Assembly (NCBI GenBank): GCA_000091205.1
Contig: AP006502.2
Length of the DNA stretch: 64,000 nucleotides
Strand: one strand, 5' to 3'
DNA from: Cyanidioschyzon merolae
Lineage: Eukaryota
Positions 1 through 64,000 of this stretch are shown piece by piece. The first letter of the stretch is position 1, and the number at the start of each line of letters is the position of its first letter. The notes under the pieces were generated by a model. That model did no database searches. It had not been told where the DNA came from and worked only from the letters and a program-made list of their open reading frames with translations. The position numbers and the translations under genes are program-made.

Positions 1-1836
1 CTCTAAACCCGAGAAGGCACTGCTTCGTGCCGGGCTCAGGGGCATTGTCGCCCGCCGCTGCTGCCCTGTCCTGCGACCGGTGCGCCGAGTGAACAACGCT
101 ATTCGCAGTGACGCATGAGAAACACCGACCCGAGCGCTGCACGGCCTTTCTATGGGACAACGACAGATGACTCAACCGTGTTGGTTTCCGATCGTAAAGC
201 GCAGCTCATATGACGGAACCACAGCACTGCTCAAAGTATCCGCTCGCACACATTCTATATACGCAGCGGAAGCAAGAAAACTCGATGGACGTGCGCGAGG
301 TGCTCGGTACATGCATGTTAGAATAGAATGGAAAGAAACAACGTACTTAAGACGGGCGTATGCCCCAAGTATGGGATCTCTTCGCACGGTCATCGACAAC
401 AGCCTCTGCGAGCTTGCTCTGACACTGATTCCTATTAAACTTTCTTGTATGCGGCTTGATATAAGCGGGTCTCTCCTTCCCCTGTAGCGCCGTTGTGAGC
501 CGTCGAACGATGTGCATGGCAGTGCCCAAGTCCCGATTCCGCCGATTCCAGCTGTCGTCAACACAATCATGCAGAGACGCAAGATGCGATATACGCCTCG
601 TTTGCGATGTCCATCTTCTTTGTAGACACCCTCGATGCGCCCTTCTCAGATCTGCGACTTGACTGAACTCAGGTGCGTTCATATGACCGTCATACAATAT
701 CTTCCATCTCAGAGGGCAACCCTGTGGCACGTGAACACTTGCCTCATCGTTTCGGTACGTGCTCTTGACAGGTGCAGAAGGCTCTTTTTGATGCCGTCCA
801 CTATTTCCGCATCCGGTGTCGTACTCTCTGATCACGGGCTTTTTCCGGGAGCTGCCCTTCGGCGATTACTTTGTCCGCAGCCAAAGCAAGCGTACGCTGT
901 CTCATGCGATCGAGAATTTACTTTGCACGATACTGCCCGTAATGCAACAACTAACGGAACAAGAATCTAGGCTGGAAGTCAAGTCCAAAAATTTCCACCC
1001 ATCTACCTTCCCTTCCTGCCGAACAGTGGTCACACACGCTGCACTGGAAACGATCACTGCAATGACCCGAGTCCGCGTCCAAGACCATTTCCATGCAAAC
1101 AGAAGAAACGGGCGCCTCTGAGCACATATCCCATGACAGGTATCGGGTTGGTGTGGAATGCGGTTTCGTCAAAGGCCAGAGAGCGTGAGATTTGTCGTTC
1201 GAGGGAACTCAATCGTTCGATTTGACAAGTTCAGTGAACGCTCGATGTCAGCGTGTGGGCAAGTCAGCAGACGACATCGAGTACCTCTTCGGTCAATGCA
1301 GGTACGCGACTGCGCGGAAACGAGAAGAACCCCAGAATGGAACGCGCTGCGCGCAAGGAGAAACGCAGAGGCTTGTACATATGAACTCGATGATGATATC
1401 GATTATTTTACGAACCCCAGGTTCAGGGCAACGCGAAACGTCTTCATTCCAGTAACGTTACGTATTCCAGTGGCAACGAGTCGAAACAGATACTCCGAAA
1501 GCACCACCACCAAGCATCCTAAAATGACGCATACAACAGTGCGCCCTTCGTGCTGCACACTGAATCTCCAGGCTGCACATCAAAGCAACTTCGGAAAAAG
1601 TCGAAACCCAGGAACCGACCAAGCTGTTCAGGATTCCTGTTGAATATGATGCGGGTCTAAGAGACGCACGTCTCCGCGGCAAAGACACCGTGGGTACGCA
1701 TGGATCGCCGACCTCGCTTCACCGACACGAGTCTTTGCCGACAAGCGTCGCTTGTAGACACAGCGTCAACGCTTTGAACTGCCTGGAGAGATCCATGGCG
1801 CGTAAACGTCGGTACCTAGCCAGTTCAACACAGGGA

Positions 1837-4323
1837 TTAAGGCGCCACTGCGAGAATGCCGCGGACTTGGCTGGTACGATCACCAGCCTGCGAGCGATGC
1901 ATCCACCGACCGCAGTCCGGTCTCTGAATCTCCACGAATACTTCGGTTCGTGGACCAACTCGCTCAAGTACGACGTGTTGACACCAGCTTCGTATTGTCT
2001 CGGGACGACAACACGCATCCGTCTCGAGACGCAGTGTTACCAAAGCCCTATCCCAGGTCACAAAACAGATACGCAGGGAACGCATTACCGTGTGCCCATC
2101 GCTCAGGAGTGGATGCTGGAACAGCTCTGCAGTGAGCTTCCTCTGCTGGCGCTCCGCGTAGACACCCGCCAGCAATTCGTAGCACTGACGGACGCACGGC
2201 ATGGTCGTCACGAGGATGAGGCTGGCAATTAGCATCGAACAGACCGGATCACTCCAGGCGAGTCCCTGGTAGCGCACTAGAATACTGGTGATGATCACCC
2301 CGATGCTACCGAGGGTGTCGGCAAGCAGATGAAGGTACGCTGCCCCCATGTTTTGGGCACCGGCAGAACAAGATTCTCTCAGGTGATGATGATGATGATC
2401 ATGATGATCATGGAGCAACCACAGTCCCAGGATGTTCACTGCCAAACCTATACAAGCTACCGGCAAAAGCGGCTCCACCTGGAGCGGCAATGGTTCCACG
2501 AGCCTCCACAGCGCCTCTAACCCAATGTTGAGCGCAACCAGGCTGAGCACCAGAGCGTTGGTATAGCCGGCAAGCACTTGCATCCGCTGAAGACCGAACG
2601 GAAAGCGGCGACTTGGCGGAAGTGCCGCTCCGTAGGAAGCCAGCAACGCCAGGAGCAGCGCGGAAGCATCCAGCAGCATATGTGCCGCGTCCGACACCAG
2701 GCTCAACGAGTGCGACCAGCTCCCACAGACAAACTCTATCGATGCATATGATAGGTTCAAAAGCAAGGCGAAGAGCATTTTCCGTGCCTCTCGATGGTGT
2801 CGCACATGAGCCAAAAAGCGATACCAGTGGTGCCGCCAACGTGATCCAGGAGCGTCAAACGACGTCTCGACGTCGTATTCGCGGAAAAACTCGGAATCGA
2901 ATACGTCGCGTCCTTTATCGAGGCACTGGTTAGGCATCCACGGATCCAGAGCACATCGGTGCGCGGCAATCGTTCGCATACCCGAAAGTTGTGAAGCGTT
3001 TTCACCAGGTTCCGGGAGTTGATGGTTCCGCTCTTCACCCGCAATGCTCGTCAGTCGCTGCGGAGTGGCATCGGATTTTTGGCGGAGGCGCTGCACCAGC
3101 CACGATAGGATGCTTGCACTCGGCACCGTCAACCAGTACAGATGAAGTTCATAGCAACAGGCGGAAGCCTCGGTTTCTGGCAAACCCAAGTTAAACAAGA
3201 ACAATAACATAAACACGAGCGCTGCAAACAAAACCGGCGTCATGGTCTGAAGCTGCTCCAGGGGCTCACCGGGCGCGCTTCTCGTGAACCACGCCAGACA
3301 CCAATCCGCGGTGATGAGCACGCCCAAACGAAAAAAGAATACACTAAATTGAGCGATGCTTCGAGATTGTAAATGATCAACGAGGTAATCTTTGGGTACG
3401 CGTCTGGTCGGCAGCATCGCAAACAGGAAATGGAAGAGTCCATAGAGAACTAGCGCTGCGGTGGTAGCGATGAGGCGTCGGTGTGCTCGTTCCCGTCGCC
3501 GCAACAGCAGCGCGTATTCACCGGGCTCTCCTGCCATGTCCTGTTCGTGGCGCTGCTCTAGAAAGTGAGCGAGGGCAATATACAGAAGACCGATACCCAG
3601 GAGCGCTTTGTCGGTGACATCTCCCCAGAGCGTACTGTTGCCCGTGGCCTTGCTGGCAATGTAATCGCACGGCTCCCGGAAGCATTCCCAGAGCATCAGC
3701 GCCATCAGCACCACAGCTGACACCAAAGCAGCAATTGCGTCATGAAGGAGGATGGAGCGTTGTCTGTATCGCCAGCAGAGCGTCAGCGCCCGGAGCAAGG
3801 CGAGACCAGTTTGATCACAGAGGAGCACCAGCTGGGTGCCCTCTACTGCAGATCCGCAAAGTGCTAGTTTTGAAGCCGCCAACGTTACGCCTATGATATA
3901 TAAAAGCCGAAACCGAAGCACGTTGCTCAAGTCCAAAAGCCGGGTAAACCGTCTGGGTGCCGCCCGCTGAGCTCCTTCGCGGCGTTGCAGCAGCAGCAGC
4001 AGCCGTCTGTGCTGCTGCTGCTGCTGCTGCTGCAAGTCATGAACCCCAAAATCGGCATCTTCGCCAAGATCCATGACAACAGCAGCACCGTTTTCTATTC
4101 CCGTTCGGTTTACCCAGAGGCTTTGTGGCCGTATCCTTTTCACCAACACCAACAGGGGAGCGAGTCCGCAGGCTCCGACGAGACCCACCAGCCCGAGCGC
4201 TGCAAAGAGCAGGCCCACTGCGCCCGAGTCTGCTGGGTGCACCAGCGCGCTTAGGCCACAGGCTTCGGCGATCCGACCAACTTGAAACAGCAGACCGAGT
4301 TTGAAAAGCTGAACATCCATCAA
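1837..4323 (-). CDS. Cation diffusion facilitator (ZnT/SLC30-like) zinc transporter with a long N-terminal multi-TM extension and polyQ/polyL tract
   Basis: The C-terminal half carries CDF signatures: 'SWSHSLSLVSDAAHMLLD' (TM2 signature, ~2680-2740), a His-rich loop 'HDHHDHHHHH' (~2385-2415), and 'HLLADTLGSIGVII' (TM5 HxxxD). The N-terminal ~500 aa holds several hydrophobic helices, as in ZnT5/Msc2-type CDFs. It is an 828-aa uninterrupted ORF, and a (CAG)5...(CTG)8 tract at 3988-4034 encodes the Q/L run. Confidence 0.7.
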   Translation of the reverse strand: MMDVQLFKLGLLFQVGRIAEACGLSALVHPADSGAVGLLFAALGLVGLVGACGLAPLLVLVKRIRPQSLWVNRTGIENGAAVVMDLGEDADFGVHDLQQQQQQQHRRLLLLLQRREGAQRAAPRRFTRLLDLSNVLRFRLLYIIGVTLAASKLALCGSAVEGTQLVLLCDQTGLALLRALTLCWRYRQRSILLHDAIAALVSAVVLMALMLWECFREPCDYIASKATGNSTLWGDVTDKALLGIGLLYIALAHFLEQRHEQDMAGEPGEYALLLRRRERAHRRLIATTAALVLYGLFHFLFAMLPTRRVPKDYLVDHLQSRSIAQFSVFFFRLGVLITADWCLAWFTRSAPGEPLEQLQTMTPVLFAALVFMLLFLFNLGLPETEASACCYELHLYWLTVPSASILSWLVQRLRQKSDATPQRLTSIAGEERNHQLPEPGENASQLSGMRTIAAHRCALDPWMPNQCLDKGRDVFDSEFFREYDVETSFDAPGSRWRHHWYRFLAHVRHHREARKMLFALLLNLSYASIEFVCGSWSHSLSLVSDAAHMLLDASALLLALLASYGAALPPSRRFPFGLQRMQVLAGYTNALVLSLVALNIGLEALWRLVEPLPLQVEPLLPVACIGLAVNILGLWLLHDHHDHHHHHLRESCSAGAQNMGAAYLHLLADTLGSIGVIITSILVRYQGLAWSDPVCSMLIASLILVTTMPCVRQCYELLAGVYAERQQRKLTAELFQHPLLSDGHTVMRSLRICFVTWDRALVTLRLETDACCRPETIRSWCQHVVLERVGPRTEVFVEIQRPDCGRWMHRSQAGDRTSQVRGILAVAP

Positions 4324-4873
4324 AGGCGGTCAGACTGTTGCCATAGCCAGCTGCAAGCGGAGGCTCGAGGAGAGCGGCGCCAGCACCTCCTGGGGTAAAC
4401 CTAATGGAGGCGCGCCAGGCACCAGGTCAAATTCCTGGTACTGTGGTTGCGGTAACGAGCGCGGGGTACACAACGATGCTGCATAGATATTTTGTTTCCT
4501 TTACTGCTTCTTCGGAGGCTGGTTCCTAAATGGAGTGCAGCCAACAACGCTCATGACGCGTTGCGACTGGAATAGCGCTCTCCTTGGGCCTCTGAGCAGG
4601 TCTCCGGGTGGAACGGTGGCATGTGCGCTTGTGCAAGTATATACATAATTGCTCATGTATGTACAGATTGGTGCACACGGTGGTTCCTCGGCTGCAGAAC
4701 AGTACCCTATTGTATTGTTGCGCTTGCGCTTCCCTGGAACGCACCCAGCAGTATCGTCTGGTCCAGAAGCAGCTGTAGAAGCGCTCAAGAGCTCTATAGG
4801 CGCTCAGTGCCTGCTAGGCAACGAATCAGAGTAGGCGCTGACGCCTAGCGCTGAGCGCGGGGCCGAACACGCC

Positions 4874-6610
4874 ATGCGGCAGCAGCAGCAGCGGGCTCCG
4901 GTGTCCGCGCCTCCGCGTGGTACCTGGGCTGGCGCTCGGGCCCGCAAAGCGTGGAACGACCGAACGCTCGTATCCGCCGCCTTCGTCACGAGTAGTTTTT
5001 CTAGTCGTCGTCGTCGTCGTCGTTGTCAGTACTATGGTCAAACTGAACCCTTGTGCTTATCGCTGCTGCGACGCATCGACTGCCCGCACTGGGAAGCGTG
5101 CGCCGGCTGCACGCTACAAGACGCGACAGCGCAAGCAAGACCACCTATTTTCGAGCAAGTTGCAACGTTCTTCGCTGAAACCTTCGGATACCAGTTACCT
5201 GAGCCAGTGGTTGCGTCGAGTTCTCATCACTGGCGAACACTGGCCAAGCTCGCGGTTCGATGTGCACCAAAAACGCCCCACCAGAACAGGGTGGACAAAG
5301 TGCGCAGCTGGGCGCCACAATTGGGCCTGTTTCGAGCAGGTACTCATGAGGTCGTCGCGATACCCGAGTGCCAAGTACATCACGCTGCCCTGAACAAGGC
5401 GTTCAAGTGCTTGGAATGCGTTCTTGCCCGTTCCGCTGTAGCAATCTACGATGAGCGTCGACCCCGGCTGGAGTCGCTGCGCTACGTTCAGCTGGCCGTT
5501 GAACGCCGAACCGGCCGGGTGCAGCTGGTACTTGTCGGGTATCGGGAGCCGACCAGCCAGCCGGTTGCACCATCCCGACGGCGCACTGATGCCAGCTTGC
5601 TGACACCCACCTGGCGAATGCTCTGCGACCAGCTCTGGGAAGAGGGCAAGCGCTTCGGATCCAAGCAGCAGTTGTGGCATTCGATATGGGTGCATATGCA
5701 CGCTGGGCGAGGCAATGCCATTTTTGCATCGGCACATGAAGCGAGCCAAACGGAGACCGCCCAGTGGCAACAGGTGTACGGTGACGCGCCGTTTATCATC
5801 GACGAACCTCTGGCTGGTGAACCAGGCCCGGTGATGGTGCTCCCACCGTTCGCTTTCCAGCAGGCGAATCTGACTGCTTACCGGGCGATGTTACCGCTGA
5901 TCGGATTCTGGTGTATGCAGCCGCTGCCTAGCAGTGTCCAGCGACGCTGCAACGTTGCCGCGATGACCAGTCAGCCACAAGTCGGTACCGTGGCATCCAG
6001 GTCGATGCCAGTGCTCCGAATCGCCGAGTTCTGTGCGGGAGTCGGCTCGATTGGGCTCAGCGTTGTACGGCAAATGCAACAATTGCCGAATGCTCCTGCA
6101 CACATCTACCTCTGGGCGAGCGATATTCATCCGGGTGGCCAGGTTGCGTTCTGGGAAACAGCACGCCGTAATGGCCTTCTTGACGAACGGGTGAGGTCCG
6201 CACTCGAGCTGCGCTACCAAGTCGGGTCGCTGACGGCACTCGCACAGCGCGTCCATGACCCGAAGGTTGCGGCTTCGATCGTGATTGCGGACCCACCGCG
6301 TGCAGGTCTCGGACCAGTGTTCATCAGTGAGGTGCTGGGCAAAGCGTTGACTCCGTCCGCCACTGATGATGCTGCATCGAGTCGTCTGGAGCGCTTTATC
6401 TACGTGAGCTGTTCGATGTCATCGTTCATGCGGGATGTGCGACAACTGGTTTCTTTCGCACCGAATGATCGCAACAGAGACGCTTCTGAGCCGACGGTGT
6501 GCTGGACGTTACGTCACGCCCAACCGTATTTGTTTTTTCCTGGTGCAGATCACTTGGAAATGGTAGCTGTGTTTGACCGACAGGTTCGAGGACGTTGTCG
6601 GATGTCGTAA
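4874..6610 (+). CDS. RumA/TrmA-family SAM-dependent RNA (uracil-5)-methyltransferase, probably organelle-targeted
   Basis: Fe-S cluster motif 'CPHWEACAGCTLQD' (~5081-5110), SAM-binding 'IAEFCAGVGSIGLS', motif IV 'IVIADPPRAGLG' (~6285-6310) and C-terminal 'YVSCSMSSF', which carries the catalytic Cys. The N-terminus is Arg/Ser-rich ('SSRRRRRRC'), which fits a targeting peptide. Confidence 0.8.
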   Translation: MRQQQQRAPVSAPPRGTWAGARARKAWNDRTLVSAAFVTSSFSSRRRRRRCQYYGQTEPLCLSLLRRIDCPHWEACAGCTLQDATAQARPPIFEQVATFFAETFGYQLPEPVVASSSHHWRTLAKLAVRCAPKTPHQNRVDKVRSWAPQLGLFRAGTHEVVAIPECQVHHAALNKAFKCLECVLARSAVAIYDERRPRLESLRYVQLAVERRTGRVQLVLVGYREPTSQPVAPSRRRTDASLLTPTWRMLCDQLWEEGKRFGSKQQLWHSIWVHMHAGRGNAIFASAHEASQTETAQWQQVYGDAPFIIDEPLAGEPGPVMVLPPFAFQQANLTAYRAMLPLIGFWCMQPLPSSVQRRCNVAAMTSQPQVGTVASRSMPVLRIAEFCAGVGSIGLSVVRQMQQLPNAPAHIYLWASDIHPGGQVAFWETARRNGLLDERVRSALELRYQVGSLTALAQRVHDPKVAASIVIADPPRAGLGPVFISEVLGKALTPSATDDAASSRLERFIYVSCSMSSFMRDVRQLVSFAPNDRNRDASEPTVCWTLRHAQPYLFFPGADHLEMVAVFDRQVRGRCRMS

Positions 6611-6654
6611 ACGCTGCGCCTGTATCGCGAATGCAATTTCCAGCGGTTGCTAGT

Positions 6655-6687
<33 letters not shown>

Positions 6688-6688
6688 G
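6655..6688. repeat. (CAG)11 microsatellite in the 3' intergenic region; an inverted (CTG)9 lies at ~6938-6965
   Basis: The sequence 'cagcagcagcagcagcagcagcagcagcag' is 45 bp downstream of the TrmA-like stop. The CTG run at 6938-6965 lies at the 3' end of the convergent 6902-11005 ORF. Confidence 0.9.
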
Positions 6689-6901
6689 CAAGCTGCTCTC
6701 GAGTACGACACCGGTGAGCACTTTCCAAAGCGTCTTTGGCGATACCCGAGCGTGTCGCGCAAATCCAACACTCAGTCACTGCAAAAGTAGCCGGCCTGCA
6801 GCAGGAGCTTTGCCCAGTTTCAGGTGCAGTGCCGCGGATGCTGGAATCATGCTCCTCGTTGCTCGTGCTCACTCGGCGCATCGACAGGTCAATGGCGAGC
6901 C

Positions 6902-9900
6902 TCAGAGACTCACGGTGGCACTGGTTCGAACCAGGATACTGCTGCTGCTGCTGCTGCTGCTGCTCATCTCGTCGAACATCGAGTCATCGGTGTGAACACC
7001 AGCTGACACCGCCTTGCGATGCGCTCGTGTCGGAGACGATAACGCCGCCTGTCCCGATGTATACGCCGCTGCCGCTGCTCCTCGTGTTCTTTGCGGATGC
7101 ATGAGGTCACTGGAACGCCTACCCTCGCGTCCTGGACGCAGCAACTCGTGTTCAGCGGCAAAGTGGCCACGACGGTAGCGGCCGCCACGGCAACCAATAC
7201 GATGAATATCCCGGCGATCGACGTGCCGCCTCGACAACACCGCTGCTGCCTTTCCTTGTGCATCTTCTTCATCCTCCTTTGCCTCTATCTCTATCTGAAT
7301 CGCTGCCTCTGCCTCTGTCGTTGACGTGTGCATCGAACGTCCACCACTCTTGTCGCCAAGGCGGCGGGGCGATCGACGGCGCCTGCCCTGTGCGTTGAAA
7401 CAAGGATCGGCACACAAGATGCCGTCTTCACCCGTATCGACGTCTTCTTCGTCTTCGTCTTCACGATGGTGACGATCACGACCATCATCGGTGTCGCCGA
7501 ATGTAATCATCCAGGGGATATCGCCCAAGATACCGTTTCCAAAAGGCCCGAGGTCGTGTTCCAGTGGATCACCGGTCCACTGCCACCACTTGGGATCGAT
7601 CACGATATCGCCGTCACCGAGATCATCCGACTCCGGCCTGAACGGTGACCACAGACCACTCGACTCGTCCGAAGACGATAGTCGTAGTAGTTCTCGTTCA
7701 TAGGCATCGATCTGTCGCATACGCTGGAGATGACGATAAGCAAATGCCAACTGGCCCAGGTTACGCGAACGCTTTCGACGCTGCTGCCTGCGACAGGATG
7801 TGCGTCGCCCGCTACGCACTCGTTCCGTTGCTTCGGTGAGCGCTGTGGCGGAAAGCATCGGAGGCTCGGAGCGTACGCTCTCGCGACGATGTCGCTTAGG
7901 ATGCCTGCGTCGAGCCTCGCGATACACTGGTGACGCATTCTCGATATGGTCAGCACCACAATTACGATCATCGTCATCGTCATCAGTCAAGCTTTTCGGG
8001 GTTGCAGCTCCAGCACCGTGTCGTACCTGCGCTGCACGCCATGTTGCTGCTGCTCTTGGCGGTGGCGAGGGCAGGGCATGCTCACACGTCGCTACTGCCG
8101 TTGCCACTGCCACTGCTGCATGATCGAGGTGTTCACGCACGCTACCAGCATCCGGTGGTTGTGCTGTATCACCGCCAGCTTGCACTGGTATTGGCGTTCG
8201 TTCAAGCGCTCCAGTCGGTTCCGTTCGTGCGGAAACGGTACCAGATGCAGGCATCGTGCCAATGGGCGCACTCAACGCATCTTGTACCGTTGACGGTGCA
8301 ACGTGCGGCACGTGCTCATCAGAAACACCGGTTACCGATACGTCGCGAGTGTCATCATCGGATATCTTTGTCGAATCTCTTCCGGGCGCTGATCTCTCCT
8401 CAGCGGATTGCAGCGGTGTTGCCGCGGGATCCCTCACCGTCGCTGCGAGATGTCGGCCTACTGCTTCGATAATGGTGTCGACGCTGACCATGTTGGCAGC
8501 AGGGTCGGTAACAGCCTCGGAAGATGCGGCACGCTGATCAGCGACCTGCGCAGTGCTCAGTACGGGATCCGTTCCGGGATGCTCACCAGGTGTTGGGGCA
8601 GCTGCAGCTAGCGCCGCTCCAATATGTCTCCCCGGAACAACCAGGTATCGTCGATGAGCGGCCGAGGACGCACTTGCACCTAACGAAGGCGCCTGTGGCG
8701 TGACGTCCACGCGTAAATCCGCTGTTGAAACTGCCTCCACGAATGCCTCTGGCGTTGCTTCCGTTTCCTGACGCAGTGCCTGGTGTGGTATAAGCAACAC
8801 GAGGCCGTGTGTCGTTTTGATCGAGGTAATCGTAATGCGCTGATCACCGGCGTACGCTGGCAGCGTCGCAGTCGGTCCAATCGTTTCCGCTGATACCGGT
8901 CGATACTCTTCGATGCTGCCAAAGAGCACGCCTTCTGCCTCACTGGAGCTGGATACATCACTCTCCGCGGAGGATACGTCCGCTGCCGCATCGCTGCGCG
9001 ACAGCGCATGCTCAACATCCGTCACAGAGGCACAGTCACTGCACGAACAAGTGATGTCGAGGTGCTTGTACAGCTCGACCTCTGCTTCCAGACACTGGCC
9101 ACAGCTGCACGACACGCCATGCGCGGCGATGCACCGGTACTCGACGCCGTTCGAGAACATCGCTGTATCGCCAGTGATGCCTGCAACCAGACCGTCTGCA
9201 ACCTGGGGAATTGCTGCCAGGTCTGGCAGCAAGAGTCGAGATGCTTCATCGTCAAGGAGCAGGGCCCGTGCGTCCGTGTTCTCATTCTGGATCACTGTCC
9301 CGGAGGATGGAGCCCCGCGCTCGGGAGCACTCGCTGCATTGGGACCGGATGCACCAGCTGCGGGGCCGAGTTTGTCACCCAGCTGCTGAATCGTAGCCAT
9401 TCCAGCAAGCGCAGCACGATTCGGGACTGCAGTGGACCCGGTTCCATGCCCCAGGTTCAGATCCTGGCCAGTGTAGACTTCGCAATCCGGATGCCTCAGG
9501 AGATAGGCTTTCAGATTTTTGGCCAACGGCGACGCATTTCCCGAAATTTTCAGCTTCTTCACTCGATTCCATATGGGTACGTGCTCGCCGAGGCCTCCGC
9601 TCCCACTGCGCGCATCAAAAGAGCGTAGACGGCCCTGTTCATCGAGATCTTGGCCACAATATACTTCACAATTGGTGTACTTTGCTAAGTATTTGCGCAG
9701 GTTTTTCGCCAAGGGTGCAGCGTTGCCGCTGATTTTGCGCAACTCTTCGCGGTTCCAAATAGCGACCCGATCCTTCGCCCGATACTTGATGGTTTCTTGA
9801 TTCTGGGGAATGGACACTACGAGAATGACGGGATCCGCGAGATCACCATTCGAACCGGGTTTCTCTACAAAGCGCACATTCTGCTGGACGAGCGATGACG

Positions 9901-11005
9901 GCGTCGTGTCGAGCGCGGGGCGCCATGCAGACTGCTCTGGGGCAGCGTTCATGTTCGTTACAGTAGTGCTGTTCGTTTCCGTATGTGCGGATTCGGTGCT
10001 CCCCGGAGCACCACATGTATTGGAGGATGGTTCCGAATCCGCGGCTGGAGGTGTGGACGGTAGCTCGCAGGCTGCGCTTGCCCCGGTAGCCGCAGATTCT
10101 CCCGTTTGTGCAGGCGTCAGTGCCGAAGCGCTCGACATTTCAGGGATTCCAGCGGCACCAGTGCCTGCAGTGCGCCCTAGTGCACACGCTGGAGGCACTG
10201 CATGGCTCGGCGATAGCTGCGAATACTCGTTTGCCGTGTTTCCTGCTGGATCGGTGACGTCAGACTCCAGCATCGGTGCTTTGCGTTCATGAGCTGCAGT
10301 TTTCGAGCTGCCTTGTATTTCGCTTGCGCTTCGTAATCGATTGTTCTCTACGTTGCCCACAGAAGCGTTCGACAATTCGGTGAGCTCTGGGGTATTTACC
10401 GCGAGGGGCGTATCCGCATACTGGACGCCCTCGTCGGATCGAACTGCTGCCGTTTCTTGCTGGTCCTTCTCAACGTCCGGAGAACCGTCTCGAACAACAA
10501 CCTCCCCTGCTTCGTCTCCAGTTGGAGCTTGTGCAGCCTCTACAGATTCCAGCACCCTTTCAAGCGCACTCTCCCGTGCAAATGTTGATGGAGGTCGCTG
10601 TGGATTGCCTCGCACGGCATCCGATACGATTCGGTTCGCATCTGTGTCTGCGCAAGCATCCACCGTTACACATTCAGCCGGCACTTGAACTTGGCGAGCA
10701 CCGCGCTTCTTTTCGATGCTGATACGTTCTGCAATTGTTTCAGTTGTTGGCTCCAAAGTGCCCCTAGCGTCATGCTGCTGACAGTTGATATTGCTCCATG
10801 GTGCACGAGCAACCGAAGGTAGCGTTCTCCTAGCGGATACGCTCACTCGGGTGGCTGCTTTTCGGGTTAGGCCACTTGTCTGGGTGCAGGCCTCGTCCGG
10901 CGGTGCGTGCACCAGGGACTCCAGCTCGACACCCGGGCATCCACTGCTTGGCGGACTCATCGGAACCCCATCCGAAAACTCAGTGGCTTGTTCAAGCTCG
11001 GTCAT
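6902..11005 (-). CDS. Large (1367 aa) low-complexity Ala/Ser/Pro/Thr-rich protein with a tandemly duplicated ~40-aa module and a Cys-rich segment, function unknown
   Basis: Uninterrupted 4.1-kb ORF. It has a duplicated module 'IWNREELRKISGNAAPLAKNLRKYLAKYTNCEVYCGQDL' / 'IWNRVKKLKISGNASPLAKNLKAYLLRHPDCEVYTGQDL', a Cys cluster 'CIAAHGVSCSCGQCLEAEVELYKHLDITCSCSDC', a poly-Asp run, a basic 'RRQQRRKRSR' stretch, and a poly-Ser C-terminus from (CTG)9 at ~6938-6965. Confidence 0.4.
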   Translation of the reverse strand: MTELEQATEFSDGVPMSPPSSGCPGVELESLVHAPPDEACTQTSGLTRKAATRVSVSARRTLPSVARAPWSNINCQQHDARGTLEPTTETIAERISIEKKRGARQVQVPAECVTVDACADTDANRIVSDAVRGNPQRPPSTFARESALERVLESVEAAQAPTGDEAGEVVVRDGSPDVEKDQQETAAVRSDEGVQYADTPLAVNTPELTELSNASVGNVENNRLRSASEIQGSSKTAAHERKAPMLESDVTDPAGNTANEYSQLSPSHAVPPACALGRTAGTGAAGIPEMSSASALTPAQTGESAATGASAACELPSTPPAADSEPSSNTCGAPGSTESAHTETNSTTVTNMNAAPEQSAWRPALDTTPSSLVQQNVRFVEKPGSNGDLADPVILVVSIPQNQETIKYRAKDRVAIWNREELRKISGNAAPLAKNLRKYLAKYTNCEVYCGQDLDEQGRLRSFDARSGSGGLGEHVPIWNRVKKLKISGNASPLAKNLKAYLLRHPDCEVYTGQDLNLGHGTGSTAVPNRAALAGMATIQQLGDKLGPAAGASGPNAASAPERGAPSSGTVIQNENTDARALLLDDEASRLLLPDLAAIPQVADGLVAGITGDTAMFSNGVEYRCIAAHGVSCSCGQCLEAEVELYKHLDITCSCSDCASVTDVEHALSRSDAAADVSSAESDVSSSSEAEGVLFGSIEEYRPVSAETIGPTATLPAYAGDQRITITSIKTTHGLVLLIPHQALRQETEATPEAFVEAVSTADLRVDVTPQAPSLGASASSAAHRRYLVVPGRHIGAALAAAAPTPGEHPGTDPVLSTAQVADQRAASSEAVTDPAANMVSVDTIIEAVGRHLAATVRDPAATPLQSAEERSAPGRDSTKISDDDTRDVSVTGVSDEHVPHVAPSTVQDALSAPIGTMPASGTVSARTEPTGALERTPIPVQAGGDTAQPPDAGSVREHLDHAAVAVATAVATCEHALPSPPPRAAATWRAAQVRHGAGAATPKSLTDDDDDDRNCGADHIENASPVYREARRRHPKRHRRESVRSEPPMLSATALTEATERVRSGRRTSCRRQQRRKRSRNLGQLAFAYRHLQRMRQIDAYERELLRLSSSDESSGLWSPFRPESDDLGDGDIVIDPKWWQWTGDPLEHDLGPFGNGILGDIPWMITFGDTDDGRDRHHREDEDEEDVDTGEDGILCADPCFNAQGRRRRSPRRLGDKSGGRSMHTSTTEAEAAIQIEIEAKEDEEDAQGKAAAVLSRRHVDRRDIHRIGCRGGRYRRGHFAAEHELLRPGREGRRSSDLMHPQRTRGAAAAAYTSGQAALSSPTRAHRKAVSAGVHTDDSMFDEMSSSSSSSSSILVRTSATVSL

Positions 11006-11963
11006 TCCAGTACACTTCTCGTTCGTACAGAGCGCAGTTTACACGCAGCGTGCAGTAAAAACTCTCCGTAGCGCTCGTGCTCGTGTCAGCAGCTATGGTG
11101 GTGTGCGATCGCCCTTGCAGCAGTTTCGAACCGAACACAGGTAGCAGGCTGCGCGGGTGACCAGAGCCAACTCGTCCAAGAATGCCTCGCTTTCAGCTTC
11201 GTCAGTACCTTCAACTCTATGTACTTGTCAATGAACCGCAGGAAAAAACGGCGTAGGCCCGAGATCGTTCACAGCTCGGCCCCGATCTGCGGCCGCAGCT
11301 CGAGCAAGCCGTCACCAGGCCGCGTCGCTGCGTCTATGCACCACCTATGGAGCGTGTGTCCCGAACGGCCAACTGCTGGTCGCCTTCCAACAGGATGACC
11401 CTCTATATCCAAAACCCAAGCTGATTACTCAAGAAGCGAATAGGAACACACAGCAGCTTGGATGCACCTGTTACACACAACCACCCGTTACCAATAGACC
11501 TCCAGCGAGAGAAAGCGCCGCCCATCCATAGATTGGGACACCGGCGTCGGCGTCGATGTCGCCGTCGTCGATGTCGGCGTCGACGGCCTCATCGCGATGA
11601 ATCCACCGAACACCCGACATTCGTATGGCATTGCGGTAACGTGCAGTCATCGATCGACCATAAACTGGATGGCTACTTGCGATATGTCGTCAATGACTGG
11701 TCGACTGTGGGCTTGTGATCGTTGTTCAAATGAATGAGCGCGTTCCGTAATCATGTGAGGTACATGAATACCGACGGGCAGACGCCTCCTTGCCTTGTTC
11801 GACGCGCCCTCTGCTATCGGTGTCAGCCTCTCCTTGTACACGTCGGGTCTGAGAGGGGGTGCCCCTCAAGGCTGGTATACCGCAGCTGCACAGGTCTCTG
11901 CTTCAGTAACGCACACCTCCTGATATGTATAGCAGCGTGTAAGTTTCGATTCACAAACACAGT

Positions 11964-13760
11964 GTGTTGCTTGCTTCTGATTGTGTTCACCAGTGCAAGG
12001 AGTCCTCGAACTCGTGCCCTCAGTGCCACGGCAGTCTCGTCATCGTGCCATCGGGTGAACACCTCTTTATTTCCCTTCTTCTTCTTATTTTTGGTCACTT
12101 GTGCTTCTTCGATGGCTTGTTGACAAGAAGAGGATTTATTCGTTTTTTTCCTGCAGGCGGAGATGGCGGCCTTCCAGGATCCTCCACTTGCCTGTCCATT
12201 GCTTCCCGTTGGATTTTTGTTTCTTCAAATGAACGCACTTCAGACGCATGAGCTGTAACCGCGAAAAAGTATATGATTTCGCACACCTAGGAGAGTTACC
12301 AATTGAAGGGAACGTCTAGCAACGGCAGACGGTGCCATTTCCGCACGTCCGGTAAAGGCGTCACGATTTCGCTGGACGCCACGAAGCACTGCTTCATATG
12401 ATCTTTCTACTCAGTTTTATGGAACGACTGCTGTGGTGTGTAGCAAGCCACGGAAATTACCATGCCATGTATCATGCAGGTCTTAGAAGAATTGCCTGTA
12501 GTTTCTATATTCTTAACTGAACATTGCAAGGAGGACTACATTCCTCTTCAGGTCAGTCATATCACAATACCCAGATGATTGGGGAACACTGGATGAAACA
12601 AGTAGATGCGCTCCGCGCGAAACACCGATATTCTCGAAGAGTCCTTGCGGTCAATGGTAGGACAGGATAAACACCATGTGGTAAGCGAAAGCGACGATCG
12701 CAGTCACCACGGGCGGCTGTGTTTCTCAACAACGTTTGAATATTGTCCTGAAAACTCTAGGATGCTGGCACAATACAGTGCTCGTACAATTACGGTCATC
12801 TTTCACCGAAATCGCTACGACAACGTTTCTGGAACATCGCGATCGGCATGAAGTACAGGGACGTCGGGTTGTTTTCTCAATCGATGAGACTGACTTGGGA
12901 CGAGCCAGTCGGAGTGTAAATGGGAATTCGCGGAGCATGGTGCCCGTTGTATTTACGATCGGACGCGAGGAGAAGGGTGGCATCATCTGTTCTAGGTGGA
13001 GCGGATTCATTATGCGACCTCGGATTCGCTCGCAGACATGGCTCATACAACAGCTTCGACCACTTTATCAAATCATTGAAGGCTTTTTTCCTGACGTCTC
13101 GCGCCATGCTTCCATGAAGCAACATGGCATTTGACCGGTCCCGTTGCGTTCGAGCTTTTGCCGATTCTGTCGGAATGTAGAGCCGCTTTTCATTGCTCGG
13201 TACCCGCGGTGGTTCAACTCCATCGAACACATGTTTTCTATCTTGAACCGTAATGATCGCTCCACTGGGCGAATCGCGGATGCTTCCAGAACACAGGGAC
13301 ACAACGGGGCACAGGTCGTGTTTGTTCCGCAAGCCCTTCTCGCTAGGGGCAGGTCCTCGTCGATGGTCATAACAAAGTGCGTCCATTCGAAGACAAAAAG
13401 ATCCAAGGGAAACTTTTGGTGATGCACGTCGGGGATCGTGGAAGCCTGGTGGCTCCAGGATCTACAAAGAAACGAACATATCCTCTTCTCTCCGAACAAG
13501 GAGCGAAGAGGAAGAGCACGGAAGATGGCGGAGGAGTCTGCCTGACGGGACGCCAACGGGACTGTCGAGACACAGAGGGAACGAGTTCGAGCAATCCTTG
13601 CATTGGAGCGTTCAATCATCGGCAAAAATCGCATGGAGTTCGTGAACCGAGACTTATATGCCTCCGCCTCTATCGGGCGACGTGCGGTGCCGAGGACGAG
13701 ACCCAGGTAGCTGACACGATCCGACTTTATGGGACAACCTCCCAGGATCGAACTGTACAA
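11964..13760. mobile_element. Degenerate transposon-like repeat locus with inverted internal duplications and TnpB/Fanzor-like ORF fragments
   Basis: The ORF 11964-12251(+) ('RRGFIRFFPAGGDGGLPGSSTCLSIASRWIFVSSNERT') and ORF 13367-13615(-) ('RRGYVRFFVDPGATRLPRSPTCITKSFPWIFLSSNGRT') are inverted, diverged copies of the same segment. ORF 12736-13134(+) is homologous to ORF 56513-56947(-). ORF 13068-13760(-) begins 'YSSILGGCPIKSDRVSYLG', matching 'YNSILGGCPAKLALANSGG' at 62880-63224(+). The region is AT-richer than the flanking genes. Confidence 0.35.
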
Positions 13761-15380
13761 TGAGAAACTGAAGCCGACGGCAGTCGGCCGGTCGACAATG
13801 GCGGGAAGGCGTCTGCGCGTGGGTATGTGTATTTACTCTCCATATTCGGAAATTGCTGTTCGCTTCACTGACGTGTATTGCGTTCATGCCAGCCATGTGC
13901 TGTTCTAGACTGAGTTAATGATCAAAACTATGTGGATGTATCGAAGCAGTGCCTGAAGCGTACTCGAATTCTAAGGTTCGGACAAGGCGCTCCGACGCAC
14001 ACACAGCGCGCTAATAGATTCATGTCCATCGGGAGAAGCACTGCATCAGACCGATGGCGTGCTCGTCTTTTGAAACCATACTTTGGGATGCAGGTTGCGG
14101 CGCATCTAGATATCTTGAAGCTCGTAACTGCCGGACAGACAGAAAAACGCATCATTCCAAGGGATTGCTCAAGCATGTCTTGCATCGCTGGATCAGGTTC
14201 GGATGCCTGGCAGTGCTTCAACATCTGGGCTCGATCGAAACCGAAAGTCTTCGTACAAGGAGCCAAAATCCCTTTTCTGCTGACTTGCAGCATTTCCGTA
14301 TTCGAAATACTCGAACTGGATGTACTGATTCTTCACGTAAATGATTACTGACGGGGTCCATGCAGATTTTCGGCTTTTCTCACGTCCATTCTACAAGAAT
14401 ATCTTTGCGTTTCCATGGACTGCAAAAAGGCGAGCCTGCGTCTTCGCATTCTATCGATAGTGAGGAAATTGGCGACAGAAAACAAACCCCTACGAAACGT
14501 TGCTGCTGTCACGAGACACTTTGAGCCTGCACGCCGCATATTCCAGGAACGGAATAGGTGCCTGTTGCTCCGAGCACATACCAGGCTGCGGCGGTGGCGT
14601 TGTACTGACACCATGCACCAGTTGACAGTCGCATGTGGTAATTTTCCGGCTCCGGCGAGAGATCGGTTGCAACCCAGAGGCCAATGGAATTGTTGCCAGA
14701 GGATCATGTCGAGATTGGGTAGACCCGTGGTATTCGGATTTGTTCATCGATCATCATCGTTCGTGACACGATCGACAGAGTGCATCCACGGACAACAAGG
14801 CAGGCAATTCGGATGACATGCGCTCGACCACTGGCTATGAAATCATTTGGTGCTTAGCTGTGAACGAGCATGGCGGTGAGTCTTCAAATCGAGGGTTGTT
14901 TAGGTGTGCAATACGGGTCAATGTGCCGGGCGCGTTCCGGGCAAGAGAGATCCGCGTCCACCATCAAGTCACTGGACGTATCCAGTTGCCCGATCAATAA
15001 CGTTCTGCTTATCGATGATGACGTCGTCATTGAAGACCAGACACAGGCGCGGAAGAACCGAGGATACTCACCTGGTCCCGATCGACAGTGTATCGCGTCC
15101 ACGTCACTGAGACGACAACAAGTTCCAGCCGCTACTGCCCAGGAAATGGCGCATGCTCTGGTCCTCCTCATTTCAGGATGGACGGGTTTCACGCCAGATG
15201 CGCTGGGCGCAGAAAAGCACGGGCCGTGATCTTCGCGTGCGCTTCTGGTAAACCGAGCAGGCCTCGTTGACATTAGTAGCGGCTGCACAGCCGTCTGCGT
15301 TTCATTTGGAGTGCCATCCAATCGGAGCATCGTCAAGGACGCCGGCCCCGAGTGTGCCGCGTACTCGCCAGTGATTGATT

Positions 15381-16502
15381 TCATTCATCATCACACGAGG
15401 AGATGGCATGCTGCGGTGGTGCCTGCTCGTGACTGCGCAGCTCACGCAGTACGGCATCAAGCTGCTCTCGAAAGTGTCGCAGGCGCTGGCGTAGGCGCGT
15501 GTTCGCCTGAGCATTGGCGACGCAAGCGCGTCGCCAAGCGTCCGATTCAGAACGTAATCGAGTGATTTCCGCTCGCAAGCGCTGCAACTCCTCGCTAGCC
15601 TCCGTACTGCGACGGGCTGCTTGTGATTTAGGGTATGCGGTGTCGACACGAGACGGGCTGGCGCATCGAGTGGCGATTTTCGTATCTAGGGCGATGTTCG
15701 AGAATCTTGTTCCTCGTCTCCGATGTTGGTCGTCTCCCAACGACTGTGACTGTATCAAAGCACCGGACGATGTTCCATTGCGTATCTTAGGCACCGAACC
15801 GCGCGGAAGCCGAACCTGCGGCTGCCGTATCCGACTCGTCACCGGCGATAGGTCATCGGACTGCGCTCGGTTTACGAAACTCGACTCGGACCTGGAAGAC
15901 GAATTCGCTCGGCTTCCGTTGCGGCCATTCTGGAATCCGATGCCTGCTTCAGACGGATCACAAGGCTGCTTCCATTCAAAATACGACGGCGTCTCATCGA
16001 CGAGGCTCATATGAAGACCGCTTTGGATGCCTTCGAGCATGCGCTCCAATGGCGGGGTCCATGCTTCCGGATCCGTAGCTGACACTCGAGACATGTCCGC
16101 AGCAGCTTTGGTGTTTCCTTCGGTCGATAAGCACAGCACGTCTCGACTGGTAGACGAGGCGGCGCGGGTCCGGGCTCCGCCTCCTCGCGCAAGCCACGGA
16201 GTCCCATATGCTTGTTTCGAAGCAGCAGCAGCAGCAGCAGCAGCTGGTGTTGCGACAGACCGACTTTGTCTCAGCGCAAAGCTCCCCGGCACAACGACCT
16301 GTTCGTCGGAACGCGACCCCTCCGCCTCTTTCGGGCTGCTCGCTTCACCTGCCCGGCTGTCGAACAAGCCCGGCGTTCTGGACGTGCCATCTACCTGACG
16401 ACAGCGCCCGCGTTCTTTCGAAAATGTGAGCCTCCGAGCGACGTCCTCCATGAGGATCACGATATCTCGAGTACGTCCGCTTGGTTTAAGCGTGACGCCC
16501 AC
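15381..16502 (-). CDS. Hypothetical protein with polyA tract and C-terminal coiled-coil
   Basis: 373-aa ORF. The C-terminal 'EELQRLRAEITRLRSESDAWRRA...RLRQRLRHFREQLDAVLRELRS' has a heptad-like character, and a (GCA)8 tract at ~16221-16245 on the opposite strand encodes the AAAAAAA run. Confidence 0.3.
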   Translation of the reverse strand: MGVTLKPSGRTRDIVILMEDVARRLTFSKERGRCRQVDGTSRTPGLFDSRAGEASSPKEAEGSRSDEQVVVPGSFALRQSRSVATPAAAAAAAASKQAYGTPWLARGGGARTRAASSTSRDVLCLSTEGNTKAAADMSRVSATDPEAWTPPLERMLEGIQSGLHMSLVDETPSYFEWKQPCDPSEAGIGFQNGRNGSRANSSSRSESSFVNRAQSDDLSPVTSRIRQPQVRLPRGSVPKIRNGTSSGALIQSQSLGDDQHRRRGTRFSNIALDTKIATRCASPSRVDTAYPKSQAARRSTEASEELQRLRAEITRLRSESDAWRRACVANAQANTRLRQRLRHFREQLDAVLRELRSHEQAPPQHAISSCDDE

Positions 16503-18198
16503 ACGCTACCCAGAGGATACAAACAGCGTTGGCAGCGGAAGGGCCTCAGATTCCAGCGCAGTTGCGCGCCGTGCTCGGATTCGGAACCTCCACCGTCGCT
16601 GTCGCTCCACTGGGCGAATCGCTGCGTGCGTTCGCGCCAACGCGGACACGTGTCCTACACGCGATCGATTGCGCACGCATAGAGGGAATGCTGCTGTTGC
16701 ATCGCGTGTTGATGGCTGATGATCGACTCCAGACTGCGCGATGCATACTGGGAAAGCACCTGTGATGCCGCAGCCGACCTCCATGATCGATGAGCAATAC
16801 GTCCTGCCCGATGCACTGGTTGTTTCGTGCGTTCCATTGGGTGCCGAGTGTCTGCGGGGCGTTCCCGCGATAACGCCCTACAGCACCGGTGAGGAACGCG
16901 ATCCAGTGGCAAACGCAGCGCGCAGCAACGACGTTCGCAAGCATATGGCCGGGCATCGTTTCGTTTGCACGTGGCGCGCACAGCGTTACTGCATGGGGCC
17001 TGCGCGCCATCCCGTAATGGAGGCGCTCGTCTCAGGAGGTACCCAGTGTCAATAAGCACACATGGGGCGAGGTGTCCGCAGGCGGCATCTGTGCATCTGT
17101 GAGCGTGTTGTGGCAGGGGATTTGGGTTAGACGAACGCGTTCTGGAATAGATGGCGAGGGTTCCTTTATCCGGTATCTTGTCCCGACATATTCCCTGATC
17201 TGCTGGTTGCACATTCGATGCATTCATGCTGCATAGCGATCAGCTCAACGGTACTAGCATGCGTTCGAGGCGGCTAATCAACGCTCCATGTCGACAGAGG
17301 TTCGCTGAAAATGTGCGTTGATCTCCATCGGGACGCACCCGAGGTGATCTCCTCACCATATCACATCGATGATCCTGTCCATAAAAACCATCAGTGTGCG
17401 CGAGTGGATCTCTAAATGAGCGCTGATTCTGCACGAGAAGGTGTTCGTCCACGGTCTGCAGTGAAGTGCCTGCAACGGCTTGGCGCACTCACGGCGTGCA
17501 AGCTGACCAGCACGCTGCGCGCTTCCGCCGCTTTCTCCAAAACGAGCTGCGTCCGGGCGACTGTGAGCCCCGTAACGGAAAGTGCCCTCTGTGCGCAGCT
17601 GGTCGACCATCGCCCGCATGACAACGCTTTGGATAACCCTGGACACTGCACGTGAACGAAACATCGCCACCAGGGTCTATGCTGCACTACCGAAAATACT
17701 CGATCATACAAGCAGATGCACTGCTTAGGATAGGATCCGTCTGCTCGTGAAGGTAACGGTGCCCGCACAGAGCTGTTGCGGCTTGTATCCCACGACAGAC
17801 TGGCGCGATTGCCTCATCGTCCGATGAATTTTCGGTGAATACCTGAACACGAAACTCATCGCCGCATACTCCCTGCAATTTCTATGCAGAGCGTACACGT
17901 ATGCATCTCAGTAGGCTGTCGCATCGGCCTTGGTCTCTATCTCGCCCAGCAAAACATGAGCTCCGCTTCCCTACCGAGCCTTTCGGGGGTAACGGTGCGC
18001 GCGCGCTAAGCCACACATTGTGGCGCCGCGAATCGTGGCGCTGCGGCCTCCGCCCGCATCACCCGCGCAACGGGCACACGCTGCGCACCATTCGCGTACC
18101 CGAGCTGAACACCTATCGGGTATGTCTGGCGTAAGCGGGTGTGGTACCTCAGCCTGATGCAACGGAACCTCAGCACCAACAGAACATGATTTGGAGTA

Positions 18199-19596
18199 AT
18201 GTTGATATTTTTGACTCCGGTAGAATGCATTTACGAGCGTCCAGCACCAACGTACCGAAACAAGGCCTTTACAACACCCGAAGTGCGCGTACCGCATCGC
18301 GAGCGACTGCATCGCGTTCGGCGTCGAGCACTGACCCCAGTGCGGGTGCCTGGGGTTGTCGCAATTGCCTCGGACGCCAACGAAGGATCTACTCCTTCCG
18401 ATGAACCCTGGTGGCGAGAACGCGCGAGGTTAGTGGTATCGAGACAGTCTCAGGCGACCGGAGACGCACCGACAAGTCGCCGGAGGTTTCTCCAAGCGCT
18501 CGTGCTGGCCTTGGTTGGTTTCGTTGCGGGTAGCCTTGGCAAAAGCGCTTCTTCAGGAAAAGCAGGGACGCAAGCGCAAGCAGTTACTTTGGCTCCGACA
18601 CCTATAAATCCGTATGCCCGCCGTCGTCAGAAGAAGCAGTACGAGAAATACCTCGAGATACAGAAAGCGCTCATTGAGCGCAATCGACTACGTCGCAAGT
18701 ATTCACGAAAGCCGCCTATAGATACGGATGCGCTTCCGTATTCCCTGTCAGCATTGAGTGCCTTTGTGGCTTCAGCAATCAGTACATTCATTGTACATCC
18801 TATTGACACGATCAAGACGCGGCTGCAGATGCGCGGAGCCTCGTGCCCGCTCCCGCCGAATCAGCTGTACCGAGGCGTTGTGTCCAATGTCTGGAAGGAG
18901 GCACCGAACGCAGCGATCTACCTAGGCGTCTATGAAGCCTTCAAGGATATATTCTTGCGAACACCAGTTCTGGGATCTTATCCAATGCTTTGCTTTCTGC
19001 TGGCCGGCGGGCTCGGGGATGCCATCGGTAGCGTCGTGCGGGTTCCGGCGGAGATTCTGAACAAGCGTTTGCAACTCGGTCTGAGCGCGACGCTAAGTGA
19101 TGCATGGCGCGAAGTGTTTTGCGATCCAAACAACCGGGAGGTTGTGAAAGTCACCTGGATGGCTGTGCTGGCGCGCGACGTTCCCTACGGTGCCTTGCAG
19201 ATCGCTTTCTATGAGCAACTGAAAATCCTGGTGTTGGTTCATCATGCAATGGGAGCGCAGAGCGCGAAGGGGCTCTTTCTTGATGCGTTACTGGGAGCGA
19301 TTGCGGGTTGTGCAGCCGCCTTCCTTACGACGCCAGCGGATGTTATCGTGACGAGGCTGGCGTCACAGTACCCCCAGTCGTACATAGATACACGGCGTTT
19401 TATGGGCGTTTTGGGTACCGCACGGCGCATCGTCGAGATGGATGGCTGGCGGGGCTTCTTCTCCGGATCCCTTCAGCGAGCCGCCTACTATGCGCCGCTG
19501 ATCGGCCTCTTCTTCTTCCTCTATGAGACGTGTCGCTATGTTGCGCTCCATCCAGAGACGGTGTCGCAGCTTGTCACCTCATACTTACCGTTATAA
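18199..19596 (+). CDS. Mitochondrial carrier family (SLC25) protein, S-adenosylmethionine-carrier-like, with a ~180-aa N-terminal extension
   Basis: Three carrier repeats with signature motifs: 'VHPIDTIKTRLQ', 'RVPAEILNKRLQ' and 'TTPADVIVTRL'. Repeat 1 closely matches SAM carrier 'P(I/L)DT(I/L)KTRLQ'. The long N-terminal extension could be a targeting sequence. Confidence 0.8.
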   Translation: MLIFLTPVECIYERPAPTYRNKAFTTPEVRVPHRERLHRVRRRALTPVRVPGVVAIASDANEGSTPSDEPWWRERARLVVSRQSQATGDAPTSRRRFLQALVLALVGFVAGSLGKSASSGKAGTQAQAVTLAPTPINPYARRRQKKQYEKYLEIQKALIERNRLRRKYSRKPPIDTDALPYSLSALSAFVASAISTFIVHPIDTIKTRLQMRGASCPLPPNQLYRGVVSNVWKEAPNAAIYLGVYEAFKDIFLRTPVLGSYPMLCFLLAGGLGDAIGSVVRVPAEILNKRLQLGLSATLSDAWREVFCDPNNREVVKVTWMAVLARDVPYGALQIAFYEQLKILVLVHHAMGAQSAKGLFLDALLGAIAGCAAAFLTTPADVIVTRLASQYPQSYIDTRRFMGVLGTARRIVEMDGWRGFFSGSLQRAAYYAPLIGLFFFLYETCRYVALHPETVSQLVTSYLPL

Positions 19597-19990
19597 GCAG
19601 CGAGCGTGTGCGAACGACGGTGTGATGGATGAGGAGGATTTCGCGAGTGCCGTGTTACACTGTGCTGTTCGACGATTCGGGGCATGGCAGGTCGCTTCAG
19701 ACCGTTCAGGCGAGCTGCTGCCGTCCGACGCCCTGCAGCACACACTGTGTAGGGTGACTCTACGGTCCAGCGTGTTTTTTCGATACGAACACGCTCGAGG
19801 ACAGCAGCAGACTCGCCGTAGTGGATTCGCTCGGGAAATAGCGTGACTCTCGTCAGGTGTATGCCTGTAAAAAGATTGTTAGCTGCAGGATACGAGTTTC
19901 CATTGCCGTTCTGGAAACGCGCAGCTTCCTCAACAGCAGACACCGGGCACGAAGTTTCTCGTCGATATCGCTTTCGAGCGAGCAGGAGCA

Positions 19991-20656
19991 TTGCGGACGA
20001 AGCAAATGGTCGTTTTCGATCTGTCGTGGACACTGGTCCAGGCGGATAGCTTCGAGCTCCTCTGCCAGGCGGCTGCAGTGGATGCGGATGCAGTCGCGGA
20101 AGTGCGTCGTTGTCACTCGCTCGGATCCGACGACGACTTGCGAGCGTGTGCTGCGCTCCTTCGCGGTCGATCGAGCACTGGCTTAGCAGAAAGACTACAC
20201 GCGCTTATCGAATATACCGATGGAGCCGCTTCGGTCTGTCGCGTACTGAAGAAACTCGGCTACCGAACGACGGTGTTGTCGCCGGGGCGCTCGTTCTTGC
20301 GAGAGCTTGTGAAAGCAGACCTCGGTATTGATTTCGTTGCGGCCAATCGTCATGAAATGGACAGCAATGAGCATTTCACCGGAGCGATCTTGGAGCTTCT
20401 CGTCAACGGAGAGCGGAAAGCAGAGCTGCTGACCATGCTGGCGATGCGCGAGCAGCTCAGCCCGCAGCAGATCATTGCGGTAGGTGACGGGCCAGTGTCC
20501 GCCAAAATGCTTGACTCGGCGGGTCCATCCATCGCCTTTGGAGCACCAGCGGCTCGGGACGGCACCAATATCGGCGGCAAGATTCAGAGCAAGAGTCTCA
20601 CCTGCATCTGGTTCCTGATGGGTATCCACGAGCGCGATCTACGGTCATTTTCATGA
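19991..20656 (+). CDS. Phosphoserine-phosphatase (SerB)-like HAD-superfamily protein with substituted catalytic motifs
   Basis: It aligns to SerB: 'VVFDLSWTLVQADSFELL...VAEVRRCHSLGSDDDLRACAALLRG' against 'ICFDMDSTLIQ.E.IDE...VAEVTERAMRGELDFTASLRSR'. Motif IV 'IAVGDGPVSAKMLDSAGPSIAFGA' aligns to 'AIGDGANDLPMIKAAGLGIAYHA'. Motif I is DLSWT rather than DxDST, and motif IV is GDGPVS rather than GDGAND. Confidence 0.65.
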   Translation: MRTKQMVVFDLSWTLVQADSFELLCQAAAVDADAVAEVRRCHSLGSDDDLRACAALLRGRSSTGLAERLHALIEYTDGAASVCRVLKKLGYRTTVLSPGRSFLRELVKADLGIDFVAANRHEMDSNEHFTGAILELLVNGERKAELLTMLAMREQLSPQQIIAVGDGPVSAKMLDSAGPSIAFGAPAARDGTNIGGKIQSKSLTCIWFLMGIHERDLRSFS

Positions 20657-21007
20657 ATAGAGTCACGTTTGCACTTGTTGACGACCGAGCGCGCTTTGCG
20701 TCACCATTGTCGATGATGCCGCTTTCTGAGACCAAATGGTGGCTCATTCTACGAATTCGCCGAAACAATACCGTGATGCGTTGCAAGCAGGCGCTCTTCA
20801 TCGCGTTTGCCATGGCATGCCGCTTCCTCGCTGCGCAGTCGATGCGTCGCCTGCGGAGCAAAATCGCCGACAAGCGCGCTCCAGTACTGGTCGTGCAAAG
20901 CAGTCTGAGTGTTGGACCTTTGATACCTTCCAATCTGTTCGGAACGTTGGCAGGTCTTTCGAAGGCTAGACTATGAAGGAGTAAACGTCGTAGCGTCGTC
21001 GGATCGC

Positions 21008-22372
21008 ATGCGGTGCCTGTGCTGGACGAATGCGCTTGATCCACTGTACCGGCTGGCTGGACGGCAGGCGTTGCGGCTGCGCGGGCACCAGTCCTGGTGG
21101 CGTTACCAACACTGTATGCTTCACCAACGAGCACAAGCATGTACTGGTGCGGAGCGCTCTGCCCAGTGGTCGCTGATACGGTCTGCTCAGAACGCGAAAC
21201 TCAAGTTGTTGCGACAAATCCTGCGCAAGGGTAGCTTGGTGCTCGACTCGCCGAGCGCCTCGTCATCGCTGGGGAGCAGCGCGCCAGACCGCCGGTTTCT
21301 ACAGCTTGTGAAAGAGCGCGAGTCAGAAAACAGCTATACGGCAGCCTTAGCGGAGCGCTGCTTGCGACCACAGCTGTTTGTTGTAGAAGGGGCGCGATTA
21401 TTGCAGGACGCACTGGATGTGCACTGGGCTCCTGAGTTCATTATTTGCTCAGCTGATGCTGTGCAGGGGCTGTGGCGTCGTCACCCGCAGCTCATGGGAA
21501 AAATTTCGACCGACGGGCTTTTGCAGCAACGCACCTTTGTGTGCGAGACGGAACTGCCTACTGAAACAGTCCACTCGCAGGGTATTGTGGGGGTGTTTCA
21601 ACGGAAATGGCTGCCATGGGATCAGCAGCGAACGCTAGTGCTCTTTCTTGATGGCGTCCAGGACCCGGGTAATCTTGGGACGATCCTTCGCTCGGCATGT
21701 GCAGCTGGGTGCCGCACGCTCCTGCTCAGTGATCAATGCGTTGATGCCTGGAGTTCGAAGGTCGTGCGGGCAGGTATGGGTGCTCATTTCCGCCAGTGTA
21801 TCGTTGATAAGGTTTCGCTGGAGCATCTGGAGTGCCTGCTCGACTTGTTGGTCATGGTGCCGGGAACCGATGCACCCTGTTGTGCATCCCGCGAAGCACA
21901 CAGCGCAGCGGAGGTCAAAGAGGCCGGTCTGAAGCCGCCCGCATCGGATCGGGGACACAATTTGAGCCGCATTCACCACCACGGGCAACGATATCGATTC
22001 GTCATTGCTCATCCAAAAAAAGTACCGGGGCTTGCTCATTTCTCCTACGATGATGATGCAATCTGGTTGAGAGCATCCAATTTAGATGCGAAGAAAACTA
22101 GAGCAACGGGTACAGCAGGGAAAATACCGCCTCATCGAGACATCAGGACACCCACGCTAGATATCCTGGTGATTGGAAACGAAGCACATGGCCCGAGTGC
22201 TGCAATTTTCGATTTCGCCCAGAGCGTAACCGGTTCATGTACAGTGGCTATTCCTCTCGACTCGGGCGTTGAGTCCTTGAACGCTGCTGCTGCTGCATCA
22301 ATTCTTCTTTTCGAAGCCCGCAGGCAGCGTCAAAAGTTCGAGGAATCCACGGGCGCTGCAGAGACCCTCTAA
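21008..22372 (+). CDS. SpoU/TrmH-family RNA 2'-O-ribose methyltransferase with N-terminal extension and an internal low-complexity insert
   Basis: SPOUT motifs: 'LVLFLDGVQDPGNLGTILRSACAAG' (motif 1), 'LVIGNEAHGPS' (motif 2) and 'VAIPLDSGVESLNAAAAASILLFE' (motif 3). The ~200-aa N-terminal region has no similarity I recognise. Confidence 0.8.
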   Translation: MRCLCWTNALDPLYRLAGRQALRLRGHQSWWRYQHCMLHQRAQACTGAERSAQWSLIRSAQNAKLKLLRQILRKGSLVLDSPSASSSLGSSAPDRRFLQLVKERESENSYTAALAERCLRPQLFVVEGARLLQDALDVHWAPEFIICSADAVQGLWRRHPQLMGKISTDGLLQQRTFVCETELPTETVHSQGIVGVFQRKWLPWDQQRTLVLFLDGVQDPGNLGTILRSACAAGCRTLLLSDQCVDAWSSKVVRAGMGAHFRQCIVDKVSLEHLECLLDLLVMVPGTDAPCCASREAHSAAEVKEAGLKPPASDRGHNLSRIHHHGQRYRFVIAHPKKVPGLAHFSYDDDAIWLRASNLDAKKTRATGTAGKIPPHRDIRTPTLDILVIGNEAHGPSAAIFDFAQSVTGSCTVAIPLDSGVESLNAAAAASILLFEARRQRQKFEESTGAAETL

Positions 22373-23096
22373 AGATGCTGTTTCATGATGAATTTTGCGT
22401 ACTGAAGCATCGCATCGCTCATTGCTCGTGCGTCCAGGGTCGATAAAAGTGGCCGCCGCCGATGCCGCTTGCATCATGTTCCCAGCGTAACCACAACTGA
22501 GAAGGGCATGCTGCAGTACCTTCACCTTTTGGTCCATGGCTCGCAAGGCCTCGAACTCGTCTGCCTAGACTGTCCGAACCTGAAATGTGGGCACGAAACA
22601 GGCAAAGGTCATGGCTGGCCTCCGACACGGCATTCCACCCGTTGCATGCAGGGCGGCCATGCAGGATTCTACACCAGGCTGCACTGTTCATTGCCGCTGC
22701 ATGAATAAGTGTCGGTTGCTATTCCCTGCTGGTGCTGTTCGCATTCGCGTTTGCACCAGGAGTACCTGGCACTCGCGAAGTAGCGCAAAAATCACGGATT
22801 TCCGAGAGCGTGACCCCAAAATACACAGCGGCTCGTTGAAGTGCAACTGCAGGGGACACGTTGATCCGTGGAAGTTGCACGAATCTACTGTTCAGGAGCA
22901 TCGTGACAAGTTTCGGCAATGGTCGAGCGGAACGTGTCACCTTGGCACTGTGTCCCTCTTGTACATTTAGGTATAGAAATGTAGGGAATACGGGGCAGAA
23001 CATAGCACGCGCGCCCTCGAAGCATCTTGGATGCGTATCGCCCGAGTCAGCCGCAGCTTCAGAGCAGCCGTGCTATAGACGCTCCTACGTAGCTTA

Positions 23097-23483
23097 TTGC
23101 CAGAACTGAACGCTGTGGAGCGCATGAGTCCAGTCCGCATACGTCTTGCGAGGCATGGGCGTCGACACGCGGCGGTGTTCCGTATCGTGGTGGCGGACTC
23201 GCGAGCACCACGCGACGGCCGCTTCCTCGAGCACGTCGGAACCTACAACCCGCGGGTAATTCGAGGGGCGAAGCTCGTTCAGTTCGACGTGAAAAGAACT
23301 CAGTACTGGCTGTCCGTGGGCGCCCAGCCGTCTGAGCGCGTCGCTAAGCTGCTGGGTTTGGCGGGCGTGCTGCCTCCGGCCCCAGTGCGAGGTCGCACGG
23401 CAGCACCGTCTGCAGCGGCACCGCAAAACTTGGGCGCTGTTCGAGGACTCGAATCTCTGGTTCCGACTTTCGCAGTGTCATGA
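23097..23483 (+). CDS. rps16: Bacterial-type ribosomal protein bS16 (organellar ribosome); the true start is probably the Met at 23124
   Basis: '[43 protein letters not shown]...[18 protein letters not shown]' matches bS16 ('[32 protein letters not shown].vG.YNP...[11 protein letters not shown]..LL'). Confidence 0.85.
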   Translation: [128 protein letters not shown]

Positions 23484-24037
23484 GAATTTTAGTCGCGTAC
23501 GCAGCCCATCAGAGCGGGAGGAAAATGACGCGGTTGTGAGAAGCGCACCGGAGCTGTACAGTTCGGAATGTTGCTGGTGCGACAGCTCGCAAATGGCAGA
23601 GTACCTTGCAATATTCCTCAATAGGCGCTATGGAATGCATCGAACAAAGCACATGGCATGTCGAGATAGAAGTTTGGGTTCTGCATTTGCAACTGTTGTT
23701 TTGCAGCGGCATGCTTCGAGCGCCAAATAGCATGTGGTTTGTGAACTGCACTTGAAGGGCCGCTGCAGGCGATATCTCCTGGTCATGTCGTGGCTACGCA
23801 CATGAACGAGAGAATGTACATAGGAAATGGGGAACCTGGTGAATGAACTTCACGATCGCGAAGCTGGGGCGCAGATAGCCGATACCCTAAAAGCGCTCTA
23901 CTCGCTTCTCGAGTCAGCGCGTCTTCGTTCGGATATTTGGAGCACTGGCTGGCAAGCATATTGCAATCTCCTTCAGAGGAGGTCAGAGATACACGCACCT
24001 CATTCCTGTGGAACGCGAAAACTGCACGTAGAGAAGT

Positions 24038-24038
24038 T

Positions 24039-24066
<28 letters not shown>
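24038..24066. repeat. (GGCA)7 tetranucleotide microsatellite
   Basis: The sequence 'ggcaggcaggcaggcaggcaggcaggcagg' sits in an intergenic region between bS16 and LSm2. Confidence 0.9.
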
Positions 24067-24069
<3 letters not shown>

Positions 24070-24468
24070 AGCATAGATGGATCTGCCTCTAGGGCCCCCG
24101 TGGTATGGAAGAAGCGCGCATACATTACTTGTTGCCTCTGAAATTTAAATGGAGTCGAATGAGCGTCTTCGTATTCCCAGGCAATGTCGTGGCACAATTC
24201 CAGACCTCGCGTCGGTGTACCACATACATATGCGCAAGGCTTGCGCTGTACCCCATAAAAATGCTACCTGTAGATATGACGGTAGGCTATTCCACCTAAA
24301 ACATCTCAAGTCGTAGCAACCTTCGCTTCTGTAGACACCACAGCTACCACACCGTGTTCTTGTACGGTTTGGAGCAGCTTCTCCTCGAACCTAAACCGTA
24401 TCAAATTCGCTCCCAGAGGTACACTACGAATGTTAGCAAACGGCTTTGACGGGGACGCTCTCGAGCGG

Positions 24469-24762
24469 CTACTCGCGGAGCTGCCGTGGCTTGCGCTCAT
24501 CCTGTGCATACTCCCAGCTTTTGCTCGGAAGTTGCACGAGCTTGATCATTGTTCCACGGATATGGAGCGCAGCATAGGAAGCCGCTTGCTCGACCGAGTC
24601 CGTTGTCGCGGCCCGTGAAGCCCCAGTTACTCGTGCGCTCTCCAAGTTCAAGTTCATCCACGGATCAACACCAGTTAAAACGCCAGTGCAGTGCTTTCCA
24701 TTTTTCAGCTCCACAGTGACTTGTTGACCAACGGCACCGCGGACGAGTCCGACCGGCAGCAT
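24469..24762 (-). CDS. LSM2: Sm-like protein LSm2 (U6 snRNA-associated)
   Basis: The 97-aa ORF 'MLPVGLVRGAVGQQVTVELKNGKHCTGVLTGVDPWMNLNLESARV...HIRGTMIKLVQLP' aligns to LSm2 'MLFYSFFKSLVGKDVVVELKNDLSICGTLHSVDQYLNIKLTDISV...CFIRGSVVRYVQLP'. Confidence 0.8.
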   Translation of the reverse strand: MLPVGLVRGAVGQQVTVELKNGKHCTGVLTGVDPWMNLNLESARVTGASRAATTDSVEQAASYAALHIRGTMIKLVQLPSKSWEYAQDERKPRQLRE

Positions 24763-25255
24763 CAGCGTTTGTTCTTGTGCAGTCGCTGCGACGCTCTGGA
24801 CTACCGAGCGCTCTACCCGCTACAAAATGCTCGCAAAGAGCGTATAGTCACCCGCCAAGGTGACTCGACAAGCCCTCGACGAGTGCAGAGGTAAACATGG
24901 GCGATTTCTAGCGTAAGAGGCACCTCAGAGACATCTATGTGAATGGTTGGGGCGAGTAGAAATGTTCGGATTCTTCGTTCTGTCTGGCTGTTGCAACGGG
25001 GCGATACGTTGTCACGGGGCTGAAACAAGCAACTGCTGTCGCGTTAGCGCGAGACACTTGACATTTTGAACAAGAGTCGTTTCGATTTACCTGAACTTGG
25101 CGTTACGTGAGTGCAAACTATCGGGCGACTGTGAAAAAGACTCCGTTGGGTGCTTTGGCTGCTGCCACTCCACCGAATCAACCTTAGAAGCGCCTCGCTG
25201 ACACGCGAAGCTGTGGCTCTTTCTAGGCCGCTCGACGAACGAGGCGACTTTTGAC

Positions 25256-26917
25256 GTGTCCGAGCAGATGCAACTTGACAATGGTTCGATTGCGACGTCG
25301 CTGGTGCACGTTGCGACACCAGCAGCAGAGCACGTGTACTGCGTAGCCTGCCAGTGGTCTCCGGCGGACGGGGTCGCTGCTTCAGACGCCAACAACGGCC
25401 ACTCTGCTCCCAGTAAAGCGCTTTCGCCCGAGGCACTGCTCGAAAAGAGACGGCAGCACTACCGCTCTGACTGGCACCGCGTCAACCTGAAGCGTCGCAC
25501 CGCTCAACTACCACCTCTATCGGAGGCTGAGTTCACGGAACGGTGCAGGAACTGGGAAAGCGGCGGTGAAACCGTTCAGATGGATTTCGGCGGACTCGAG
25601 GACGAGAACACCTCAAGCAGCGAGGAACCCTGGAGCAGCTACAGCGTGAAAGTACCTGTGGGATCTGCGCTACCTGAGGACGCCCTGTTCTCCGCCGCTC
25701 GATTTGCGAGGTCGTCAGCCGTGAACGGCGAGCGTCAACCCAGCAGCCGCCGTGTGGCATGCATCTGGTGTCTGAAAGAGTTTTCCAGTGAGAAAGCCCT
25801 GCAACAACACGAGCGTACCGCGAGGCATCGAGAGAAGCTGCGAGAACTTGGCATCCCAGAATCTGATGAGCAGCACCAGCACCAGAAGCAGCAGCAGCAG
25901 CAGCAGCAGCTCATCTCCGGTGCATCAAAGGAAACGAGTCTCGAAACTGCAGACCTGGACGCTTGGCTCGCTGAGCGCATGCAAGAAGCGCGTCCCCTTG
26001 ATATCCACGAATGTCTTTTCTGTAACCACAAGGTTGCCGTTGACGAGAATGTTTCAGAACAGGAGCGCAGCGGCGCTCTCCTTGCAAATCTCCGCCACAT
26101 GGCCAAAGAGCACTCATTCTTTGTGCCCTATATAGAGTACTGCTATGATCTTGCCGGACTCGTACGATACCTGGGAGTCAAGGTCGGTCTTGGCTACTGT
26201 TGCGTGTTCGGGGGAAGGGTCGTGCCGCTCTCGCAAGACACTACGGACTCCGCGGAGCAGCTGTTCGAGCGTCGTGCGGAGGTATTCAGCAGCTTACAGG
26301 CCTGTCGAAATCATATGCGAGATGCTGGGCACTGCCGGTTGCCCGATTTTGATCAGGAGGAGGTTTGGGATGAGTATCAGGAATTCTACAGTTTTACCCC
26401 AGTACGAGCAGACGCGCTGCTGTCGTCTGCCGCGGATGCGAGCGAAGCGCTTTCTCCAGGCACGCCACATGAGGCTGCGGGTGAGGCTGAGTCTGTCGCT
26501 CTTGCGCCATGGGAAAAGTGGGTCTCGGTCGCCGAGGCACCGAGATCTACGCACCCACCAGATGAAGAAGTTGTTGGCCTTCAACTAGGTGCGAGTGGAC
26601 GAACTATTGCACACCGGTCTCTCTGGCGATACTATCGCCAGCGTGTGCATGATCATCACCGCACGCAGCTACCTGTCTGCATTGCTCGACAAGAGCGCCA
26701 GCAGATGGTGCTGGCTTATCAGGAGCTCGCCCACACGGCTGCAATCGGCTTCACTGGACCCGCAGCGTCGCAGCCGTATCCCAGTATTCCACCACGTCGA
26801 GTGCTTGAGCGCTGGCGACGCGACCAGCTCGCACTGGCTGAACGGAACGCAGCGACGCGCCGCGGCCGGGCAGCACGTTCATCCATAGCGGTGCTGAACT
26901 CTGGCTATCGTGGCTAG
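25256..26917 (+). CDS. REI1: Cytoplasmic pre-60S ribosome biogenesis factor REI1/ZNF622 homologue (C2H2 zinc fingers)
   Basis: The first zinc finger plus 'HYRSDWHRVNLKRRTAQLPPLSEAEF' (~25465-25530) matches REI1 'SDWHRYNLKRR'. A second pair, 'CIWCLKEFSSEKALQQHERTARH' and 'CLFCNHK...HSFFVPYIEYCYDLAGLVRYLGVKVGLGYCCVFGG', matches the REI1 C-terminal finger 'CLFC...HGFFIP..EYLVDLEGL..YLGEKV..G..CLYC'. A polyQ run comes from (CAG)8 at ~25886-25909. Confidence 0.85.
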   Translation: MSEQMQLDNGSIATSLVHVATPAAEHVYCVACQWSPADGVAASDANNGHSAPSKALSPEALLEKRRQHYRSDWHRVNLKRRTAQLPPLSEAEFTERCRNWESGGETVQMDFGGLEDENTSSSEEPWSSYSVKVPVGSALPEDALFSAARFARSSAVNGERQPSSRRVACIWCLKEFSSEKALQQHERTARHREKLRELGIPESDEQHQHQKQQQQQQQLISGASKETSLETADLDAWLAERMQEARPLDIHECLFCNHKVAVDENVSEQERSGALLANLRHMAKEHSFFVPYIEYCYDLAGLVRYLGVKVGLGYCCVFGGRVVPLSQDTTDSAEQLFERRAEVFSSLQACRNHMRDAGHCRLPDFDQEEVWDEYQEFYSFTPVRADALLSSAADASEALSPGTPHEAAGEAESVALAPWEKWVSVAEAPRSTHPPDEEVVGLQLGASGRTIAHRSLWRYYRQRVHDHHRTQLPVCIARQERQQMVLAYQELAHTAAIGFTGPAASQPYPSIPPRRVLERWRRDQLALAERNAATRRGRAARSSIAVLNSGYRG

Positions 26918-28171
26918 TAGCGCATGTTGAACAGGATCCTCGGTTGCAGGCGGAATTGCGGCCGATCAGGCGAATAGATGCCGGTGTCTGAACGGAAGGT
27001 GCGCTGTTTGTTGGCGGCTCGCGGCCAGTATCGCAAGTTCGTATGCGGGACGCTGAAGTGGAACCAGTTCCTCAGCTAGCTTCCTGTTTGCACCTGGATG
27101 CTAAGCCTCGATGCTAGCTCTCTATGTGCAGTGTGCAGGACAGCATGCAGGCAAACAATGAAACAGAGCATGATCCTTATTCGTAAACAGGGCCAGTTAT
27201 CGTGCCGACAGACCCAGGATCCGAGTAAAGGAACTTACGCCCTGCACGTCTAGCTCCAGATTCGCAAAGATATGCATGTGAGCACGGGTGCAAGTCCATT
27301 TAAAATCAAGCGTACAGCGCTTGCTCGATAGATAGAGAATCGAGCAGCACGAAAACTGCATGTGGATGTCACGCTGCAGCGACATTTACCTCCATTTTCT
27401 TCGGGCTTGGACGAGCGACAACGGCTGCCAGGTGAGCCAACATCAACAGCCGAGCGCGATGCCGTTCTCCTGCACGCCCAGCAATGATATGCAGAGTGAC
27501 GGATTCCCATTCATTCCATCTGGTCAGCGCTCTTTCGCGACAACTGATATTAATGTAAGCAATCTGTTTGGAGAATTTACATACGCATGCATAAAACGGG
27601 ACCTTGTTTTCGTGCTGTTCTGCCTGGTCGTGAAGCGTAGCGCGATGCGTCGAGTCCTCGGTCGTTTCCGCGGACTGGAGCTATACTGGCGAATCTCGTC
27701 AGTGCACACACGTCAAGTCGACGGATATCTGCCTCTGGAATCGCTGGAATCGTTCACCAGGGATATGGGGAGCACTCGACGCTTCAAGTATGCCCTCTTG
27801 GTGCACGCTGAAGAATCGAATCATGGAACACCAGCATCATCTATCAATCGCCCAGGAAAATCGTTATAGGTATCAAGAAACGGTGCTCCAGCCCCTCGAT
27901 TCAGCGGAACTACACTGCACTAGTGCCGCGCTCTAGACGAAAGTCTGATCCCCGTTCCCCTCGCCACTGCTCTTTGTCCATCAGAATTCTTTAATAATTG
28001 TGCACCATGCCCACACGGCATGCAACACGATTCCCTCGAATATTCATTTGACAAAACGCTGCGGGACGCTTCGGAAGCACGAAGCATTTCCTCACTTTGA
28101 CCGAGGCGTTCAAGTCTCCGCGCAGAAAGTACGTGCACACATGATTGCTGTTGGAATTATACCATAACAAA

Positions 28172-28516
28172 CTACCTGCATTCGACTGCCTCGCCATCTG
28201 GCTGGACGTCAGCATACCGGGAATCATCCCGTACGTTCTGCTCTTTTGTGAGACGCTTCTTCTCTTCCAGTTCCAACGCGTATTTGTGCTTGTGATGCGC
28301 GTATGCTGTCCTAGACGCATCGATGAACATCGGATACATTGGATTGCTGCATTCGTTGTACGTTCTCTTCCGGGGAGCAGCGGTGCAGCCCTTGCGAGCT
28401 AGAATACGTCCAGGGCCACCGGCGACCTTCAAACGAAGCGACGTATCGGAAATTTGCTTTTCTAAATCATAGAGTATACTCGGGAATGCTCGCTGCTTGC
28501 GTTCGTAGAACTGCAA
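28172..28516 (-). mobile_element. Degenerate fragment of the TnpB/Fanzor-like repeat family (RuvC-II-region homologue)
   Basis: ORF 'FPSILYDLEKQISDTSLRLKVAGGPGRILARKGCTAAPRKRTYNEC...IDASRTAYAHH' is clearly homologous to 63081-63548(-) 'FASFFIQLIALKKDRSQRLVVAYGAGRWMAQKGCIPAPTTRTYKEC...LDEFRTSSTHH'. Confidence 0.35.
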
Positions 28517-28540
28517 CCTTTTGCGAACCTCTACTTTGTC

Positions 28541-29158
28541 TCACTGACTCCTGAAAAGTACACTCCGAGTGAGCCTTTCGGACGTTCGCGACTTCAATAA
28601 TAACGAAGCACACAGAGCATGCTTCTCTGCTCGATTAGGTACCGAGCGCGTTGATGTGGCCCTGCTGTCATCATTCCACCTGTTGTTAAACGTACTTGCG
28701 TCCATTACGCTGGATTTCCAACGATATCTAGCTATGGGAAGGTCAGCTCGCATAGCATCTTCTGTCTGGTGTACCAATCCTCGCGGGAATGTTTGATAGA
28801 AGAATTCCAGAGGGATATAGGCAGCTGGCAGCTCTGCGTCTGGAACTGTCACGAACAGTTGCATGACGAGATATGTCACGCCGAGGAAGGCTAAGCGAGA
28901 CTTTCTCGAATAAGAACCTATGCGATCGTCAATGAAGGCGAGCATGAATCGACGCCAAGGATACGTAAGATTCGTCTGCTGATCTGGGAGCGTAGAATTG
29001 GTGTTTGATGTAAGAGAAGACACCTTGAATGGGAACGAACCATGGAGAACGGGCTCGTACGACGATAAGCTCAACGCCAAGCTCAGTTGCGTACTTTTTG
29101 ACCGCTTTTGATTGATGAAAAGCGACATTTTCAGAGAGAGCAGCCACGAAGCGTACAT
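28541..29158 (-). CDS. Hypothetical ORF; possible downstream part of a frame-disrupted PlsC-like acyltransferase gene (very tentative)
   Basis: 205-aa ORF in an AT-richer region. ORFs just upstream on the same strand carry acyltransferase-like motifs, 'AGNQETDSIL' at ~29760-29790 and 'KPGTRQSTGAGRSIL' at ~29660-29695, but they lie in different frames and too close together. Confidence 0.2.
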   Translation of the reverse strand: MYASWLLSLKMSLFINQKRSKSTQLSLALSLSSYEPVLHGSFPFKVSSLTSNTNSTLPDQQTNLTYPWRRFMLAFIDDRIGSYSRKSRLAFLGVTYLVMQLFVTVPDAELPAAYIPLEFFYQTFPRGLVHQTEDAMRADLPIARYRWKSSVMDASTFNNRWNDDSRATSTRSVPNRAEKHALCASLLLKSRTSERLTRSVLFRSQ

Positions 29159-30831
29159 CGCTGAAGAATGAGGTGTCGAATGATCCGGTCTGTTTGGCGA
29201 TTTCTAGGCGACCAAACGATTGATTCGCCGCTGCCACTGGTAGTGTCGCCGTGCTCGCTCGTCGCTGCTTTACGAACAGCGGCTTGTTTACACGTTTGAG
29301 GGCCCAAATACACAGGTCTGCCATTTCTCCGAAATAAAATCTCCCCGAGAAAGACGTACACACGTCAGTCCTGTAATACGTGTTGCAGTTTTACTATGAA
29401 ATAGACGGCGCTGCTCAACGCGCAACCGCCTTCCATGGAAGCGTCTTTTCTTCTCCATCCATGTCTTTTTCTTTCCTTTTGTATCAACGGCACGGCAACT
29501 GTGCATCTTGAGGCTTCTTCTACAGTATTTCTTCGTGAGCATGCAGATTAGAATGGCTTGCTCCGGAGCCAATTGTGTTGATCGAGCTGGAGAAACTCTG
29601 TTTTGTGCGAAAGGCGTTCTGGATACGGACTGCAAGAAGGATGGATCTTCCCGCACCTGTTGATTGCCGAGTACCTGGCTTGGACAGGAGAGGTCTTTTT
29701 CGCACGCTAGTAGAGACACCATCAAGCTAGTCCGCGAACGTTCTCCAATGTGCAGGATAGAATCCGTTTCTTGATTACCTGCCAGAAAAACAAACGCAAA
29801 CAATTAAGGTGTATTGCGACGGGAATTCCAGAATTCACTGCTCTGCATGTAACGATAGGGGGTCGCTGTTGTGCCAACGGACGTACTGCCAACGCCTGTT
29901 GGGCCACGAAGCACACCTACGACCTAGGGGCTACGCAACGCTTCTAGCAAGGGACGTTCGGGTCCCTCGCATTCGCCCCAGGCACCGAGCGGCTCGTCAG
30001 AATGTCAAAGGGCTGCTTCTTGCAAACTCCGCCCTCATCGCGCATAGGTGTAGTGTGCGCTCATGAAGAGTTGGAACAACACAGAATCGCGTCTGTGACA
30101 CTGTTAATTCTGACGCACTTAGTATTGCCCTGCCGACTAACGGAGCTGGAGTGCAACTGTCTCCTTGGTGCCTAGCAACTTCTGGGCGTCACTATGGACG
30201 CCAACTGGTTACCGCTCACGCCCAGTGCAGCGCTGGCATCCGAAGTAGCCCCGCCCGAGCCGCTCCAATATCATGGCCAGTAGACAGACCCGCGAGGTCC
30301 AGGTACAAGTCTCGCGTATTGGACGAGCCCAATGGGCCAGTGCTCGGAGCGCCTCCGCAGTTGCAGGTGCCGAGCAAAGGCCTGTGTCCAGAGACGGCTA
30401 CGCGTTCTCCAAGCGACCGCGAAGATAGCGCCGGACACTGAAACTGTGTCCTGGTCGCCACGGACCTCCAGTGTGACTGCACTTGCCGATTGACAGACAG
30501 CTCGAGCCGATGTAGCAAACAGGCAGAGAATGGCCTTTTGGTCTCTCTTTATGCGTTCGATCACCGGTGCGTCACCGAATCCATCAGGCCCCTATTCCTG
30601 CGAAGCATACCTGTCTGGAACAGTTGGAACGGTTAGTCGTCTGCATGGAAAGTAAACCCGGTTTCCTAATCACGACTACGACTCATACAGCCCGTGTTAC
30701 CTGGCTCTATATAACCGCCTCATCGAAGTCAATGCACGACTCGTTGGCTAAGTACGGTTGGCAGCGGACCCGTTGCACTGCACCAGGCACAGCGCTACAT
30801 GCTACCGTCCAGGCACATGCGCATTCGTGCA

Positions 30832-31665
30832 ATGGACACACCGCGCTCTACACACTGCTCCATCACCGCTGGCGAGTAAGGAGTGGCTGTGGGGAGCGCC
30901 GCCGGGGAGATTCATGCTAGATCGCGACATGGCGTGCAGTGGACACACCGCGCTCTACACACTGCTCCATCACCGCTGGCGAATAAGGAGAGCTGTGGCG
31001 AGCGCCGCCCCCGCCGCCGCCACCGGGGAGATTCATGCTAGATCGCGACTGGCGTGCAATGGACACACCGCGCTCTACACACTGCTCCATCACCGCTGGC
31101 GAATAAGGAGTGGCTGTGGGGAGCGCCGCCCCCGCCGCCGCCACCGGGGAGATTCATGCTAGATCGCGACGGGCGTGCAATGGACACACCGCGCTCTACA
31201 CACTGCTCCATCACCGCTGGCGAATAAGGAGTGGCTGTGGGGAGCGCCGCCCCCGCCGCCGCCACCGGGGAGATTCATGCTAGATCGCGACGGGCGTGCA
31301 ATGGACACACCGCGCTCTACACACTGCTCCATCACCGCTGGCGAGTAAGGAGTGGCTGTGGCGAGCGCCGCCCCCCGCCGCCGCCACCGGGGAGATTCAT
31401 GCTAGATCGCGACATGGCGTGCAATGGACACACCGCGCTCTACACACTGCTCCATCACCGCTGGCGAGTAAGGAGTGGCTGTGGCGAGCGCCGCCCCCGC
31501 CGCCGCCACCGGGGAGATTCATGCTAGATCGCGACATGGCGTGCAATGGACACACCGCGCTCTACACACTGCTCCATCACCGCTGGCGAGTAAGGAGTGG
31601 CTGTGGCGAGCGCCGCCCCCCGCCGCCGCCACCGGGGAGATTCATGCTAGATCGCGACATGGCGT
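30832..31665. repeat. Tandem minisatellite of ~7 units, each about 109-123 bp
   Basis: Unit 'tggacacaccgcgctctacacactgctccatcaccgctggcga(g/a)taaggag(t/a)(g/)gctgtgg(g/c)gagcgccgcc(ccc)gccgccgccaccggggagattcatgctagatcgcgac(at/gg)gcgtgcaa'. It starts at ~30832, 30940, 31060, 31181, 31302, 31425 and 31547, then decays at ~31665. The length varies at the (CCG)n core. The array ends ~100 bp upstream of the GWD ATG. Confidence 0.9.
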
Positions 31666-31764
31666 CGTGTCGCATCGATCTGCGCCAACAGATCACGTGC
31701 GGTTCGCACGCTACCGTCAAGCGTTTTCCCTCGCCGCACAGCGCATTCCACAGAGCCAACGAGT

Positions 31765-34700
31765 ATGAGCGATCAACCAAGCGTATCCGTTAAAGTGCCT
31801 CTTTATGAGAAGATCTACCAGTTAGATGGGTTCATTGGCGACGAGGAGCGAAACGCTTTACAACTTCCTGAAGGCGTCGACGAAGCTGGACTCTTCGTCA
31901 CTGTCTACGTTTCCCGAGAGAGCACGTACCCCGGTGATGCACCAGCTGGTGGTGCGACTCCTCACGAGAACACAGGAGATCCGAGCGTTGCTCGCGAGGA
32001 TATTGTAGACTGGCGTAAAGCGCGTATCGTTTGTCGTTTTCTGCTCGTGCTTCTCAGCAGAGAGGAGGTACGTCATCTTGATCAGTTGGGGGCGTCTGTG
32101 CCCAAGTCGTTGAAGGAGCGCATCGCCGAGCGCAATCGCTTTGAGTGGTCTCGTATTTTGCAAAATCGTCCGACGTACTTGCACTGGGGGGTAGCCAGGG
32201 ATCACCCTGATGAGTGGACGCTACCCGAGGCGAAAACGTTTCCCCCGGGAACGATTCGTTTCGATAAGATCGCTGTACGCACCGAGTTTCCCGCCGAGCA
32301 CCCAAGGATTCGCATCAACGTACCTTTCTTCGAATCTGGCAACGAGTTGCGCACGATCCGAGGAATCAAGGCAGTAGTCTACCGAGCAAAAGACCACAAA
32401 TACTTTAAAGACGGTAGAAGAGATATTTTCGTGCCTGTCTGGGACTCTGTGCGGACCTGGGTCATCGACGGCGCAGGCATCGAAGAGAACGTTGCAGAGC
32501 TTTCGTTGACGGAATCTGCTTTTCGGACGGCATTAGGTGTTTCACGCAGTGATTCGTACATGTCGCTTTCACGGGAAACATCCCCGGGACCGGACGCCTC
32601 TGGTAGCGGGCGCTCAGCAGTGCGCCGGTCGATCTCGCTGAGCTCGGTTCGTAAGCTCAAGTCCTCAGCATCTCTTGATCGATTGGTGAAAGCCGGGGCG
32701 CCACAGGATCGCTCATTAAAGGCAGTGCGCAGGATCCATACAGCGGCGACCGTTCTTTTCGAAGAACTGTTTGGGGGCGTCGGTCGCGGCGGCAGCGGCC
32801 ACCTTGATGTTGTCGTGGAGGAAATGGAGCCCCAGTCCGAGTACCACATTCATATGGCGACAGATATCAGCGGATTGGCACTTCACTGGGGAGTCAGCCG
32901 CAAGAAACCAGGTCAGTGGGTGCTTCCGCGTCGAGACTGGTGGCCCGCTGGCGTTACCAGCCAAGTCGATCACAAGGCTGTGCGCAGTGAGTTCGAAGCT
33001 GATCAGGATAACCCGGGCGTATGGCGCCTAGATATGTGCTTCCGCCGCGAATCCGAAGATGACATTGCAAACGGAGAGTCTTGGTTGCCGTCTGCACTAG
33101 TATTTGTTCTGTATCAAGCAGAGTACAATTTTTGGTCGAACTATCATAATGATAATTTTGTTGTACCAGTCGCACCGCCGGCGCCCTCCGTTCTTGAGGA
33201 CGTATACGCTTCGTATTTACACACGTTGCAGGAGCAGGAAAAGATGCTGGGCGATCGCGCCCAGGGCGAGGAACCAGAAACCCTGCCTGTTGGCACAATC
33301 CTGGGTCTGGAGAGACGCTCGCTCGACGACGATGGCGAGACAGTTATTTGTTTCTCCGTCGAAGAGGATGGCTTCGCGCTCCGAGTTCATGCTGACTTGT
33401 CGCCGCTCGTCATCCATTGGGGGATCGCGCGGCATCGGGTCACTGAGTTTCTGCAACCCGACGAAAGTCTCGCGGTTGAAACCAAGGGTCGGACCTACCG
33501 CTTCGAAAACAAAGCCATGCGGACCGAATTCGTGCCGGATGAGCATCATCAGGGCACCTACTATGCGGAAATCCACCTGAAGAAGGAGCATGCACCGCGC
33601 GCAGTCACCTTTGTGCTCTTTAATCCCGAGCTGAATCGTTGGTACCGCGCTGAGGGCGGCGGCAACTTTGTGCTACGAATGGATCTGGAGTCGTTCTCGC
33701 AGCTCCCAGGAAGTGTTGGCAAACACGAAGACGTCGCCCAGAAGATCATCGAGGTTGAGGTCGAGTACGGATCCTGGACGCTCATGCACCGTTACAATTT
33801 GGCGAATGATATCCTACGGAACAGCATGTCTGCTTTGGATGCGGATCTTTTGCAGATAGTCTTTGTGTGGTTACGGTATAGCTTCCTGCGGCAGCTGGAC
33901 TGGCAGCGCTCCTACAACACGCAACCGCGCCTGTTAGCGCACGCTCAGGAGCAGCTCACGACGACGCTAGCTCAGGTCTTTGTCAGTCGTCCAGATCTCC
34001 GGCTCTGGGTGCGCCTGTGTCTCTCGATGCTGGGCCGAGGCGGAGGCAACGGCCAGCGAATTCGAGACGACATCCTGCGGATCATGCACAAGCATCACAT
34101 ACCGGAAACGCCGGGTCATTTTATGGAACAGTGGCACCAAAAGCTGCACAATAATACGACTCCAGACGACGTGGCAATCTGTGAGAGTTATCTCGCATTT
34201 CTACGATCTAATGGCGACAAGAACGTCTTCTATGAGACGCTGCAAAAGCACGGCGTAACGAAAGAACGTTTGGCATCTTATGAACGTCCGATATTCGCGG
34301 AGGTGCAAACCTATCCCTGTGACACCAACAGCCTTATACACGACTTTGAGGAGTACCTTCACGTTCTGAAGAGCGTGCACTCCGGAACAGACCTGGCGGT
34401 TGTTCTGGACTATGCGCGCTGGACGCTTGATCAGGAGCTCATTAGCAAGGTTGAGCATATCCAGTCGGTGCGAGCGGAGCTCATGGCGAGTCCACAGGGG
34501 GCGCTCGAGTTCTCCTTCTTGATTGCTGAGGCGAGGAAGATGCTCCAGAGTACCTTAGAGCACGTCGAAGATCCAACGCGCGTTCGGGATATGCTGTTCC
34601 TTGACCTGGCGCTTGACGAGCTCGCTCGCTTGGCCGTCGAGAGTCAGGGGCTTGCCGACTACGTTGCCGAGACCGATGTCCAAAAAGCCTGCAATCTTTT

Positions 34701-36483
34701 GGTGGTTCTAGCACAGCACGTTGGATGGTCTATGCTATCCAGTGCGTTCCTGGAAACCAGTTATGATCTTGCGGCGCTGGTGTACGGTATTCAGTCGGAC
34801 GTACAATTGCAGGAGCCAGATTTCGGTCTCCGCCTCTATGCGACAATGGAGCGCCTCATGGACTGCGTCGGGCATGATGTGGTGGAACGGCTCCACCACG
34901 ACGTGCAACCCAAGGCGGTGTACATTGGCGTTGGCTGCAACATCGACCAAAAGGTTGTGACGCTTTTCTCGGAAGAGCTCATTCGGGGTCAGGCGGCCTT
35001 TGCACTGGCCCAAGTCCTTCGCCCGCTCATGAGGAATATTCGCAAGCAAGCTAATCTCGGAAATTGGCAGGTAATTAGCCCGGGATCATGCACTGGTCAA
35101 GGAGCGGTATTTGACGAGCTCCTGTCCATTCAGTACAAGACGTTTGCCGAGCCCACGGTAGCGTTTGTGCGCCGCATATCCGGAGAGGAGGAGATTCCCA
35201 CCGGCATGGTCGGCCTCATCACTACCGACACACTCGACATACTCTCGCATTGTGCGGTTCGGGCACGCAACGAGCATGTCGTCTTGGCCTGTTGTTTCTC
35301 CGAGGAGCTTTTTGATCAGCTCACAGAGCGATTCCGTGGTGCCTGGGTCGCCGTGCGCTCCCTAACCGATGGTTCTCTGGATTTCCAACCGATACAGGAG
35401 GGAGCTGGACGCACCACGGCGGCGGATACGACGGATGGAGCATCCGAACACGCCCAACGTCGAGCGGTATCCATGCGCTCCGATATCGAGAAAAAGCCAG
35501 TGAAATCGGTGCTTGGTATTGCGCAGTTCAACACGCAGCGTGGAGGTTCCAAGTCGAACTCGCTTGCCAAACTCATCCGCGTGATACCGGACTGGATTCA
35601 CATCCCTCCGTGCGCGTTGCTACCCTTTGGAGTTTGCGAGCAGGTGCTTGCAGAGGCACAGAATTCTGACGTGGGGGAGCGTTTCCAGCAGCTCATGGCG
35701 GAACTGGACGGAAAGGGGCCTACCGATGACTGCAGCGCCTTGCTCGCACGTTTGCGGCACTGTGTTCGGCAACTTGCACCGAGTGATACCTTCATGAAGG
35801 AGTTGCAACAGGTTCTCCAGCACGAAGGTTTCCACTCCATTGACAACCTCGATATGAGGCGCGCCTGGGAGTGTATCCTAGATGTTTGGGCATCCAAATT
35901 CAACGACCGGGCGTTTCTGGCGTTGCGCAAAGCAGGCGCTGTTGGGAAAACCTCATTGTCCTCGCTCTACATGGCAGTTTTGGTCCAGGAGGTGGTCCCT
36001 GCGGACTATGCCTTCGTCCTGCATACGAAGAATCCGTTCACTGGGGAGCCATCAGAGATCTATGGTGAATTGGTTCATGGTCTGGGTGAAGTGCTTGTTG
36101 GCAACTACCCAGGCCGTGCGCTCGGATTTACGTACTCGAAAAGCACGGGTCAAGTGCGCGTCTGCAACTACCCCAGCAAGACCAAAGCGCTTATTCCACG
36201 TGGTGGCTTGATTTTTCGCAGTGACTCCAACGGAGAGGACCTCGAGGACTTTGCTGGAGCTGGGCTCTTTGATTCCATCCTTATGCAACCAGCCGAAGAA
36301 GTTGTCGTTCGTTACCGTGAACTCAAAATTCTGCAGGACAAAGCTTACCTGGAACGTATCCTCTCAAAAATAGGAAAATGTGGGATTGAAATTGAGAGCA
36401 ATTGTGGTAACAAACCGCAGGATATTGAAGGTTGCATTTGCGGCGAGGATGTGTACGTCGTTCAATCACGTGACCAAGTCTAG
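31765..36483 (+). CDS. GWD: Alpha-glucan, water dikinase (GWD / R1 protein; starch phosphorylation), 1572 aa, single exon
   Basis: The C-terminal PEP-utilising/nucleotide-binding domain 'YMAVLVQEVVPADYAFVLHTKNPFTGEPSEIYGELVHGLGEVLVGNYPGRALGFTYSKS' closely matches plant GWD 'MAVLVQE(I/V).ADYAFVIHTTNPSSGD.SEIYAEVV.GLGETLVGAYPGRALSF'. The phospho-His motif 'LDILSHCAVRARNEHVVLACCF' (~35241-35290) matches 'LSHVSVRARN'. The N-terminal half has three CBM45-like 'HWG(V/I)(A/S)R...W.LP' segments. Confidence 0.9.
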   Translation: MSDQPSVSVKVPLYEKIYQLDGFIGDEERNALQLPEGVDEAGLFVTVYVSRESTYPGDAPAGGATPHENTGDPSVAREDIVDWRKARIVCRFLLVLLSREEVRHLDQLGASVPKSLKERIAERNRFEWSRILQNRPTYLHWGVARDHPDEWTLPEAKTFPPGTIRFDKIAVRTEFPAEHPRIRINVPFFESGNELRTIRGIKAVVYRAKDHKYFKDGRRDIFVPVWDSVRTWVIDGAGIEENVAELSLTESAFRTALGVSRSDSYMSLSRETSPGPDASGSGRSAVRRSISLSSVRKLKSSASLDRLVKAGAPQDRSLKAVRRIHTAATVLFEELFGGVGRGGSGHLDVVVEEMEPQSEYHIHMATDISGLALHWGVSRKKPGQWVLPRRDWWPAGVTSQVDHKAVRSEFEADQDNPGVWRLDMCFRRESEDDIANGESWLPSALVFVLYQAEYNFWSNYHNDNFVVPVAPPAPSVLEDVYASYLHTLQEQEKMLGDRAQGEEPETLPVGTILGLERRSLDDDGETVICFSVEEDGFALRVHADLSPLVIHWGIARHRVTEFLQPDESLAVETKGRTYRFENKAMRTEFVPDEHHQGTYYAEIHLKKEHAPRAVTFVLFNPELNRWYRAEGGGNFVLRMDLESFSQLPGSVGKHEDVAQKIIEVEVEYGSWTLMHRYNLANDILRNSMSALDADLLQIVFVWLRYSFLRQLDWQRSYNTQPRLLAHAQEQLTTTLAQVFVSRPDLRLWVRLCLSMLGRGGGNGQRIRDDILRIMHKHHIPETPGHFMEQWHQKLHNNTTPDDVAICESYLAFLRSNGDKNVFYETLQKHGVTKERLASYERPIFAEVQTYPCDTNSLIHDFEEYLHVLKSVHSGTDLAVVLDYARWTLDQELISKVEHIQSVRAELMASPQGALEFSFLIAEARKMLQSTLEHVEDPTRVRDMLFLDLALDELARLAVESQGLADYVAETDVQKACNLLVVLAQHVGWSMLSSAFLETSYDLAALVYGIQSDVQLQEPDFGLRLYATMERLMDCVGHDVVERLHHDVQPKAVYIGVGCNIDQKVVTLFSEELIRGQAAFALAQVLRPLMRNIRKQANLGNWQVISPGSCTGQGAVFDELLSIQYKTFAEPTVAFVRRISGEEEIPTGMVGLITTDTLDILSHCAVRARNEHVVLACCFSEELFDQLTERFRGAWVAVRSLTDGSLDFQPIQEGAGRTTAADTTDGASEHAQRRAVSMRSDIEKKPVKSVLGIAQFNTQRGGSKSNSLAKLIRVIPDWIHIPPCALLPFGVCEQVLAEAQNSDVGERFQQLMAELDGKGPTDDCSALLARLRHCVRQLAPSDTFMKELQQVLQHEGFHSIDNLDMRRAWECILDVWASKFNDRAFLALRKAGAVGKTSLSSLYMAVLVQEVVPADYAFVLHTKNPFTGEPSEIYGELVHGLGEVLVGNYPGRALGFTYSKSTGQVRVCNYPSKTKALIPRGGLIFRSDSNGEDLEDFAGAGLFDSILMQPAEEVVVRYRELKILQDKAYLERILSKIGKCGIEIESNCGNKPQDIEGCICGEDVYVVQSRDQV

Positions 36484-39400
36484 ATATCGGTCGTTGAATG
36501 CGAAGAATTTAAAGTCTGGGATGCATTACCCGAGACCAGCGGACGCCGCTGGCAAGTGCTCGGTTTCTGCTTGCGCTGCGAGCGCTGCCCAGTGCCGAAT
36601 GTCGTGGCCAGCAGGGCGACTTTCGCGATGCGGCATCGACAGGCGCTCCGAGTGCTCAGTCATATCGAAGCAGGGGACCTCATGACCGGTCAGCTGTTGC
36701 CCAGGAAAACCGTTGTCGGTGAAAATGTACGAGGCGTCCTGCTTGCACGATTGCTGAACCGTACCATACCAGTGCATCGCTCCAGACGAGAAGCCGATGT
36801 GCGCTTGCTGGAGCTTTGCTTTTCCTTGGTGGCAAGTTTTCCGCGTTTCAGCATCATGCGTATACGGTGTATGGAATGGTTCACGTGAAGCTTTCACCTG
36901 CGGCAAACCCGATGGACGCTTCTGACGCACGAGACGTCTCCGGATGTGAATTGACGTGTTCGAGCTTCGGTGCAGCGCGTGTTTGCACACATCGTTGCCG
37001 ATGGCATCACTGCATAGCAAACCTGGTACCGTCGATTGCTTCGTCATCTGATATTCGGTCTGCGTACTGTGGATTATCTCGTGGATCCGGCCCTGTTGCA
37101 TTCCCTTTTTTGTTGTAGCAGTATCAGCGGGTACTCGTGCTTGTGGGGCGTGTTCTTCGTCCTTGACGCGTGCATTGGAATCGAACCCAATCGATTCCTT
37201 TATTGGTTGCTTGCTCTCGTCGACGGAGCAGGAGTGCAGGAATCGCGCGCTAGAGCACATCCAGCGCTACAGGCTACCACTGAACGACGCAACTTGTCAC
37301 CCGCGTCCTTTTTCAACGCACTGAGCAAGTTGGCGAATCCACGATCCTGGTCACCGTACAGCCAAAAGCCCCAGCGTCTCGTGCTCGATCTCGTGTACGC
37401 TTGGTGATGATCGATGACATGATCCGTATTGACGCACATTGGTGCTCAGAAGCGTAGCATCCATAGCTACAGTTCCCGCTCTTCTGAGCCAGGAAGGTTA
37501 GGGAACAGAACGCACGGGGTTCGCCTCATGAAGCGCTCAACATTGACCCAGGTATGTTTTCGTTCTCGTGCGATAGGTTTGATACTTTTTGCATTTACGC
37601 TTTAGATAATGCGATAGCGGACTTTCAGCACAGACAGTTCACGGTATCCGGGAAGGCGTTTGTGCGAATCTCGGATCCGACCATCATGCTAGCTAGCATC
37701 TTCAGAAGCGAGCATCACCTTTCGTACGAATGCTAGATCGAACGATTTCATAGTAACGAGGACAGCTGGTAACCGTTCGACCGGAGCGCCCGATTCATTG
37801 TTGCATACCGGTACGCGTCTAGGCGAGGGAAGCTGAACGAGCCTTCCCCGAAGTCAGAGGCTACTCGATCATGAACCGCATTCGGCGTCTTACTCTTTGG
37901 AGGATTCTCCACGCTGGTATGTTTTCGTAAAAACGCCTTGACAACGACATCAGATTGATGTTTCTGCTGCAGCCGTTTCTCCCGCTTGTCCATCCTCGTC
38001 CACTATTTGAAAGAATCGCTCTCTTCTTTTCGTAATGGTTTATTGCACCTTCCCGTTACTTTACAGGGTGACATATTCGTGGTCGCAGTACGCTATATTC
38101 ATGGTGTCCTCCGGGTTCAAGTGCATTTAGTGGACGATGGGAATGAATACCGCCTTTTCTATGCTTGTGAAGACGATGCCACAGGTACCATTTCGTCACC
38201 GTCGACGTCACGAGCACAACCGTGCAGAAAATCACGCCTTGCCGCTCGCTCCCGCACACTGTCAGAAGAGCAACAGAGCATTTCAGGACTGGTGAAGGTA
38301 GCGAACGACTCGTCATTTGATCTGAGCGCGTCACCATCGCGTTTGGTAGCGGAGCAGACGCCTTGGATTTGGATTGAGTCAATGAGAATAGGCTGCCGCT
38401 ATGAGCAGCTCAACGCCATTCGCAGCTGCATGCTCCTCGACCGCCCTTGGGTGGTTCAGAACGACGTTACCTAGAAGCACCGCAGAAGAACGTGCCAAAA
38501 GACAAGTCACGACGAGCTTCGTTGAGGGCTGGGCATGTTGCACCATCACGTCTGTTGGGCGGTCTGTAGGCGACCGACGCTCAACATCGCCCCGGGTGCT
38601 GATGCTGTCGTCATGCTCGATTGTCTCTTCTTGATGAGCAGCGTTTAACCGGTTTTCGAGTTCGCAAATTCAGATATGCGTTTTCTCGCGAATAAGGTCT
38701 CATCGAATGAGACGAATACGCGCCCCTTCTGAAGTAAGCGTTCGCGTTTCAGTACGGAATCGATGTGTGTATTGTTCAGCGGGCGACGGTCTCGCATCCA
38801 AGTGTGGTTCTCTGTTCGTCCGTCCACGCTTCCTCATGATCGGCCGCATGAACAGTACGGAAACTGAACATATCGTGGCTACTTTCGAAGTATACATTTG
38901 AGAACAACTGGATTGAAATGGATGAACGGGAAGGCAAATGTCTAGACTGAGTTTTATAGCATCTGGTCCAGGTGCACGACGTTCAGCACCAACGCTACGA
39001 GGCCGGCGATTTATCCACCTGCTGACTATTGATTAATCCAATGATGGGAGCAACGCTGTTTTCGGAAGCCAGTACCGACAAGATTTACGCTTCATGTGCC
39101 GGCACTCTAAGCTATAAGACGCAGTCCGTTCATTGGATAACTGCGAGAAAGAAACACAGGAACAAAAGATTCATACCGATATCGGTATTCCTGATTGTAC
39201 TGCTTTGCGTCTAGCGAAAGACGCAAACTCGGATTAGCCCCAAAATGTGATTCCTGCGAGATTCCAGATCTATATCCGCGTCGGTTTCAGAATAAATACG
39301 ACTGTTTGCGATGCATTTGCCAAGCGAGTGCTTACCGAGCCTTCGTCGATAAGCATGTTCGAGACTAGAAGCACAGCCATAAAGTCCTACAGATGCGCAA

Positions 39401-41475
39401 GTAGCTTTGGGGCGCTCCGTCGCTTTTTTCAGGGTCGCTCATTCGACTCTTTGCCGATGAAGCTCGTTACGGTACAGATATCAAGACGATTTACGACATC
39501 ATGATCCGACTCGTATGCGAGATACTCCAAGCTGCTCAGTTGCACACGTGGAGCATGTTTCGATCATGTATTCTTCAACTCTTAGAGTTTTCTCTTGCAA
39601 GGCAACTCATGGGCGCATAGATTCGCACCCCTCCATAGACGAGGAACAAGTACGCAATATCATCGCCTGATGTCTAGTTCAAGAGCATCTTACAAAAGCT
39701 CTCTGAGCTTTGCACGTGCTATAATCCATGCCATTCTCGAGATAGATCCTTTTCACTCTGTGATCATGGACAAAGTGGCATTCGACAGCAGCAGCTTTTT
39801 ACCTTTTATGCAAGACGCTCCCATGAAGCTCACTTCTGTTCTGTTCGCGAGGAGAAATGAGCTTGGGCTCGAACTTGAGCAACGCAGCGAGGGATTACTA
39901 CGAAGAATGTGTCACCGCTTTTTCTACGAAAGCGGTGTCTACGGGTTGAAATGTTGCGCACGGCTCTCTAGCCTGTATTTCCCATCCAGTACGTGTTCCA
40001 TTGTGGGCAACCTCGTGCTCTACGGAACCTATTATTGAATGGAGCATCTTGTGCTAGCGTGTGCAACAGCCAGAGTACTCGCTGAGGGCATCGCATCGAA
40101 GAAGCGCCTGACTGTAGCATACGGCACCGTGGGCAGACCTCATGACCCGTCGAGGGAATGTTCTGCGCGATGAAGAGGCAAGCACGCTGCGCAATGCGGC
40201 CTTCAGAGATCAAGGAATGTTGGATATACGGGAGTATCTGATCACAGTCAACTATCACTGGTGCGAAGGGCGCAAAATAGGCTATGTTTGGTGAGTGCGA
40301 AAACGGAAAGCAATGCGTGGATCGCAACTTCCGCTTCGGCATGGATTGCCTCGACTACAGCCGGAAGCTGCGACATCGGGACCTGTACGCTTCCGTTAAC
40401 ATCCGTAGACTTTCGGAAACGCATCGTGAGGAGAAGCAGAGCCAACCATATTTAAAACCGGAGATGCAAGAGATCGAACACAAAAAAGCCGCAGATAAAA
40501 CCCGCTAATACTGTTGTTGATGACATAGACAAGTGACCCAAAATTGAGCGAGCACACACGCTTCGTGGCTGCCCCATTCCAAATTATGCTGACATGGGTC
40601 TAGCTCTGCGTTCGCTCTCTGAGTCATATCCATAGCCCCCACGCACTGGAGTGTTTGACGACATGCGCCGTGTCCCGGAACGATAACAATCGCACCACGA
40701 ACTGCACAGGGAATTGCGACTTTCACGGTCGCAAGCGCGGAAACGTGCTTATCACCATATTACCAATACTTTGCAGCATTGGATAAGCAGCGCTTTGGTA
40801 TCGTAGATGCTCCTTCGCGCCGTATACAGCCTCGACATCGCGAACATGAGCAAGGCGTAATGCTTGCAAGAAGGACGACCTTCATCGTGGCACAGATATC
40901 GCAATCGCTGGTGACTCTGCCTATGTTGTGTACTTTCCATTATGGCATACGAAGGCATCTCGTGACGCTGGCGATTTGAAACGCATGTACCTGTGTTGAC
41001 GATGAATGCAGCGCCGATGAACAGGCGCAGCTGCATGACACCGAGACAACAGGTGCATCGTACACGACGGATGAGCACGAGACGGTACCAGCCTCGACGC
41101 GAGAACTCACGCGACCACGCACAAAAGCCCGATGCTGTTCTGATATTCACGCAAGCAGAGTTTCGAAATAGAATGCACTAGTGGATCATTCGTACAAAAG
41201 CGGCAAACACGTGCACTTTCTGCAGTGTACCCATCGTCGCACATGGTTGCAGAGGCCGCGCTTTCCCAGCGCGTGTCGTCTAGGCACGCTAGCTTCGTGC
41301 GGTATGCAAACGCCACCTAGCCAGGCGGGCATTGCAAGTGCTTTTATGTCCATGACAGGTGTCGACGAAAACGACGGCGGCGGCGAAGGCGGCGTTGTAG
41401 CCCAGCCCGAGTCATGAACTATCAGCGCTACGCTGCGACAGGGACAGTCGCACCAGAAACACAGTACCGACGATG

Positions 41476-44427
41476 CTATCCCTCATGGAAATGGTATCGT
41501 TCGGAATAGTCCAAGAGCCGCATCGCAACCAGGTAACGTTTGTTGCGAATCTGCTCGATCAAGAATCTGTAGAGGTCGCAGAAGCGATCCCGACCAAAAA
41601 CTGCCAGCACGCCCAGTTGAAGCATGATGTACGCGATGTGTAAGAGCACGAATATCCCCGACTGAGTGGATTCGTGACCAGGCAGCGCTTGAAACAGAAG
41701 AGGCAGCATCGCAATGCAAGCAGTAAAGATACATATTCGTAGAAGATTCGTAAACACGAGTACTGGGGCCGCACCTCGCCGAAAGATGAGTCTTTCGGGA
41801 AGAATACAATCGGCAAGAGCCGGATGTTCGCTCGGACTTGTTCCTCGTGGACGGAAGAGCGCTGGCCAGAGCACCCTTTGCGGCAAAAACCCGCGCAGCC
41901 ACGTCTGCACCCAGCGAGCGAAGGATACATCGCTGCTTGGAACGGTAGCCAACAGTGCGAAGTTGCGCTCCATGATGCACCCGAGCAAATACGGTAAGAG
42001 TACGAGCCATATGACCGAAGCACCCGCTATTGCGAGAAACTGCGTCATGTGTTCCGCCACAGACACCGAAAGAGCGAGCAGATCACCGCGCTGATAGGTC
42101 TGGTAGACAGTACGCGCAGCGGTCGCAATGATACCAATACACGTTAAGCTCAGAACATAGAGCATCAGGTCATTGATCTCGGCAAGTGTATCACCAGCCA
42201 GTACATGCAAGTAAGTAGAGACAGCTCGACCTATGACAAGCGGAATCGCCAGCACAAGTGCAATGCTGCAGCTCATAAATACGAACCAGAGCACAGCGAA
42301 GAGCACGATCCGCACTGGCAACAGTGATCCTCGCGAGGAGAAAGCAGGAACCTGCGGTTCCGGGACAGAGGTGACGTCAGCCGGAGTCGGGCTCTCGGTG
42401 CGCTGCGGTGTCGGGCGCATCACGAGATGCTGCAGGCCTAGCAAACGGCTGCTGTGGTGTGTCCAGAAAGCGACCACTTCTTGAGTGATCGATCGGAGTG
42501 GTGCCAGTCGAGTCAAACCCGACAGGAACAAACCGATAACTGTGGCGCACAGGGCGATATCCCAACCGGAACCGAGCCCTGAAACCAAACGCAAGGGAAA
42601 GACGTTCGGGCTGAACCATAGCACCATTTGCGTGGGTGCGTAGACCGTCAGCCCAATCACGGGAACGTAGAGTGCGGTGGAAAACCCCAGACGACGCAGA
42701 TGAAACCGCAGAGGTCGCGTGACGATCTCCCTCAAGGGATCAAAGTCGGGATCGTTCGGGTCTCGCAGAAAGCGCAGCAACCGGGGATGCAGAACCTCTC
42801 GCAGAATGCCAATAAGCACTGACAGGCCCGAGATGTACAGGATGCCGATGGTCCAGTGAATCAGCACATTTCTCGTGTCGGTTTCGAGGATCGATCGGAA
42901 GCGCACCTCCACGGTTCCAAGGCCCGACGGAAACGCAAACAAGTCCACAGCCATACCGAACACCAATGGAAGCATGATGAACTCAAGCATCATCACCAGA
43001 ATCGCTCTCGCTGTGACCTGGACGAAGGTAAGAATCCAGAGGGTGTTCCGAAAACGTTGCCAGCGCGCCGTGCCTCCTCTGACGTGGACGCGCTCCAGCA
43101 AGCGTATGCAACTCAAGATGAGACCCAGGAAGACCACGTATCCGATACAAATACTGTAAATGCTCGGAACGTTTCTCGATGAGGCAGATACCGCTGCGCC
43201 GGTGTCTAGAAGAGAACGCGGAACATCATCATCGGCGATCAGACGTACCCAGTGCACCAGAGGTAGCGTTAAGCACTTGAGGACAGGCCCCTTAAGCCGG
43301 AAAACCAGTGAGAGAACAAAGCGGCCCAGCAGCAGCGGGGACACAGCGAAAACATCGATGACCACCGCGTTACTAATCACGACGATGATCACATTCGTCA
43401 GCAGATTGACAAGCGGGCCTTTCAGTCCAAGCACTTCTGACAAAGTAAGGTCTTCGCCGCTGTCATGCTCAAGGAAAGAGAAAAGCCCAGGAGCGTTAGG
43501 TTCCGTCGTCCACTGCGTTTCTTGGGGGCTTGGCGCTGCCGACGGTGCTGTCCGCCCTTCTCCTGCAGGCGTGCTCGTCATCGAAGAAGGCCAGGAATCA
43601 TCGCTCTCTTCAGAGCCGCCTGCATCATCTTCGATACCTGCCATCGAGCCTAGACTACGCTCCTCTGTCAACGGGAACTGCGTGCCTGCCGCAGGCACTG
43701 CAATGCCCTGCCTCGCCCAGAGAGACCGCCGCCGGTGAAGAGGATGCGGCACTCGACGAGCGTAACCCGTTTGCCCCACACGACGGTTTGTCAGGGACTG
43801 GAGTGTTCGGCGCGACTCCTCGCGACCGTGCTCTTGGATGGCGTTCAGTCCGAGGCACGCGAGAAAAATCAGGATACACAAAACCAGACCTAACGACAGC
43901 CGAGTCACGATCGTCGATAAGTTTCCGACGTTTTTAATCTGTTCAAGATCTGTCCAACTCTTCGAGAACCCAGCGTACCAAATGATCCAGGTAGCGTACG
44001 GCACGACGAGCAGCCACGCCGCAGCGACCAGCGAGGCACGAGCCAGCCGAGCGTAGCCGGACGCAACAAGGTCGCTCAGACCCCAGAAAAGATCCGCCAA
44101 CCTCAGCGTGGTCGGTGCATCCGCTCGATAGACGGGCTCAAAGCGATACGCTGTTCCACAGAGTTCGCAGTGCGAGTACCCGGTCGTTCTTAGCCAAACG
44201 TGCAAGCAGTCTTCGTGGACGTACCGAACGGACCCGGCGCACTTGCAGGGACTTCGCAGTGGCCGATGGAGCTCACCAGGCTCTCGGCATATTCGACACT
44301 CCTCATCCGTCATCAGTGTATAACGAACACCCAGACTGCACTCTGAACACAGTCCGCTGGTGTTTCTGTGGAGCGTGCGTCCCCAAAGCAGAACGCTTTG
44401 TTCTGGTCGAATAACAGGAACGTTCAC
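41476..44427 (-). CDS. Doa10/TEB4(MARCH6)-type ER membrane E3 ubiquitin ligase with N-terminal RING-CH finger
   Basis: N-terminal RING-CH (C4HC3) at ~44160-44300: 'CRICREPGELHRPLRSPCKCAGSVRYVHEDCLHVWLRTTGYSHCELCGTAY'. It is followed by >10 predicted TM helices over 983 aa, the typical Doa10 architecture. A TD-like segment 'WTIGILYISGLSVLIGILREVLHPRLL' is also present. Confidence 0.8.
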   Translation of the reverse strand: MNVPVIRPEQSVLLWGRTLHRNTSGLCSECSLGVRYTLMTDEECRICREPGELHRPLRSPCKCAGSVRYVHEDCLHVWLRTTGYSHCELCGTAYRFEPVYRADAPTTLRLADLFWGLSDLVASGYARLARASLVAAAWLLVVPYATWIIWYAGFSKSWTDLEQIKNVGNLSTIVTRLSLGLVLCILIFLACLGLNAIQEHGREESRRTLQSLTNRRVGQTGYARRVPHPLHRRRSLWARQGIAVPAAGTQFPLTEERSLGSMAGIEDDAGGSEESDDSWPSSMTSTPAGEGRTAPSAAPSPQETQWTTEPNAPGLFSFLEHDSGEDLTLSEVLGLKGPLVNLLTNVIIVVISNAVVIDVFAVSPLLLGRFVLSLVFRLKGPVLKCLTLPLVHWVRLIADDDVPRSLLDTGAAVSASSRNVPSIYSICIGYVVFLGLILSCIRLLERVHVRGGTARWQRFRNTLWILTFVQVTARAILVMMLEFIMLPLVFGMAVDLFAFPSGLGTVEVRFRSILETDTRNVLIHWTIGILYISGLSVLIGILREVLHPRLLRFLRDPNDPDFDPLREIVTRPLRFHLRRLGFSTALYVPVIGLTVYAPTQMVLWFSPNVFPLRLVSGLGSGWDIALCATVIGLFLSGLTRLAPLRSITQEVVAFWTHHSSRLLGLQHLVMRPTPQRTESPTPADVTSVPEPQVPAFSSRGSLLPVRIVLFAVLWFVFMSCSIALVLAIPLVIGRAVSTYLHVLAGDTLAEINDLMLYVLSLTCIGIIATAARTVYQTYQRGDLLALSVSVAEHMTQFLAIAGASVIWLVLLPYLLGCIMERNFALLATVPSSDVSFARWVQTWLRGFLPQRVLWPALFRPRGTSPSEHPALADCILPERLIFRRGAAPVLVFTNLLRICIFTACIAMLPLLFQALPGHESTQSGIFVLLHIAYIMLQLGVLAVFGRDRFCDLYRFLIEQIRNKRYLVAMRLLDYSERYHFHEG

Positions 44428-47077
44428 GAGAGCGAGACAAGGCCGCTGCCGTGCCGCTATCTAGTGCACCGCGCAGCTTTGACCAGAGCTGTTGCCGCAA
44501 GTACCTTGTGACTGCAAAGCGCTTGACGCTGCAACACTTCGACGCTAACACCTAATAGGTGCCCGTGTATGCCACAGAGTTGATGCTTGGACGCTCACAG
44601 CGTAGAGACCGCGAACGGTGTCGTCTCTTCTCCCCTAGGAGCGCTCTCGCTGCAACACCGTCGTGCCCTTGAAGGCGCACACAGCACGTTATGCAGACCG
44701 AGGATGCCGGGTGGGTGCTCTTATCGCACGTTGTTCCTGGGGACAGAGGGATTCTGGGAGCGTGCTTGAAGAGATTGGTGGGAGCATCGACAGCCGCGCC
44801 TGGACGCTGGGCAAGTGCACCTGTGCTGCTAGCTGCGCTTTGACGACTTGCTTGCTGCGAACTGGACGAGTGCACCAGAGCAGGGCTCTTCTGTTCTTCG
44901 GGGGTTTTCAGTTGCTCCGACTTTGGCAAGTGAACTGGTGAGCAGTCCAGCAGAAGACTTTATTGCTCTGTCTGGCTTGCAGTTGTCCCTGTGTACCTGG
45001 ACGGTACTCGATTAGCGGCACGCAGCAGGGCACGCGTTCAGCACGAAAGACGGCCTGTGCGAACGAATGCTCTAGAAGCTTGCGCACTCGCCTGCCTCAC
45101 ACGCTCAGCTGTTATTTCACGGTGGACGTCAACGGGCATTGCGGCGACAGAGGAACGGAGTAGGGTCAATGCGCTGGCCTAGTGAGTTTGACGTGCTCTT
45201 CGAACGAGTGCCCTTCTTCTCGGGTGCTTTGTTCCACACACATACGCACCACATGGGATCTGTATGCGGACGGACTCGAATGTAATCGATCTCAGGATGT
45301 ATCGATAGCATCCCATTCTGCCGCTATTGCAACCAAGTTTGGCTGGTATCCATCGCATGTCGTCGCTGTGCAGCGTTCACAAGAAAAGTGGCTGGCCTCG
45401 ATCAACGCTACTCCCAAGTTGCCACCGCGGGCGTGAGCTCCCACGCACACCGCTCTCACAGGTTGCAGCAGTAGGCACTGAAGGTTCGAAGGCACCAAAT
45501 ATCTGGAGGTTCAGGTCCGTGAACAGGCTTTATCACTCTGGTATGTAAAGGGTTGGTTCGAATTCATTGCGCAAACATCGGGTACGCTGAAATGGATTAG
45601 ACGGAACTGTATCTGTGATTGTCTCGGGTATACGCGCGCACATATCAAAGCGTTCCATGATGTCAGTGTCAGATCAGAGTGGAGCACTGAACTGCACGCA
45701 CGCTTCGTTATTTTCGATTCCTTTCCGACCTCATGTTTTCGGTGCACAGCCATAACAATCAAAGTCCAGGAATAAGGACGAATTGATTGATGAGCAGTGT
45801 TGAGATTCCCGGCCGACTGTTTAGACTGGATTCGTCGACGCTGCGCCATTGGCATTCGCGACGTAATGGTTACCAATATGGTGCGCTACCTACCCGAAGC
45901 TGGGCACGTAGAATTAGCGAAATTATTATCCACTTCATACGCTCAAGCATCCACTCTTCTGCTTTCCCTTACGTTGAGCACGCTCAAATCACGCAGTCTT
46001 CTTGAATTACTGGATCTTTTTGTTTCAAGGCATCTGCACATAAATATTCGCTTCGATGCATTGATGAGGAGAACAAAGAATCTGGATGTCATCCTTTGAT
46101 GGCTCGTCCATAAAGCCATGCCGAAAACTCACTCCGCTTGACACATCAAATGATCCATGTCGTTCGAAAGAGAAAGTCTCCTCTCGTTGTGGCCATCGAC
46201 GAAATGCGATTACACGACGGTCTGAGACCCCTGCATGGAATACGGGCTCAGGGGCCGCGTCTCTTCTGCTTGCATGGAAAAGATTTTTGGACTCGGACTT
46301 TACTCATCGGACCGATTCCTTCCTTTGTAGATTTCGTCATTGCTTTGGAGGAAATTAGTGTGGATGCATGGAGATTTTTCGACTTGTGTCCCAGTTTGAA
46401 TTCCGCTTCTGGTACTTGTTTCATCATTTATAGCTTTGCGTTCCCCAAATTCTCCATCGAATGGAACAGCATGCACTTGCGTGAGCAGCGGACAGCGTAC
46501 TCGCCGAGGGCGTCGCTCAAAACACACGCCCCGGATCGTAGAATACGGGATGGGGCACATCAACGGAAGACGGCTTTGATGGGATCCCGCAGTACCCGTC
46601 AATTGCATGTGCCAAGCGATGCAGCAATGTGTTTCATACCACTGGGCTGCACGAGGAGCCTACGCGGTCGACATCCGGTAACTCCCGACAGCAGCCAAGT
46701 ATCACCGCTGGAAAGCGCGCATCGAGGCTGTGTACTAGACACGTGAAGCATGGCAAGCGATGCATTCATCGTAATTTCGGTGGCGGCATGAAATGCGTCA
46801 TCAGCAATGGAAAACCGAAACATCCGATCTTGAACGATACCTTCAACGTCGTCCGACTGCGGACAACGAATCTCGTGCGAACGGTGAGATCGGCGTACGT
46901 CTAGCCAGAGATTAGAGAGAAGAAAAGCAAGCAGTCGCACCAAAAGGCCACAAATGCTTGTGTTCGTGATACTGGGAAGAGACCCAGATTTTACTGTATG
47001 TGTCTGTGTGTGTGTGTGCCCAGTTAAGACGGCCTGGTCCAATTTATTCTGGCATGGATATGGGCAGATCAACGCTT

Positions 47078-47806
47078 TCAAAGTTCAACGAGGCGCAGAT
47101 CAGTCTCGTGTGAAGATGATGGCATGCTGGGCAGGCTCCGCATGCCGGGCGATCGCGCCGATCCTCGGCGGCTTTTCCGCGAGCGCGCGTCGCGTATCCG
47201 ACTCGAACTCGGGACGTGACTCGTTGCCATATCCGTTGATGCTCCAGGGTGTTGGATATCTGTTGGCAAGACGGCGTCGTAATGCTGATTTTCGTAGTAA
47301 GCAAGCCGAAGCACCCGCTGGACGGGGCCGTCTGAGTGACGGATACGGTACGACGGCGCGTCCAGAAGATAAATGATCATCTCCGACTCGAGCATTGCGC
47401 TCAGGGCGTGAACCTCGAGATGGCCAGCCCAGACCCCGTCGACACGCATCTTTTTCACGTACCCGTCAAAGTCGACAACTGCGTTGCAGCCGGTTCCTAG
47501 TGCCTCCGCCTCCAGGTAGGGTGCGTAGACCTTGCGGTTTTCACACAGGTAGTCGCACACCCGTTGTCGTAGTTTCATATGGTCGCAAATGTCTCGAGGG
47601 GCATGATTCCGACCTAGAATCTGAAACTGAACAGCACATGCGCGAAAGAAACAGTTTCCATCTCCAGGCACAGGCAGCAGTCGCATTCCAAGCGGTGCCA
47701 ACAAGCGGTTGAACTGCCTAGCCGCAGGTCCCGCACGGTTCGCCCTACGACTCTCCTTCGACGGAAGGTCCCTTCGTCTACGACCCATATCAAGTTTAGG
47801 AAGCAC
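47078..47806 (-). CDS. OTU-domain cysteine protease (deubiquitinase-like)
   Basis: Cys box 'LLPVPGDGNCFFRACAVQ', His box 'YENQHYDAV' near the C-terminus, and Asp upstream of the Cys ('GMRLLPVPGDGNC'). Confidence 0.75.
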   Translation of the reverse strand: MLPKLDMGRRRRDLPSKESRRANRAGPAARQFNRLLAPLGMRLLPVPGDGNCFFRACAVQFQILGRNHAPRDICDHMKLRQRVCDYLCENRKVYAPYLEAEALGTGCNAVVDFDGYVKKMRVDGVWAGHLEVHALSAMLESEMIIYLLDAPSYRIRHSDGPVQRVLRLAYYENQHYDAVLPTDIQHPGASTDMATSHVPSSSRIRDARSRKSRRGSARSPGMRSLPSMPSSSHETDLRLVEL

Positions 47807-48671
47807 TCAAAGCGATTCTATATATTGGTACTTCAGCTTGAAGCATTTAGCGGGTATTTCTCGCGAGAAAAGGGAGCGTCACTAGGAAAAGCTGCCTATG
47901 CGGTGTTGCTTCTGACCGGCACTGCGGCTGGGCAACGCTGCAGAACGCGCAAGATCGACGCGCGGGAACGCAATCGATGAACACGTCGTCGCTGCGCGTC
48001 TTCAAGTTGCATCTGAAGATGGACTCCCTGGTGCGTCTTCAAGTCGTCATGGCGCATCCAGGGGAATCTGACGGGTTCTATTGCTCTCTGAAGATTAAAA
48101 TATCGATTTTGACTATACACCTCGTGGTGCCGCTTCGGCATGTACAGCGCTGAAGCGTCTTCGGATCCGCGGAGCGATGTCTTTCTCTAAGGTAATTCGC
48201 GATCGCAATGGCGCATCCGTGGAAGGATTCGATTGATTTCATCGTTCGTGGACCGGGAGAATCTCGATCGCAAGAGTATACCAAGAACGTCCGAGCTTCA
48301 TTTCATGGAAATTTGTTCTTCGATTCCATGCACTGCTATTCTTTAGCGACTGATGAGCAATTCAGGGATAACGAATGTTTACAGCGCGTCGAATTGCGGA
48401 CGGAACGATTCCACTAGCGCGCGTACATGCAAGGTTTGCGGGACAGTTCGTGCAACGTTGCTTTCAGGCACGCACCGAGGCCGACGATCAAGAGCTCATT
48501 TCTGAACTTGGTGCTTTCGAGTCTCTATAGGGTATATGAGGACTGTGGCATGCCATGGAAAGTCGCAGCGCGAGCGTTCGCTTTCGTGTATTCAGCGCGC
48601 ACTAGCGACAATGCTTCCAGACGATGAAGGTTTGTTCAGAATACCGCGCAACGTCCATGAACACGTTGCTT

Positions 48672-49769
48672 TCAGCGCCGGCAAGTTGGCCATTTGCCGG
48701 GCGTGTCCGCAGTGGCAAGTGTTGTGGGCGAAAAGTCCTCGTCGCTCTTCAGCGCGCGCCCCGAGCCATTTTCAAACTTTTCAATACCCCTGAGAGTGGC
48801 ACATTCCAAGTAATCCATGCTCGTGAGCGTCCTCCTTTCCCTGCTTACAGCTGGGGTGCGGCACGATTCGCCGGCTTCAAACTGGGATACCATTTGTCTC
48901 TTGCAGGATCCGTCGCCACAAACGGAAAGACTCGGCGCATTGAGGGCGTCGAGCCTGCCAGAGGGATTCATCAAACTCTGGGATGGAGAATGGACCCATG
49001 GCGCATGTGCGGCGAGCGCTGTCGACTCCGTGTCGAAGATTGACTCCCTGCGACTGCTTTTCCGTGCCAATGGCACAGTTTGGTGCCCAGTTGCGGAGGT
49101 GACGCACTCAGATGCGCATCTTTCCATGGACTGCGAGGATAACGCGGTCGCAGACTGTTCACTGCCATATCTTCGAGTCGATGGCGACACGCGCTGGTTC
49201 CGCTGAGATCGCCGGACGCGCGCGCGGCGATTGTTGAACCAGGTGGTTAGTTTTGCCTCCGGTTGCTGAAATGCTCGAGCGAGACGCTGAATATCATCGC
49301 GAGATGGATACTGGTTCTCCGCATACACTGCCTTTAGCACCTGTTGTTGCTCCGGAGTGAATATTCGGGCACCTTTTTTGGTGGACGTAAACGGTTTCGG
49401 CCGACTCTGGCGGGAACTTTTTCGCTCAGGCTCGAAGTGTCGGTACTCGTCATGCGCAGTATCAGCCCCGCGCCCACCAATAGCTCCATGCGTATCCCGA
49501 GGCGATACGGGATCCGGTTTATCCCACTGGCATGCGGGTTCCGCAATCTCCATGGATTGCGGCGTCTGTGCTACAGCCACAGCAGCGGTTGCGATCATCT
49601 CGAGTCCTTTGAAGCTTTGATCGAACCGTCCAGGCAGTCGGGTCTCTCGAAGTCGATTTTGGTAGTCGAGGTTCATATCCTGCGTCGTAAACGCACCGAT
49701 TTGCAGTCCCGGGCTTCCGACTACAACTGTCCTTGTCTCGGGGAGCCCGCGGTTACCATCGCTCGACAT
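48672..49769 (-). CDS. Homeodomain transcription factor (classic 60-aa, non-TALE homeobox)
   Basis: 'KKGARIFTPEQQQVLKAVYAENQYPSRDDIQRLARAFQQPEAKLTTWFNNRRARVRRSQ' at ~49200-49380 fits the homeodomain consensus, with helix 3 'WFNNRRAR'. The rest of the protein is low-complexity. Confidence 0.7.
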   Translation of the reverse strand: MSSDGNRGLPETRTVVVGSPGLQIGAFTTQDMNLDYQNRLRETRLPGRFDQSFKGLEMIATAAVAVAQTPQSMEIAEPACQWDKPDPVSPRDTHGAIGGRGADTAHDEYRHFEPERKSSRQSRPKPFTSTKKGARIFTPEQQQVLKAVYAENQYPSRDDIQRLARAFQQPEAKLTTWFNNRRARVRRSQRNQRVSPSTRRYGSEQSATALSSQSMERCASECVTSATGHQTVPLARKSSRRESIFDTESTALAAHAPWVHSPSQSLMNPSGRLDALNAPSLSVCGDGSCKRQMVSQFEAGESCRTPAVSRERRTLTSMDYLECATLRGIEKFENGSGRALKSDEDFSPTTLATADTPGKWPTCRR

Positions 49770-50130
49770 TCTGCAGGGTGTTTTCGGGATCAGGGACGCA
49801 ATAGGATCCGTCGCATTCGCCGTCGGATACCCGCAATCCTGGTGACGTCAACTAAGTGTTACCGTTAGCTGACGCCTTCAGAACACCGAACCCAAGGTTT
49901 GTGTCCTCCACTATGTGACGCCACGCTCTAAAATGCACGTCACCGCCGAGTGACGATGGATGAGAGGTGCCTCTTAGAAAAAGAATTCGATACGCACCTC
50001 TCTTCCAGCAGCCATGCTCTACACAGATACGAAACACATGCATGGACAAACAAGGCAGTGCGCGCGCCATCGCATGCATGCATGCGTGCGCGCGCACGTG
50101 CGTGTATACACGCACGTCGATGAAACACCG

Positions 50131-50132
<2 letters not shown>

Positions 50133-50162
<30 letters not shown>
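50133..50162. repeat. (GCT)10 microsatellite adjacent to an alternating purine-pyrimidine (GC/AT) tract
   Basis: 'gctgctgctgctgctgctgctgctgctgct' is preceded at ~50040-50120 by 'catgcatgg...gcatgcatgcatgcgtgcgcgcgcacgtgcgtgtatacacgcacg'. Confidence 0.85.
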
Positions 50163-50165
<3 letters not shown>

Positions 50166-50674
50166 CAATGAGCATTCGCCTTCAATGCATAGACCGCTAA
50201 TGTACAAGGTGCTGATTGATGCAGGCCCGTGTTCACAGTCCTAAACGTACGAGCAGCTACGTTTCCTGGTACACAAGTGCGCTTCCATGGGATCCGATGC
50301 AGACGTCTACTCCCTACACCGATCGCCCGGCAATGCTGAATACCGCGTCTGACGGAGCACTCTGTATCGATTTGCACGGATTCCGAGCCTTCGTTTGCAA
50401 CAGCTGCCGTGCTATGCGCTCCATATATAGAGGGGCGCTCGAAACTCCAAACCATTTGCGTCGCCAAGCATTTGTAGTTTCATGCGACAACGCGTGCATT
50501 CCAGTATATCGCACAAATGCAGTACATCAACTGACTCGATACCGCTTCCACATCCCCAAAACCAGATGCTGGTACCTGCTTCGTTCAAGCTCGATGTGTA
50601 CCTTACCAATGAACAGCCTCGATGGTACGTTACCCCATGTCACAGGGCATGCGACGCAGGTGATCACGAACTTA

Positions 50675-51241
50675 TCAGAACGTATGGTTGCTTTCGGGCA
50701 AGAACCTGATGGAAAACAGCGATCGCGACACATATTCGCTTGCGTCTGCCGGTGGTGCCTGATGTGCATCGACTCGGCAGGGGAAACCACTTGCTGTCAG
50801 TACTCCTTGAACGATGCCCGCTATGAGCGCATTGCAGTTCAAGCCTTCCAGTTCCGTTGGCACGCTGATGAAACGAGCGAACAGCATCGTATTGTCCACA
50901 ATAATATACTCGTTCTCCTTGTCTTTCACTCGCTCCAGCGAGTCAGCAAACTTGCCGAAAAGGAAGCGCCATACTGTCGTGGTGGTGAAGCGCAGCGCAC
51001 CAAGAACGTCGATTTCCCTTCGGGTGAACTTTTCTCGAAGCCACACCAGTTCCAGTACTCGTCGACCGATTTGTTGGCCAAGGTCCAGCAGTCGCTCCTC
51101 TAGCTCAGCGATGGAGTCGACTCTGTTCTGAAAATACGATATCGTCTCTGCAAAGAGCAGCGCGAACACGGAAAAGTGCGCCGACTGGTTTCGCCGAGCT
51201 TGCAGGAAGGGTACCGGCAGTGCCATTGCTGTAGTGCTCAT
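50675..51241 (-). CDS. TRAPPC5: TRAPP complex subunit 5 (TRAPPC5/Trs31)
   Basis: 'HFSVFALLFAETISYFQNRVDSIAELEERLLDLGQQIGRRVLEL...LGALRF...VWRFLFGKFADSLE...YIIVDN...LNCNALIAGIVQGVLTASGFPCRVDAH' aligns with TRAPPC5 'SAFALLFSELVQYCQSRV.SVAELQSRL..LG.QVG.RVLD...LGAL.F...VWKALFGKEADKLE...YIIE....LNCASFTAGIVEAVLTHSGFPAKVTAH'. Confidence 0.8.
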   Translation of the reverse strand: MSTTAMALPVPFLQARRNQSAHFSVFALLFAETISYFQNRVDSIAELEERLLDLGQQIGRRVLELVWLREKFTRREIDVLGALRFTTTTVWRFLFGKFADSLERVKDKENEYIIVDNTMLFARFISVPTELEGLNCNALIAGIVQGVLTASGFPCRVDAHQAPPADASEYVSRSLFSIRFLPESNHTF

Positions 51242-51411
51242 CAGTAACGAACTTTGCCGGCTGTGTCAACGCACAGTTTTGGGCAAGGCGCCCGTGAGGA
51301 ACAGCCACGCGGCAGGCGCGGTCAGCGTACCGTCTGGAACGTCCAACGCAAGCGCCACGGCAGACACGCGTTCGACTTCCAGCCGGTGCCGCTACCGAGA
51401 ACGTTTCCCCT

Positions 51412-51792
51412 GTGGGGCAGAATATTCCTGTCGACTACTTTGCAGCACACGAGTATACCAGTGTAGTTCTTGGACACGTGGAACGCTGGGGCTCGCTGAG
51501 CAAAGACACCATGGTACTCTCTACCGAAGAAGCGTCGAAGCAAGTCTCGACACCGTACCCGCCGATCGATCCGAACCCGTCATTCACACGTGTGTTGCTC
51601 AACTTCAAACCCAAGGAGTACGCCGTCGTTGTTGCATCGGCTGCAGGCTCTGCTTTTTTCGGGTACTTGGCGGGTCACCCAGTACGTGTGCCGTCCACGT
51701 ACTGCGCTACAGCCATCGGGACACTGGGGGGCTTTTGCTATTCGTTTCGTGCTTCACTGGGTCGGCTTCTCGGTTTCGAGCCGAATAACTAG
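51412..51792 (+). CDS. Small hypothetical protein with Gly/Ala-rich predicted membrane helices (Tim17/NDUFA11-like glycine zipper?)
   Basis: 126-aa ORF transcribed divergently from TRAPPC5, with the ORF starts ~170 bp apart. 'YAVVVASAAGSAFFGYLAGHPVRVPSTYCATAIGTLGGFCYSFRASLGRLLGF' looks like small GxxxG membrane proteins of the mitochondrial inner membrane. No specific family is recognised. Confidence 0.3.
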   Translation: MGQNIPVDYFAAHEYTSVVLGHVERWGSLSKDTMVLSTEEASKQVSTPYPPIDPNPSFTRVLLNFKPKEYAVVVASAAGSAFFGYLAGHPVRVPSTYCATAIGTLGGFCYSFRASLGRLLGFEPNN

Positions 51793-52017
51793 TGCTATGC
51801 ATAAGATCGTCTGTCGACTACGTATCACGAGGCTGGGTTTTCAGTTTCAGGCCGAATGACCTGTGCTTTACGCAACGCCGGGCATAGGCTAGGAATCACT
51901 GAGCTCCTTTTATGCTTTGCAGAACGCTTCGGAGGTTCAGCCCGGAGCTTCAAGCACAAGCGTTCGTGCTTGTGTGTCGAGCGCTACAGACCCGAAGCAA
52001 CCGCTCCAGGGAACCAG

Positions 52018-54948
52018 CTACGCCAAAATCTCTTTCCAAAGTTCGTGGATCGTAAGAAACTCACTTTCTATCCAGTGTTCGATTTCCATCATACACGGCA
52101 CCGCATAGGCGAGCGACTTGTTTGAGGAACGCTCACAGAGTGCCCGCGCATAACTACGAAGAGCCCGTAACGCCTCAGTGGGCGATACACTCCTCGAGGA
52201 CTGGGGAGTCTCCTTTGCACTGACTGATAAGTGATTTTGCCTCGATCTTTGAAACCGCTGAGGATCTATTCGGATAGGTCTACCGGCCTCAGGGGGCAGT
52301 GCATCACCAAAGTCCTCGACGCCTGCGGCCAGTTCGACGAGAATCGGCTTTCCCTGACGCTTCGCGCTCTGGCCAACAGCGTACGGAGGCAAGAGCGTGC
52401 CGATGCTCTGCGCAGGCTTCCTGAATGGCTCGTTTTCCGCAAATATGCCCCTGGAAAGCAAAGGCTCGGGCGCGAATCCGTCGGCATAAGGTTCGATTGC
52501 CAAGAACATGGGTAGCGCATAGCTGAACTCGGGCATATTCAGCAAAAGGAGCTGATCCACGAATTTGATAGCGCCAAGAGCAGCAATGGGTTCTCCCGTT
52601 GCACCACGTAATATGCGTAAGGTTTCTGACAAGAGTGTCGCCCGCGAGCCAAGCAGATGCTCGGGCGGAAAGCGCAGAAGCATGACACGAAGGAGCAGGA
52701 AACAGGCCGCGGACACCTTCGCGTCATTTTTGCGCCAGTCGGATTCAATTCTGCGCAGTAGAGACCGGCTTTGGGACGTAAATTCACCCACGCGACTATG
52801 AAAGAGGATGAAAGCGATGCGCCGCAGGGAGCGCGCTTCATCGGCGGATACGTCTCGCGCCTGGAACAGTGCCGCTGTGGTTACCGACTGGCTTTGGTTG
52901 CGGGTGCTGCTTTCACCGATGAGAGCGATCTGGAGCGAGTCACTATGTCGAAAAATTGCCCCCAGGCTTTGACCAAGCAGAAGCAGCATCATTCGATTCT
53001 TAAAGCGAAAAAAGGCGATGTCTTCAAACGCGGAAACGAGTCGCTCCTGCAAGTCCTTCACTCGCCATTGGGAGCGCCCACCAGATTCACTGGATTCAGT
53101 GACTTCATTTTCGAAATCATCCAACATGGACGGTTCTAAAAGTTTGTAGATGAGCAGAGCGGCCCTGGTTTTGTACGCGACCTGCAGGTCTCCCTCGAAA
53201 CAAGGTCTCCAGCCCGCTGCTACATCCGCATAAATTTGAATGTCACAGTCGTAGGCCATAGCGTCAAGTCCCCGACCTAAGCTGTGCAGCCTCGGGTCCA
53301 ATGCCGCCGTCAGCTCCCTGACGATTGCCGGCGGCGTGTTTTCGGGGTCTTCCGGCGATGGAGCCTTGAGAATGCGCAATGCTACATCGCTTATTGCACT
53401 GATGAGCTTCCTCCGCATTGTCTTGTCCTCGCGAAAGACGGCCTCGACGAGAGGAATCGCATACGCAGTCAGGAACTCCAACCCGAGGCTGGAAAACGCG
53501 AGTCGCACGCTGCGCTCATGTTGCGTCTGCTGGGGATCGCGGGCGCCCAGCGGTTGCCAGTCCTCACCGGCAATTCCGATGACGGTCTCAATTGCCGCGC
53601 GAATACGATCAAGAAAAGTTAGAGGATACTTGGCCCTCTCTGAAGAACAGCGATGCACGAAACTTTGCACTGCTTGCAGAAGCAGCAGCGGGCACACTGG
53701 CTCTCGGTAGTACCGAATCGTAGCATCCATGAGCATGGAGAATGCTGAGAGCATTTCATCCGCGGCCAAGTCACTGGGCTTGATGTGATCAATCCACAAC
53801 TGCAGCACGGTGAGCGCATGTCCATGAAGGTTCTGTAGGCGTTTCAAATTTTCAGCGCTAACGCCAGCGAGAAACACAGCGAGCACACGACGCTGCTCGC
53901 GACTCTGGAGCGCACTTTGCCTGTGCTCAGCTGCTAGCGCCTTCGAATTAGCCATGGGAGCGTTCGATGCCTTCCCGCTCGCCACCTCAGATAGCGCTAG
54001 TCCAGCACGAGGCAACGTTGATAGCGAAGGATCCGTAAGTATTGACTGGCTCGCTCCAGCGTTCCGGGACGATGCTTGTCCCTGTTGCGCTTGCTCAAGC
54101 GCAATCGCAGTCGTCAGCTTACTGATACAAGCGCAGAGAACAGCTGGAGGCACAGTATCGGATCCGGTGCTCAGCTTGATGATGCTTTCGAGAAAACCGA
54201 GCGAAGCTGACGTTGGAAGAACATTTCCTTCCGAAATATCCGCACTAGCGATACATAAAGCACAGCTATACGCGGTGAGGTGTTCCGCTAGAAAACTATT
54301 CACAAAGGACTTGCAGCGGCGGTAGAGCACGGGATTTGCACGGTAGGCGTCGGCAACGAGCTGTAATAAGCATGGCAACTTGTGTAGAAGGACATGCAAC
54401 GCGCTTTCGCTGGGCGCGTCACTGGTGGCAGGCCCCACGCTGGAATCGTCTGCAGAGAAGAAGCCGCTCAGGAGCCTCAGCGCAGTGGATGCCGTTGAAC
54501 GAACGGCACTAGCGTGTTTTCCAGCAGCTTTTGACGCGGCTGATCGATCCGACGCCTCGCTTGTTCCGTGGTCTCTTGGCATTTCGAGAGCTGCGTTTTT
54601 CAGAACCGACTTGGCAATGAGATCGAGGCTTGATAGCAGCAACTCTAGAGCGAGCGGCCCAGCCGTTTCCCCAGCGCTATCGTAAATATCACCCTCTGGC
54701 AGTTGCGCCTCTCTATTCTCTTCAACGGCATTTGCTATACATCGTCGTAGCGTTTCCAGCGTATCATCGAGAAACCTTGGCTCGGGGCACTCAGTAGTTC
54801 GGTAGTGTGTGACAAGAAGCGAGAGCCACTCTCGCAGCTCAGAGTCGGTGCAGCACTGCTCTAGGCTCTTCAGCGCGGGTTCCGCCAAAAGTAAAGAGAA
54901 TTCGTCTCTAGAGAAGGCGGCGTCCCGTTGATCCAGTTCCGAGTTCAT
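52018..54948 (-). CDS. Large (976 aa) predominantly alpha-helical (HEAT/ARM-like) protein, function unknown
   Basis: Uninterrupted 2.9-kb ORF with Leu/Ala-rich amphipathic repeats along its length. I recognise no diagnostic catalytic motif. It overlaps only spurious opposite-strand ORFs. Confidence 0.5.
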   Translation of the reverse strand: MNSELDQRDAAFSRDEFSLLLAEPALKSLEQCCTDSELREWLSLLVTHYRTTECPEPRFLDDTLETLRRCIANAVEENREAQLPEGDIYDSAGETAGPLALELLLSSLDLIAKSVLKNAALEMPRDHGTSEASDRSAASKAAGKHASAVRSTASTALRLLSGFFSADDSSVGPATSDAPSESALHVLLHKLPCLLQLVADAYRANPVLYRRCKSFVNSFLAEHLTAYSCALCIASADISEGNVLPTSASLGFLESIIKLSTGSDTVPPAVLCACISKLTTAIALEQAQQGQASSRNAGASQSILTDPSLSTLPRAGLALSEVASGKASNAPMANSKALAAEHRQSALQSREQRRVLAVFLAGVSAENLKRLQNLHGHALTVLQLWIDHIKPSDLAADEMLSAFSMLMDATIRYYREPVCPLLLLQAVQSFVHRCSSERAKYPLTFLDRIRAAIETVIGIAGEDWQPLGARDPQQTQHERSVRLAFSSLGLEFLTAYAIPLVEAVFREDKTMRRKLISAISDVALRILKAPSPEDPENTPPAIVRELTAALDPRLHSLGRGLDAMAYDCDIQIYADVAAGWRPCFEGDLQVAYKTRAALLIYKLLEPSMLDDFENEVTESSESGGRSQWRVKDLQERLVSAFEDIAFFRFKNRMMLLLLGQSLGAIFRHSDSLQIALIGESSTRNQSQSVTTAALFQARDVSADEARSLRRIAFILFHSRVGEFTSQSRSLLRRIESDWRKNDAKVSAACFLLLRVMLLRFPPEHLLGSRATLLSETLRILRGATGEPIAALGAIKFVDQLLLLNMPEFSYALPMFLAIEPYADGFAPEPLLSRGIFAENEPFRKPAQSIGTLLPPYAVGQSAKRQGKPILVELAAGVEDFGDALPPEAGRPIRIDPQRFQRSRQNHLSVSAKETPQSSRSVSPTEALRALRSYARALCERSSNKSLAYAVPCMMEIEHWIESEFLTIHELWKEILA

Positions 54949-56390
54949 GACAGTGGGACCGACGAGGAACTAGGTGGGCCTTTGTAACAGCAGCTGCAGC
55001 AGCCGCAGCAGCAGCACAACGGGTCGCATCCGAAAAACCTCTGTACAGCGGCTCGCATTTCAGCGTCTGAGAAAACGGGTGTTCTCGCCGAGGCTAGCCG
55101 CCTGCGGATCTCGAATTCGATGTTGCTTCGGCTGCTGACAAGCGCCAGCCTGCTGCCTCATTTCATCATGAGTTTTACGTTTCTAAAAATGGATAGCTTG
55201 CATTAGATTTTGCGTTGCTGTATAGAGGCCGTTCTACACAAGGATATCATGGAAGTTCTTTCCAATCGAGGGTAATTTGCGTTCGAACCTAATCATGTAG
55301 CTGACTCCGAGTACCCGCAGACCTGCATTGGAAGAAGCTGTGCAGGATCGAAAGCTGTAAAAGATACCTATGGACACGTCGACCTAGCTCTCTGCGCTCA
55401 GCGTGCGTCGAAGTAGATGCATACAGTCGGTCGCACGAAGCTGCTTCTTTTTCCAAGTGGGTAACGTGCACTAAACCACTGCGAGATTCACATGCAACTC
55501 TGAACTTGTCGCTCTGTTGCTGCTCTTCATTTTTCTCTTCCCAACTTTTTTAAATGGTCAACTTCGGCGTTTGAGGAGAAGCAGTAAGGACTTTCGGACT
55601 CATATGCAGTTTTCAAATGCTCTGTCGTCTTTTCAGAGTGATTTCAATGACGCCTTGTCGCTGGAATTCGTCACGACCTCTGAATCAAGATCATTCGCGA
55701 CACGCTGGAACAAGGGTACCTAAAATAACCCAAATCCTTATCGGATGCATATGCACAAGCCTTTCATCTTGTTGTTTCCCGAACAACAGCATGTTCAAAT
55801 CACAAAGTCTTCATGTGTGCGATTTTGCTTTTCCAACGCAAGTTATGGGCGAAGCAATTTTCGCAGAGGTAAAGCCTTTTTCGACCGACCACCACCTATT
55901 GACGTCAGCTTCCTCCTGCACACCTCAAGTCTGAGAGACTGCCCCATAAACCTGCATCGCGTCAGCTCCTCGGTTCTCTTCTTCAGCACTATATATCGTC
56001 GGATACTGAAGGTGACGTTGGAGTCTCGTTTCACGAACTCCTCGCATATATTGCCGCTTGTTGAATTCACCCATGCAAGGATTGCCAGAACACGAGTACT
56101 CAGTACCATTGACTGCTCTGTCAGCTCTCCGTACTTTTCTATCGCGCGAAGCGCTCCGCTGCCTTCTCTCTATCTCGATGTTCTGAAGTGTACACCGCAG
56201 CTCATCCCTTGGATTTCTTATTTCTTCAAATGGCGCGCTTCTTTATGCCGTTAGATGAGGAGCTAACCGGAGCGAGAAGGGCTTGCAGACGAAGGACGCA
56301 ATGTGGCCAGGTACCAATGTGTGCTGAACGCTGCAGCGACTCGCCCCGTTGAGCATTAAAAACGTCTCATAATAGAAAAAAACACTTTCT

Positions 56391-56950
56391 ATGGGGCTCA
56401 ACCACGGATTATATCGAGGAATGAAAAGCAGCTCTATTCTCCGATCGAATCAGCAAACATTCGAACGCAAGGGGAATGGTGAAATACCAAGCCGTACAAC
56501 CGGACGACGTCGTCAGACGTCAGGGGAAATTTCTTCAACGATTCGGTACAGTGTGTGCTGTTCTACGAGCCTTCTCTCTGAGCGAAACTGCGGCCGCCAA
56601 ATGAATCCACTGCAGCTCAAACAGTTGATGATGTCCTCGCTCTCATCAAGTTCGATCATACATACAGCTGGCTCCATCTCCGCGACTACCCATGTACGCC
56701 CCGACCATTTCGGCCAAAGAAAGTCGCATCGTCTGAAAAAGACAGAGCTACGTCTCTGTGCTTCGTGCCGATCGGGACGTTCCGGGAACGCTGTCGTTGC
56801 GAATTCGATACAAGACGGCTGTGCATGAACCAGGACTTTATCGCGACTGCATGCCAGTGCATTCAGGATCACACGAATTAGCTGGCGAGAAAAACAGATA
56901 GAGGTGATGGGTATCATCGTCGCTTTCCCCTTCCCTAAAGTAATCAACGG
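56391..56950 (-). mobile_element. Copy of the dispersed repeat family (homologue of the 12606-13134 ORF)
   Basis: ORF 56513-56947(-) '...SCIEFATTAFPERPDRHEAQRRSSVFF...CSCSGFIWRPQFRSERRLVEQHTLYRIVEEISPDV*' matches 12736-13134(+) '...SFTEIATTTFLEHRDRHEVQGRRVVF...CSRWSGFIMRPRIRSQTWLIQQLRPLYQIIEGFFPDV'. The opposite-strand ORFs 56391-56828(+) and 12606-12851(+) are also alike. AT-richer context. Confidence 0.4.
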
Positions 56951-57509
56951 GTCGTTTTTCTACCAGTGAACGCAAGCACACTTTGAGTATATCTGGTTTC
57001 GGTGCGGATCGCATGTACTTGCTTCTTTATTTCAGTGTTCCTCGTCCATCTGAATACTGTGGTGAACCGTACCTGAACGAGGAATGCAGTCCACCTTGCA
57101 CCGTTCAGTAAAGAATATATATCTAACATTCTATTCGTCTACGATCTATACAGCACATTGCTTCTACATCTCGACCTTCTGCTATACACATCAACATAGC
57201 ATACGAATACGCATAGCAGGAATGGAGCCTCATGGAGTCGCGCTGGTGAGCAGAGAGCGTCTCGAGCGTCCGCATGGGATGCGTTTCTGGATGGACAGAA
57301 TTCGAACGACCAAGAACGGCAGTGCAGTACAGTGCAGTTTGGGAATCCTCAGCTAGCCGACTTGGGGCTTGTGAACGTGTGTGAGCGGATGCGCATACGC
57401 ACCGCTCCATACATAAAAACGAACCTTCTTTGCCATATTCATGCTTCGTGGTCCGTATACTCTGCACTGCAGTGCACGGGTACCGAACAATATGCAACTC
57501 TAGTTCTGC

Positions 57510-60500
57510 TTGCACGCTGCCCTCATGGCTGATCGTGGTACCTCCGTCTCCTCGTTCGAGTCGGAGACATTTGGAGACAGCACGCTAAGAGGCAGCAGCG
57601 AACTCAATAATGGACAGGAACGAGGCACGCGCACACGTCGAAGCAGTGCACGTCACCGCAGTCGTTTGTCGAGTTTCTTTGCTCCACCACAGATTCGAAG
57701 CGATCCAAAGGAAGCCAAGTTCCTCCTTGAGACGCTATCCTCGAAGCAGGTAACTTGGCAAATTCTCAACATATGCAGTGCAATCGTGCTCTCCGTCACC
57801 TACACGCTAGCAATGAGTCTGTTTGCACGCCGTTTCGAAGCGGCACTCCCGGCACTCAACCTCGTTGACCGCGTCGTCGTGTACTGCTTTTGCGTGCTCC
57901 AGCTTACTTTCACGATCGTCTACTTTTTGCGTCTCTATCGGTATGGATGGATCCGTTGCACCTTCGAAATGCGCAGCTGCTTCCTACAAGGTCTATTTAT
58001 ATTCTTTACGATGAATATTATAGGCAATATTGCACGAACGATATCGGAAGCGAGCGGCACCACGATCGCCATTCTCTATGTCTCCGACCTGGTCTGGCAA
58101 TGGTTCTGGATATTTGGTTTTTATGGACACGCCATGGCTATTCTACGACTCTATCGTGATATGAAGGATCGCCACACGTTTCTAGAACGAAACCGCGTGG
58201 TATTTGGTCTCTGTTTGATCATCGCCGCCGTGGAGACAGCCATTTGCGGCTGGTCTCGAACGACGTTAGGACTCACCTGGCCGGGCATGTTGGTTCAGTT
58301 CGCTATGCGTGGACACCAACAACAAGCGGCCTACTCGCTTACGTTCGCGCTCGTGGTTACCATGCGCATTTTCCTCGATGGCTGGATTGCCATGGAGCTC
58401 TACCGCGCCTTCCGAGTGCTCCAGCAGCTGCCGTATACCTGTTGTCATCACAAACAAATGGGTGCTCGTTTCTACCGTGTCTTTACTGCGATATCCTATA
58501 TATTCCTGATTGCAAACGATACCATCGCAGTGGGCCTGGTACCATTACCAAGCGCGAACGCGTCCCTCGATGGCGTACCGTTGCGGTTGCTGGGTATTGC
58601 ACGATTCAATGGTGGTGCCTTCGCGATGCTCTTTACATGGTCGGTGCTCCTGCTCTATGTGCATTTACCTCCGACAGTGCTGGGTGTTTGGCTGCCCTGG
58701 ATCGTTGCGCTGGCTCCGGACCCAGCTGCATATCAAGAAAAGCGAGCCCCACAAAGGAGCGTTTCCTCCGAGTGGGAGTTGTCCGCGCACAGCGCCAGCC
58801 AGGCGGCACCGTGGCCAGCGGACGCACTGGATGCAGAGCGAGAGCTGCGCAAAGCAAACCTCTACTACCAGACTGAGCAGGAAGCACTGCGAAATGGAGA
58901 CAGCTGGCTCTCGCGCTCACTTGTCCTCGAGACGCATGTTTTGATCTTCAACATGGCGTACCTGTCCTATCGACCGTGGCATGACCCGCATATGTATGCA
59001 GAGATGTTCAATCATTATGGTGTGGGCGAAATGGACCCCCTGCAAGCACGAGTCGTGCGGCATATCTCCAGCGCCGTTACAGATGTACATGTGCTCGTCA
59101 TTGACTTGGCGGATAGGATTGTGGTGAGCTTTCGCGGTACCAAAAGCACCAGAAATTTACGCACAGATATGAATGTCCGACGGGTTCCTCTCGAGGAGCA
59201 CCTGCATGCACGTGAATGTCCGCAAATACAGGATACGTGGCGCTTGAGCGCCTGCAGCAAACACGGTCAACGCGGGTCGTTGCGGGAGTCACCGGCGAAA
59301 GCGACTGTCGACGGTACAACTCGAATGCCTCGTACGACGAATGCTGTAAGCACCACTGCCTTGGCTGCCGGGCGTAGCGGCACCTCGGCTGCGACTTGTT
59401 CGCAAATACCGCCCGCAACACATAGCAAGCGCGAAATAGATTCGACTAGGAAGCACCAGGCATCAGTGGAGGCCTTTGCCAAGGACGATTCGGATATAGA
59501 GCGCGGTCTTGATGATGCCCTGTCACAGGAACTCGGTGTGGATCCTGGAGGCCGTTTTGCACATCGTCGATGGTGGCAGTATATGCTGAGCGTACGCGGG
59601 ATCCGTTCCCTGCGCTTTGGTGATTTTCGCGCTCAGGCTGGTGACGATTTTTCGTATCTCATAGGGCGACGAGTGCCTACAATGGTGCACGATGGATTTT
59701 TGCACGCCTATTTATCCGTGCGTGAAGAGTTAATGGAGACGCTGAAACCGCTTGTTGCAAAGCCCTCGAGCACTGCACCAACTGCAGTGGATGCGGCTTG
59801 CGCGCCCTTGAGCAGCACCTGCGGCGATGCCACTTGTGGTGTCGCTACCAGCCTGGATAGGCGCGTGCAACCATCGAACCGCTTTCCCGAGGTGTCCAGT
59901 GCGGATATTCATGGCGGTTGTGAACACGGGCAGCAGCAACAGCAGCTGAGCTTAGCGGGTACAGAGACCGCAGCGCGGTGTCGAAGCGAAACTGCTACAG
60001 CAGCAGCAGCAGCAGCAGCAGCAGATGCGAGCGAAGCGCAACCGTGTAGTGCGATGAACTCCTTGGATAGTGCATCTTGCAACCACAAACCGGTGATCTT
60101 TTGAGGTCACTCTCTCGGCGGGGCTCTGGCAAGCATCGCTGCCCTCGATATGACGTGTTTTGAGAATTCACAGTCGTTGCGTCTGTCATCGGATCTGGTG
60201 ATGTGTGTGACTTTTGGGTCGCCTCGAGTCGGGAATCGCGCTTTCGCTGCAGCGTTCCAGCGACATGTGCCGTTTTCATTCCGATGGGCAGCGGTCGGCG
60301 ATATCGGGACGAAACTGCCTTTCTGGGGTTATGAGCATGTTCCGGTCAAGATGATGCTGGATCCGTTGTTGGGGAGCATTCTCATGGATCCCTCGATCAT
60401 CGAGGAGTCCATGGTAGCGTTCCGGAACGCTTTGGATGCGCACCTGCGACCCGCATATATCCAGGGGTTTGAGCGCTGGTGTCGGCGCTACCACCCCCGC

Positions 60501-60578
60501 TGGAATGTGCAGTTCTGGGATTTCCACGACGTGTTTGATGACCCCGCCCTAGGTGCTGCTTTGGAAAGCATCACATGA
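57510..60578 (+). CDS. Transmembrane class-3 (fungal-type/DAGL-like) lipase with an in-frame TGA at 60102-60104 splitting it into ORFs 57510-60104 and 60105/60150-60578
   Basis: N-terminal multi-TM region. Lipase_3 motifs in order: 'VLVIDLADRIVVSFRGT' (~59110-59145), 'VHDGFLHAYL' (~59686-59715), then '...NHKPVIF*GHSLGGALASIAAL' (TGA, then GHSLGG nucleophile elbow 60105-60122), 'VGDIGTKLP' (catalytic Asp region) and 'YEHVP' (catalytic His). Both ORFs share one reading frame. Large low-complexity inserts (polyA/polyQ, (CAG)9 at ~59998-60024) lie between the motifs. Confidence 0.7.
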
Positions 60579-61572
60579 TGAATGCATGACCTATGCAAGC
60601 GCATGGCTGCTGGAGCGTGCCACTTGTCCTCAAGGTCCGCTACGCTTCGCAAACGGGCGCAAGTGCGCTACCCACAGAAGCACACCAGCATCACGAAGGT
60701 GAGCAACGACATGTCGGGTACGCGAGGCACGCTTGAGCATCAGCCGAATGGTGTCTTGGATCACGCCCGGTGCGAGGTCGCTCAAATATGTGGCTCTCGC
60801 CACACGCTCCACCTCGACGACCTGCAAAAAAGTACACCTCTGCGAATCATGCTCCAGAGGTATGCATCAAAGGTTCCGCCCGATGTTCGTCGAATCGTCA
60901 TGCAGACTGGTCGGTGGATGAATGCAGCACCTTCATCGCCAAAGTGAAACGCGTTGACGTCCGAGTGGAGAGCGTGAACCGTCCCCGGTCGACTGGACGC
61001 GGAATCCGTCCGAATTCCCGGTAGCGAAATAGACGCGATCCGCCACTGGCTACCCTGAAAAGCGTCTCTGGCGGGTACTTCTGCGAAATCCAGAATGAGG
61101 CATGCTGCGCTCTGTCCACTAGTCTGCAGGTCTGGCTCTGACACTGCCGCATCGATGCTGGAGTTTAAGCTGCGCCCCAGTGATCGACGCATGCTGCGGT
61201 TGCTGAGATTGGTCTCTCGATAGTCAGTCGTAGTGCCTCAACCAGCGCCAATATTCCTGCTGAATTCATGCTTGTCGCGAGTACGCCTTTGAGCGCGTTT
61301 GCCGACAGAGGCCGGCGCCGTGGTGCTCGCAGCACAGCAAGCGATCATGTGCTCTTTGAGCAGCTACAGACAAGCACCACTTTTGCAGCGCATGGTACAC
61401 GCGATGGACGCGAGCGTAGCTTCCAACGATCCGCGATCTAGTCCTGAGGTATTCCGGCGGCGATAATCACCACCCAGTATCATGACTGAAACGCTGTAAA
61501 CGATGCATCATGCGATATCCACAGGGCCAGGGCACGGCGATGATTCAGCGGCAATCTCGCTCAAATGCTAGC

Positions 61573-62241
61573 TTACTGAGGATTCTCCAGGGTTTCGTTT
61601 TTGTTGGATGATCGTCGCCGATGATGTCGTCTTTTCTTTCTCACGGAAGACGCGTTCTTGGCCGCTGGGTGCACGTCATCCTCGTGCTCTGGCTCTAACG
61701 ACGACGACGACGACGAAACGGATGCAGACCTCCCGTGGTCGCGCTTTGCAGAGGCGCCATCCTGCGCTCCACCAGGTGCCCTCTTCTTCGAGCGCATGCG
61801 TTCGGGTTCAAGTCTCGCATCAGAGGTATCCAATGCCAGCATCAAACGCCGCTCGTCGCGTGTGCAGAGCTCCTCGCCAAGCCCTAGTTTCAAGAGCAAG
61901 AGTCGAAACCGACTTTCTGGGCGACGTAAGATACGTGACATCGACCGTGACTGCGAACCGAATACACCATCTGCAGTTGCCGCGTCTGCAAGCTCTTCCA
62001 GATGCTCCCAGGCAACGACCTGGCGGTATCCCGGAGTCTTGGATGCCTGGTCCACGATCTTCGCAACTTGCCTCACAAAAGGACTGCCTTCAGCCTGCAG
62101 TTCATGCTCGCCTTTCCGCCAGTAAGACATAGCGACTGATGCGACGCCAAATACTGAGTTGGGTGAGTCGACGCGTGCTGCCAGTTTGCTTTTGCTGTTC
62201 GAGATCGGCAAGGAATCGCCTGGCAACACGGTCCATGGCAT
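61573..62241 (-). CDS. Hypothetical protein (Ser/Arg/Lys-rich C-terminus); may continue from ORF 62102-62365(-) across a frame break
   Basis: 222-aa ORF with a poly-Ser and basic tail. The neighbouring same-strand ORF 62102-62365 overlaps it in another frame, so a frameshift, a short intron or a mis-call is possible. (ACG)6 at 61698-61716. Confidence 0.25.
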   Translation of the reverse strand: MPWTVLPGDSLPISNSKSKLAARVDSPNSVFGVASVAMSYWRKGEHELQAEGSPFVRQVAKIVDQASKTPGYRQVVAWEHLEELADAATADGVFGSQSRSMSRILRRPESRFRLLLLKLGLGEELCTRDERRLMLALDTSDARLEPERMRSKKRAPGGAQDGASAKRDHGRSASVSSSSSSLEPEHEDDVHPAAKNASSVRKKRRHHRRRSSNKNETLENPQ

Positions 62242-62879
62242 CGTCCGATTCTATTTCCCAGTCACAAGACTCGTTCTCTATGTCTTGCTCTAAAGATGTA
62301 AGCGACTTGTCGAGTACCTCAAGTGCCTTGGCTGCCAGCCCTGCACACTGCATCCCAAAACGCACTTGCTCCTCGGGTGTCAGTTTCGCTTGGACGAGTG
62401 CTCGCAGCTCTGCAGGTGATGCAAACGTGCTCAGATTACCGGCTTCCTTGGCTTTGCATCACCTTTTATGCAGCTTTCCTCTCTCTCGATGCCCGGGTTC
62501 AGCTTTGGCTGCCATGAGAGCTGCTGCGCGTGCCGTTGCAACAGAGATGCGAGCGTGGTGGTTAGGAGGAGGTCAGAAAACTGAAACAATCCATATGATG
62601 GTCTCTCCAAAGCGTCAAAGTCTTCAAGGCAGTAACCGGACTTGTCGCTTCCGCTGTCAATCAGCAGAAAAGCGCATAGCGTACGCCCCGTGCCGCACAG
62701 AGGAAGCAGCACGTTGGTTTCGAAGATCGATAGAAGACGTTTTTGATAAACAATTCGCCTCTGGAAACACCACCAAACGCCTTGCAAAAGAGAAACGCTG
62801 GAAAGCCAGTGTACAAGAGTGGCGTTTCTCACACCGTCCGTCGTAGACCGAATGTCTACCCATCGATGTACAGACGCCT

Positions 62880-63550
62880 GTGCCGGCGTTCCGCAACTGG
62901 CCACCTACTACTGGTTTCAACTTCTTCTCGTATAACTCCATTTTGGGAGGTTGCCCCGCAAAGTTGGCTCTCGCCAACTCCGGGGGTCTTCTTTCCAGTA
63001 CTGCACACCTCCTTATACTGATGGCGGCGTTAAAGTCTCAGTCCAGGAACTCTATTCGTTTCTTCCTATCATTAGTTGTACTAACCAATGCGAGTAGTCC
63101 TCGAAGGTTCGCCCTCCTTGCCATTTGCATTTCCGTCAGCGAGCCGCTGGCTTTTCTCCATCGCGACCCTCTGAAGTGTACAACACAGCTCGTGGTGTGT
63201 AGAAGATGTTCGAAACTCATCTAAAGGTATTTCGACATAACGGTGTGCGCACTCCTTGTACGTTCTTGTCGTTGGAGCTGGTATACACCCTTTTTGGGCC
63301 ATCCAGCGCCCTGCCCCGTATGCTACTACGAGCCTTTGGCTCCTGTCCTTCTTGAGGGCGATCAACTGAATGAAAAAGCTGGCGAATACTCGCTGCTTCC
63401 AACAGTACAGGTTCATACGCAAACGAGCCCACCTGAACTTTGTGCATTCTTTCCAAAGGCTCTCGTCATGAGCTGCGTGAATGCTCATAACCTCTCGAAA
63501 CGCTTCAATATCGGCTCCGCGGCTCGTCACCTGGCTGATCGCTTCCAAAT
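62880..63550. mobile_element. TnpB/Fanzor-like degenerate element copy (RuvC-I-like segment on + strand, RuvC-II/Zn-finger-like segment on - strand)
   Basis: 63081-63548(-): 'FFIQLIALKKDRSQRLVVAYGAGRWMAQKG...RTYKECAHRYVEIPLDEFRTSSTHHELCC...RLADGNANG'. This has the same spacing as TnpB 'VEDLNVKGMLKN...SDAGWGEF...[29 protein letters not shown]...DRDLNAAINI' (20 residues from YK to SS in both). 62880-63224(+): 'SILGGCPAKLALANSGG' against the RuvC-I region 'GIDLGLKTLAITSDGK'. Catalytic D/E positions look substituted. Confidence 0.35.
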
Positions 63551-64000
63551 TCCCTTCACTCCTGAATTCGATGTCTCACTTTTATTCCTTGCATTCATTA
63601 TACCGGATTCTCGGTAATATCTCGCTCATGAGAGCTTCAACAGACTTATGTCTTTCTGACGTAAGTTGCCGTCAGAGCCATCTTCCTCACGCTTGGGTGC
63701 TGCAATGGTAACGATGTGGGTGTTCCCGGGATCCATGTCAACGGCAAACGCGTTCTTCTGCGCCTCCAGCGCCGTTGGGCTCGCCTCCTGGTCCGTCCTC
63801 GGCTTCGCCCGTGGCGAAGGATGTAGATGAGAAGGATGCGGATCCTGCGACGCAGGAAGTGGAAAAGTACAACCTTGTAGACGGCTCGGCGAAGGATGTA
63901 GATGAGAATGATGCAGATCTTGCGATGCAGGAGGTGCAGGATCACGACTTTGTCGTTGGCGTGGACCCTGGGAATACGAACATCATAACCATCGCAGTAC

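Follow-up and report, generated by a model that had tools for sequence, protein, structure and literature searches.

A truncated HAD-only copy of a red-algal SerB2 paralogue with remodelled catalytic motifs in Cyanidioschyzon merolae

Introduction

The described protein closest to those examined here, in both sequence and structure, is SerB2 (Mycobacterium tuberculosis Rv3042c and its M. avium counterpart; PDB 3p96/5is2), a phosphoserine phosphatase (PSP). In the related enzyme MjPSP, Asn170 is a phosphate ligand. The M. tuberculosis enzyme (MtSerB2) has been dissected by substitution: D185N (nucleophile), S273A, and D341N/D345N are inactive, and D187N, D345N, D341N, and K318A retain about 80%, 45%, 15%, and 50% of Vmax, respectively (PMC4270767, Table 2). 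Furthermore, its isolated PSP domain is active in vitro (PMC4270767). SerB2 is a C1-capped HAD protein with the three-domain architecture ACT-ACT-HAD.

Two other kinds of system offer partial likenesses. Paralogous pseudoenzyme regulators include the trypanosomatid AdoMetDC "prozyme" and the HAD-fold pseudophosphatase Tim50. In P-type ATPases, the motif DKTGT places Thr at the position two residues after the nucleophile (Asp+2), and the aspartyl-phosphate is long-lived.

Here we analysed a window of 64,000 nucleotides of nuclear DNA from C. merolae 10D, in which the original prediction had singled out one open reading frame (ORF) as a candidate pseudophosphatase. The flagged ORF, a truncated copy, is the least informative member of its family, yet it led to a pan-rhodophyte family, which is a SerB2 paralogue and candidate pseudoenzyme rather than a category of its own. 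The window protein and its full-length parent share with SerB2 the C1-capped HAD domain, the nucleophile Asp, the motif II Ser, the Lys, and the first motif IV Asp; the parent also has the ACT-ACT-HAD architecture, whereas the window copy is without ACT domains. The variant differs from SerB2 in having Ser at Asp+2, Trp at Ser+3, SSG for SGG, PVS for AND, and Asp for the substrate-binding Glu and, in C. merolae, Cys at the position of MjPSP Arg56. As with the prozyme-type regulators, an inactive-looking, conserved paralogue exists beside an active enzyme, and the likeness extends to a fusion in another lineage, suggesting joint function; unlike them, the variant, whose interaction and loss of activity are both putative, retains its nucleophile. 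With the P-type ATPases it shares a hydroxyl residue in place of Asp+2 but not the HAD branch, the cap, or the substrate.

Results

The ORF originally listed at 19991-20656 on the forward strand is real, but its TTG start at 19991 is an artefact of listing with the bacterial code, and the true start is the ATG at 20006. Read from there to 20656, the 216-aa product matches exactly the C. merolae 10D protein BAM83459.1/XP_005539495.1, which is annotated as "similar to phosphoserine phosphatase" and is encoded on a 1.62-Mb chromosome. The genes on either side, for a mitochondrial carrier (18199-19596) and a SpoU methylase (21008-22372), both encode annotated 10D proteins of the same chromosome. 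The dispersed repeat ORFs gave no Pfam match. The two features that define the locus are as follows.

20006..20656, + strand: short-copy ORF of 216 codons plus stop, encoding the HAD/PSP domain only; its start is an internal Met of the parent protein
19945..20824, + strand: segmental duplication of 880 bp, made up of the 216-codon ORF, 61 bp of once-coding sequence 5' of its ATG, and ~170 bp of 3' flank

This ORF is less than a complete gene: it is a HAD-domain-only partial duplicate of an ACT-ACT-HAD gene of 475 to 534 aa. The parent, BAM81736.1, is encoded on the 908-kb chromosome of C. merolae, has the same motifs, and falls into the same 90% cluster as BAM83459.1; it is 475 aa long in 10D and 533 to 534 aa long in metagenome gene calls. 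The DNA of the parent locus was compared through near-identical metagenome loci, one of which (L001, 6894-7773) matched the window by blastn in a single ungapped 880-bp block with 93.5% identity; the short copy and the parent can be told apart at 57 sites. In all haplotypes, similarity to the parent ended upstream of ~19945 and downstream of ~20825. When the 534-aa paralogue was searched against the window by tblastn, only aa 299 to 534 were matched, at 19946-20653, and aa 1 to 298, including the two ACT domains, had no match within the window. The copied part thus corresponds to the last 236 codons and the 3' flank of the full-length gene. Immediately 5' of the ATG, the frame still reads the parent's ...FLVDIAFERAGALRTK... 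for 20 codons; further 5', the similarity is gone and stop codons appear.

Orthologues of the parent match ACT_6, and the AlphaFold2 (AF2) model of the 534-aa form aligns over ~458 columns with M. avium SerB2. The modelled architecture of the parent is ACT-ACT-HAD with a Cyanidiales-specific disordered insert. The order GMC-oxidoreductase, PsaO, parent gene, Mito_carr is kept in Cyanidiococcus yangmingshanensis, and because of this conserved synteny the parent locus is taken as ancestral and the window copy as derived. The window ORF arose when these 880 bp were copied into the interval that separates the mitochondrial-carrier and SpoU methylase genes. Co-duplication of the neighbouring mitochondrial-carrier genes was ruled out, since only the 880 bp are common to both loci.

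Homology to SerB over the whole length of the protein, as first proposed, holds far beyond chance: BAM83459.1 matched TIGR00338 (serB) with E = 6e-29 over residues 2 to 206, M. avium SerB2 (PDB) with E = 8.5e-18 over residues 1 to 211, and MjPSP 1f5s with E = 4.9e-13 (the last two by HMMER). The match to the Pfam HAD family PF12710 (E = 4.6e-13) is above its cutoff, and the TIGR00338 score of 101.2 bits is below the equivalog cutoff of 144.15. The structure prediction that had been proposed as a check gave a confident SerB/HAD fold; the AF2 model had a pLDDT of 90.3, and Foldseek aligned its global fold with that of SerB2 (best match) at a TM of 0.85 and with that of MjPSP 1f5s at 0.79. Together with PF12710, these results define a Rossmannoid HAD core with a C1 cap. 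Used as the only query, the 216-aa protein retrieved three matches, all canonical (word prefilter), and the variant family was reached via the full-length parent and an exhaustive search of representatives.

The catalytic motifs of the short copy are located as follows.

20015..20032, + strand: motif I, F-D-L-S-W-T; nucleophile Asp5 and Thr9 kept, Asp+2 replaced by Ser7 and Ser+3 by Trp8
20276..20287, + strand: motif II, L-S-P-G; Ser92 kept, Pro93 specific to the copy (Ser in the family, Gly in canonical SerB)
20417..20419, + strand: motif III, Lys138 (in G-E-R-K-A-E-L); retained, an invariant alignment column
20483..20500, + strand: motif IV, G-D-G-P-V-S; Asp161 kept, Ala replaced by Pro163, Asn by Val164, and Asp by Ser165

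HMMER aligned FDLSWT with FD[VM]DST, LSPG with SGG, and GDGPVS with GDGAND, which confirms the predicted change of Asp+2 to Ser in motif I. Among the hallmarks of HAD proteins, the motif I Asp and Thr (Asp5, Thr9) are present and invariant family-wide, and the motif II Ser/Thr and motif III Lys are present as Ser92 and Lys138; the Asp+2 of HAD phosphatases is absent, being Ser7 here and Ser in 100% of red-algal variants. The claim that motif IV reads GDGPVS instead of GDGAND was correct, but the residue lost is the second acidic one; the residue kept, Asp161, corresponds to the motif IV Asp that ligates Mg directly in the MjPSP structures (1F5S/1L7M). The MjPSP Glu20 and Arg56 positions are occupied by Asp14 and Cys48 in BAM83459.1 and, across the red-algal variant family, by Asp and mostly Arg; the Arg56 equivalent has been lost to Cys in Cyanidioschyzon and Cyanidiococcus. 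Cys48 thereby aligns with the binder of the serine carboxylate in MjPSP, where Glu20, too, binds substrate (1L7P structure). Motif IV, defined as (G/S)(D/S)xxx(D/N) in PMC4270767, has its first Asp in BAM83459.1 (Asp161) and Ser165 in its last position. A canonical motif in another register was looked for, and no other register yields DxDST or GDGAND; the 207 canonical relatives show both at those columns. Nor are the substitutions sequencing errors, as six independent short-copy haplotypes and every red-algal orthologue have them in identical form.

When 1.84 billion representatives were scanned exhaustively with HMMER, only ~25 had the variant signature. Among the matches listed, nearly all other domains carried DMDST/SGGF/GDGAND, the main exceptions being dinoflagellate units. 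From the full-length orthologue alignment, the family consensus is FDLSWTLVQ(A/C)D ... (V/L)(S/T)SG ... RK ... GDGPVS(A/S)(K/R)ML. Members include proteins of Cyanidiococcus, Cyanidium caldarium, Chondrus crispus, Agarophyton chilense, Galdieria phlegrea, Rhodosorus marinus, and a dozen further assemblies; the family spans Cyanidiophyceae, Florideophyceae, and Rhodosorus. Conservation in relatives, which had been named as a check, was evident: every red-algal orthologue has the altered motifs. A search of the available literature library, with the supplements of PMC5715807, found no report of red-algal PSP variants or of these accessions.

From a motif table of 288 domains, 24 red-algal representatives were compared with 207 canonical sequences. 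L6, S7, P163, and S165 were present in 100% of the 24, V164 in 96%, and W8 in 88%; in the 207 canonical sequences, positions 6, 7, and 8 of motif I are M, D, and S. The positions conserved within each group but different between them were 6 (M>L), 7 (D>S), 8 (S>W), 14 (E>D), 93 (G>S), 113 (A>G), 163 (A>P), 164 (N>V), 165 (D>S), and 180 (A>Q), nearly all in or beside the catalytic motifs. The nucleophile Asp, the motif II Ser, the Lys, and the first motif IV Asp are kept family-wide. Mean pairwise identity is 0.56 within the variant clade versus 0.55 within canonical SerB, and the full-length variant has a dN/dS of 0.061 between two Cyanidiococcus lineages. The alignments show that the pocket was remodelled a single time, at some ten positions that have since stayed frozen (DMDST to DLSWT, the substrate-binding Glu to Asp, SGG to SSG, GDGAND to GDGPVS, and AKP to QP), and that the variant motifs are an ancient conserved signature under strong purifying selection, not decay. 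No part of the family is more conserved than this remodelled site, which argues for a site that is used, not a dead one. The near invariance of both the nucleophile and the remodelled residues fits an active enzyme with new chemistry equally well.

Canonical SerB2 proteins were found in red algae by a search seeded with a canonical ACT-ACT-PSP; they were present in Gracilariopsis, Agarophyton, Gracilaria, Pyropia, Compsopogon, Porphyridium (named "SerB2"), three Galdieria species, Cyanidium caldarium, and Cyanidiococcus yangmingshanensis. All red-algal canonical proteins inspected have DMDSTLIQQE/SGGF/GDGAND. The variant and the canonical protein occur together in Cyanidiococcus (canonical protein P0380), Cyanidium (P0375), and Agarophyton (P0341). 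In the same search, no match was named C. merolae. The paralogue that was to be looked for elsewhere in the genome was thus found in other red algae but not under the name of C. merolae itself. An environmental eukaryotic contig (L017) encodes a canonical SerB2 with 85% identity to the Cyanidiococcus enzyme, and its GC and GC3 do not separate C. merolae from Cyanidiococcus as its origin.

The red-algal canonical SerB2 (F1559_001192, the Cyanidiococcus protein P0380; Porphyridium purpureum P0376) resembles the variant in its host organisms, its ACT-ACT-HAD architecture, and ~28% identity and differs in having DMDSTLIQQE, SGGF, and GDGANDLPML; presumably it is the working PSP of red algae. Two features of a pseudoenzyme are present in the variant family, namely, purifying selection (dN/dS 0.061) and a canonical paralogue in the Cyanidiococcus, Cyanidium, and Agarophyton genomes. 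Two canonical matches were rejected as red-algal: P0002, the closest one sharing "RVLKKLG," lies on a eukaryotic contig with Mdm12 and is probably fungal, and P0187, the most similar one by identity, lies next to gyrase and EF-P genes and is bacterial.

Dinoflagellate proteins of 600 to 1150 aa (Biecheleria cincta, MMETSP; P0169-P0193) consist of two ACT-ACT-HAD units, the C-terminal one being canonical in most members. In the N-terminal unit, motif I reads FGLSxVL, the nucleophile Asp is replaced by Gly, and motif IV is variable. Like the red variant, nearly all N-terminal units carry Leu and Ser at +1 and +2, with Asp where MjPSP has Glu20, and about half also have a Ser that follows the motif II Ser, as well as the motif IV Pro; unlike it, they have lost the nucleophile, are less conserved (pairwise identity 0.39), and are fused to a canonical unit. 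The N-terminal unit groups with the red variant in a neighbour-joining tree (bootstrap 0.92), a grouping that could reflect long-branch attraction. The fusion of a variant-type and a canonical unit in dinoflagellates suggests that the two act together.

In its coding part, the short copy differs from the parent at 28 of 648 sites, 22 nonsynonymous and 6 synonymous, with a pairwise dN/dS of 1.24 and counts of 9/13/6 over the three codon positions, that is, no third-position bias. When the changes were polarised with two Cyanidiococcus orthologues, the nonsynonymous:synonymous ratio was 19:1 on the lineage of the window copy and 1:4 on that of the parent. The changes of the copy break six family positions conserved at >=90% (A89T, S93P, P131L, Q180A, L202W, and L205M) and are concentrated in the following patches.

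20248..20301, + strand: most divergent patch, codons 81-99, AVLSSGPLLLAEL changed to TVLSPGRSFLREL; 10 of the 28 coding mismatches
20526..20618, + strand: two more copy-specific nonsynonymous patches, AGLSIAFEQPG changed to AGPSIAFGAPA and LTSILFLLG changed to LTCIWFLMG

The ratio of 19:1 exceeds the neutral expectation of 3:1 (binomial p ~0.02-0.04) if the changes are independent; they lie, however, in three short patches with adjacent double changes, so that the independent events are fewer, and positive selection is not taken as demonstrated. Judged by its substitutions, the window copy evolves without detectable purifying constraint. Of the features of a partial-duplicate relic, truncation relative to the parent and relaxed constraint are present; disruption of the reading frame is absent in six haplotypes.

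The short copy stands in the same context, between the carrier and SpoU genes, in five environmental haplotypes, and its ORF is intact in all six haplotypes sampled, which come from different samples. Parental tracts overwrite the copy in two haplotypes, at positions 102-392 in L012 and 102-130 in L011, and in L012 the parental state replaces the 20248..20301 patch; these tracts therefore indicate ongoing ectopic gene conversion. Some full-length metagenome alleles contain short-copy patches, which are either reciprocal conversion or assembly chimeras.

Several observations run against reading the copy as a relic: the ORF is intact in six haplotypes, positive selection might lie behind the 19:1 ratio, MtSerB2 has a PSP domain that is active by itself, and short-copy patches occur in some full-length alleles.

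Discussion

The residues that the variant has lost correspond to MtSerB2 D187 and D345, each of which is singly dispensable there. It keeps the equivalents of D185, S273, K318, and D341; those of D187, N344, and D345 are changed, and the neighbouring Ser is replaced by Trp. The label "pseudo"-phosphatase is thus not established, since the nucleophile, the Ser of motif II, the Lys, and the first Asp of motif IV are all retained. Because these residues are kept, the variant very probably still binds Mg2+ and a phosphoryl group. As aligned, it is without the usual proton shuttle and one phosphate ligand. Impaired catalysis is therefore an inference, as the D187N and D345N single mutants of MtSerB2 stay active.

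On balance, we lean towards the reading that members of the family bind a ligand, hydrolyse it slowly or not at all, and act as partners or regulators of canonical SerB2 and that the window copy is an unconstrained, truncated offshoot of the family. The canonical paralogue would carry out phosphoserine hydrolysis, and the variant would bind Mg2+ together with a ligand that is phosphoryl or serine-like. Since it has lost the Asp+2 acid/base, the Asn, and the second Asp, its turnover would be slow or nil, and it may partner the canonical enzyme to sense ligands or regulate it, probably in a heterodimer, as SerB2 homodimerises. Such a role is supported by the dinoflagellates, because in them a related, further degenerate unit is encoded in the same polypeptide as a canonical one. 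The window copy is without the ACT domains and, as far as is visible, without the parent promoter; most likely it is unconstrained and becoming a relic, with gene conversion keeping it parent-like. The altered role first suggested for the flagged protein is supported in part: the fold is kept, and the canonical paralogue in red algae fits a regulatory, binding, or changed-chemistry role of the variant, but the window ORF is truncated and evolves without detectable constraint.

The main alternative, which we hold to be less likely, is that the DLSWT/GDGPVS family, and perhaps the short copy too, consists of active HAD enzymes of changed chemistry or substrate that form an aspartyl-phosphate at Asp5. 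Because the Asp+2 acid/base is absent, as in P-type ATPases with Thr at +2, such an enzyme might use substrates with good leaving groups, have a long-lived phospho-enzyme, or transfer the phosphate; alternatively, it may just be a slower second PSP isozyme. No variation is seen among the 24 representatives at the nucleophile Asp, the Thr, the Ser of motif II, the Lys, or the first Asp of motif IV, and the substituted residues are themselves frozen (S7, P163, and S165 at 100%, V164 at 96%, and W8 at 88%), as in a functional pocket, with a dN/dS of 0.06. In addition, the MtSerB2 mutants D187N and D345N keep ~80% and ~45% of Vmax, the Arg56 equivalent is present in most red-algal members, and Glu20 to Asp is a conservative change. 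However, four or five active-site changes occur together, including the equivalent of Asn170 to Val and a bulky Trp beside the acid/base position, and the TIGR00338 score is 101 against a cutoff of 144. A canonical paralogue coexists in red algae, the homologous dinoflagellate unit is without the nucleophile, and the Arg56 equivalent is Cys in Cyanidioschyzon and Cyanidiococcus.

It seems doubtful that the window copy is a neofunctionalised stand-alone HAD protein shaped by positive selection around motif II and in the C-terminal helices. Such a protein would account for the 19 nonsynonymous lineage-specific changes against 1 synonymous change, for an ORF and ATG intact in the same context in six haplotypes from different samples, and for an AF2 model that is confident despite the substitutions, and the MtSerB2 PSP domain is active in isolation. 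The changes, however, fall into three patches, and two codons have adjacent double changes, so that ~7 events are possible, in which case the excess is not significant; with 28 substitutions, moreover, the ORF would by our estimate stay open by chance in about one-third of cases. Prolines have entered family-conserved sites, S93P beside the catalytic Ser and L174P in the strand after motif IV, and gene conversion overwrites the copy repeatedly.

More speculatively, the DLSWT/GDGPVS proteins might cooperate with canonical SerB2 and sense or switch serine metabolism by means of phospho-Asp, Asp5 holding or relaying the phosphoryl group; we consider this improbable. If true, they would form a class of HAD enzymes with Ser/Trp for Asp+2, taking the phosphoryl group from phosphoserine or an activated donor, and dinoflagellates would have inherited the partnership as one fused polypeptide. 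That the altered motifs are an artefact of sequencing or assembly error, misalignment, or recent decay of a normal SerB, for which only the truncation peculiar to the window copy speaks, can be dismissed, as the parent, independent metagenome haplotypes, and the orthologues of at least three classes of red algae all have the same motifs and the HMM and structural alignments leave no other register.

Databases name both C. merolae genes and all red-algal orthologues "phosphoserine phosphatase," and metabolic reconstructions that rely on them for the PSP step may assign the wrong gene, given that red algae also have a canonical SerB2. Gene targeting is possible in C. merolae, and the remodelled paralogue, together with the dinoflagellate fusion, is a tractable candidate for pseudoenzyme or phospho-switch control of serine synthesis in algae with red-type plastids. 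The window copy itself is a minor case from nature in which part of a gene has been duplicated and ectopic gene conversion still goes on.

Mosaic alleles at the parent and short-copy loci

Mosaics between the full-length ACT-ACT-HAD parent gene and the short copy ran in both directions: parent-type and short-copy tracts were combined in the full-length metagenome alleles P0012, P0013, and P0018 as well as in the environmental short-copy haplotypes L011 and L012. Judged from these sequences, the mosaic pattern indicates ectopic gene conversion between the two chromosomes; possibly, the three full-length mosaic alleles are instead chimeras of metagenome assembly. Within the parent protein (P0005), residues ~133 to 186, encoded at about 6400 to 6560 of the near-identical metagenome locus L001, form a low-complexity, disordered insert inside the first ACT domain, which was present in Cyanidiales orthologues and absent from other red algae.

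Other features of the window and parent locus

A dispersed repeat of ~1 kb, with copies ~70% identical, was present at two sites in the window and, on another chromosome, at a third site adjoining the parent locus. The repeat copies and the other genes with recognizable products in the window were as follows:

1837-4323, minus strand, cation-efflux family transporter
12478-13399, plus strand, dispersed repeat copy 1
25256-26917, plus strand, C2H2 zinc-finger protein
48672-49769, minus strand, homeodomain protein
55996-57149, minus strand, dispersed repeat copy 2
L001 364-1512, dispersed repeat copy beside the parent locus

Pfam searches gave zero matches for the ORF within the repeat (13068-13760, minus strand) and for several long ORFs in the window (4874-6610, 15381-16502, and 57510-60104). 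A 107-codon ORF (20653-20976, plus strand) overlaps the stop codon of the short copy, and about half of it is covered by the duplicated 3' flank; gene calls for several metagenomes include it, and nothing supports its being a real gene.

Canonical and tandem homologues

The environmental contig L017 (JGI 3300009503) encodes at 775-1875 a canonical ACT-ACT-PSP protein with 85% identity to the Cyanidiococcus enzyme. This contig is eukaryotic, the neighbours of the PSP gene being UMP1 and an ABC transporter, and the ORF runs on upstream past the called start. The gene could be the canonical SerB2 of C. merolae. Dinoflagellate transcripts and contigs (P0169-P0193; e.g., Biecheleria cincta P0183, P0320) encoded proteins of 600 to 1150 aa with two ACT-ACT-HAD units, the first degenerate (FGLSxVL), with the nucleophile lost, and the second, in the majority of these proteins, a phosphoserine phosphatase of canonical type.

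Follow-up and report, generated by a model that had tools for sequence, protein, structure and literature searches.

Classical GC-rich minisatellites have units of 10 to more than 100 bp, and unequal exchange together with gene conversion drives their evolution. Promoter repeats that tune expression include the human INS VNTR and MAOA uVNTR. In Saccharomyces, unstable intra-promoter tandem repeats were reportedly found by Vinces et al. in 2009 to tune expression.

The array described here lies immediately upstream of the gene for alpha-glucan water dikinase (CmGWD) of Cyanidioschyzon merolae. It resembles the expression-tuning promoter VNTRs in being non-coding, arranged head to tail, and no more than a few hundred bp away from the gene that follows, as well as in being GC-rich, prone to slippage, and different in copy number between near-identical genomes. 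In contrast to the yeast promoter repeats, its unit of about 121 bp is longer than most, and unlike the promoter VNTRs with a known expression effect, it has at most a putative one, has a position relative to the transcription start deduced indirectly, and resides in a nearly repeat-free host. It shares with classical minisatellites a high G+C content (66% in this array), blocks of identical neighbours, mosaic variants, and an internal microsatellite-like core. However, it occupies a single locus that is not subtelomeric, rather than forming a dispersed family with a common core motif, and since 10D is haploid, meiotic mechanisms are not established for it.

C. merolae 10D is a model organism with a finished genome that is almost free of repeats. 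A synthetic array of twelve ZFHD1-binding sites placed before a core promoter drives transcription in this alga (PMC12770821). The natural array likewise consists of tandem copies, apparently upstream of a core promoter, an architecture that is thus competent in C. merolae, but one of its units has ten times the length of an individual binding site, and the factor that binds is known for the synthetic array. As of late 2025, dissection of an endogenous C. merolae promoter had yet to be published, and neither TATA boxes nor start sites had been mapped in any of them (PMC12770821). A further comparison is with leaders of the GCN4 type, in which many upstream open reading frames (uORFs) repress translation. 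If transcribed, the CmGWD array would give 16 upstream ATGs (uATGs), and one of the resulting ORFs would run across the main start codon. Unlike in GCN4-type leaders, the number and frame of these uATGs vary by strain, and the dominant 5' end apparently lies downstream of the array. The literature search returned no paper on the array, on a mapped CmGWD transcription start, or on work with the native promoter.

Structure of the array

The array covers positions 30833-31665 on the plus strand of the window, which is the whole 64-kb stretch of DNA that was analyzed, and it is composed of seven head-to-tail units of 107-123 bp, whose boundaries were set by cutting at the anchor TGGACACACC (Table 1). 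TRF called positions 30897-31665 as a repeat with a period of 121, 6.3 copies, 97% matches, 0% indels, and a score of 1422. It is the sole long-period array that TRF reported in the window; the other rows are tri- and tetranucleotide runs and short repeats of two to three copies. The G+C content of the array is 66% vs 55% for the window, and 99 bp separate its end from the GWD ATG at 31765. The sequence-only reading had described seven contiguous units abutting the GWD start, and the array is real, located where that reading placed it, and much too regular to be due to chance.

Three kinds of difference separate the units: variation in a C-run/(GCC)n core, substitutions at about six positions, and a 1-nt indel (GACATGG / GACTGG / GACGGG). 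Differences in a triplet core and a few point substitutions had been anticipated from the letters alone, and the indel is to be added to them. The C-run/(GCC)n core is the source of most length variation, both between units and between strains. Unit 3 is identical to unit 4, and units 5-7 are distinguished by one C in the C-run only. Such identical neighbors fit the pattern expected after recent unequal exchange inside the array.

When complete units (16) and partial units (7) taken from 13 sequences were aligned, two stable segments stood out, the 36-nt block TGGACACACCGCGCTCTACACACTGCTCCATCACCGC and the 22-nt block GAGATTCATGCTAGATCGCGAC (Table 1). The latter carries a single substitution among the 16 complete units, found in contig L029. 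At an overall divergence of about 1%, the constancy of these blocks may be a weak sign of constraint. The unit as a whole shows about nine substitution columns and three indel sites per ~120 nt, compared with 18 variable sites per 1000 nt in the flank, so that the density of variable sites is several-fold higher in the unit than in the flank. Two segments had been proposed earlier as reiterated factor-binding sites; each occurs exactly seven times on the plus strand, once per unit, and neither occurs elsewhere in the window on either strand. The left flank has a weak likeness to the 3' end of the unit (CATGCTA).

Table 1. Coordinates of the array, its sub-elements and surroundings, and alleles by unit number
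Feature	Position in window	Strand	Basis or remark
TATATAA	30708..30714	+	About 120 bp left of the array; conserved in all strains
Left flank	30790..30832	+	Ends ...TTCGT/GCAATGG; boundaries visible in single-unit alleles
Unit starts	30833, 30940, 31060, 31181, 31302, 31425, 31547	+	Cut at anchor TGGACACACC
Unit lengths	Unit 7 ends at 31665		Units 1-6: 107, 120, 121, 121, 123, 122 bp
36-nt block TGGACACACCGCGCTCTACACACTGCTCCATCACCGC	30833..30868 (unit 1 example)	+	Unchanged in all complete units of every strain examined
Hypervariable C-run/(GCC)n core	31004..31026 (unit 2 example)	+	CGCCG-C5-6-(GCC)2-4, plus ACC in 10D
Near-invariant 22-nt block GAGATTCATGCTAGATCGCGAC	31637..31658 (last copy)	+	Unit alignment
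Unique right flank, 99 bp	31666..31764	+	Between array and GWD ATG
Main mRNA 5' end (putative)	31748..31751 (-17 to -14; A at -15 in CCACAGAG)	+	Deduced from contig fusions
CmGWD (CMT547C), alpha-glucan water dikinase, 1572 aa, intronless	31765..36483	+	Pfam domains, exact protein match
One unit between 10D flanks			L011 (18.8 kb), L013 (42 kb), L029 (2.2 kb)
Two units between 10D flanks			L001 (ENA, 20.9 kb), L008 (JGI, 27.5 kb)
Seven units			10D, finished Sanger/BAC sequence

The GWD gene and its upstream region

The ORF at 31765-36483 encodes a protein with the Pfam domains Ig_N_CWD1 (8e-43), GWD1_pHisD (8e-30), and PPDK_N (1e-13), a GWD-specific set, and it matches exactly the 'starch associated protein R1' of Cyanidioschyzon merolae 10D (BAM83464.1 / XP_005539500.1). 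The control of starch degradation by CmGWD under TOR signaling was shown in a 2025 paper, in which only heterologous promoters were used (PMC11986951). On the 5' side, GWD is preceded by a 2.6-kb spacer and then by a 205-aa minus-strand ORF (28541-29158) without a Pfam match, beyond which a zf-C2H2 gene is located farther upstream.

The 99-bp right flank is identical to that of 10D in six of the seven other strains, and L008 differs by one base (-8). It contains no ATG, an ATCGAT palindrome at 31674, and a G-box (CACGTG) at 31694. This flank probably houses the core promoter and a short 5'UTR. The TATATAA on the other side of the array is a candidate core element, which could serve either a long-leader transcript or the divergent neighbor.

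Copy number across strains

The 90% protein cluster of CmGWD comprises 29 members from metagenome and SRA assemblies, for which 28 surrounding contigs were fetched. The flanks in these 28 contigs are about 99% identical to 10D. The 1 kb to the left of the array has 10-13 substitutions and no indels relative to 10D, with 18 segregating sites among five haplotypes. The coding sequences diverge from 10D by 0.2-0.3%, and the GWD proteins are about 99.7% identical. Because the flanks are only about 1% diverged and the coding sequences 0.2-0.3%, any change in copy number must be recent.

Alleles with one, two, and seven units were found between these flanks (Table 1). The one- and two-unit counts come from short-read assemblies, which are prone to collapsing tandem repeats, and the exact count of seven is that of the finished, gap-free 10D Sanger/BAC assembly alone (PMC1955436). 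The two-unit contigs L001 and L008 come from separate projects and agree in their pair of units, which are not identical to each other; their haplotype backgrounds differ slightly. Each single-unit sequence resembles a mosaic of variants that also occur in other units. Three DNA-like long contigs (L009, L019, and L020) stop at the right edge of the array (-105), and a fourth, L010, stops inside it at -269 and shows a unit-to-unit junction. Contig breaks of this type are the usual behavior of short-read assemblers at a multi-copy repeat. The last units from one sampling series represent at least three haplotypes.

The locus therefore appears to behave as a VNTR whose alleles have one, two, two or more, or seven units, where the low counts stem from collapse-prone assemblies. 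This agrees with the earlier suggestion of a copy-number-variable element, for which a comparison of unit counts between strains had been recommended: the counts are apparently 1 in L011, L013, and L029, 2 in L001 and L008, and 7 in 10D.

Position of the array relative to the GWD transcript

The transcriptome origin of the contigs was read from the contigs themselves (JGI samples, DNA vs RNA). Many are evidently transcriptome assemblies, and their source is probably the Lemonade Creek project, whose data include both poly-A and RiboMinus metatranscriptomes for a 'C. merolae 10D-like isolate' (PMC11662350). Several of these contigs are fusions close to the GWD start codon. L030 is an EF-1alpha mRNA (Pfam GTP_EFTU, 2e-56) joined to GWD at about -17, L016 is the coding sequence of ribosomal protein uL6 joined at -14, and L021 starts with the Illumina adapter GTTCAGACGTGTGCTCTTCCGATCT joined at -15, while L014 shows a self-join at -10. 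The joining of three unrelated partners within 4 nt, one of them an adapter that needs many ends at the same base, indicates that a well-defined RNA 5' end predominates at about -15. These assembly artefacts suggest that the main mRNA begins near -15, at about position 31750 of the window, about 85 bp downstream of the array.

Other contig ends are scattered farther upstream. Seven fall in the right flank (-58, -75, -79, -79, -83, -92, and -92), and six lie inside the last unit, at -129, -151, -165, -177, -184, and -201 (L015, L017, L018, L024, L028, and L032). At least 12 contigs, most probably of transcriptome origin, thus extend to between -58 and -201, six of them entering the last unit. 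L029 spans all of the upstream sequence and could also derive from a transcriptome. Some transcripts may therefore start in or upstream of the array; such contigs would reflect minor longer transcripts or else DNA carry-over.

The 10D array contains 16 ATGs. The last four open an ORF that ends at 31793 and overlaps the GWD ATG out of frame; the one at 31644, in the last copy of GAGATTCATGCTAGATCGCGAC, opens a 49-codon ORF of this kind. In strains with the GACTGG variant, the last-unit ATG is in frame with GWD, and this accounts for the length of 1612 aa in the JGI gene call P0017 of L010.

The sequence-only reading had left the choice between a promoter and a 5'UTR role undecided. Its common ground, a non-coding array that adjoins GWD, is retained, and the fusions at -14 to -17 lean toward the promoter. 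A 5'UTR role is awkward given the 16 uATGs and their frame flips, yet several contigs enter the last unit. Promoter DNA is thus ranked above 5' leader for the array with moderate confidence.

Uniqueness and classification

The unit is absent elsewhere in the 64-kb window on either strand, and no matches were found in the viral and bacterial/archaeal collections. In the JGI metagenome collection, the 20-mer GATTCATGCTAGATCGCGAC was present in three contigs, all three of which are at the GWD locus. Two outgroups were available for comparison: Cyanidiococcus yangmingshanensis (L007), with 76% amino acid identity, and a second lineage (L002-L006), with 74% identity. In a sensitive blastn search, neither the unit nor its flanks had any match with an E-value under 0.08 in the DNA upstream of GWD in Cyanidiococcus or in two contigs of the 74%-identity lineage (L002/L003). 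By sequence comparison, the unit is lineage-specific and appears to be conserved nowhere beyond the C. merolae lineage. Its single-locus character rests on the 64-kb window and the three metagenomes. The Cyanidiococcus contig has a repeat of its own, of 116 bp in 2.9 copies, which shows no sequence relationship to the unit and sits in another intergenic spacer.

Recurrence of the unit upstream of other starch-metabolism or circadian genes had also been suggested for examination; it received no support, as the unit is missing from the rest of the window and the three metagenome matches are all at this locus. Compared with shuffles, the motif CAYGCTAS... was not enriched in the window, and this pattern does not match the units themselves. 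The motif GCTACCGTC was likewise not enriched relative to shuffles in the window, a 64-kb search of low power.

The array is a minisatellite or VNTR: its units are direct, head to tail, and without spacers, it is non-coding, and its copy number appears to vary, with the low counts coming from collapse-prone assemblies. A coding repeat is ruled out because the unit lengths are not multiples of three, a polymorphic 1-nt indel shifts the frame, and the frame changes with each unit. The array is therefore non-coding in every frame, as had been assumed. The contiguous units without unique spacers show that it is not CRISPR-like, in line with the previous assessment, and the host is a eukaryote. Among RNA candidates, an Rfam search at E<=10 gave a lone chance match to mir-885 (16.6 bits vs a gathering score of 66), ARAGORN found no tRNA in the window, and the unit folds no better than dinucleotide shuffles (z = +1.17 and -0.35 for the two strands). 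A dispersed repeat or transposable element also found no support, with no second copy in the window, metagenome matches at the GWD locus only, and no flanking inverted repeats.

Origin of the array and alternative explanations

The array is probably a young, single-locus minisatellite (VNTR) that arose by tandem amplification of a stretch of about 115-123 bp upstream of CmGWD and that constitutes upstream promoter DNA. Single-unit alleles show both of its boundaries, ...TTCGT/GCAATGGACAC on the left and ...GACATGGCGT/CGTGTCG on the right. The internal junctions read ...GGCGT/GCAATGG, and the duplication breakpoints have only 3-4 nt of microhomology, CGT(G), in common. The initial duplication may have taken place by replication slippage or by microhomology-mediated duplication, which would fit the CGT(G) junction. 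Later expansion and contraction by unequal sister-chromatid exchange would fit the identical neighbors (3=4, 5~6~7), and the (GCC)n/C-run core inside the units would undergo further slippage. The direction of copy-number change cannot be polarized because the outgroups do not have the sequence.

If the main GWD mRNA does start near -15, the array would lie at about -85 to -915 from the start site, outside the main mRNA. Two routes of tuning are conceivable. The array could multiply whatever sites lie in its invariant blocks, and it could shift the far-upstream DNA up to about 730 bp farther from the core promoter. Since strains with about 99.7% identical GWD appear to carry 1, 2, or 7 units, the length of the array is presumably not needed for GWD function. 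Its effect on GWD, if any, would be at most a quantitative tuning of expression.

The placement of the array outside the main mRNA is contested by a reading in which it forms part of a long GWD 5' leader. Transcription would then start upstream, for instance about 30 bp after the TATATAA at 30708, or in each unit, and uATGs and uORFs would throttle translation, with copy number setting its efficiency. The conserved TATATAA, the apparent transcriptome contigs that end inside the last unit, the contig that spans the entire upstream region, and the ORF opened by the last four of the 16 uATGs in 10D across the GWD ATG would all be accommodated. However, three independent contigs joined to foreign sequence, one of them an adapter, suggest that the dominant 5' end lies downstream of the array, and the contigs that enter the array are explicable by residual DNA or antisense RNA in samples of undocumented type. 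In addition, tuned uORFs are hard to square with a last-unit ATG whose frame flips between strains (GACATGG vs GACTGG) and with uATGs whose number would be anywhere between 2 and 16 in strains that have nearly the same GWD. A leader of this type is therefore unlikely. Somewhat less so is a selectively neutral, slippage-prone repeat in the 2.6-kb intergenic spacer with zero effect on GWD or the neighboring gene. Neutrality agrees with the coexistence of 1, 2, and 7 copies among strains with 99.7% identical GWD, with the absence of conservation outside the C. merolae lineage and of motif enrichment elsewhere in the window, and with a polymorphism density several-fold higher in the unit than in the flank. 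It is opposed by the end of the last unit about 85 bp from the deduced start site, as changes that close usually matter, and, weakly given the little divergence time, by the (near) invariance of the 36-nt and 22-nt blocks over 16 complete units. It also overlaps with the preferred reading of promoter DNA, from which it differs only by asserting zero effect.

At the opposite end is the proposal that the array acts as an evolvable 'volume knob' for starch degradation, which may be entertained but is improbable. Its units would each carry binding sites, or a weak start of their own, for a factor that responds to light, TOR, or nutrients, populations in hot springs would differ adaptively in GWD dosage (1 to 7 or more units), and uORF-loaded leaders would add a translational layer. 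It is very unlikely that the seven units were created by an error in assembling the 10D reference. Over-expansion or mis-joining of a one- or two-unit locus would explain why the other assemblies that cross the locus show one or two units only, and a collapse artefact had been raised earlier as an objection to the array. However, the 10D reference is a gap-free Sanger/BAC sequence (PMC1955436), the variants that distinguish its units follow an ordered pattern, and four DNA contigs of other samples break at or in the array, as a multi-copy repeat predicts. The presence of the tandem unit-to-unit junction GGCGTGCAATGGACAC in the independent assemblies L001, L008, and L010 indicates that the tandem arrangement is not peculiar to the 10D assembly. 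Furthermore, primers mapping 1001 bp apart across the array worked on 10D DNA for a knock-out arm (PMC11986951; product size unreported).

Significance

The finding has practical consequences for work on this locus. The published GWD knock-out arm primers F1/R1 map to positions 30764 and 31745-31764 of the window, not to '-2500 to -1000' as written (PMC11986951). Because the resulting arm, 30764-31764, is mostly array repeat, out-of-register recombination is possible. Short-read assemblies break or collapse at the array, which could be used as a VNTR marker for the typing of Cyanidioschyzon strains.

Minisatellites and VNTRs are themselves an already known kind of element, and what is particular to this array is that it is recent and locus-specific. 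It is most likely an ordinary copy-number-variable repeat in promoter DNA. It offers a rare natural polymorphism of promoter architecture, apparently varying between natural populations, in an alga whose own promoters have yet to be dissected, and it adjoins a gene that is a recent focus of work on TOR-controlled starch degradation. If the copy number does not tune GWD, the array is a case of ordinary repeat instability; if it does, the array would show in simple form how regulation can be evolvable in a minimal eukaryote.

Sequences around the array

The candidate elements on either side of the array, namely a palindrome, a G-box, and TATATAA, showed no difference among all strains examined. 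In the 1-kb left flank, 7 of the 18 segregating sites fall within 240 bp (window 29862–30101; −971 to −732 from the array), and at all seven 10D is the odd one out against the other four haplotypes. The 10D-private substitutions are therefore clustered. The window also contains six microsatellites graded as perfect or near-perfect. The CAG ×10.7 and CTG ×8.7 tracts sit either side of the junction between two long ORFs.

Motifs flanking the array and microsatellites in the window
Feature	Window position	Location
ATCGAT palindrome	31674–31679	unique 99-bp flank adjoining GWD ATG
G-box CACGTG	31694–31699	unique 99-bp flank adjoining GWD ATG
TATATAA	30708–30714	~120 bp left of array
CAG ×10.7	6655–6686	
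CTG ×8.7	6939–6964	
GGCA ×7.5	24039–24068	
AGC ×14	25869–25910	within zf-C2H2 ORF 25256–26917
GCT ×10.3	50133–50163	
CAG ×9	59998–60024	

A repeat and a possible second one near GWD in other cyanidiophytes

The GWD locus of Cyanidiococcus yangmingshanensis (VWRR01000013.1; L007) carries a 116-bp tandem repeat of 2.9 copies with 83% matches at 8055–8396 of L007. The zf-C2H2 gene lies on one side of it and a small minus-strand ORF on the other. Its position, ~1.6 kb upstream of where GWD is annotated to begin, is in the same syntenic neighbourhood as the C. merolae array. The two units have no sequence similarity, and the Cyanidiococcus repeat is therefore an independent minisatellite with a period similar to that of the C. 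merolae array. Five independent assemblies (L002–L006; from JGI, NCBI GCA_041825655.1, and Logan) represent a cyanidiophyte whose GWD is 74% identical. All of them stop ~1.3 kb upstream of the GWD orthologue, where position 1 of each locus lies 1218–1315 nt from the gene and the ends are ~100 nt apart at most. No repeat is visible in this upstream sequence as assembled, and the shared end point hints at an unassembled repeat there.

Gene model and transcript ends of GWD

The JGI gene call P0017 (1612 aa, 150–4988 of L010, a public contig with a C. merolae-like GWD) starts at an ATG within the last repeat unit. This ATG is in frame with GWD in L010 because the contig has the GACTGG variant of the unit, and the same ATG is out of frame in 10D. 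The P0017 start is probably an over-extension by 40 codons.

Other public GWD contigs are chimeric at the 5′ end (L030, 1–1065; L016, 1–206; L021, 1–25; L014, 1–95; L015, 1–42). The joined sequences are EF-1alpha mRNA, ribosomal protein uL6 mRNA, Illumina adapter, and self-joins made of the first GWD codons, which marks these contigs as transcriptome assemblies and calls for caution when they are taken as genomic sequence.

Downstream, 42 nt (window 36484–36525) separate the GWD stop codon from that of a convergent minus-strand ORF of 244 aa (36526–37260), which had no Pfam match. Transcriptome contigs span both, implying that their 3′ ends overlap. Five independent transcriptome-like contigs (L022, L026, L021, L017, and L025) have their 3′ ends grouped at window 38072–38293. 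The grouping points to a transcript boundary, which may be the 5′ end of an 81-aa minus-strand ORF (37748–37993). This cluster falls within a mechanical ORF (37986–38474, plus strand, 162 aa), which may accordingly not be a gene.

Knock-out arm of the ΔCmGWD strain

For the published ΔCmGWD knock-out, the methods give the range of the upstream homology arm as "-2,500 to -1,000" (PMC11986951). Primers F1 and R1 place at window 30764 and 31745–31764, respectively, and from these positions the arm is −1001 to −1 (window 30764–31764), which disagrees with the published range. Approximately 83% of this arm is tandem repeat, and out-of-register recombination within it could alter the unit number of transformants.

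Follow-up and report, generated by a model that had tools for sequence, protein, structure and literature searches.

An in-frame TGA in the genome of Cyanidioschyzon merolae raises the question of whether a class-3 lipase gene has been disabled, misread or recoded. The stretch of DNA that was analyzed (the window, 64,000 nucleotides) belongs to chromosome 20 of strain 10D, and four of its genes, GWD, carrier, OTU, and CMT538C, are exact matches to XP_005539500.1, XP_005539494.1, XP_005539502.1, and XP_005539491.1, respectively. ORF 57510-60104, which has its first ATG at 57525 and runs for 859 codons, shares a reading frame with ORF 60150-60578, and the sequence-only reading had located the TGA that divides them one codon before a GHSLGG motif. 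We found it exactly there, in the codon series AAC CAC AAA CCG GTG ATC TTT TGA GGT CAC TCT CTC GGC GGG, which translates across the break as ...NHKPVIF*GHSLGGALASIAALDM. From this TGA to a downstream TGA TGA doublet there are 157 sense codons, and the whole interrupted gene amounts to 1,017 codons (Table 1). The same reading had held that the stop parts the FRGT and VHDGF portion from the Ser-Asp-His portion, and this also stands: GHSLGG and the regions of the presumed Asp and His all lie downstream. A catalytically complete, uninterrupted frame is therefore missing in 10D, where the TGA precedes all three residues of the triad; relatives have the intact form. Neither half of the lipase, tried from 8 upstream and 2 downstream Met starts, is found as a protein in the sequence collection searched, which includes other proteins of 10D; the same collection has no record of the DOP1-like, homeodomain, and 61576-62241 products of the window. 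Separately, a look-up of the OTU gene, CMT549C, returned matches solely in metagenome and SRA contigs.

Table 1. Features of the interrupted lipase gene and its variant sites, in window coordinates.
Feature	Position	Strand	Details
5' part of lipase CDS	57525..60101	+	859 codons; multi-pass membrane region, FRGT and VHDGF motifs, long low-complexity insert
GA duplication, uncompensated frameshift	58044..58047	+	TGA contigs L001, L005, L012 (three metagenomes); absent from 10D
(CAG)n microsatellite, in-frame poly-Ala	59990..60022	+	length varies by -9 to +6 nt
Premature TGA	60102..60104	+	Cys (TGC/TGT) in orthologues; Thr in most class-3 lipases; nucleophile Ser 3 residues further on
3' remainder of CDS	60105..60575	+	157 codons; GHSLGG nucleophile elbow 60105-60122, Ser codon 60111-60113
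TTG (Leu) to TAG, codon 885	60177..60179	+	TGA contigs L004, L008 (two metagenomes); intact in 10D
Presumed catalytic Asp	60300-60302	+	AAVGDI; assigned from motif alone
GG deletion, 2-nt frameshift	60306..60307	+	TGA contig L013; intact in 10D
Presumed catalytic His	60441-60443	+	DAHL; assigned from motif alone
Natural terminator, TGA TGA doublet	60576..60581	+	C-terminus (...ALESIT) common to both outgroups

The two frames are parts of one gene, beyond what chance would produce, because a single Pfam Lipase_3 match (PF01764; E=5e-22, 78.8 bits against a cut-off of 22 bits) bridges the stop, orthologues are collinear with both parts, and the 157-codon run is open. The outgroup orthologues P0002 and P0003 follow the 5' part at 57-58% identity, continue collinearly on the other side of the stop, and share the C-terminus of the gene. 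When the sequence was compared with solved structures, PAD4 and the R. miehei and T. lanuginosus lipases were among the PDB matches. In PAD4 (8zf0_C) and the Rhizomucor miehei lipase (5tgl/1tgl/4tgl), the residue opposite the TGA codon is the Thr of V(F/V)TGHSLGGA. The GHSLGG elbow is present and aligned, and the Asp and His were placed by their motifs alone. The stop thus takes the place of an aligned residue (Thr in the structures, Cys in the orthologues), as had been proposed, and does not mark an intron: splicing would delete aligned conserved residues, and the sole nearby GT...AG pair spans 13 nt. Reinitiation at the ATG at 60150, or complementation between two fragments, was also rejected, as both products would be without the GHSLGGALASIAALD segment.

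Comparison with orthologues, which the sequence-only reading had recommended, returned a Cys codon at the site. The outgroup proteins P0002 (L002, TGC) and P0003 (L003, TGT) read KPVIF-C-GHSLG, and P0002 clusters with an intact 963-aa Cyanidiococcus protein, KAK4529157.1. Closer to 10D, we found the same TGA in 11 independent contigs from several metagenomes, 97-99% identical (L001, L004, L005, L007, L008, and L011-L016), and TGC in four others (L006, L009, L010, and L017); the TGC allele also underlies proteins P0015 and P0016. With the window included, TGA is carried by 12 of 16 sequences. Metagenome Ga0078972 contains both alleles, and the downstream parts of L015 (TGA) and L010 (TGC) differ by 2 synonymous and 0 nonsynonymous changes. 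TGA also occurs on several flanking backgrounds, with all four gametes present between codons 860 and 870, in metagenome contigs that are possibly strain mosaics. Since the outgroups and four conspecific contigs have Cys, and TGA and TGC coexist, the alignment identifies the TGA as a derived, common, segregating Cys-to-stop allele whose ancestral state is Cys. Its frequency and varied backgrounds fit drift or clonal spread, and equally a tolerated or useful allele.

The affected position is the last residue of the strand leading into the nucleophile elbow. Among 147 homologues it is Thr in 112 (76%), Cys in 27, and another residue in 8, the accepted residues being T, C, V, A, S, R, and G. Judged by this composition, the site is an interchangeable Thr/Cys structural position and not a redox Cys.

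Second lesions accompany the stop in 6 of the 12 TGA sequences and in 0 of the 4 TGC sequences, both counts being small. They comprise the GA duplication, the TAG codon, and the GG deletion of Table 1; the translation of P0001 shifts frame at the duplication. 10D is free of a second lesion, and the three full-length TGA haplotypes (10D, L014, and L015, which are 1.1-1.4% apart) carry nothing else disabling in 1,017 codons. Downstream of the stop, 10D, L014, L015, L016, L007, and L011 have an open frame, and in three other TGA sequences it is broken. Two groups of metagenome contigs cease to be collinear with 10D at the (CAG)n tract. Their joins, 55014|59997 in group B and one involving the condensin locus in group C, may be real structural variants or chimeric assemblies; the point lesions 3' of the tract are independent of whether the joins are real.

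Between the two outgroups, dN/dS was 0.12 in the 5' part and 0.06 in the 3' part. Within the clade it was 0.6-0.7 on either side of the stop, 5-10 times the long-term value. Pooled neighbor genes on the same contigs gave about 0.6 as well, so relaxed constraint on the lipase is not demonstrated. The neighbor baseline included a spurious ORF at 50219-51103 (+), where the real gene is TRAPP on the minus strand; with this ORF and ORF46150 removed, the neighbor ratio was 0.60. Divergence was 0.7-1.9% in the CDS vs 1.5-4.4% in the flanks. Indels are scarce in the non-coding flanks also, so that the open frame in L014 and L015 is little informative.

We consider TGA to be a young loss-of-function allele on its way to becoming a pseudogene, with a probability of roughly three in four. 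The locus is a single Cyanidiales gene for a membrane-anchored, lipase-like Lipase_3 product, and 10D carries a derived nonsense allele of it (Cys TGC to TGA). Translation in vivo most likely stops at 60104, and the predicted 859-residue protein would comprise the membrane domain and the FRGT/VHDGF part without the Ser-Asp-His triad. Because the truncated product would have no triad, lipase activity is probably absent; the lipase mRNA may be destabilized too. The TGA allele is common in wild C. merolae-like populations, alongside the intact TGC allele, and some TGA haplotypes have later acquired further disabling mutations. From the wild coexistence of TGA and TGC, together with the second lesions, we infer that the gene is a dispensable, polymorphic loss-of-function locus and, in 10D, a young unitary pseudogene. 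The suggestion of a recent nonsense mutation or unitary pseudogene is thereby supported in its substance, but the mutation is not private to 10D: it segregates in wild populations.

This locus resembles known unitary pseudogenes and segregating nonsense polymorphisms in having a single derived disabling substitution in a conserved single-copy gene, an intact allele in conspecifics and outgroups, and extra independent lesions on the null background. It is unlike unitary pseudogenes in the high frequency of TGA over several environmental samples and flanking haplotypes, in the retention of one lesion by 10D and two wild full-length haplotypes, and in a dN/dS that matches neighbor genes.

A second explanation is leaky termination, under which the allele would be hypomorphic and not null: at the TGA most ribosomes would halt, and a little full-length enzyme would be made, some of it with the ancestral Cys. 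Near-cognate decoding of UGA in eukaryotic readthrough inserts Trp, Cys, or Arg, and homologues of the lipase tolerate varied residues at the site. Residual full-length enzyme could sustain weak selection on the 3' part, in keeping with the lower divergence of the CDS than of its flanks and with the 157 codons and catalytic motifs that remain intact in 10D and in the five contigs named above. However, at 1-2% divergence a frame would be expected to stay open by chance, dN/dS is not below that of neighbor genes, and frameshift, TAG, and deletion alleles have arisen on TGA backgrounds. The stop context itself, UUU-UGA-GGU, is not leaky, and a BRK-domain gene in the window terminates in an identical TGA-GG context. 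Nor did we detect RNA structure in the 120 nt after the stop when compared with shuffles (z=+1.16). Leaky termination is therefore unlikely, and the proposal of programmed readthrough found neither a favorable context nor a 3' structure.

Selenocysteine insertion deserves consideration given the host. C. merolae has been reported to have SBP2, EFsec, SecS, SPS2, and tRNA-Sec, yet no selenoprotein could be found, and a lineage-specific selenoprotein or an unusual SECIS was proposed to account for this species (Lobanov et al. 2007, PMC2375036). If the TGA were read as Sec through an atypical SECIS, the lipase would be such a lineage-specific selenoprotein, missed by three surveys. An in-frame TGA aligned with Cys in orthologues and conspecifics is the classical signature of a Sec/Cys pair; the TGA allele also reaches a high frequency, and three full-length haplotypes show no defect apart from it. 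The Cys homologues, to judge from their accession numbers, look like later deposits, so that the 2007 Sec/Cys-pair screen would have missed the pair. This decoding would explain the retained tRNA-Sec, EFsec, SecS, SPS2, and SBP2, and the site, a non-redox one, would show a natural polymorphism between Sec and Cys.

The evidence against selenocysteine is more extensive. Neither Rfam scans (gathering score, and E<=10) nor a structural scan for the ATGA/AA/GA pattern under strict criteria revealed a SECIS in the ORF remainder or in about 1 kb of 3' flank; relaxed matches occurred at the background rate, and a highly unusual SECIS could escape such scans. An earlier study of C. merolae reported PSTK to be absent and detected no SECIS across the genome (PMC6627142), and a 2020 survey again listed no selenoprotein for the species (PMC7539508). 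Moreover, the site is a structural one with a Thr majority, half of the TGA sequences bear second disabling lesions, and the TGA arose from TGC within the species, where a new TGA without a prior SECIS is a plain stop. Compared with eukaryotic selenoprotein genes, the lipase shares the in-frame UGA opposite Cys and a host that reportedly retains most Sec machinery, but differs in having no detected SECIS, a Thr-majority non-redox site, a TGA that is derived, polymorphic, and accompanied by second lesions, and a host reported to be without PSTK. We thus judge a Sec reading to be very improbable, and non-standard decoding of the TGA, as raised before, is further countered by the use of TGA as the terminator of this same gene. 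If the stop were decoded by either route, the spanning peptide would be PVIF[U/C/W/R]GHSLGGALASIAALDMTCFENSQSLR.

If faulty sequencing or assembly had put TGA in the 10D reference in place of a true TGC, one base would be wrong, and TGC is a codon that close relatives do possess. This option, which had been raised from the sequence alone, is almost certainly wrong: 11 contigs assembled independently of one another have the identical TGA, and their haplotypes depart from 10D at many other sites.

TGA otherwise behaves as an ordinary stop codon in the window. It terminates 6 of the 14 gene ends that we tallied, including the lipase's own conserved C-terminus, and the SerB-like (HAD), OTU, and TRAPP genes end in TGA as had been stated; the bS16 gene named with them was not located. 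In the TRAPP gene, the TGA falls just beyond the end of the Pfam domain. For most other long window ORFs that end in TGA, the next stop follows within about 0-30 codons, vs 157 for the lipase, and the window contains no other pair of long ORFs bridged by a TGA inside a conserved domain. A genome-wide change in the code that made TGA a sense codon, for which the lipase codon is the one supporting observation and which had already been argued against, is on these grounds practically excluded.

The proposed loss-of-function allele has consequences for work on C. merolae 10D, a widely used minimal model alga and lipid-engineering chassis. As read from its sequence, the 10D reference would contain the gene of a Cyanidiales-specific membrane lipase in a form that is naturally null or, at best, severely hypomorphic. 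This may bear on the lipid phenotypes of 10D, as wild relatives retain the intact allele, and strains with TGA and TGC could offer a ready natural comparison of knockout and wild type. A search of the literature found class-3 lipases in C. merolae mentioned nowhere. The locus also illustrates that a TGA in frame opposite Cys can look like the mark of a selenoprotein, here in a genome that reportedly retains most Sec machinery and has no known selenoprotein. Ribosome-profiling data for 10D have been published (PMC11808204) and would be a cheap route to resolving the residual selenoprotein possibility.

With respect to its family, the gene has FRGT, VHDGF, and GHSLGGA in the canonical order of class-3 lipases (PF01764; Rhizomucor miehei, plant PAD4/EDS1, PLA1). 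It departs from them in its length of about 1,017 codons, an N-terminal multi-pass membrane region of about 400 residues, an insert of about 130 residues between VHDGF and the elbow, and, in 10D, a frame broken ahead of the triad. In the sn-1 diacylglycerol lipases (DAGL alpha/beta), transmembrane helices at the N-terminus precede a Lipase_3 domain that contains a regulatory insert. In architecture, the C. merolae gene would be analogous to these, as it combines a membrane anchor, a class-3 lipase domain, and a long insert, but its N-terminal region far exceeds four helices. Full-length relatives were Cyanidiales-like sequences only, plus one 30%-identical protein, P0083, which has a WLS-like_TM match below threshold (22 bits vs a cut-off of 28.3).

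The single-frame translation of 57510-60581 reads ...NHKPVIF*GHSLGGALASIAALDM..., with the premature stop lying within AAC CAC AAA CCG GTG ATC TTT TGA GGT CAC TCT CTC GGC GGG. Beyond it the frame stays open for 157 sense codons to a terminal TGA TGA doublet, compared with about 0-30 codons to the next stop for most other TGA-ended long ORFs in the window. A single Pfam Lipase_3 match extends across the stop, from residue 846 to residue 934 of the joined protein (E=5e-22, 78.8 bits against a score cut-off of 22), and together with the translation it upholds the sequence-only reading of an in-frame TGA directly before GHSLGG in a shared frame. That reading had also taken the stop position to be an aligned lipase residue. 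A search of solved-structure sequences, using a query with Cys at the stop site and most of the low-complexity insert omitted, agreed: the stop lies opposite the Thr of V(F/V)TGHSLGGA in PAD4 (8zf0_C) and Rhizomucor miehei lipase, three residues before the nucleophile Ser.

With the joined lipase sequence as query we retrieved only three protein clusters: 70 near-identical environmental sequences (representative at 98% identity); the outgroup orthologue P0002 (963 aa), which clusters with Cyanidiococcus yangmingshanensis KAK4529157.1 (963 aa); and a third lineage, P0003/P0050 (894 and 964 aa). The latter two share 57-58% identity with the window protein and align collinearly with it from the membrane region to a common C-terminus, ...ALESIT. 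Comparison with these orthologues, proposed earlier as a check, placed Cys at the stop position in both lineages (KPVIF-C-GHSLG; TGC in P0002 and TGT in P0003), and the TGA is therefore the derived state. Comparing the two intact orthologues with each other gives dN/dS values of 0.12 for the part upstream of the site and 0.06 for the downstream part, indicating strong long-term purifying selection on the gene where it is intact.

We sampled the locus through ten metagenome contigs found by a degenerate pattern around the site and five found by protein look-ups. TGA is present in 12 sequences from several metagenomes and the Cyanidioschyzon merolae reference strain 10D (the window, L001, L004, L005, L007, L008 and L011-L016), and TGC in contigs L006, L009, L010 and L017 and in proteins P0015 and P0016, the last encoded by L017; metagenome Ga0078972 contains both alleles. 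The TGA contigs are 97-99% identical to 10D and differ from it at many other sites. Across the 157 downstream codons, L015 (TGA) and L010 (TGC) are separated by two synonymous and no nonsynonymous changes, so the TGA/TGC difference is very young on that background. All four allele combinations at codons 860 and 870 occur, implying recombination, recurrent mutation or mosaic contigs.

Second, independent disabling lesions were found in TGA sequences only (see table); the frame switch in protein P0001 reflects the GA duplication. The frameshift haplotypes are nested within the TGA haplotypes, in keeping with an order of TGA first and further decay later; this nesting also points to dispensability of even the truncated membrane protein. 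In 10D, L014 and L015 the gene is full-length and the TGA is the sole lesion. Within the clade dN/dS is 0.6-0.7 on either side of the stop, against about 0.6 for pooled neighbour genes on the same contigs, and indels are scarce in the non-coding flanks also; because these rates do not discriminate, our interpretation is based on the discrete lesions and the lack of a recoding signal. The derived TGA, the second lesions on TGA haplotypes and the failure to find such a signal favour one option of the sequence-only reading: most likely, the TGA allele is a loss-of-function variant common in nature, and 10D carries a young unitary pseudogene. The premature TGA is an ordinary feature, a new instance of nonsense polymorphism, of practical relevance in that the model strain is affected.

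Table. Coordinates of the lipase lesions, alternative joins and neighbouring features
Feature	Position	Strand	Detail
Premature TGA, codon 860	60102-60104	+	
GA duplication, uncompensated	after 58046	+	L001, L005, L012; three metagenomes; sequence-level check
TTG to TAG, codon 885	60177	+	L004, L008; two metagenomes
2-nt deletion	60306	+	L013
Group B join	55014 to 59997		L007, L009, L011; 5-kb gap relative to 10D
Group C join			L004, L008, L013, P0015 (by sequence); lipase 3' 600 nt joined to condensin Cnd1 subunit locus
Sizeable ORF within 36526-47078	36526-37260	-	
Sizeable ORF within 36526-47078	41476-44313	-	RINGv
Sizeable ORF within 36526-47078	46150-46746	+	

We put the probability that ribosomes terminate at 60104 at roughly three in four. 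Translation would then yield an 859-residue membrane protein lacking the Ser-Asp-His triad. Activity through reinitiation or fragment complementation was considered and rejected: the GHSLGG segment falls between the TGA and the next ATG (60150), so neither could restore it. A hypomorphic allele, sustained by basal near-cognate decoding of UGA, seems unlikely to us.

Selenoprotein genes are classically recognised by a TGA/Cys pair of this kind. Because of this pair, and because C. merolae is reported to possess SBP2, EFsec, SecS, SPS2 and tRNA-Sec with no detectable selenoprotein (PMC2375036), we tested selenocysteine explicitly. A lineage-specific selenoprotein or atypical SECIS was suggested for the species (PMC2375036); later surveys reported that PSTK is missing and likewise found neither a selenoprotein nor a SECIS (PMC6627142; PMC7539508). 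Rfam detected no SECIS in the whole window at the gathering score, nor in 59800-62300 or 60570-61580 at E<=10. Our own structural scan (ATGA quartet, helix II, unpaired AA, 3' GA, helix I) gave zero strict matches in 60105-61700 and only three ATGA sites under relaxed settings, for which the background is about 1 per kb per strand. The sole 3'-UTR candidate, at 61540, is a weak GU-rich 8-bp helix absent from the minimum-energy fold. Of 147 homologues that have the elbow motif, 112 carry Thr at the stop site, 27 carry Cys and 8 carry V, A, S, R or G; the position is structural and tolerates exchange, and is not that of a redox Cys. Moreover, since TGA derives from TGC within the species, any SECIS would need to pre-exist. 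Decoding as selenocysteine is thus very improbable.

Programmed readthrough, also raised earlier, has no support: no stimulatory 3' structure was seen in the 120 nt after the stop, where folding is less stable than in shuffled sequences (z=+1.16). Non-standard decoding fared no better. In the suggested tally, run within the window, TGA terminates 6/14 gene ends (BRK-domain gene, ORF15381, HAD, OTU, homeodomain gene and lipase); TRAPP also ends in TGA, just beyond its Pfam domain. The earlier argument from TGA-ended neighbours thus stands for HAD (SerB-like), OTU and TRAPP. The lipase's own terminator, at the C-terminus common to both outgroups, is TGA, and that of the BRK-domain gene shares the TGA-GG context of the premature stop; genome-wide reassignment is ruled out within the window and effectively refuted. 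Sequencing or assembly error, another of the original options, is effectively refuted by the same TGA on 11 metagenome contigs with haplotypes distinct from 10D.

The coding (CAG)n tract (59990-60022) differs in length between contigs (-9 to +6 nt), and exactly here two contig groups depart from 10D collinearity. Relative to 10D, the group B gap takes out the promoter region together with the 5'-most five-sixths of the lipase gene; an ATGCAG duplication is private to group C. These joins may be microsatellite-mediated deletions or rearrangements, or equally chimeric assemblies; if real, they would further support dispensability of the gene. Whichever holds, the point lesions located 3' of the repeat are not affected.

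Several other differences were observed around the stop. Codon 867 (60123-60125), the Ala after GHSLGG in a strongly conserved part of the elbow motif, is Val (GTT) in L014 and L016, a change seen on TGA haplotypes only. Derived amino-acid changes in 10D 3' of the TGA fall at codons 943, 949, 969 and 1007 (60351, 60369, 60429 and 60543): V943M and H1007P are private to 10D and S969A is shared with L007 and L011, the outgroups agreeing at all three sites, and S949L is shared with L007 at a site where they differ (T/S). Relative to the outgroup DNA L003, 10D has about 4.5 more nonsynonymous differences than the TGC contigs. Positions 1-79 of L017 duplicate window 60079-60157. In P0011 (696 aa) the family match ends after ...GDATC and an unrelated 26-residue tail follows, either a further lesion or a chimeric contig.

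A library search with P0002 returned thousands of catalytic-domain relatives; the membrane region was covered by only one other good match, P0083 (30% identity), whose residues 311-557 gave a sub-threshold WLS-like_TM (Wntless-like) Pfam match (22 bits; cut-off 28.3), a hint to the nature of this domain. In C. yangmingshanensis the orthologue is intact in assembly CCYA (KAK4529157.1, 963 aa; P0047). Assembly F1559 presents it as two proteins (P0046/P0048): KAF6005539.1, of 529 aa, has an aberrant C-terminus, and KAF6005540.1, of 259 aa, has an internal deletion. The split is either an artefact of assembly or annotation, or the mark of a second lineage in which the gene is damaged.

Both strands of the window, which has about 55% GC, carry long ORFs without introns, among them genes for alpha-glucan water dikinase (GWD), a homeodomain protein, OTU, TRAPP and a mitochondrial carrier. 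Exact 10D protein matches were GWD (XP_005539500.1), the carrier (XP_005539494.1), OTU (XP_005539502.1) and CYME_CMT538C; neither lipase half was found as a 10D protein in the collection containing these neighbours. GWD is BAM83464.1 and OTU BAM83466.1, leaving one annotated protein between them, and some of the three ORFs there (see table) are unannotated or not genes. Within 61573-62846, plus-strand ORFs 61608-62132 and 62139-62846 share a frame, separated by TAG, and overlap minus-strand ORF 61573-62241; none of the three has a Pfam match, and pN/pS exceeds 1 on both strands. The lipase 5' flank carries a dispersed repeat of about 1.2 kb (55931-57147), ending about 380 nt 5' of the ATG, with an inverted counterpart 43 kb away (12478-13745; about 69% identity); this repeat possibly represents the interspersed repetitive element that has been described in C. 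merolae (PMC1955436).

What the first reader, a model, noticed from the sequence alone, without database searches (positions are those of the whole stretch)
62880..63550. Degenerate TnpB/Fanzor-like (RNA-guided nuclease ancestor) relic in a eukaryotic nuclear context
ORF 63081-63548(-) keeps the order and spacing of the TnpB RuvC-II / zinc-finger / RuvC-III region. 'FIQLIALKKD' matches 'VEDLNVKGMLKN' with the catalytic Glu replaced. 'AYGAGRW' matches 'SDAGWGEF'. 'YKECAHRYVEIPLDEFRTSS' matches '[20 protein letters not shown]' with identical length from YK to SS. 'HHELCC' sits where CxxC is expected, and 'ADGNANG' matches 'DRDLNAAINI'. The convergent + strand ORF has 'SILGGCPAKLALANSGG', resembling RuvC-I 'GIDLGLKTLAITSDG' with the Asp lost. 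Eukaryotic TnpB homologues (Fanzors) are sparsely sampled, so a new, apparently inactivated lineage in an alga-like genome is worth recording. The convergent arrangement of N- and C-terminal-like pieces is also unusual.
Basis: partly seen in the sequence, partly recalled or inferred. Interest (0 to 1): 0.7.

Follow-up and report, generated by a model that had tools for sequence, protein, structure and literature searches.

The report
Dead copy of known algal Fanzor transposon
The flagged ORF is a real but dead, 5'-truncated copy of CMe-1A, a Fanzor1 (eukaryotic TnpB-like, RNA-guided nuclease) transposon family of the red alga Cyanidioschyzon merolae that was described in 2013, so it is genuine but ordinary.

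Summary
The window is Cyanidioschyzon merolae 10D chromosome 20 (exact protein matches). The 155-aa ORF 63081-63548(-) is real. It is the middle third of a longer pseudogene, window 63789->62778 (-). That stretch aligns to positions 2140-3169 of the published 3169-bp CMe-1A consensus at 77% identity, and to Fanzor1 protein CMe-1 residues 403-732 at E=3e-118.

Bao & Jurka 2013 (PMC3627910) already reported about 150 such copies, each about 80% identical to the consensus. The family is Fanzor1. The ORF hits a profile of distant full-length relatives at E=3.7e-38, and that profile hits solved Fanzor1 structures at E down to 1.5e-19.

This copy is dead. It lacks the N-terminal 402 residues and carries two in-frame stops and two frameshifts. 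It evolves neutrally against an orthologous metagenome copy (pN/pS 0.94).

- The "RuvC-I on the convergent + strand" is the antisense of the C-terminal tail.
- The "lost Glu" is a trait of all Fanzors, not an inactivation.

A second copy abuts head-to-head at 63786 and runs off the window. Verdict: already known, low interest.

The parts
62778..63789 (-). 5'-truncated, degraded copy of transposon CMe-1A (consensus positions 2140-3169). It encodes the remains of Fanzor1 residues 403-732 plus the 3' untranslated end.
   Evidence: blastn against the published consensus gives 77.3% identity over 1041 columns and reaches the last consensus base. tblastn against CMe-1 gives three segments in two reading frames, E=3e-118.
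63701..63745 (-). True RuvC-I motif AVDMDPGNTHIVTIA (catalytic Asp retained). An in-frame stop follows downstream at 63626-63628 (LKLS*ARYY).
   Evidence: The family consensus is VVGADPGNTNIITIA. It aligns to DPGR of Parasitella Fanzor1.
63081..63548 (-). It contains the RuvC-II strand RLVVAYGAGRW (63335->63303, Gly at the canonical Glu position), the relocated Glu in IPLDEFRTSS (63230->63201), and THHELCC (63200->63180) in place of CxxC. Frameshifts lie at about 63551-63557 and about 63110-63145.
   Evidence: The Glu rearrangement is from PMC10530073.
62855..63145 (-). C-terminal third in another frame: GSLTEMQMARRANLRGLLALVSTTND...EFLD*DFNAAISIRRCAVLERRPPELARANFAGQPPKMELYEKK. The RuvC-III motif is here, with its Arg codon mutated to a stop at 63038-63040.
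   Evidence: The same stop is present in the orthologous metagenome copy L082.
62778..62860 (-). Non-coding 3' end of the element, ending ...TTTTGCAAGGCG. The consensus hairpins are decayed in this copy.
63786..64000 (+). Second CMe-1A copy, head-to-head with the first. It starts at consensus position 2093, contains a 75-bp internal duplication, shows the RuvC-I motif VVGVDPGNTNIITIA at 63952-63996, and runs off the window.
   Evidence: blastn: 63786-63889 matches consensus 2093-2196 (82%) and 63888-64000 matches consensus 2120-2232 (86%).
11773..12268 (-). Another CMe-1A fragment with an internal deletion (consensus 840-969 joined to about 2840-3090).
13576..13827 (+). CMe-1A 3' fragment (protein residues 646-730).
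27994..29203 (-). Older, more diverged Fanzor1 remnant (residues about 534-699 plus traces of the N-terminal region).
36874..38002 (-). Older, more diverged Fanzor1 remnant (residues 104-197, 525-612 and 635-697).
55873..56239 (-). CMe-1A 3' fragment (consensus 2737-3071, 68% identity).

Best explanation
Window 62778-63789 (- strand) is a dead, 5'-truncated copy of CMe-1A. CMe-1A is the old, roughly 150-copy Fanzor1-carrying transposable element of Cyanidioschyzon merolae described by Bao & Jurka in 2013. The flagged 155-aa ORF is the longest surviving open stretch of its Fanzor1 gene (residues 492-627, from RuvC-II to the zinc-finger region).

Shown here: identity with the published family, membership of that family in Fanzor1, the disabling lesions, and neutral evolution.

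Inferred from work on other Fanzors: an intact member of the family would be an RNA-guided DNA endonuclease. It would use a single RuvC site made of Asp (RuvC-I), a relocated Glu in the DEFRTS strand, and Asp (RuvC-III). Its guide RNA would be transcribed from the 3' end of the element. As shown for bacterial TnpB, such a nuclease probably helps the element persist by cutting sites that lack it.

This copy can do none of that. It has no promoter-proximal half, no N-terminal 402 residues (the guide- and target-binding parts), two stops and two frameshifts.
For: Host: seven window ORFs are exact matches to C. merolae 10D chromosome 20 proteins CMT537-553.

Identity with the known family: the CMe-1A consensus and CMe-1 protein were taken from the supplements of PMC3627910. 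blastn gives 77.3% identity over consensus 2140-3169. tblastn gives E=3e-118 over residues 403-732. This fits the paper's 'about 150 copies, each about 80% identical to the consensus'.

Fanzor1 membership: a profile of the close family finds 1126 relatives, including 560-750-aa proteins. A profile of 53 of those hits solved Fanzor1 structures: Parasitella 9cf0 at 1.5e-19, Spizellomyces 8gkh at 3.2e-10, Guillardia 9cer at 1.2e-6. The DPG, DEFRTS and NRDxNAAxN motifs are aligned. The same profile hits the window ORF at 3.7e-38.

Death: stops at 63626-63628 and 63038-63040, two frame changes, and a start at consensus position 2140. An orthologous copy in a hot-spring metagenome (L082, 95.4% identical, including 411 bp of unique flank) shares the second stop. 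Against it the relic shows pN/pS 0.94, and 5.1% substitutions versus 3.4% in the flank.
Against: Pfam gave no significant hit for the ORF or for close relatives. The best hit in distant relatives was Cas12f1-like_TNB at E=0.0023. The close-family profile alone found nothing in the PDB, so the link to solved Fanzor1 structures is transitive, through distant relatives. The structure prediction failed (pLDDT 38), so there is no fold-level confirmation. No nuclease activity or guide RNA has been shown for this family. The CxxC...CxxC zinc finger is not conserved in it.
Confidence: 0.95

Rival explanations
1. It is a previously unsampled, independently inactivated TnpB/Fanzor lineage.
For: Pfam does not recognise it. 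The canonical RuvC-II Glu and the CxxC motif are absent.
Against: The sequence matches a family published in 2013 at 77% DNA identity and 66-75% protein identity. The Glu relocation is shared by Fanzors generally (PMC10530073). HHELGC is the family consensus, not a lesion of this copy.
Confidence: 0.02
2. The ORF is a live gene, meaning a domesticated or still active truncated Fanzor fragment under selection.
For: A 155-aa frame is open. An orthologous copy is retained in a relative, where the frame is 169 aa. Bao & Jurka note that some CMe-1A copies keep intact ORFs.
Against: pN/pS is 0.94 between orthologues. The substitution rate is not lower than in the flank. The ORF lacks RuvC-I and RuvC-III in frame and begins with TTG in the ORF listing. 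The exact product (from its first ATG) is absent from the protein collection.
Confidence: 0.02
3. It is a remnant of an unrelated transposase (hAT, MULE, PIF), or a chance ORF with look-alike motifs.
For: None found.
Against: No transposase family hit in Pfam. There are strong specific matches to Fanzor1 sequences and structures.
Confidence: 0.01

Closest known systems
CMe-1A / Fanzor1 protein CMe-1 of Cyanidioschyzon merolae (Bao & Jurka 2013, Mobile DNA 4:12; Repbase-type consensus)
   Same: Same genome and same element. The match is 77% DNA identity to consensus 2140-3169, including the exact 3' terminus, and 66-75% protein identity over residues 403-732. The divergence level is the one reported for the family.
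   Different: This copy lacks consensus positions 1-2139, carries stops and frameshifts, and is joined head-to-head to a second truncated copy.
Structurally solved Fanzor1 nucleases (Parasitella parasitica 9cf0, Spizellomyces punctatus 8gkh, Guillardia theta 9cer)
   Same: Same order of conserved elements: TDG-containing strand, xDPGxxN RuvC-I, Gly at the canonical RuvC-II Glu position, (I/V)DE(F/Y)(R/K)TS with the relocated Glu, and NRDxNAAxN RuvC-III.
   Different: The CMe-1 family has HHELGC...EKC and LALVSTT where these proteins have CxxC and a Cys-containing second half-finger. Activity and guide RNA are untested for CMe-1.
Bacterial TnpB (IS200/IS605, IS607) and Cas12
   Same: Same RuvC-based RNA-guided nuclease superfamily. 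Like IS200/IS605, the element lacks terminal inverted repeats.
   Different: TnpB1 and Cas12 keep the canonical RuvC-II Glu. CMe-1A encodes no TnpA-type transposase, and its mobilising enzyme is unknown.

Membership tests
CMe-1A element of C. merolae | DNA similarity to the published 3169-bp consensus, including a terminus | tested here: met
   77.3% identity over consensus 2140-3169, ending on the last consensus base at window 62778.
CMe-1A element of C. merolae | Host genome is Cyanidioschyzon merolae | tested here: met
   Seven exact protein matches to strain 10D chromosome 20 genes.
Fanzor1 | Significant sequence similarity to established Fanzor1 proteins | tested here: met
   The window ORF hits the clade profile at E=3.7e-38. 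That profile hits PDB Fanzor1 chains at E=1.5e-19, 3.2e-10 and 1.2e-6. The link is transitive, because the close-family profile alone gave no PDB hit.
Fanzor1 | RuvC-I Asp in a GxDPG-type motif | tested here: met
   AVDMDPGNT at 63745->63701.
Fanzor1 | Canonical RuvC-II Glu replaced by Gly/Pro, with a conserved Glu further downstream | tested here: met
   VVAYGAGRW has Gly aligned to SpuFz1 VVMGDW. The Glu of LDEFRTS is 32 residues downstream of the AYG Gly and aligned to PpFz1 IDEFRTS and SpuFz1 LDEYKTS. The criterion is from PMC10530073.
Fanzor1 | RuvC-III Asp in an RDxNAAxNI motif | tested here: met
   D*DFNAAISI: the Asp is retained, but the preceding Arg codon is a stop at 63038-63040.
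Fanzor1 | CxxC...CxxC zinc finger between RuvC-II and RuvC-III | tested here: not met
   The family consensus is THHELGC...EKC...LLALVSTT, and the window has THHELCC. His/Cys ligands may substitute, but this was not tested. It is a family-wide deviation, not specific to this copy.
Fanzor1 | N-terminal guide/target-binding half (REC/WED) | tested here: not met
   Present in the family consensus (residues 1-402). Absent from this copy, which starts at consensus position 2140.
Fanzor1 | Guide (omega/f) RNA encoded at the 3' end of the element | tested here: inconclusive
   The consensus 3' 100 nt folds into three hairpins, but the z-score is only -1.2. RNAalifold on 24 copies gives -4.3 kcal/mol and one covarying pair. 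The 3' end is no more conserved than the ORF. There is no Rfam match.
Fanzor1 | RNA-guided DNA cleavage | not testable with these tools
   This needs biochemistry on an intact CMe-1 protein.

The most novel reading that the evidence does not exclude
The way CMe-1A copies lie in this window could be a footprint of the family's still unknown transposition mechanism. The relevant observations are:
- two 5'-truncated copies fused head-to-head within 4 bp at nearly the same consensus position (2093 and 2140);
- all seven copies or fragments retain the 3' part, and four of them are only 3'-side pieces;
- a sharply defined 3' terminus ending in a hairpin that two subfamilies build in different registers;
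- no terminal inverted repeats.

These could point to a single-strand or rolling-circle (HUH-like) route, or to break-repair copying that starts at the 3' end, perhaps triggered by the Fanzor nuclease itself.
Probability: 0.08. Interest if true: 0.5.

Novelty: already known. Interest (0 to 1): 0.1.

Why it matters
It matters little. The result correctly labels about 1 kb of C. merolae chromosome 20 as a decayed copy of a transposon family catalogued in 2013. It also shows that at least seven such remnants lie in this 64-kb window. The only open question it touches is how CMe-1A moves. The element has no terminal inverted repeats, no known target-site duplication and no transposase, and the termini and junctions recorded here could serve a genome-wide study of that question.

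Tried and rejected
- Pfam on the ORF and neighbouring ORFs, and on close and distant relatives, gave nothing significant.
- A PDB sequence search with the close-family profile gave no hit. It succeeded only with a profile of distant relatives.
- AlphaFold2 of relative P0020 with a shallow, low-diversity alignment gave pLDDT 38, which is unusable. No fold search was run.
- Attempts to read beyond the window end, to see the rest of the + strand copy, failed. Exact-product look-ups for the 859-aa ORF and for CMT553C returned nothing. Ten further ORFs near the window end are not in the collection.
- None of the 80 related metagenome loci is syntenic with the window flank 60500-62777, and the two arms of the head-to-head pair do not align to each other by blastn.
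- None of those 80 loci has an intact full-length ORF. The longest open frame covers residues 133-731.
- The search for an omega-RNA-like conserved structure at the 3' end was inconclusive.
- Tandem Repeats Finder did not report the 75-bp duplication. It is seen only by self-BLAST and by the double match to the consensus.

Full report
**What is at the coordinates.**
The ORF listing confirms a 155-aa ORF at 63081-63548 on the - strand. Translating the - strand in all frames shows that this ORF is only the middle of a longer broken reading frame.
- Upstream, in another frame, lies ...EASPTALEAQKNAFAVDMDPGNTHIVTIAAPKREEDGSDGNLRQKDISLLKLS*ARYYRESGIMNARNKSETSNSGVKG.
- Downstream, again in that other frame, lies ...GSLTEMQMARRANLRGLLALVSTTNDRKKRIEFLD*DFNAAISIRRCAVLERRPPELARANFAGQPPKMELYEKK...

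**Which genome.**
Seven long ORFs of the window are exact matches to annotated proteins of Cyanidioschyzon merolae strain 10D. They are CMT537-553-series genes on the 1.62-Mb chromosome 20. The "alga-like eukaryotic nuclear context" is therefore correct.

**What the sequence is.**
- A search with the stitched translation found 168 relatives at 55-92% identity. All are unnamed metagenome proteins. Their alignment gives a clear family consensus.
- A literature search led to Bao & Jurka 2013 (PMC3627910). That paper lists one Fanzor1 family in C. merolae, CMe-1A. It has a 3169-bp consensus, about 150 copies each about 80% identical to the consensus, no terminal inverted repeats, undetermined target-site duplications, and a 734-aa Fanzor1 protein.
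- I took the consensus DNA and protein from the paper's supplements and compared them with the window.
- Window 63789->62778 (-) aligns to consensus 2140-3169 at 77.3% identity and reaches the last consensus base.
- The flagged feature is therefore a copy of an already described element.

**Is the family really Fanzor/TnpB-like?**
- Pfam does not recognise the ORF or its close relatives. A profile of close relatives finds nothing in the PDB.
- That same profile finds 1126 proteins in the representative library, including many 560-750-aa proteins.
- A profile of 53 of those (A3) hits solved Fanzor1 structures: Parasitella 9cf0 at 1.5e-19, Spizellomyces 8gkh at 3.2e-10 and Guillardia 9cer at 1.2e-6. 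The TDG strand, DPG (RuvC-I), DEFRTS and NRDxNAAxN (RuvC-III) are in register.
- The same profile hits the window's open frame 63084-63575(-) at 3.7e-38.
- Bao & Jurka also placed CMe-1 among Fanzor1 proteins.

- Two are at the right place: the YK...DEFRTSS strand, and HHELCC in the CxxC position. HHELGC is the family consensus.
- The other pairings are wrong.
- The RuvC-II strand is RLVVAYGAGRW, not FIQLIALKKD.
- ADGNANG is read-through after a frameshift. The real RuvC-III motif, D*DFNAAISI, lies about 80 bp further downstream (toward lower coordinates) in another frame.
- The + strand "RuvC-I" (62937-62987) is the antisense of the C-terminal tail.
- The absence of the canonical RuvC-II Glu is not an inactivation. 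Jiang et al. 2023 (PMC10530073) report that Fanzors carry Gly/Pro there and use a conserved Glu about 45 residues downstream, which is essential for cleavage. In this copy that Glu (LDEFRTS) is 32 residues downstream and still present.

**Why this copy is dead.**
- It starts at consensus position 2140, so it lacks the 5' non-coding region and the first 402 residues.
- It has in-frame stops at 63626-63628 and 63038-63040, and two frame changes.
- A 1234-bp hot-spring metagenome contig (L082) is the orthologous locus in a close relative. It is 95.4% identical across window 63601->62367, including 411 bp of unique flank.
- L082 shares the second stop.
- The relic has diverged at 5.1% against 3.4% for the flank. 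In the 155-aa frame there are 14 nonsynonymous and 4 synonymous differences, giving pN/pS 0.94. This is neutral decay.

**Surroundings.**
- A second copy on the + strand begins at 63786 (consensus 2093). It contains a 75-bp internal duplication, shows VVGVDPGNTNIITIA at 63952-63996, and runs off the window.
- The two copies meet head-to-head with at most 4 bp of overlap.
- The + copy is closer to the consensus (82-86% against 77%). A nested insertion of a younger truncated copy into an older one is therefore plausible.
- I could not read beyond the window to decide this.
- Five more fragments of the family lie at 11773-12268, 13576-13827, 27994-29203, 36874-38002 and 55873-56239.

**Mechanism.**
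- Shown: family identity, the motif set and the lesions.
- Inferred from other Fanzors and from TnpB: an intact CMe-1 would be an RNA-guided double-strand DNA endonuclease whose guide RNA comes from the 3' end of the element.
- I looked for such an RNA and found nothing convincing.
- The consensus 3' 100 nt can form three hairpins, but not significantly better than shuffles (z = -1.2).
- RNAalifold on 24 copies is weak, at -4.3 kcal/mol with one covarying pair.
- Conservation along the element is flat.
- Rfam has no match.
- None of 80 related metagenome loci carries an intact full-length ORF.

**Verdict.**
This is a genuine Fanzor1 relic, but it belongs to a family published in 2013. It is not a new lineage and it has no function of its own. 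Interest is low.

Noticed in passing
window 63786-63789 (junction); copies 62778-63789(-) and 63786-64000(+): Two 5'-truncated CMe-1A copies are fused head-to-head with at most 4 bp of overlap, truncated at nearly the same consensus position (2140 and 2093). The + copy is less diverged from the consensus (82-86% against 77%). This could be a nested insertion or an inverted junction.
   Followed up: partly
window 63813-63861 and 63888-63936; relatives P0017, P0097, P0021: A 75-bp (25-aa, acidic: KDEDEKEADPATQEVEDNDFVVD) unit just before the RuvC-I strand is duplicated in the + strand copy. It is present in 1 to about 6 tandem copies in metagenome relatives. Each unit repeats the start of the first RuvC strand.
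   Followed up: partly
window 11773-12268, 13576-13827, 27994-29203, 36874-38002, 55873-56239: Five further CMe-1A/Fanzor1 remnants lie in the same 64 kb, against a genome average of about one per 110 kb if there are 150 copies in about 16.5 Mb (genome size from my own knowledge). Two are old and very diverged. One (11773-12268) is an internal-deletion derivative that joins the start-codon region to the 3' end.
   Followed up: partly
loci L001-L081, element termini; window 62758-62777: Sequence just outside the published consensus ends is not random. The 3' flank has T at +1 in 26/26 copies, T at +2 in 24/26, G at +4 in 18/26 and G at +7 in 19/26. The 5' flank is a T-run at -6 to -2. Either the consensus is a few bases short at both ends, or the element prefers a T-rich target.
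   Followed up: partly
last 24 nt of the element in loci L003, L012, L043, L068 versus the consensus type; window 62778-62801: There are two 3'-terminal subtypes, ...GCAGCGTTTTTCTTTTGAAAGGCG and ...GCGTCGTTCGACTTTCGAACGGCG. Both fold into a hairpin ending on the last base, but in different pairing registers. This suggests a selected terminal stem-loop, as at the ends of Helitron or IS200/IS605 elements.
   Followed up: partly
L032 and L035 (about 55 bp between a CMe-1A 3' end and the next 5' end): In one metagenome locus a CMe-1A 3' end is followed 55 bp later by a CMe-1A/TE-N2_CMe-type 5' end, in a head-to-tail arrangement.
   Followed up: no
family consensus (A1, CMe-1 residues 608-660): The CMe-1 family and its wider clade lack the CxxC...CxxC zinc finger of TnpB and of the solved Fanzor1 proteins. 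They have THHELGC...EKC and LLALVSTT instead. Whether His/Cys still bind zinc is unknown.
   Followed up: no
relatives P0021, P0030, P0067, P0097 (N-terminal half): The precomputed annotation lists Pfam PF26935.1 on the N-terminal part of some relatives. The local Pfam scan returned no such hit, so I could not tell what that model is.
   Followed up: no
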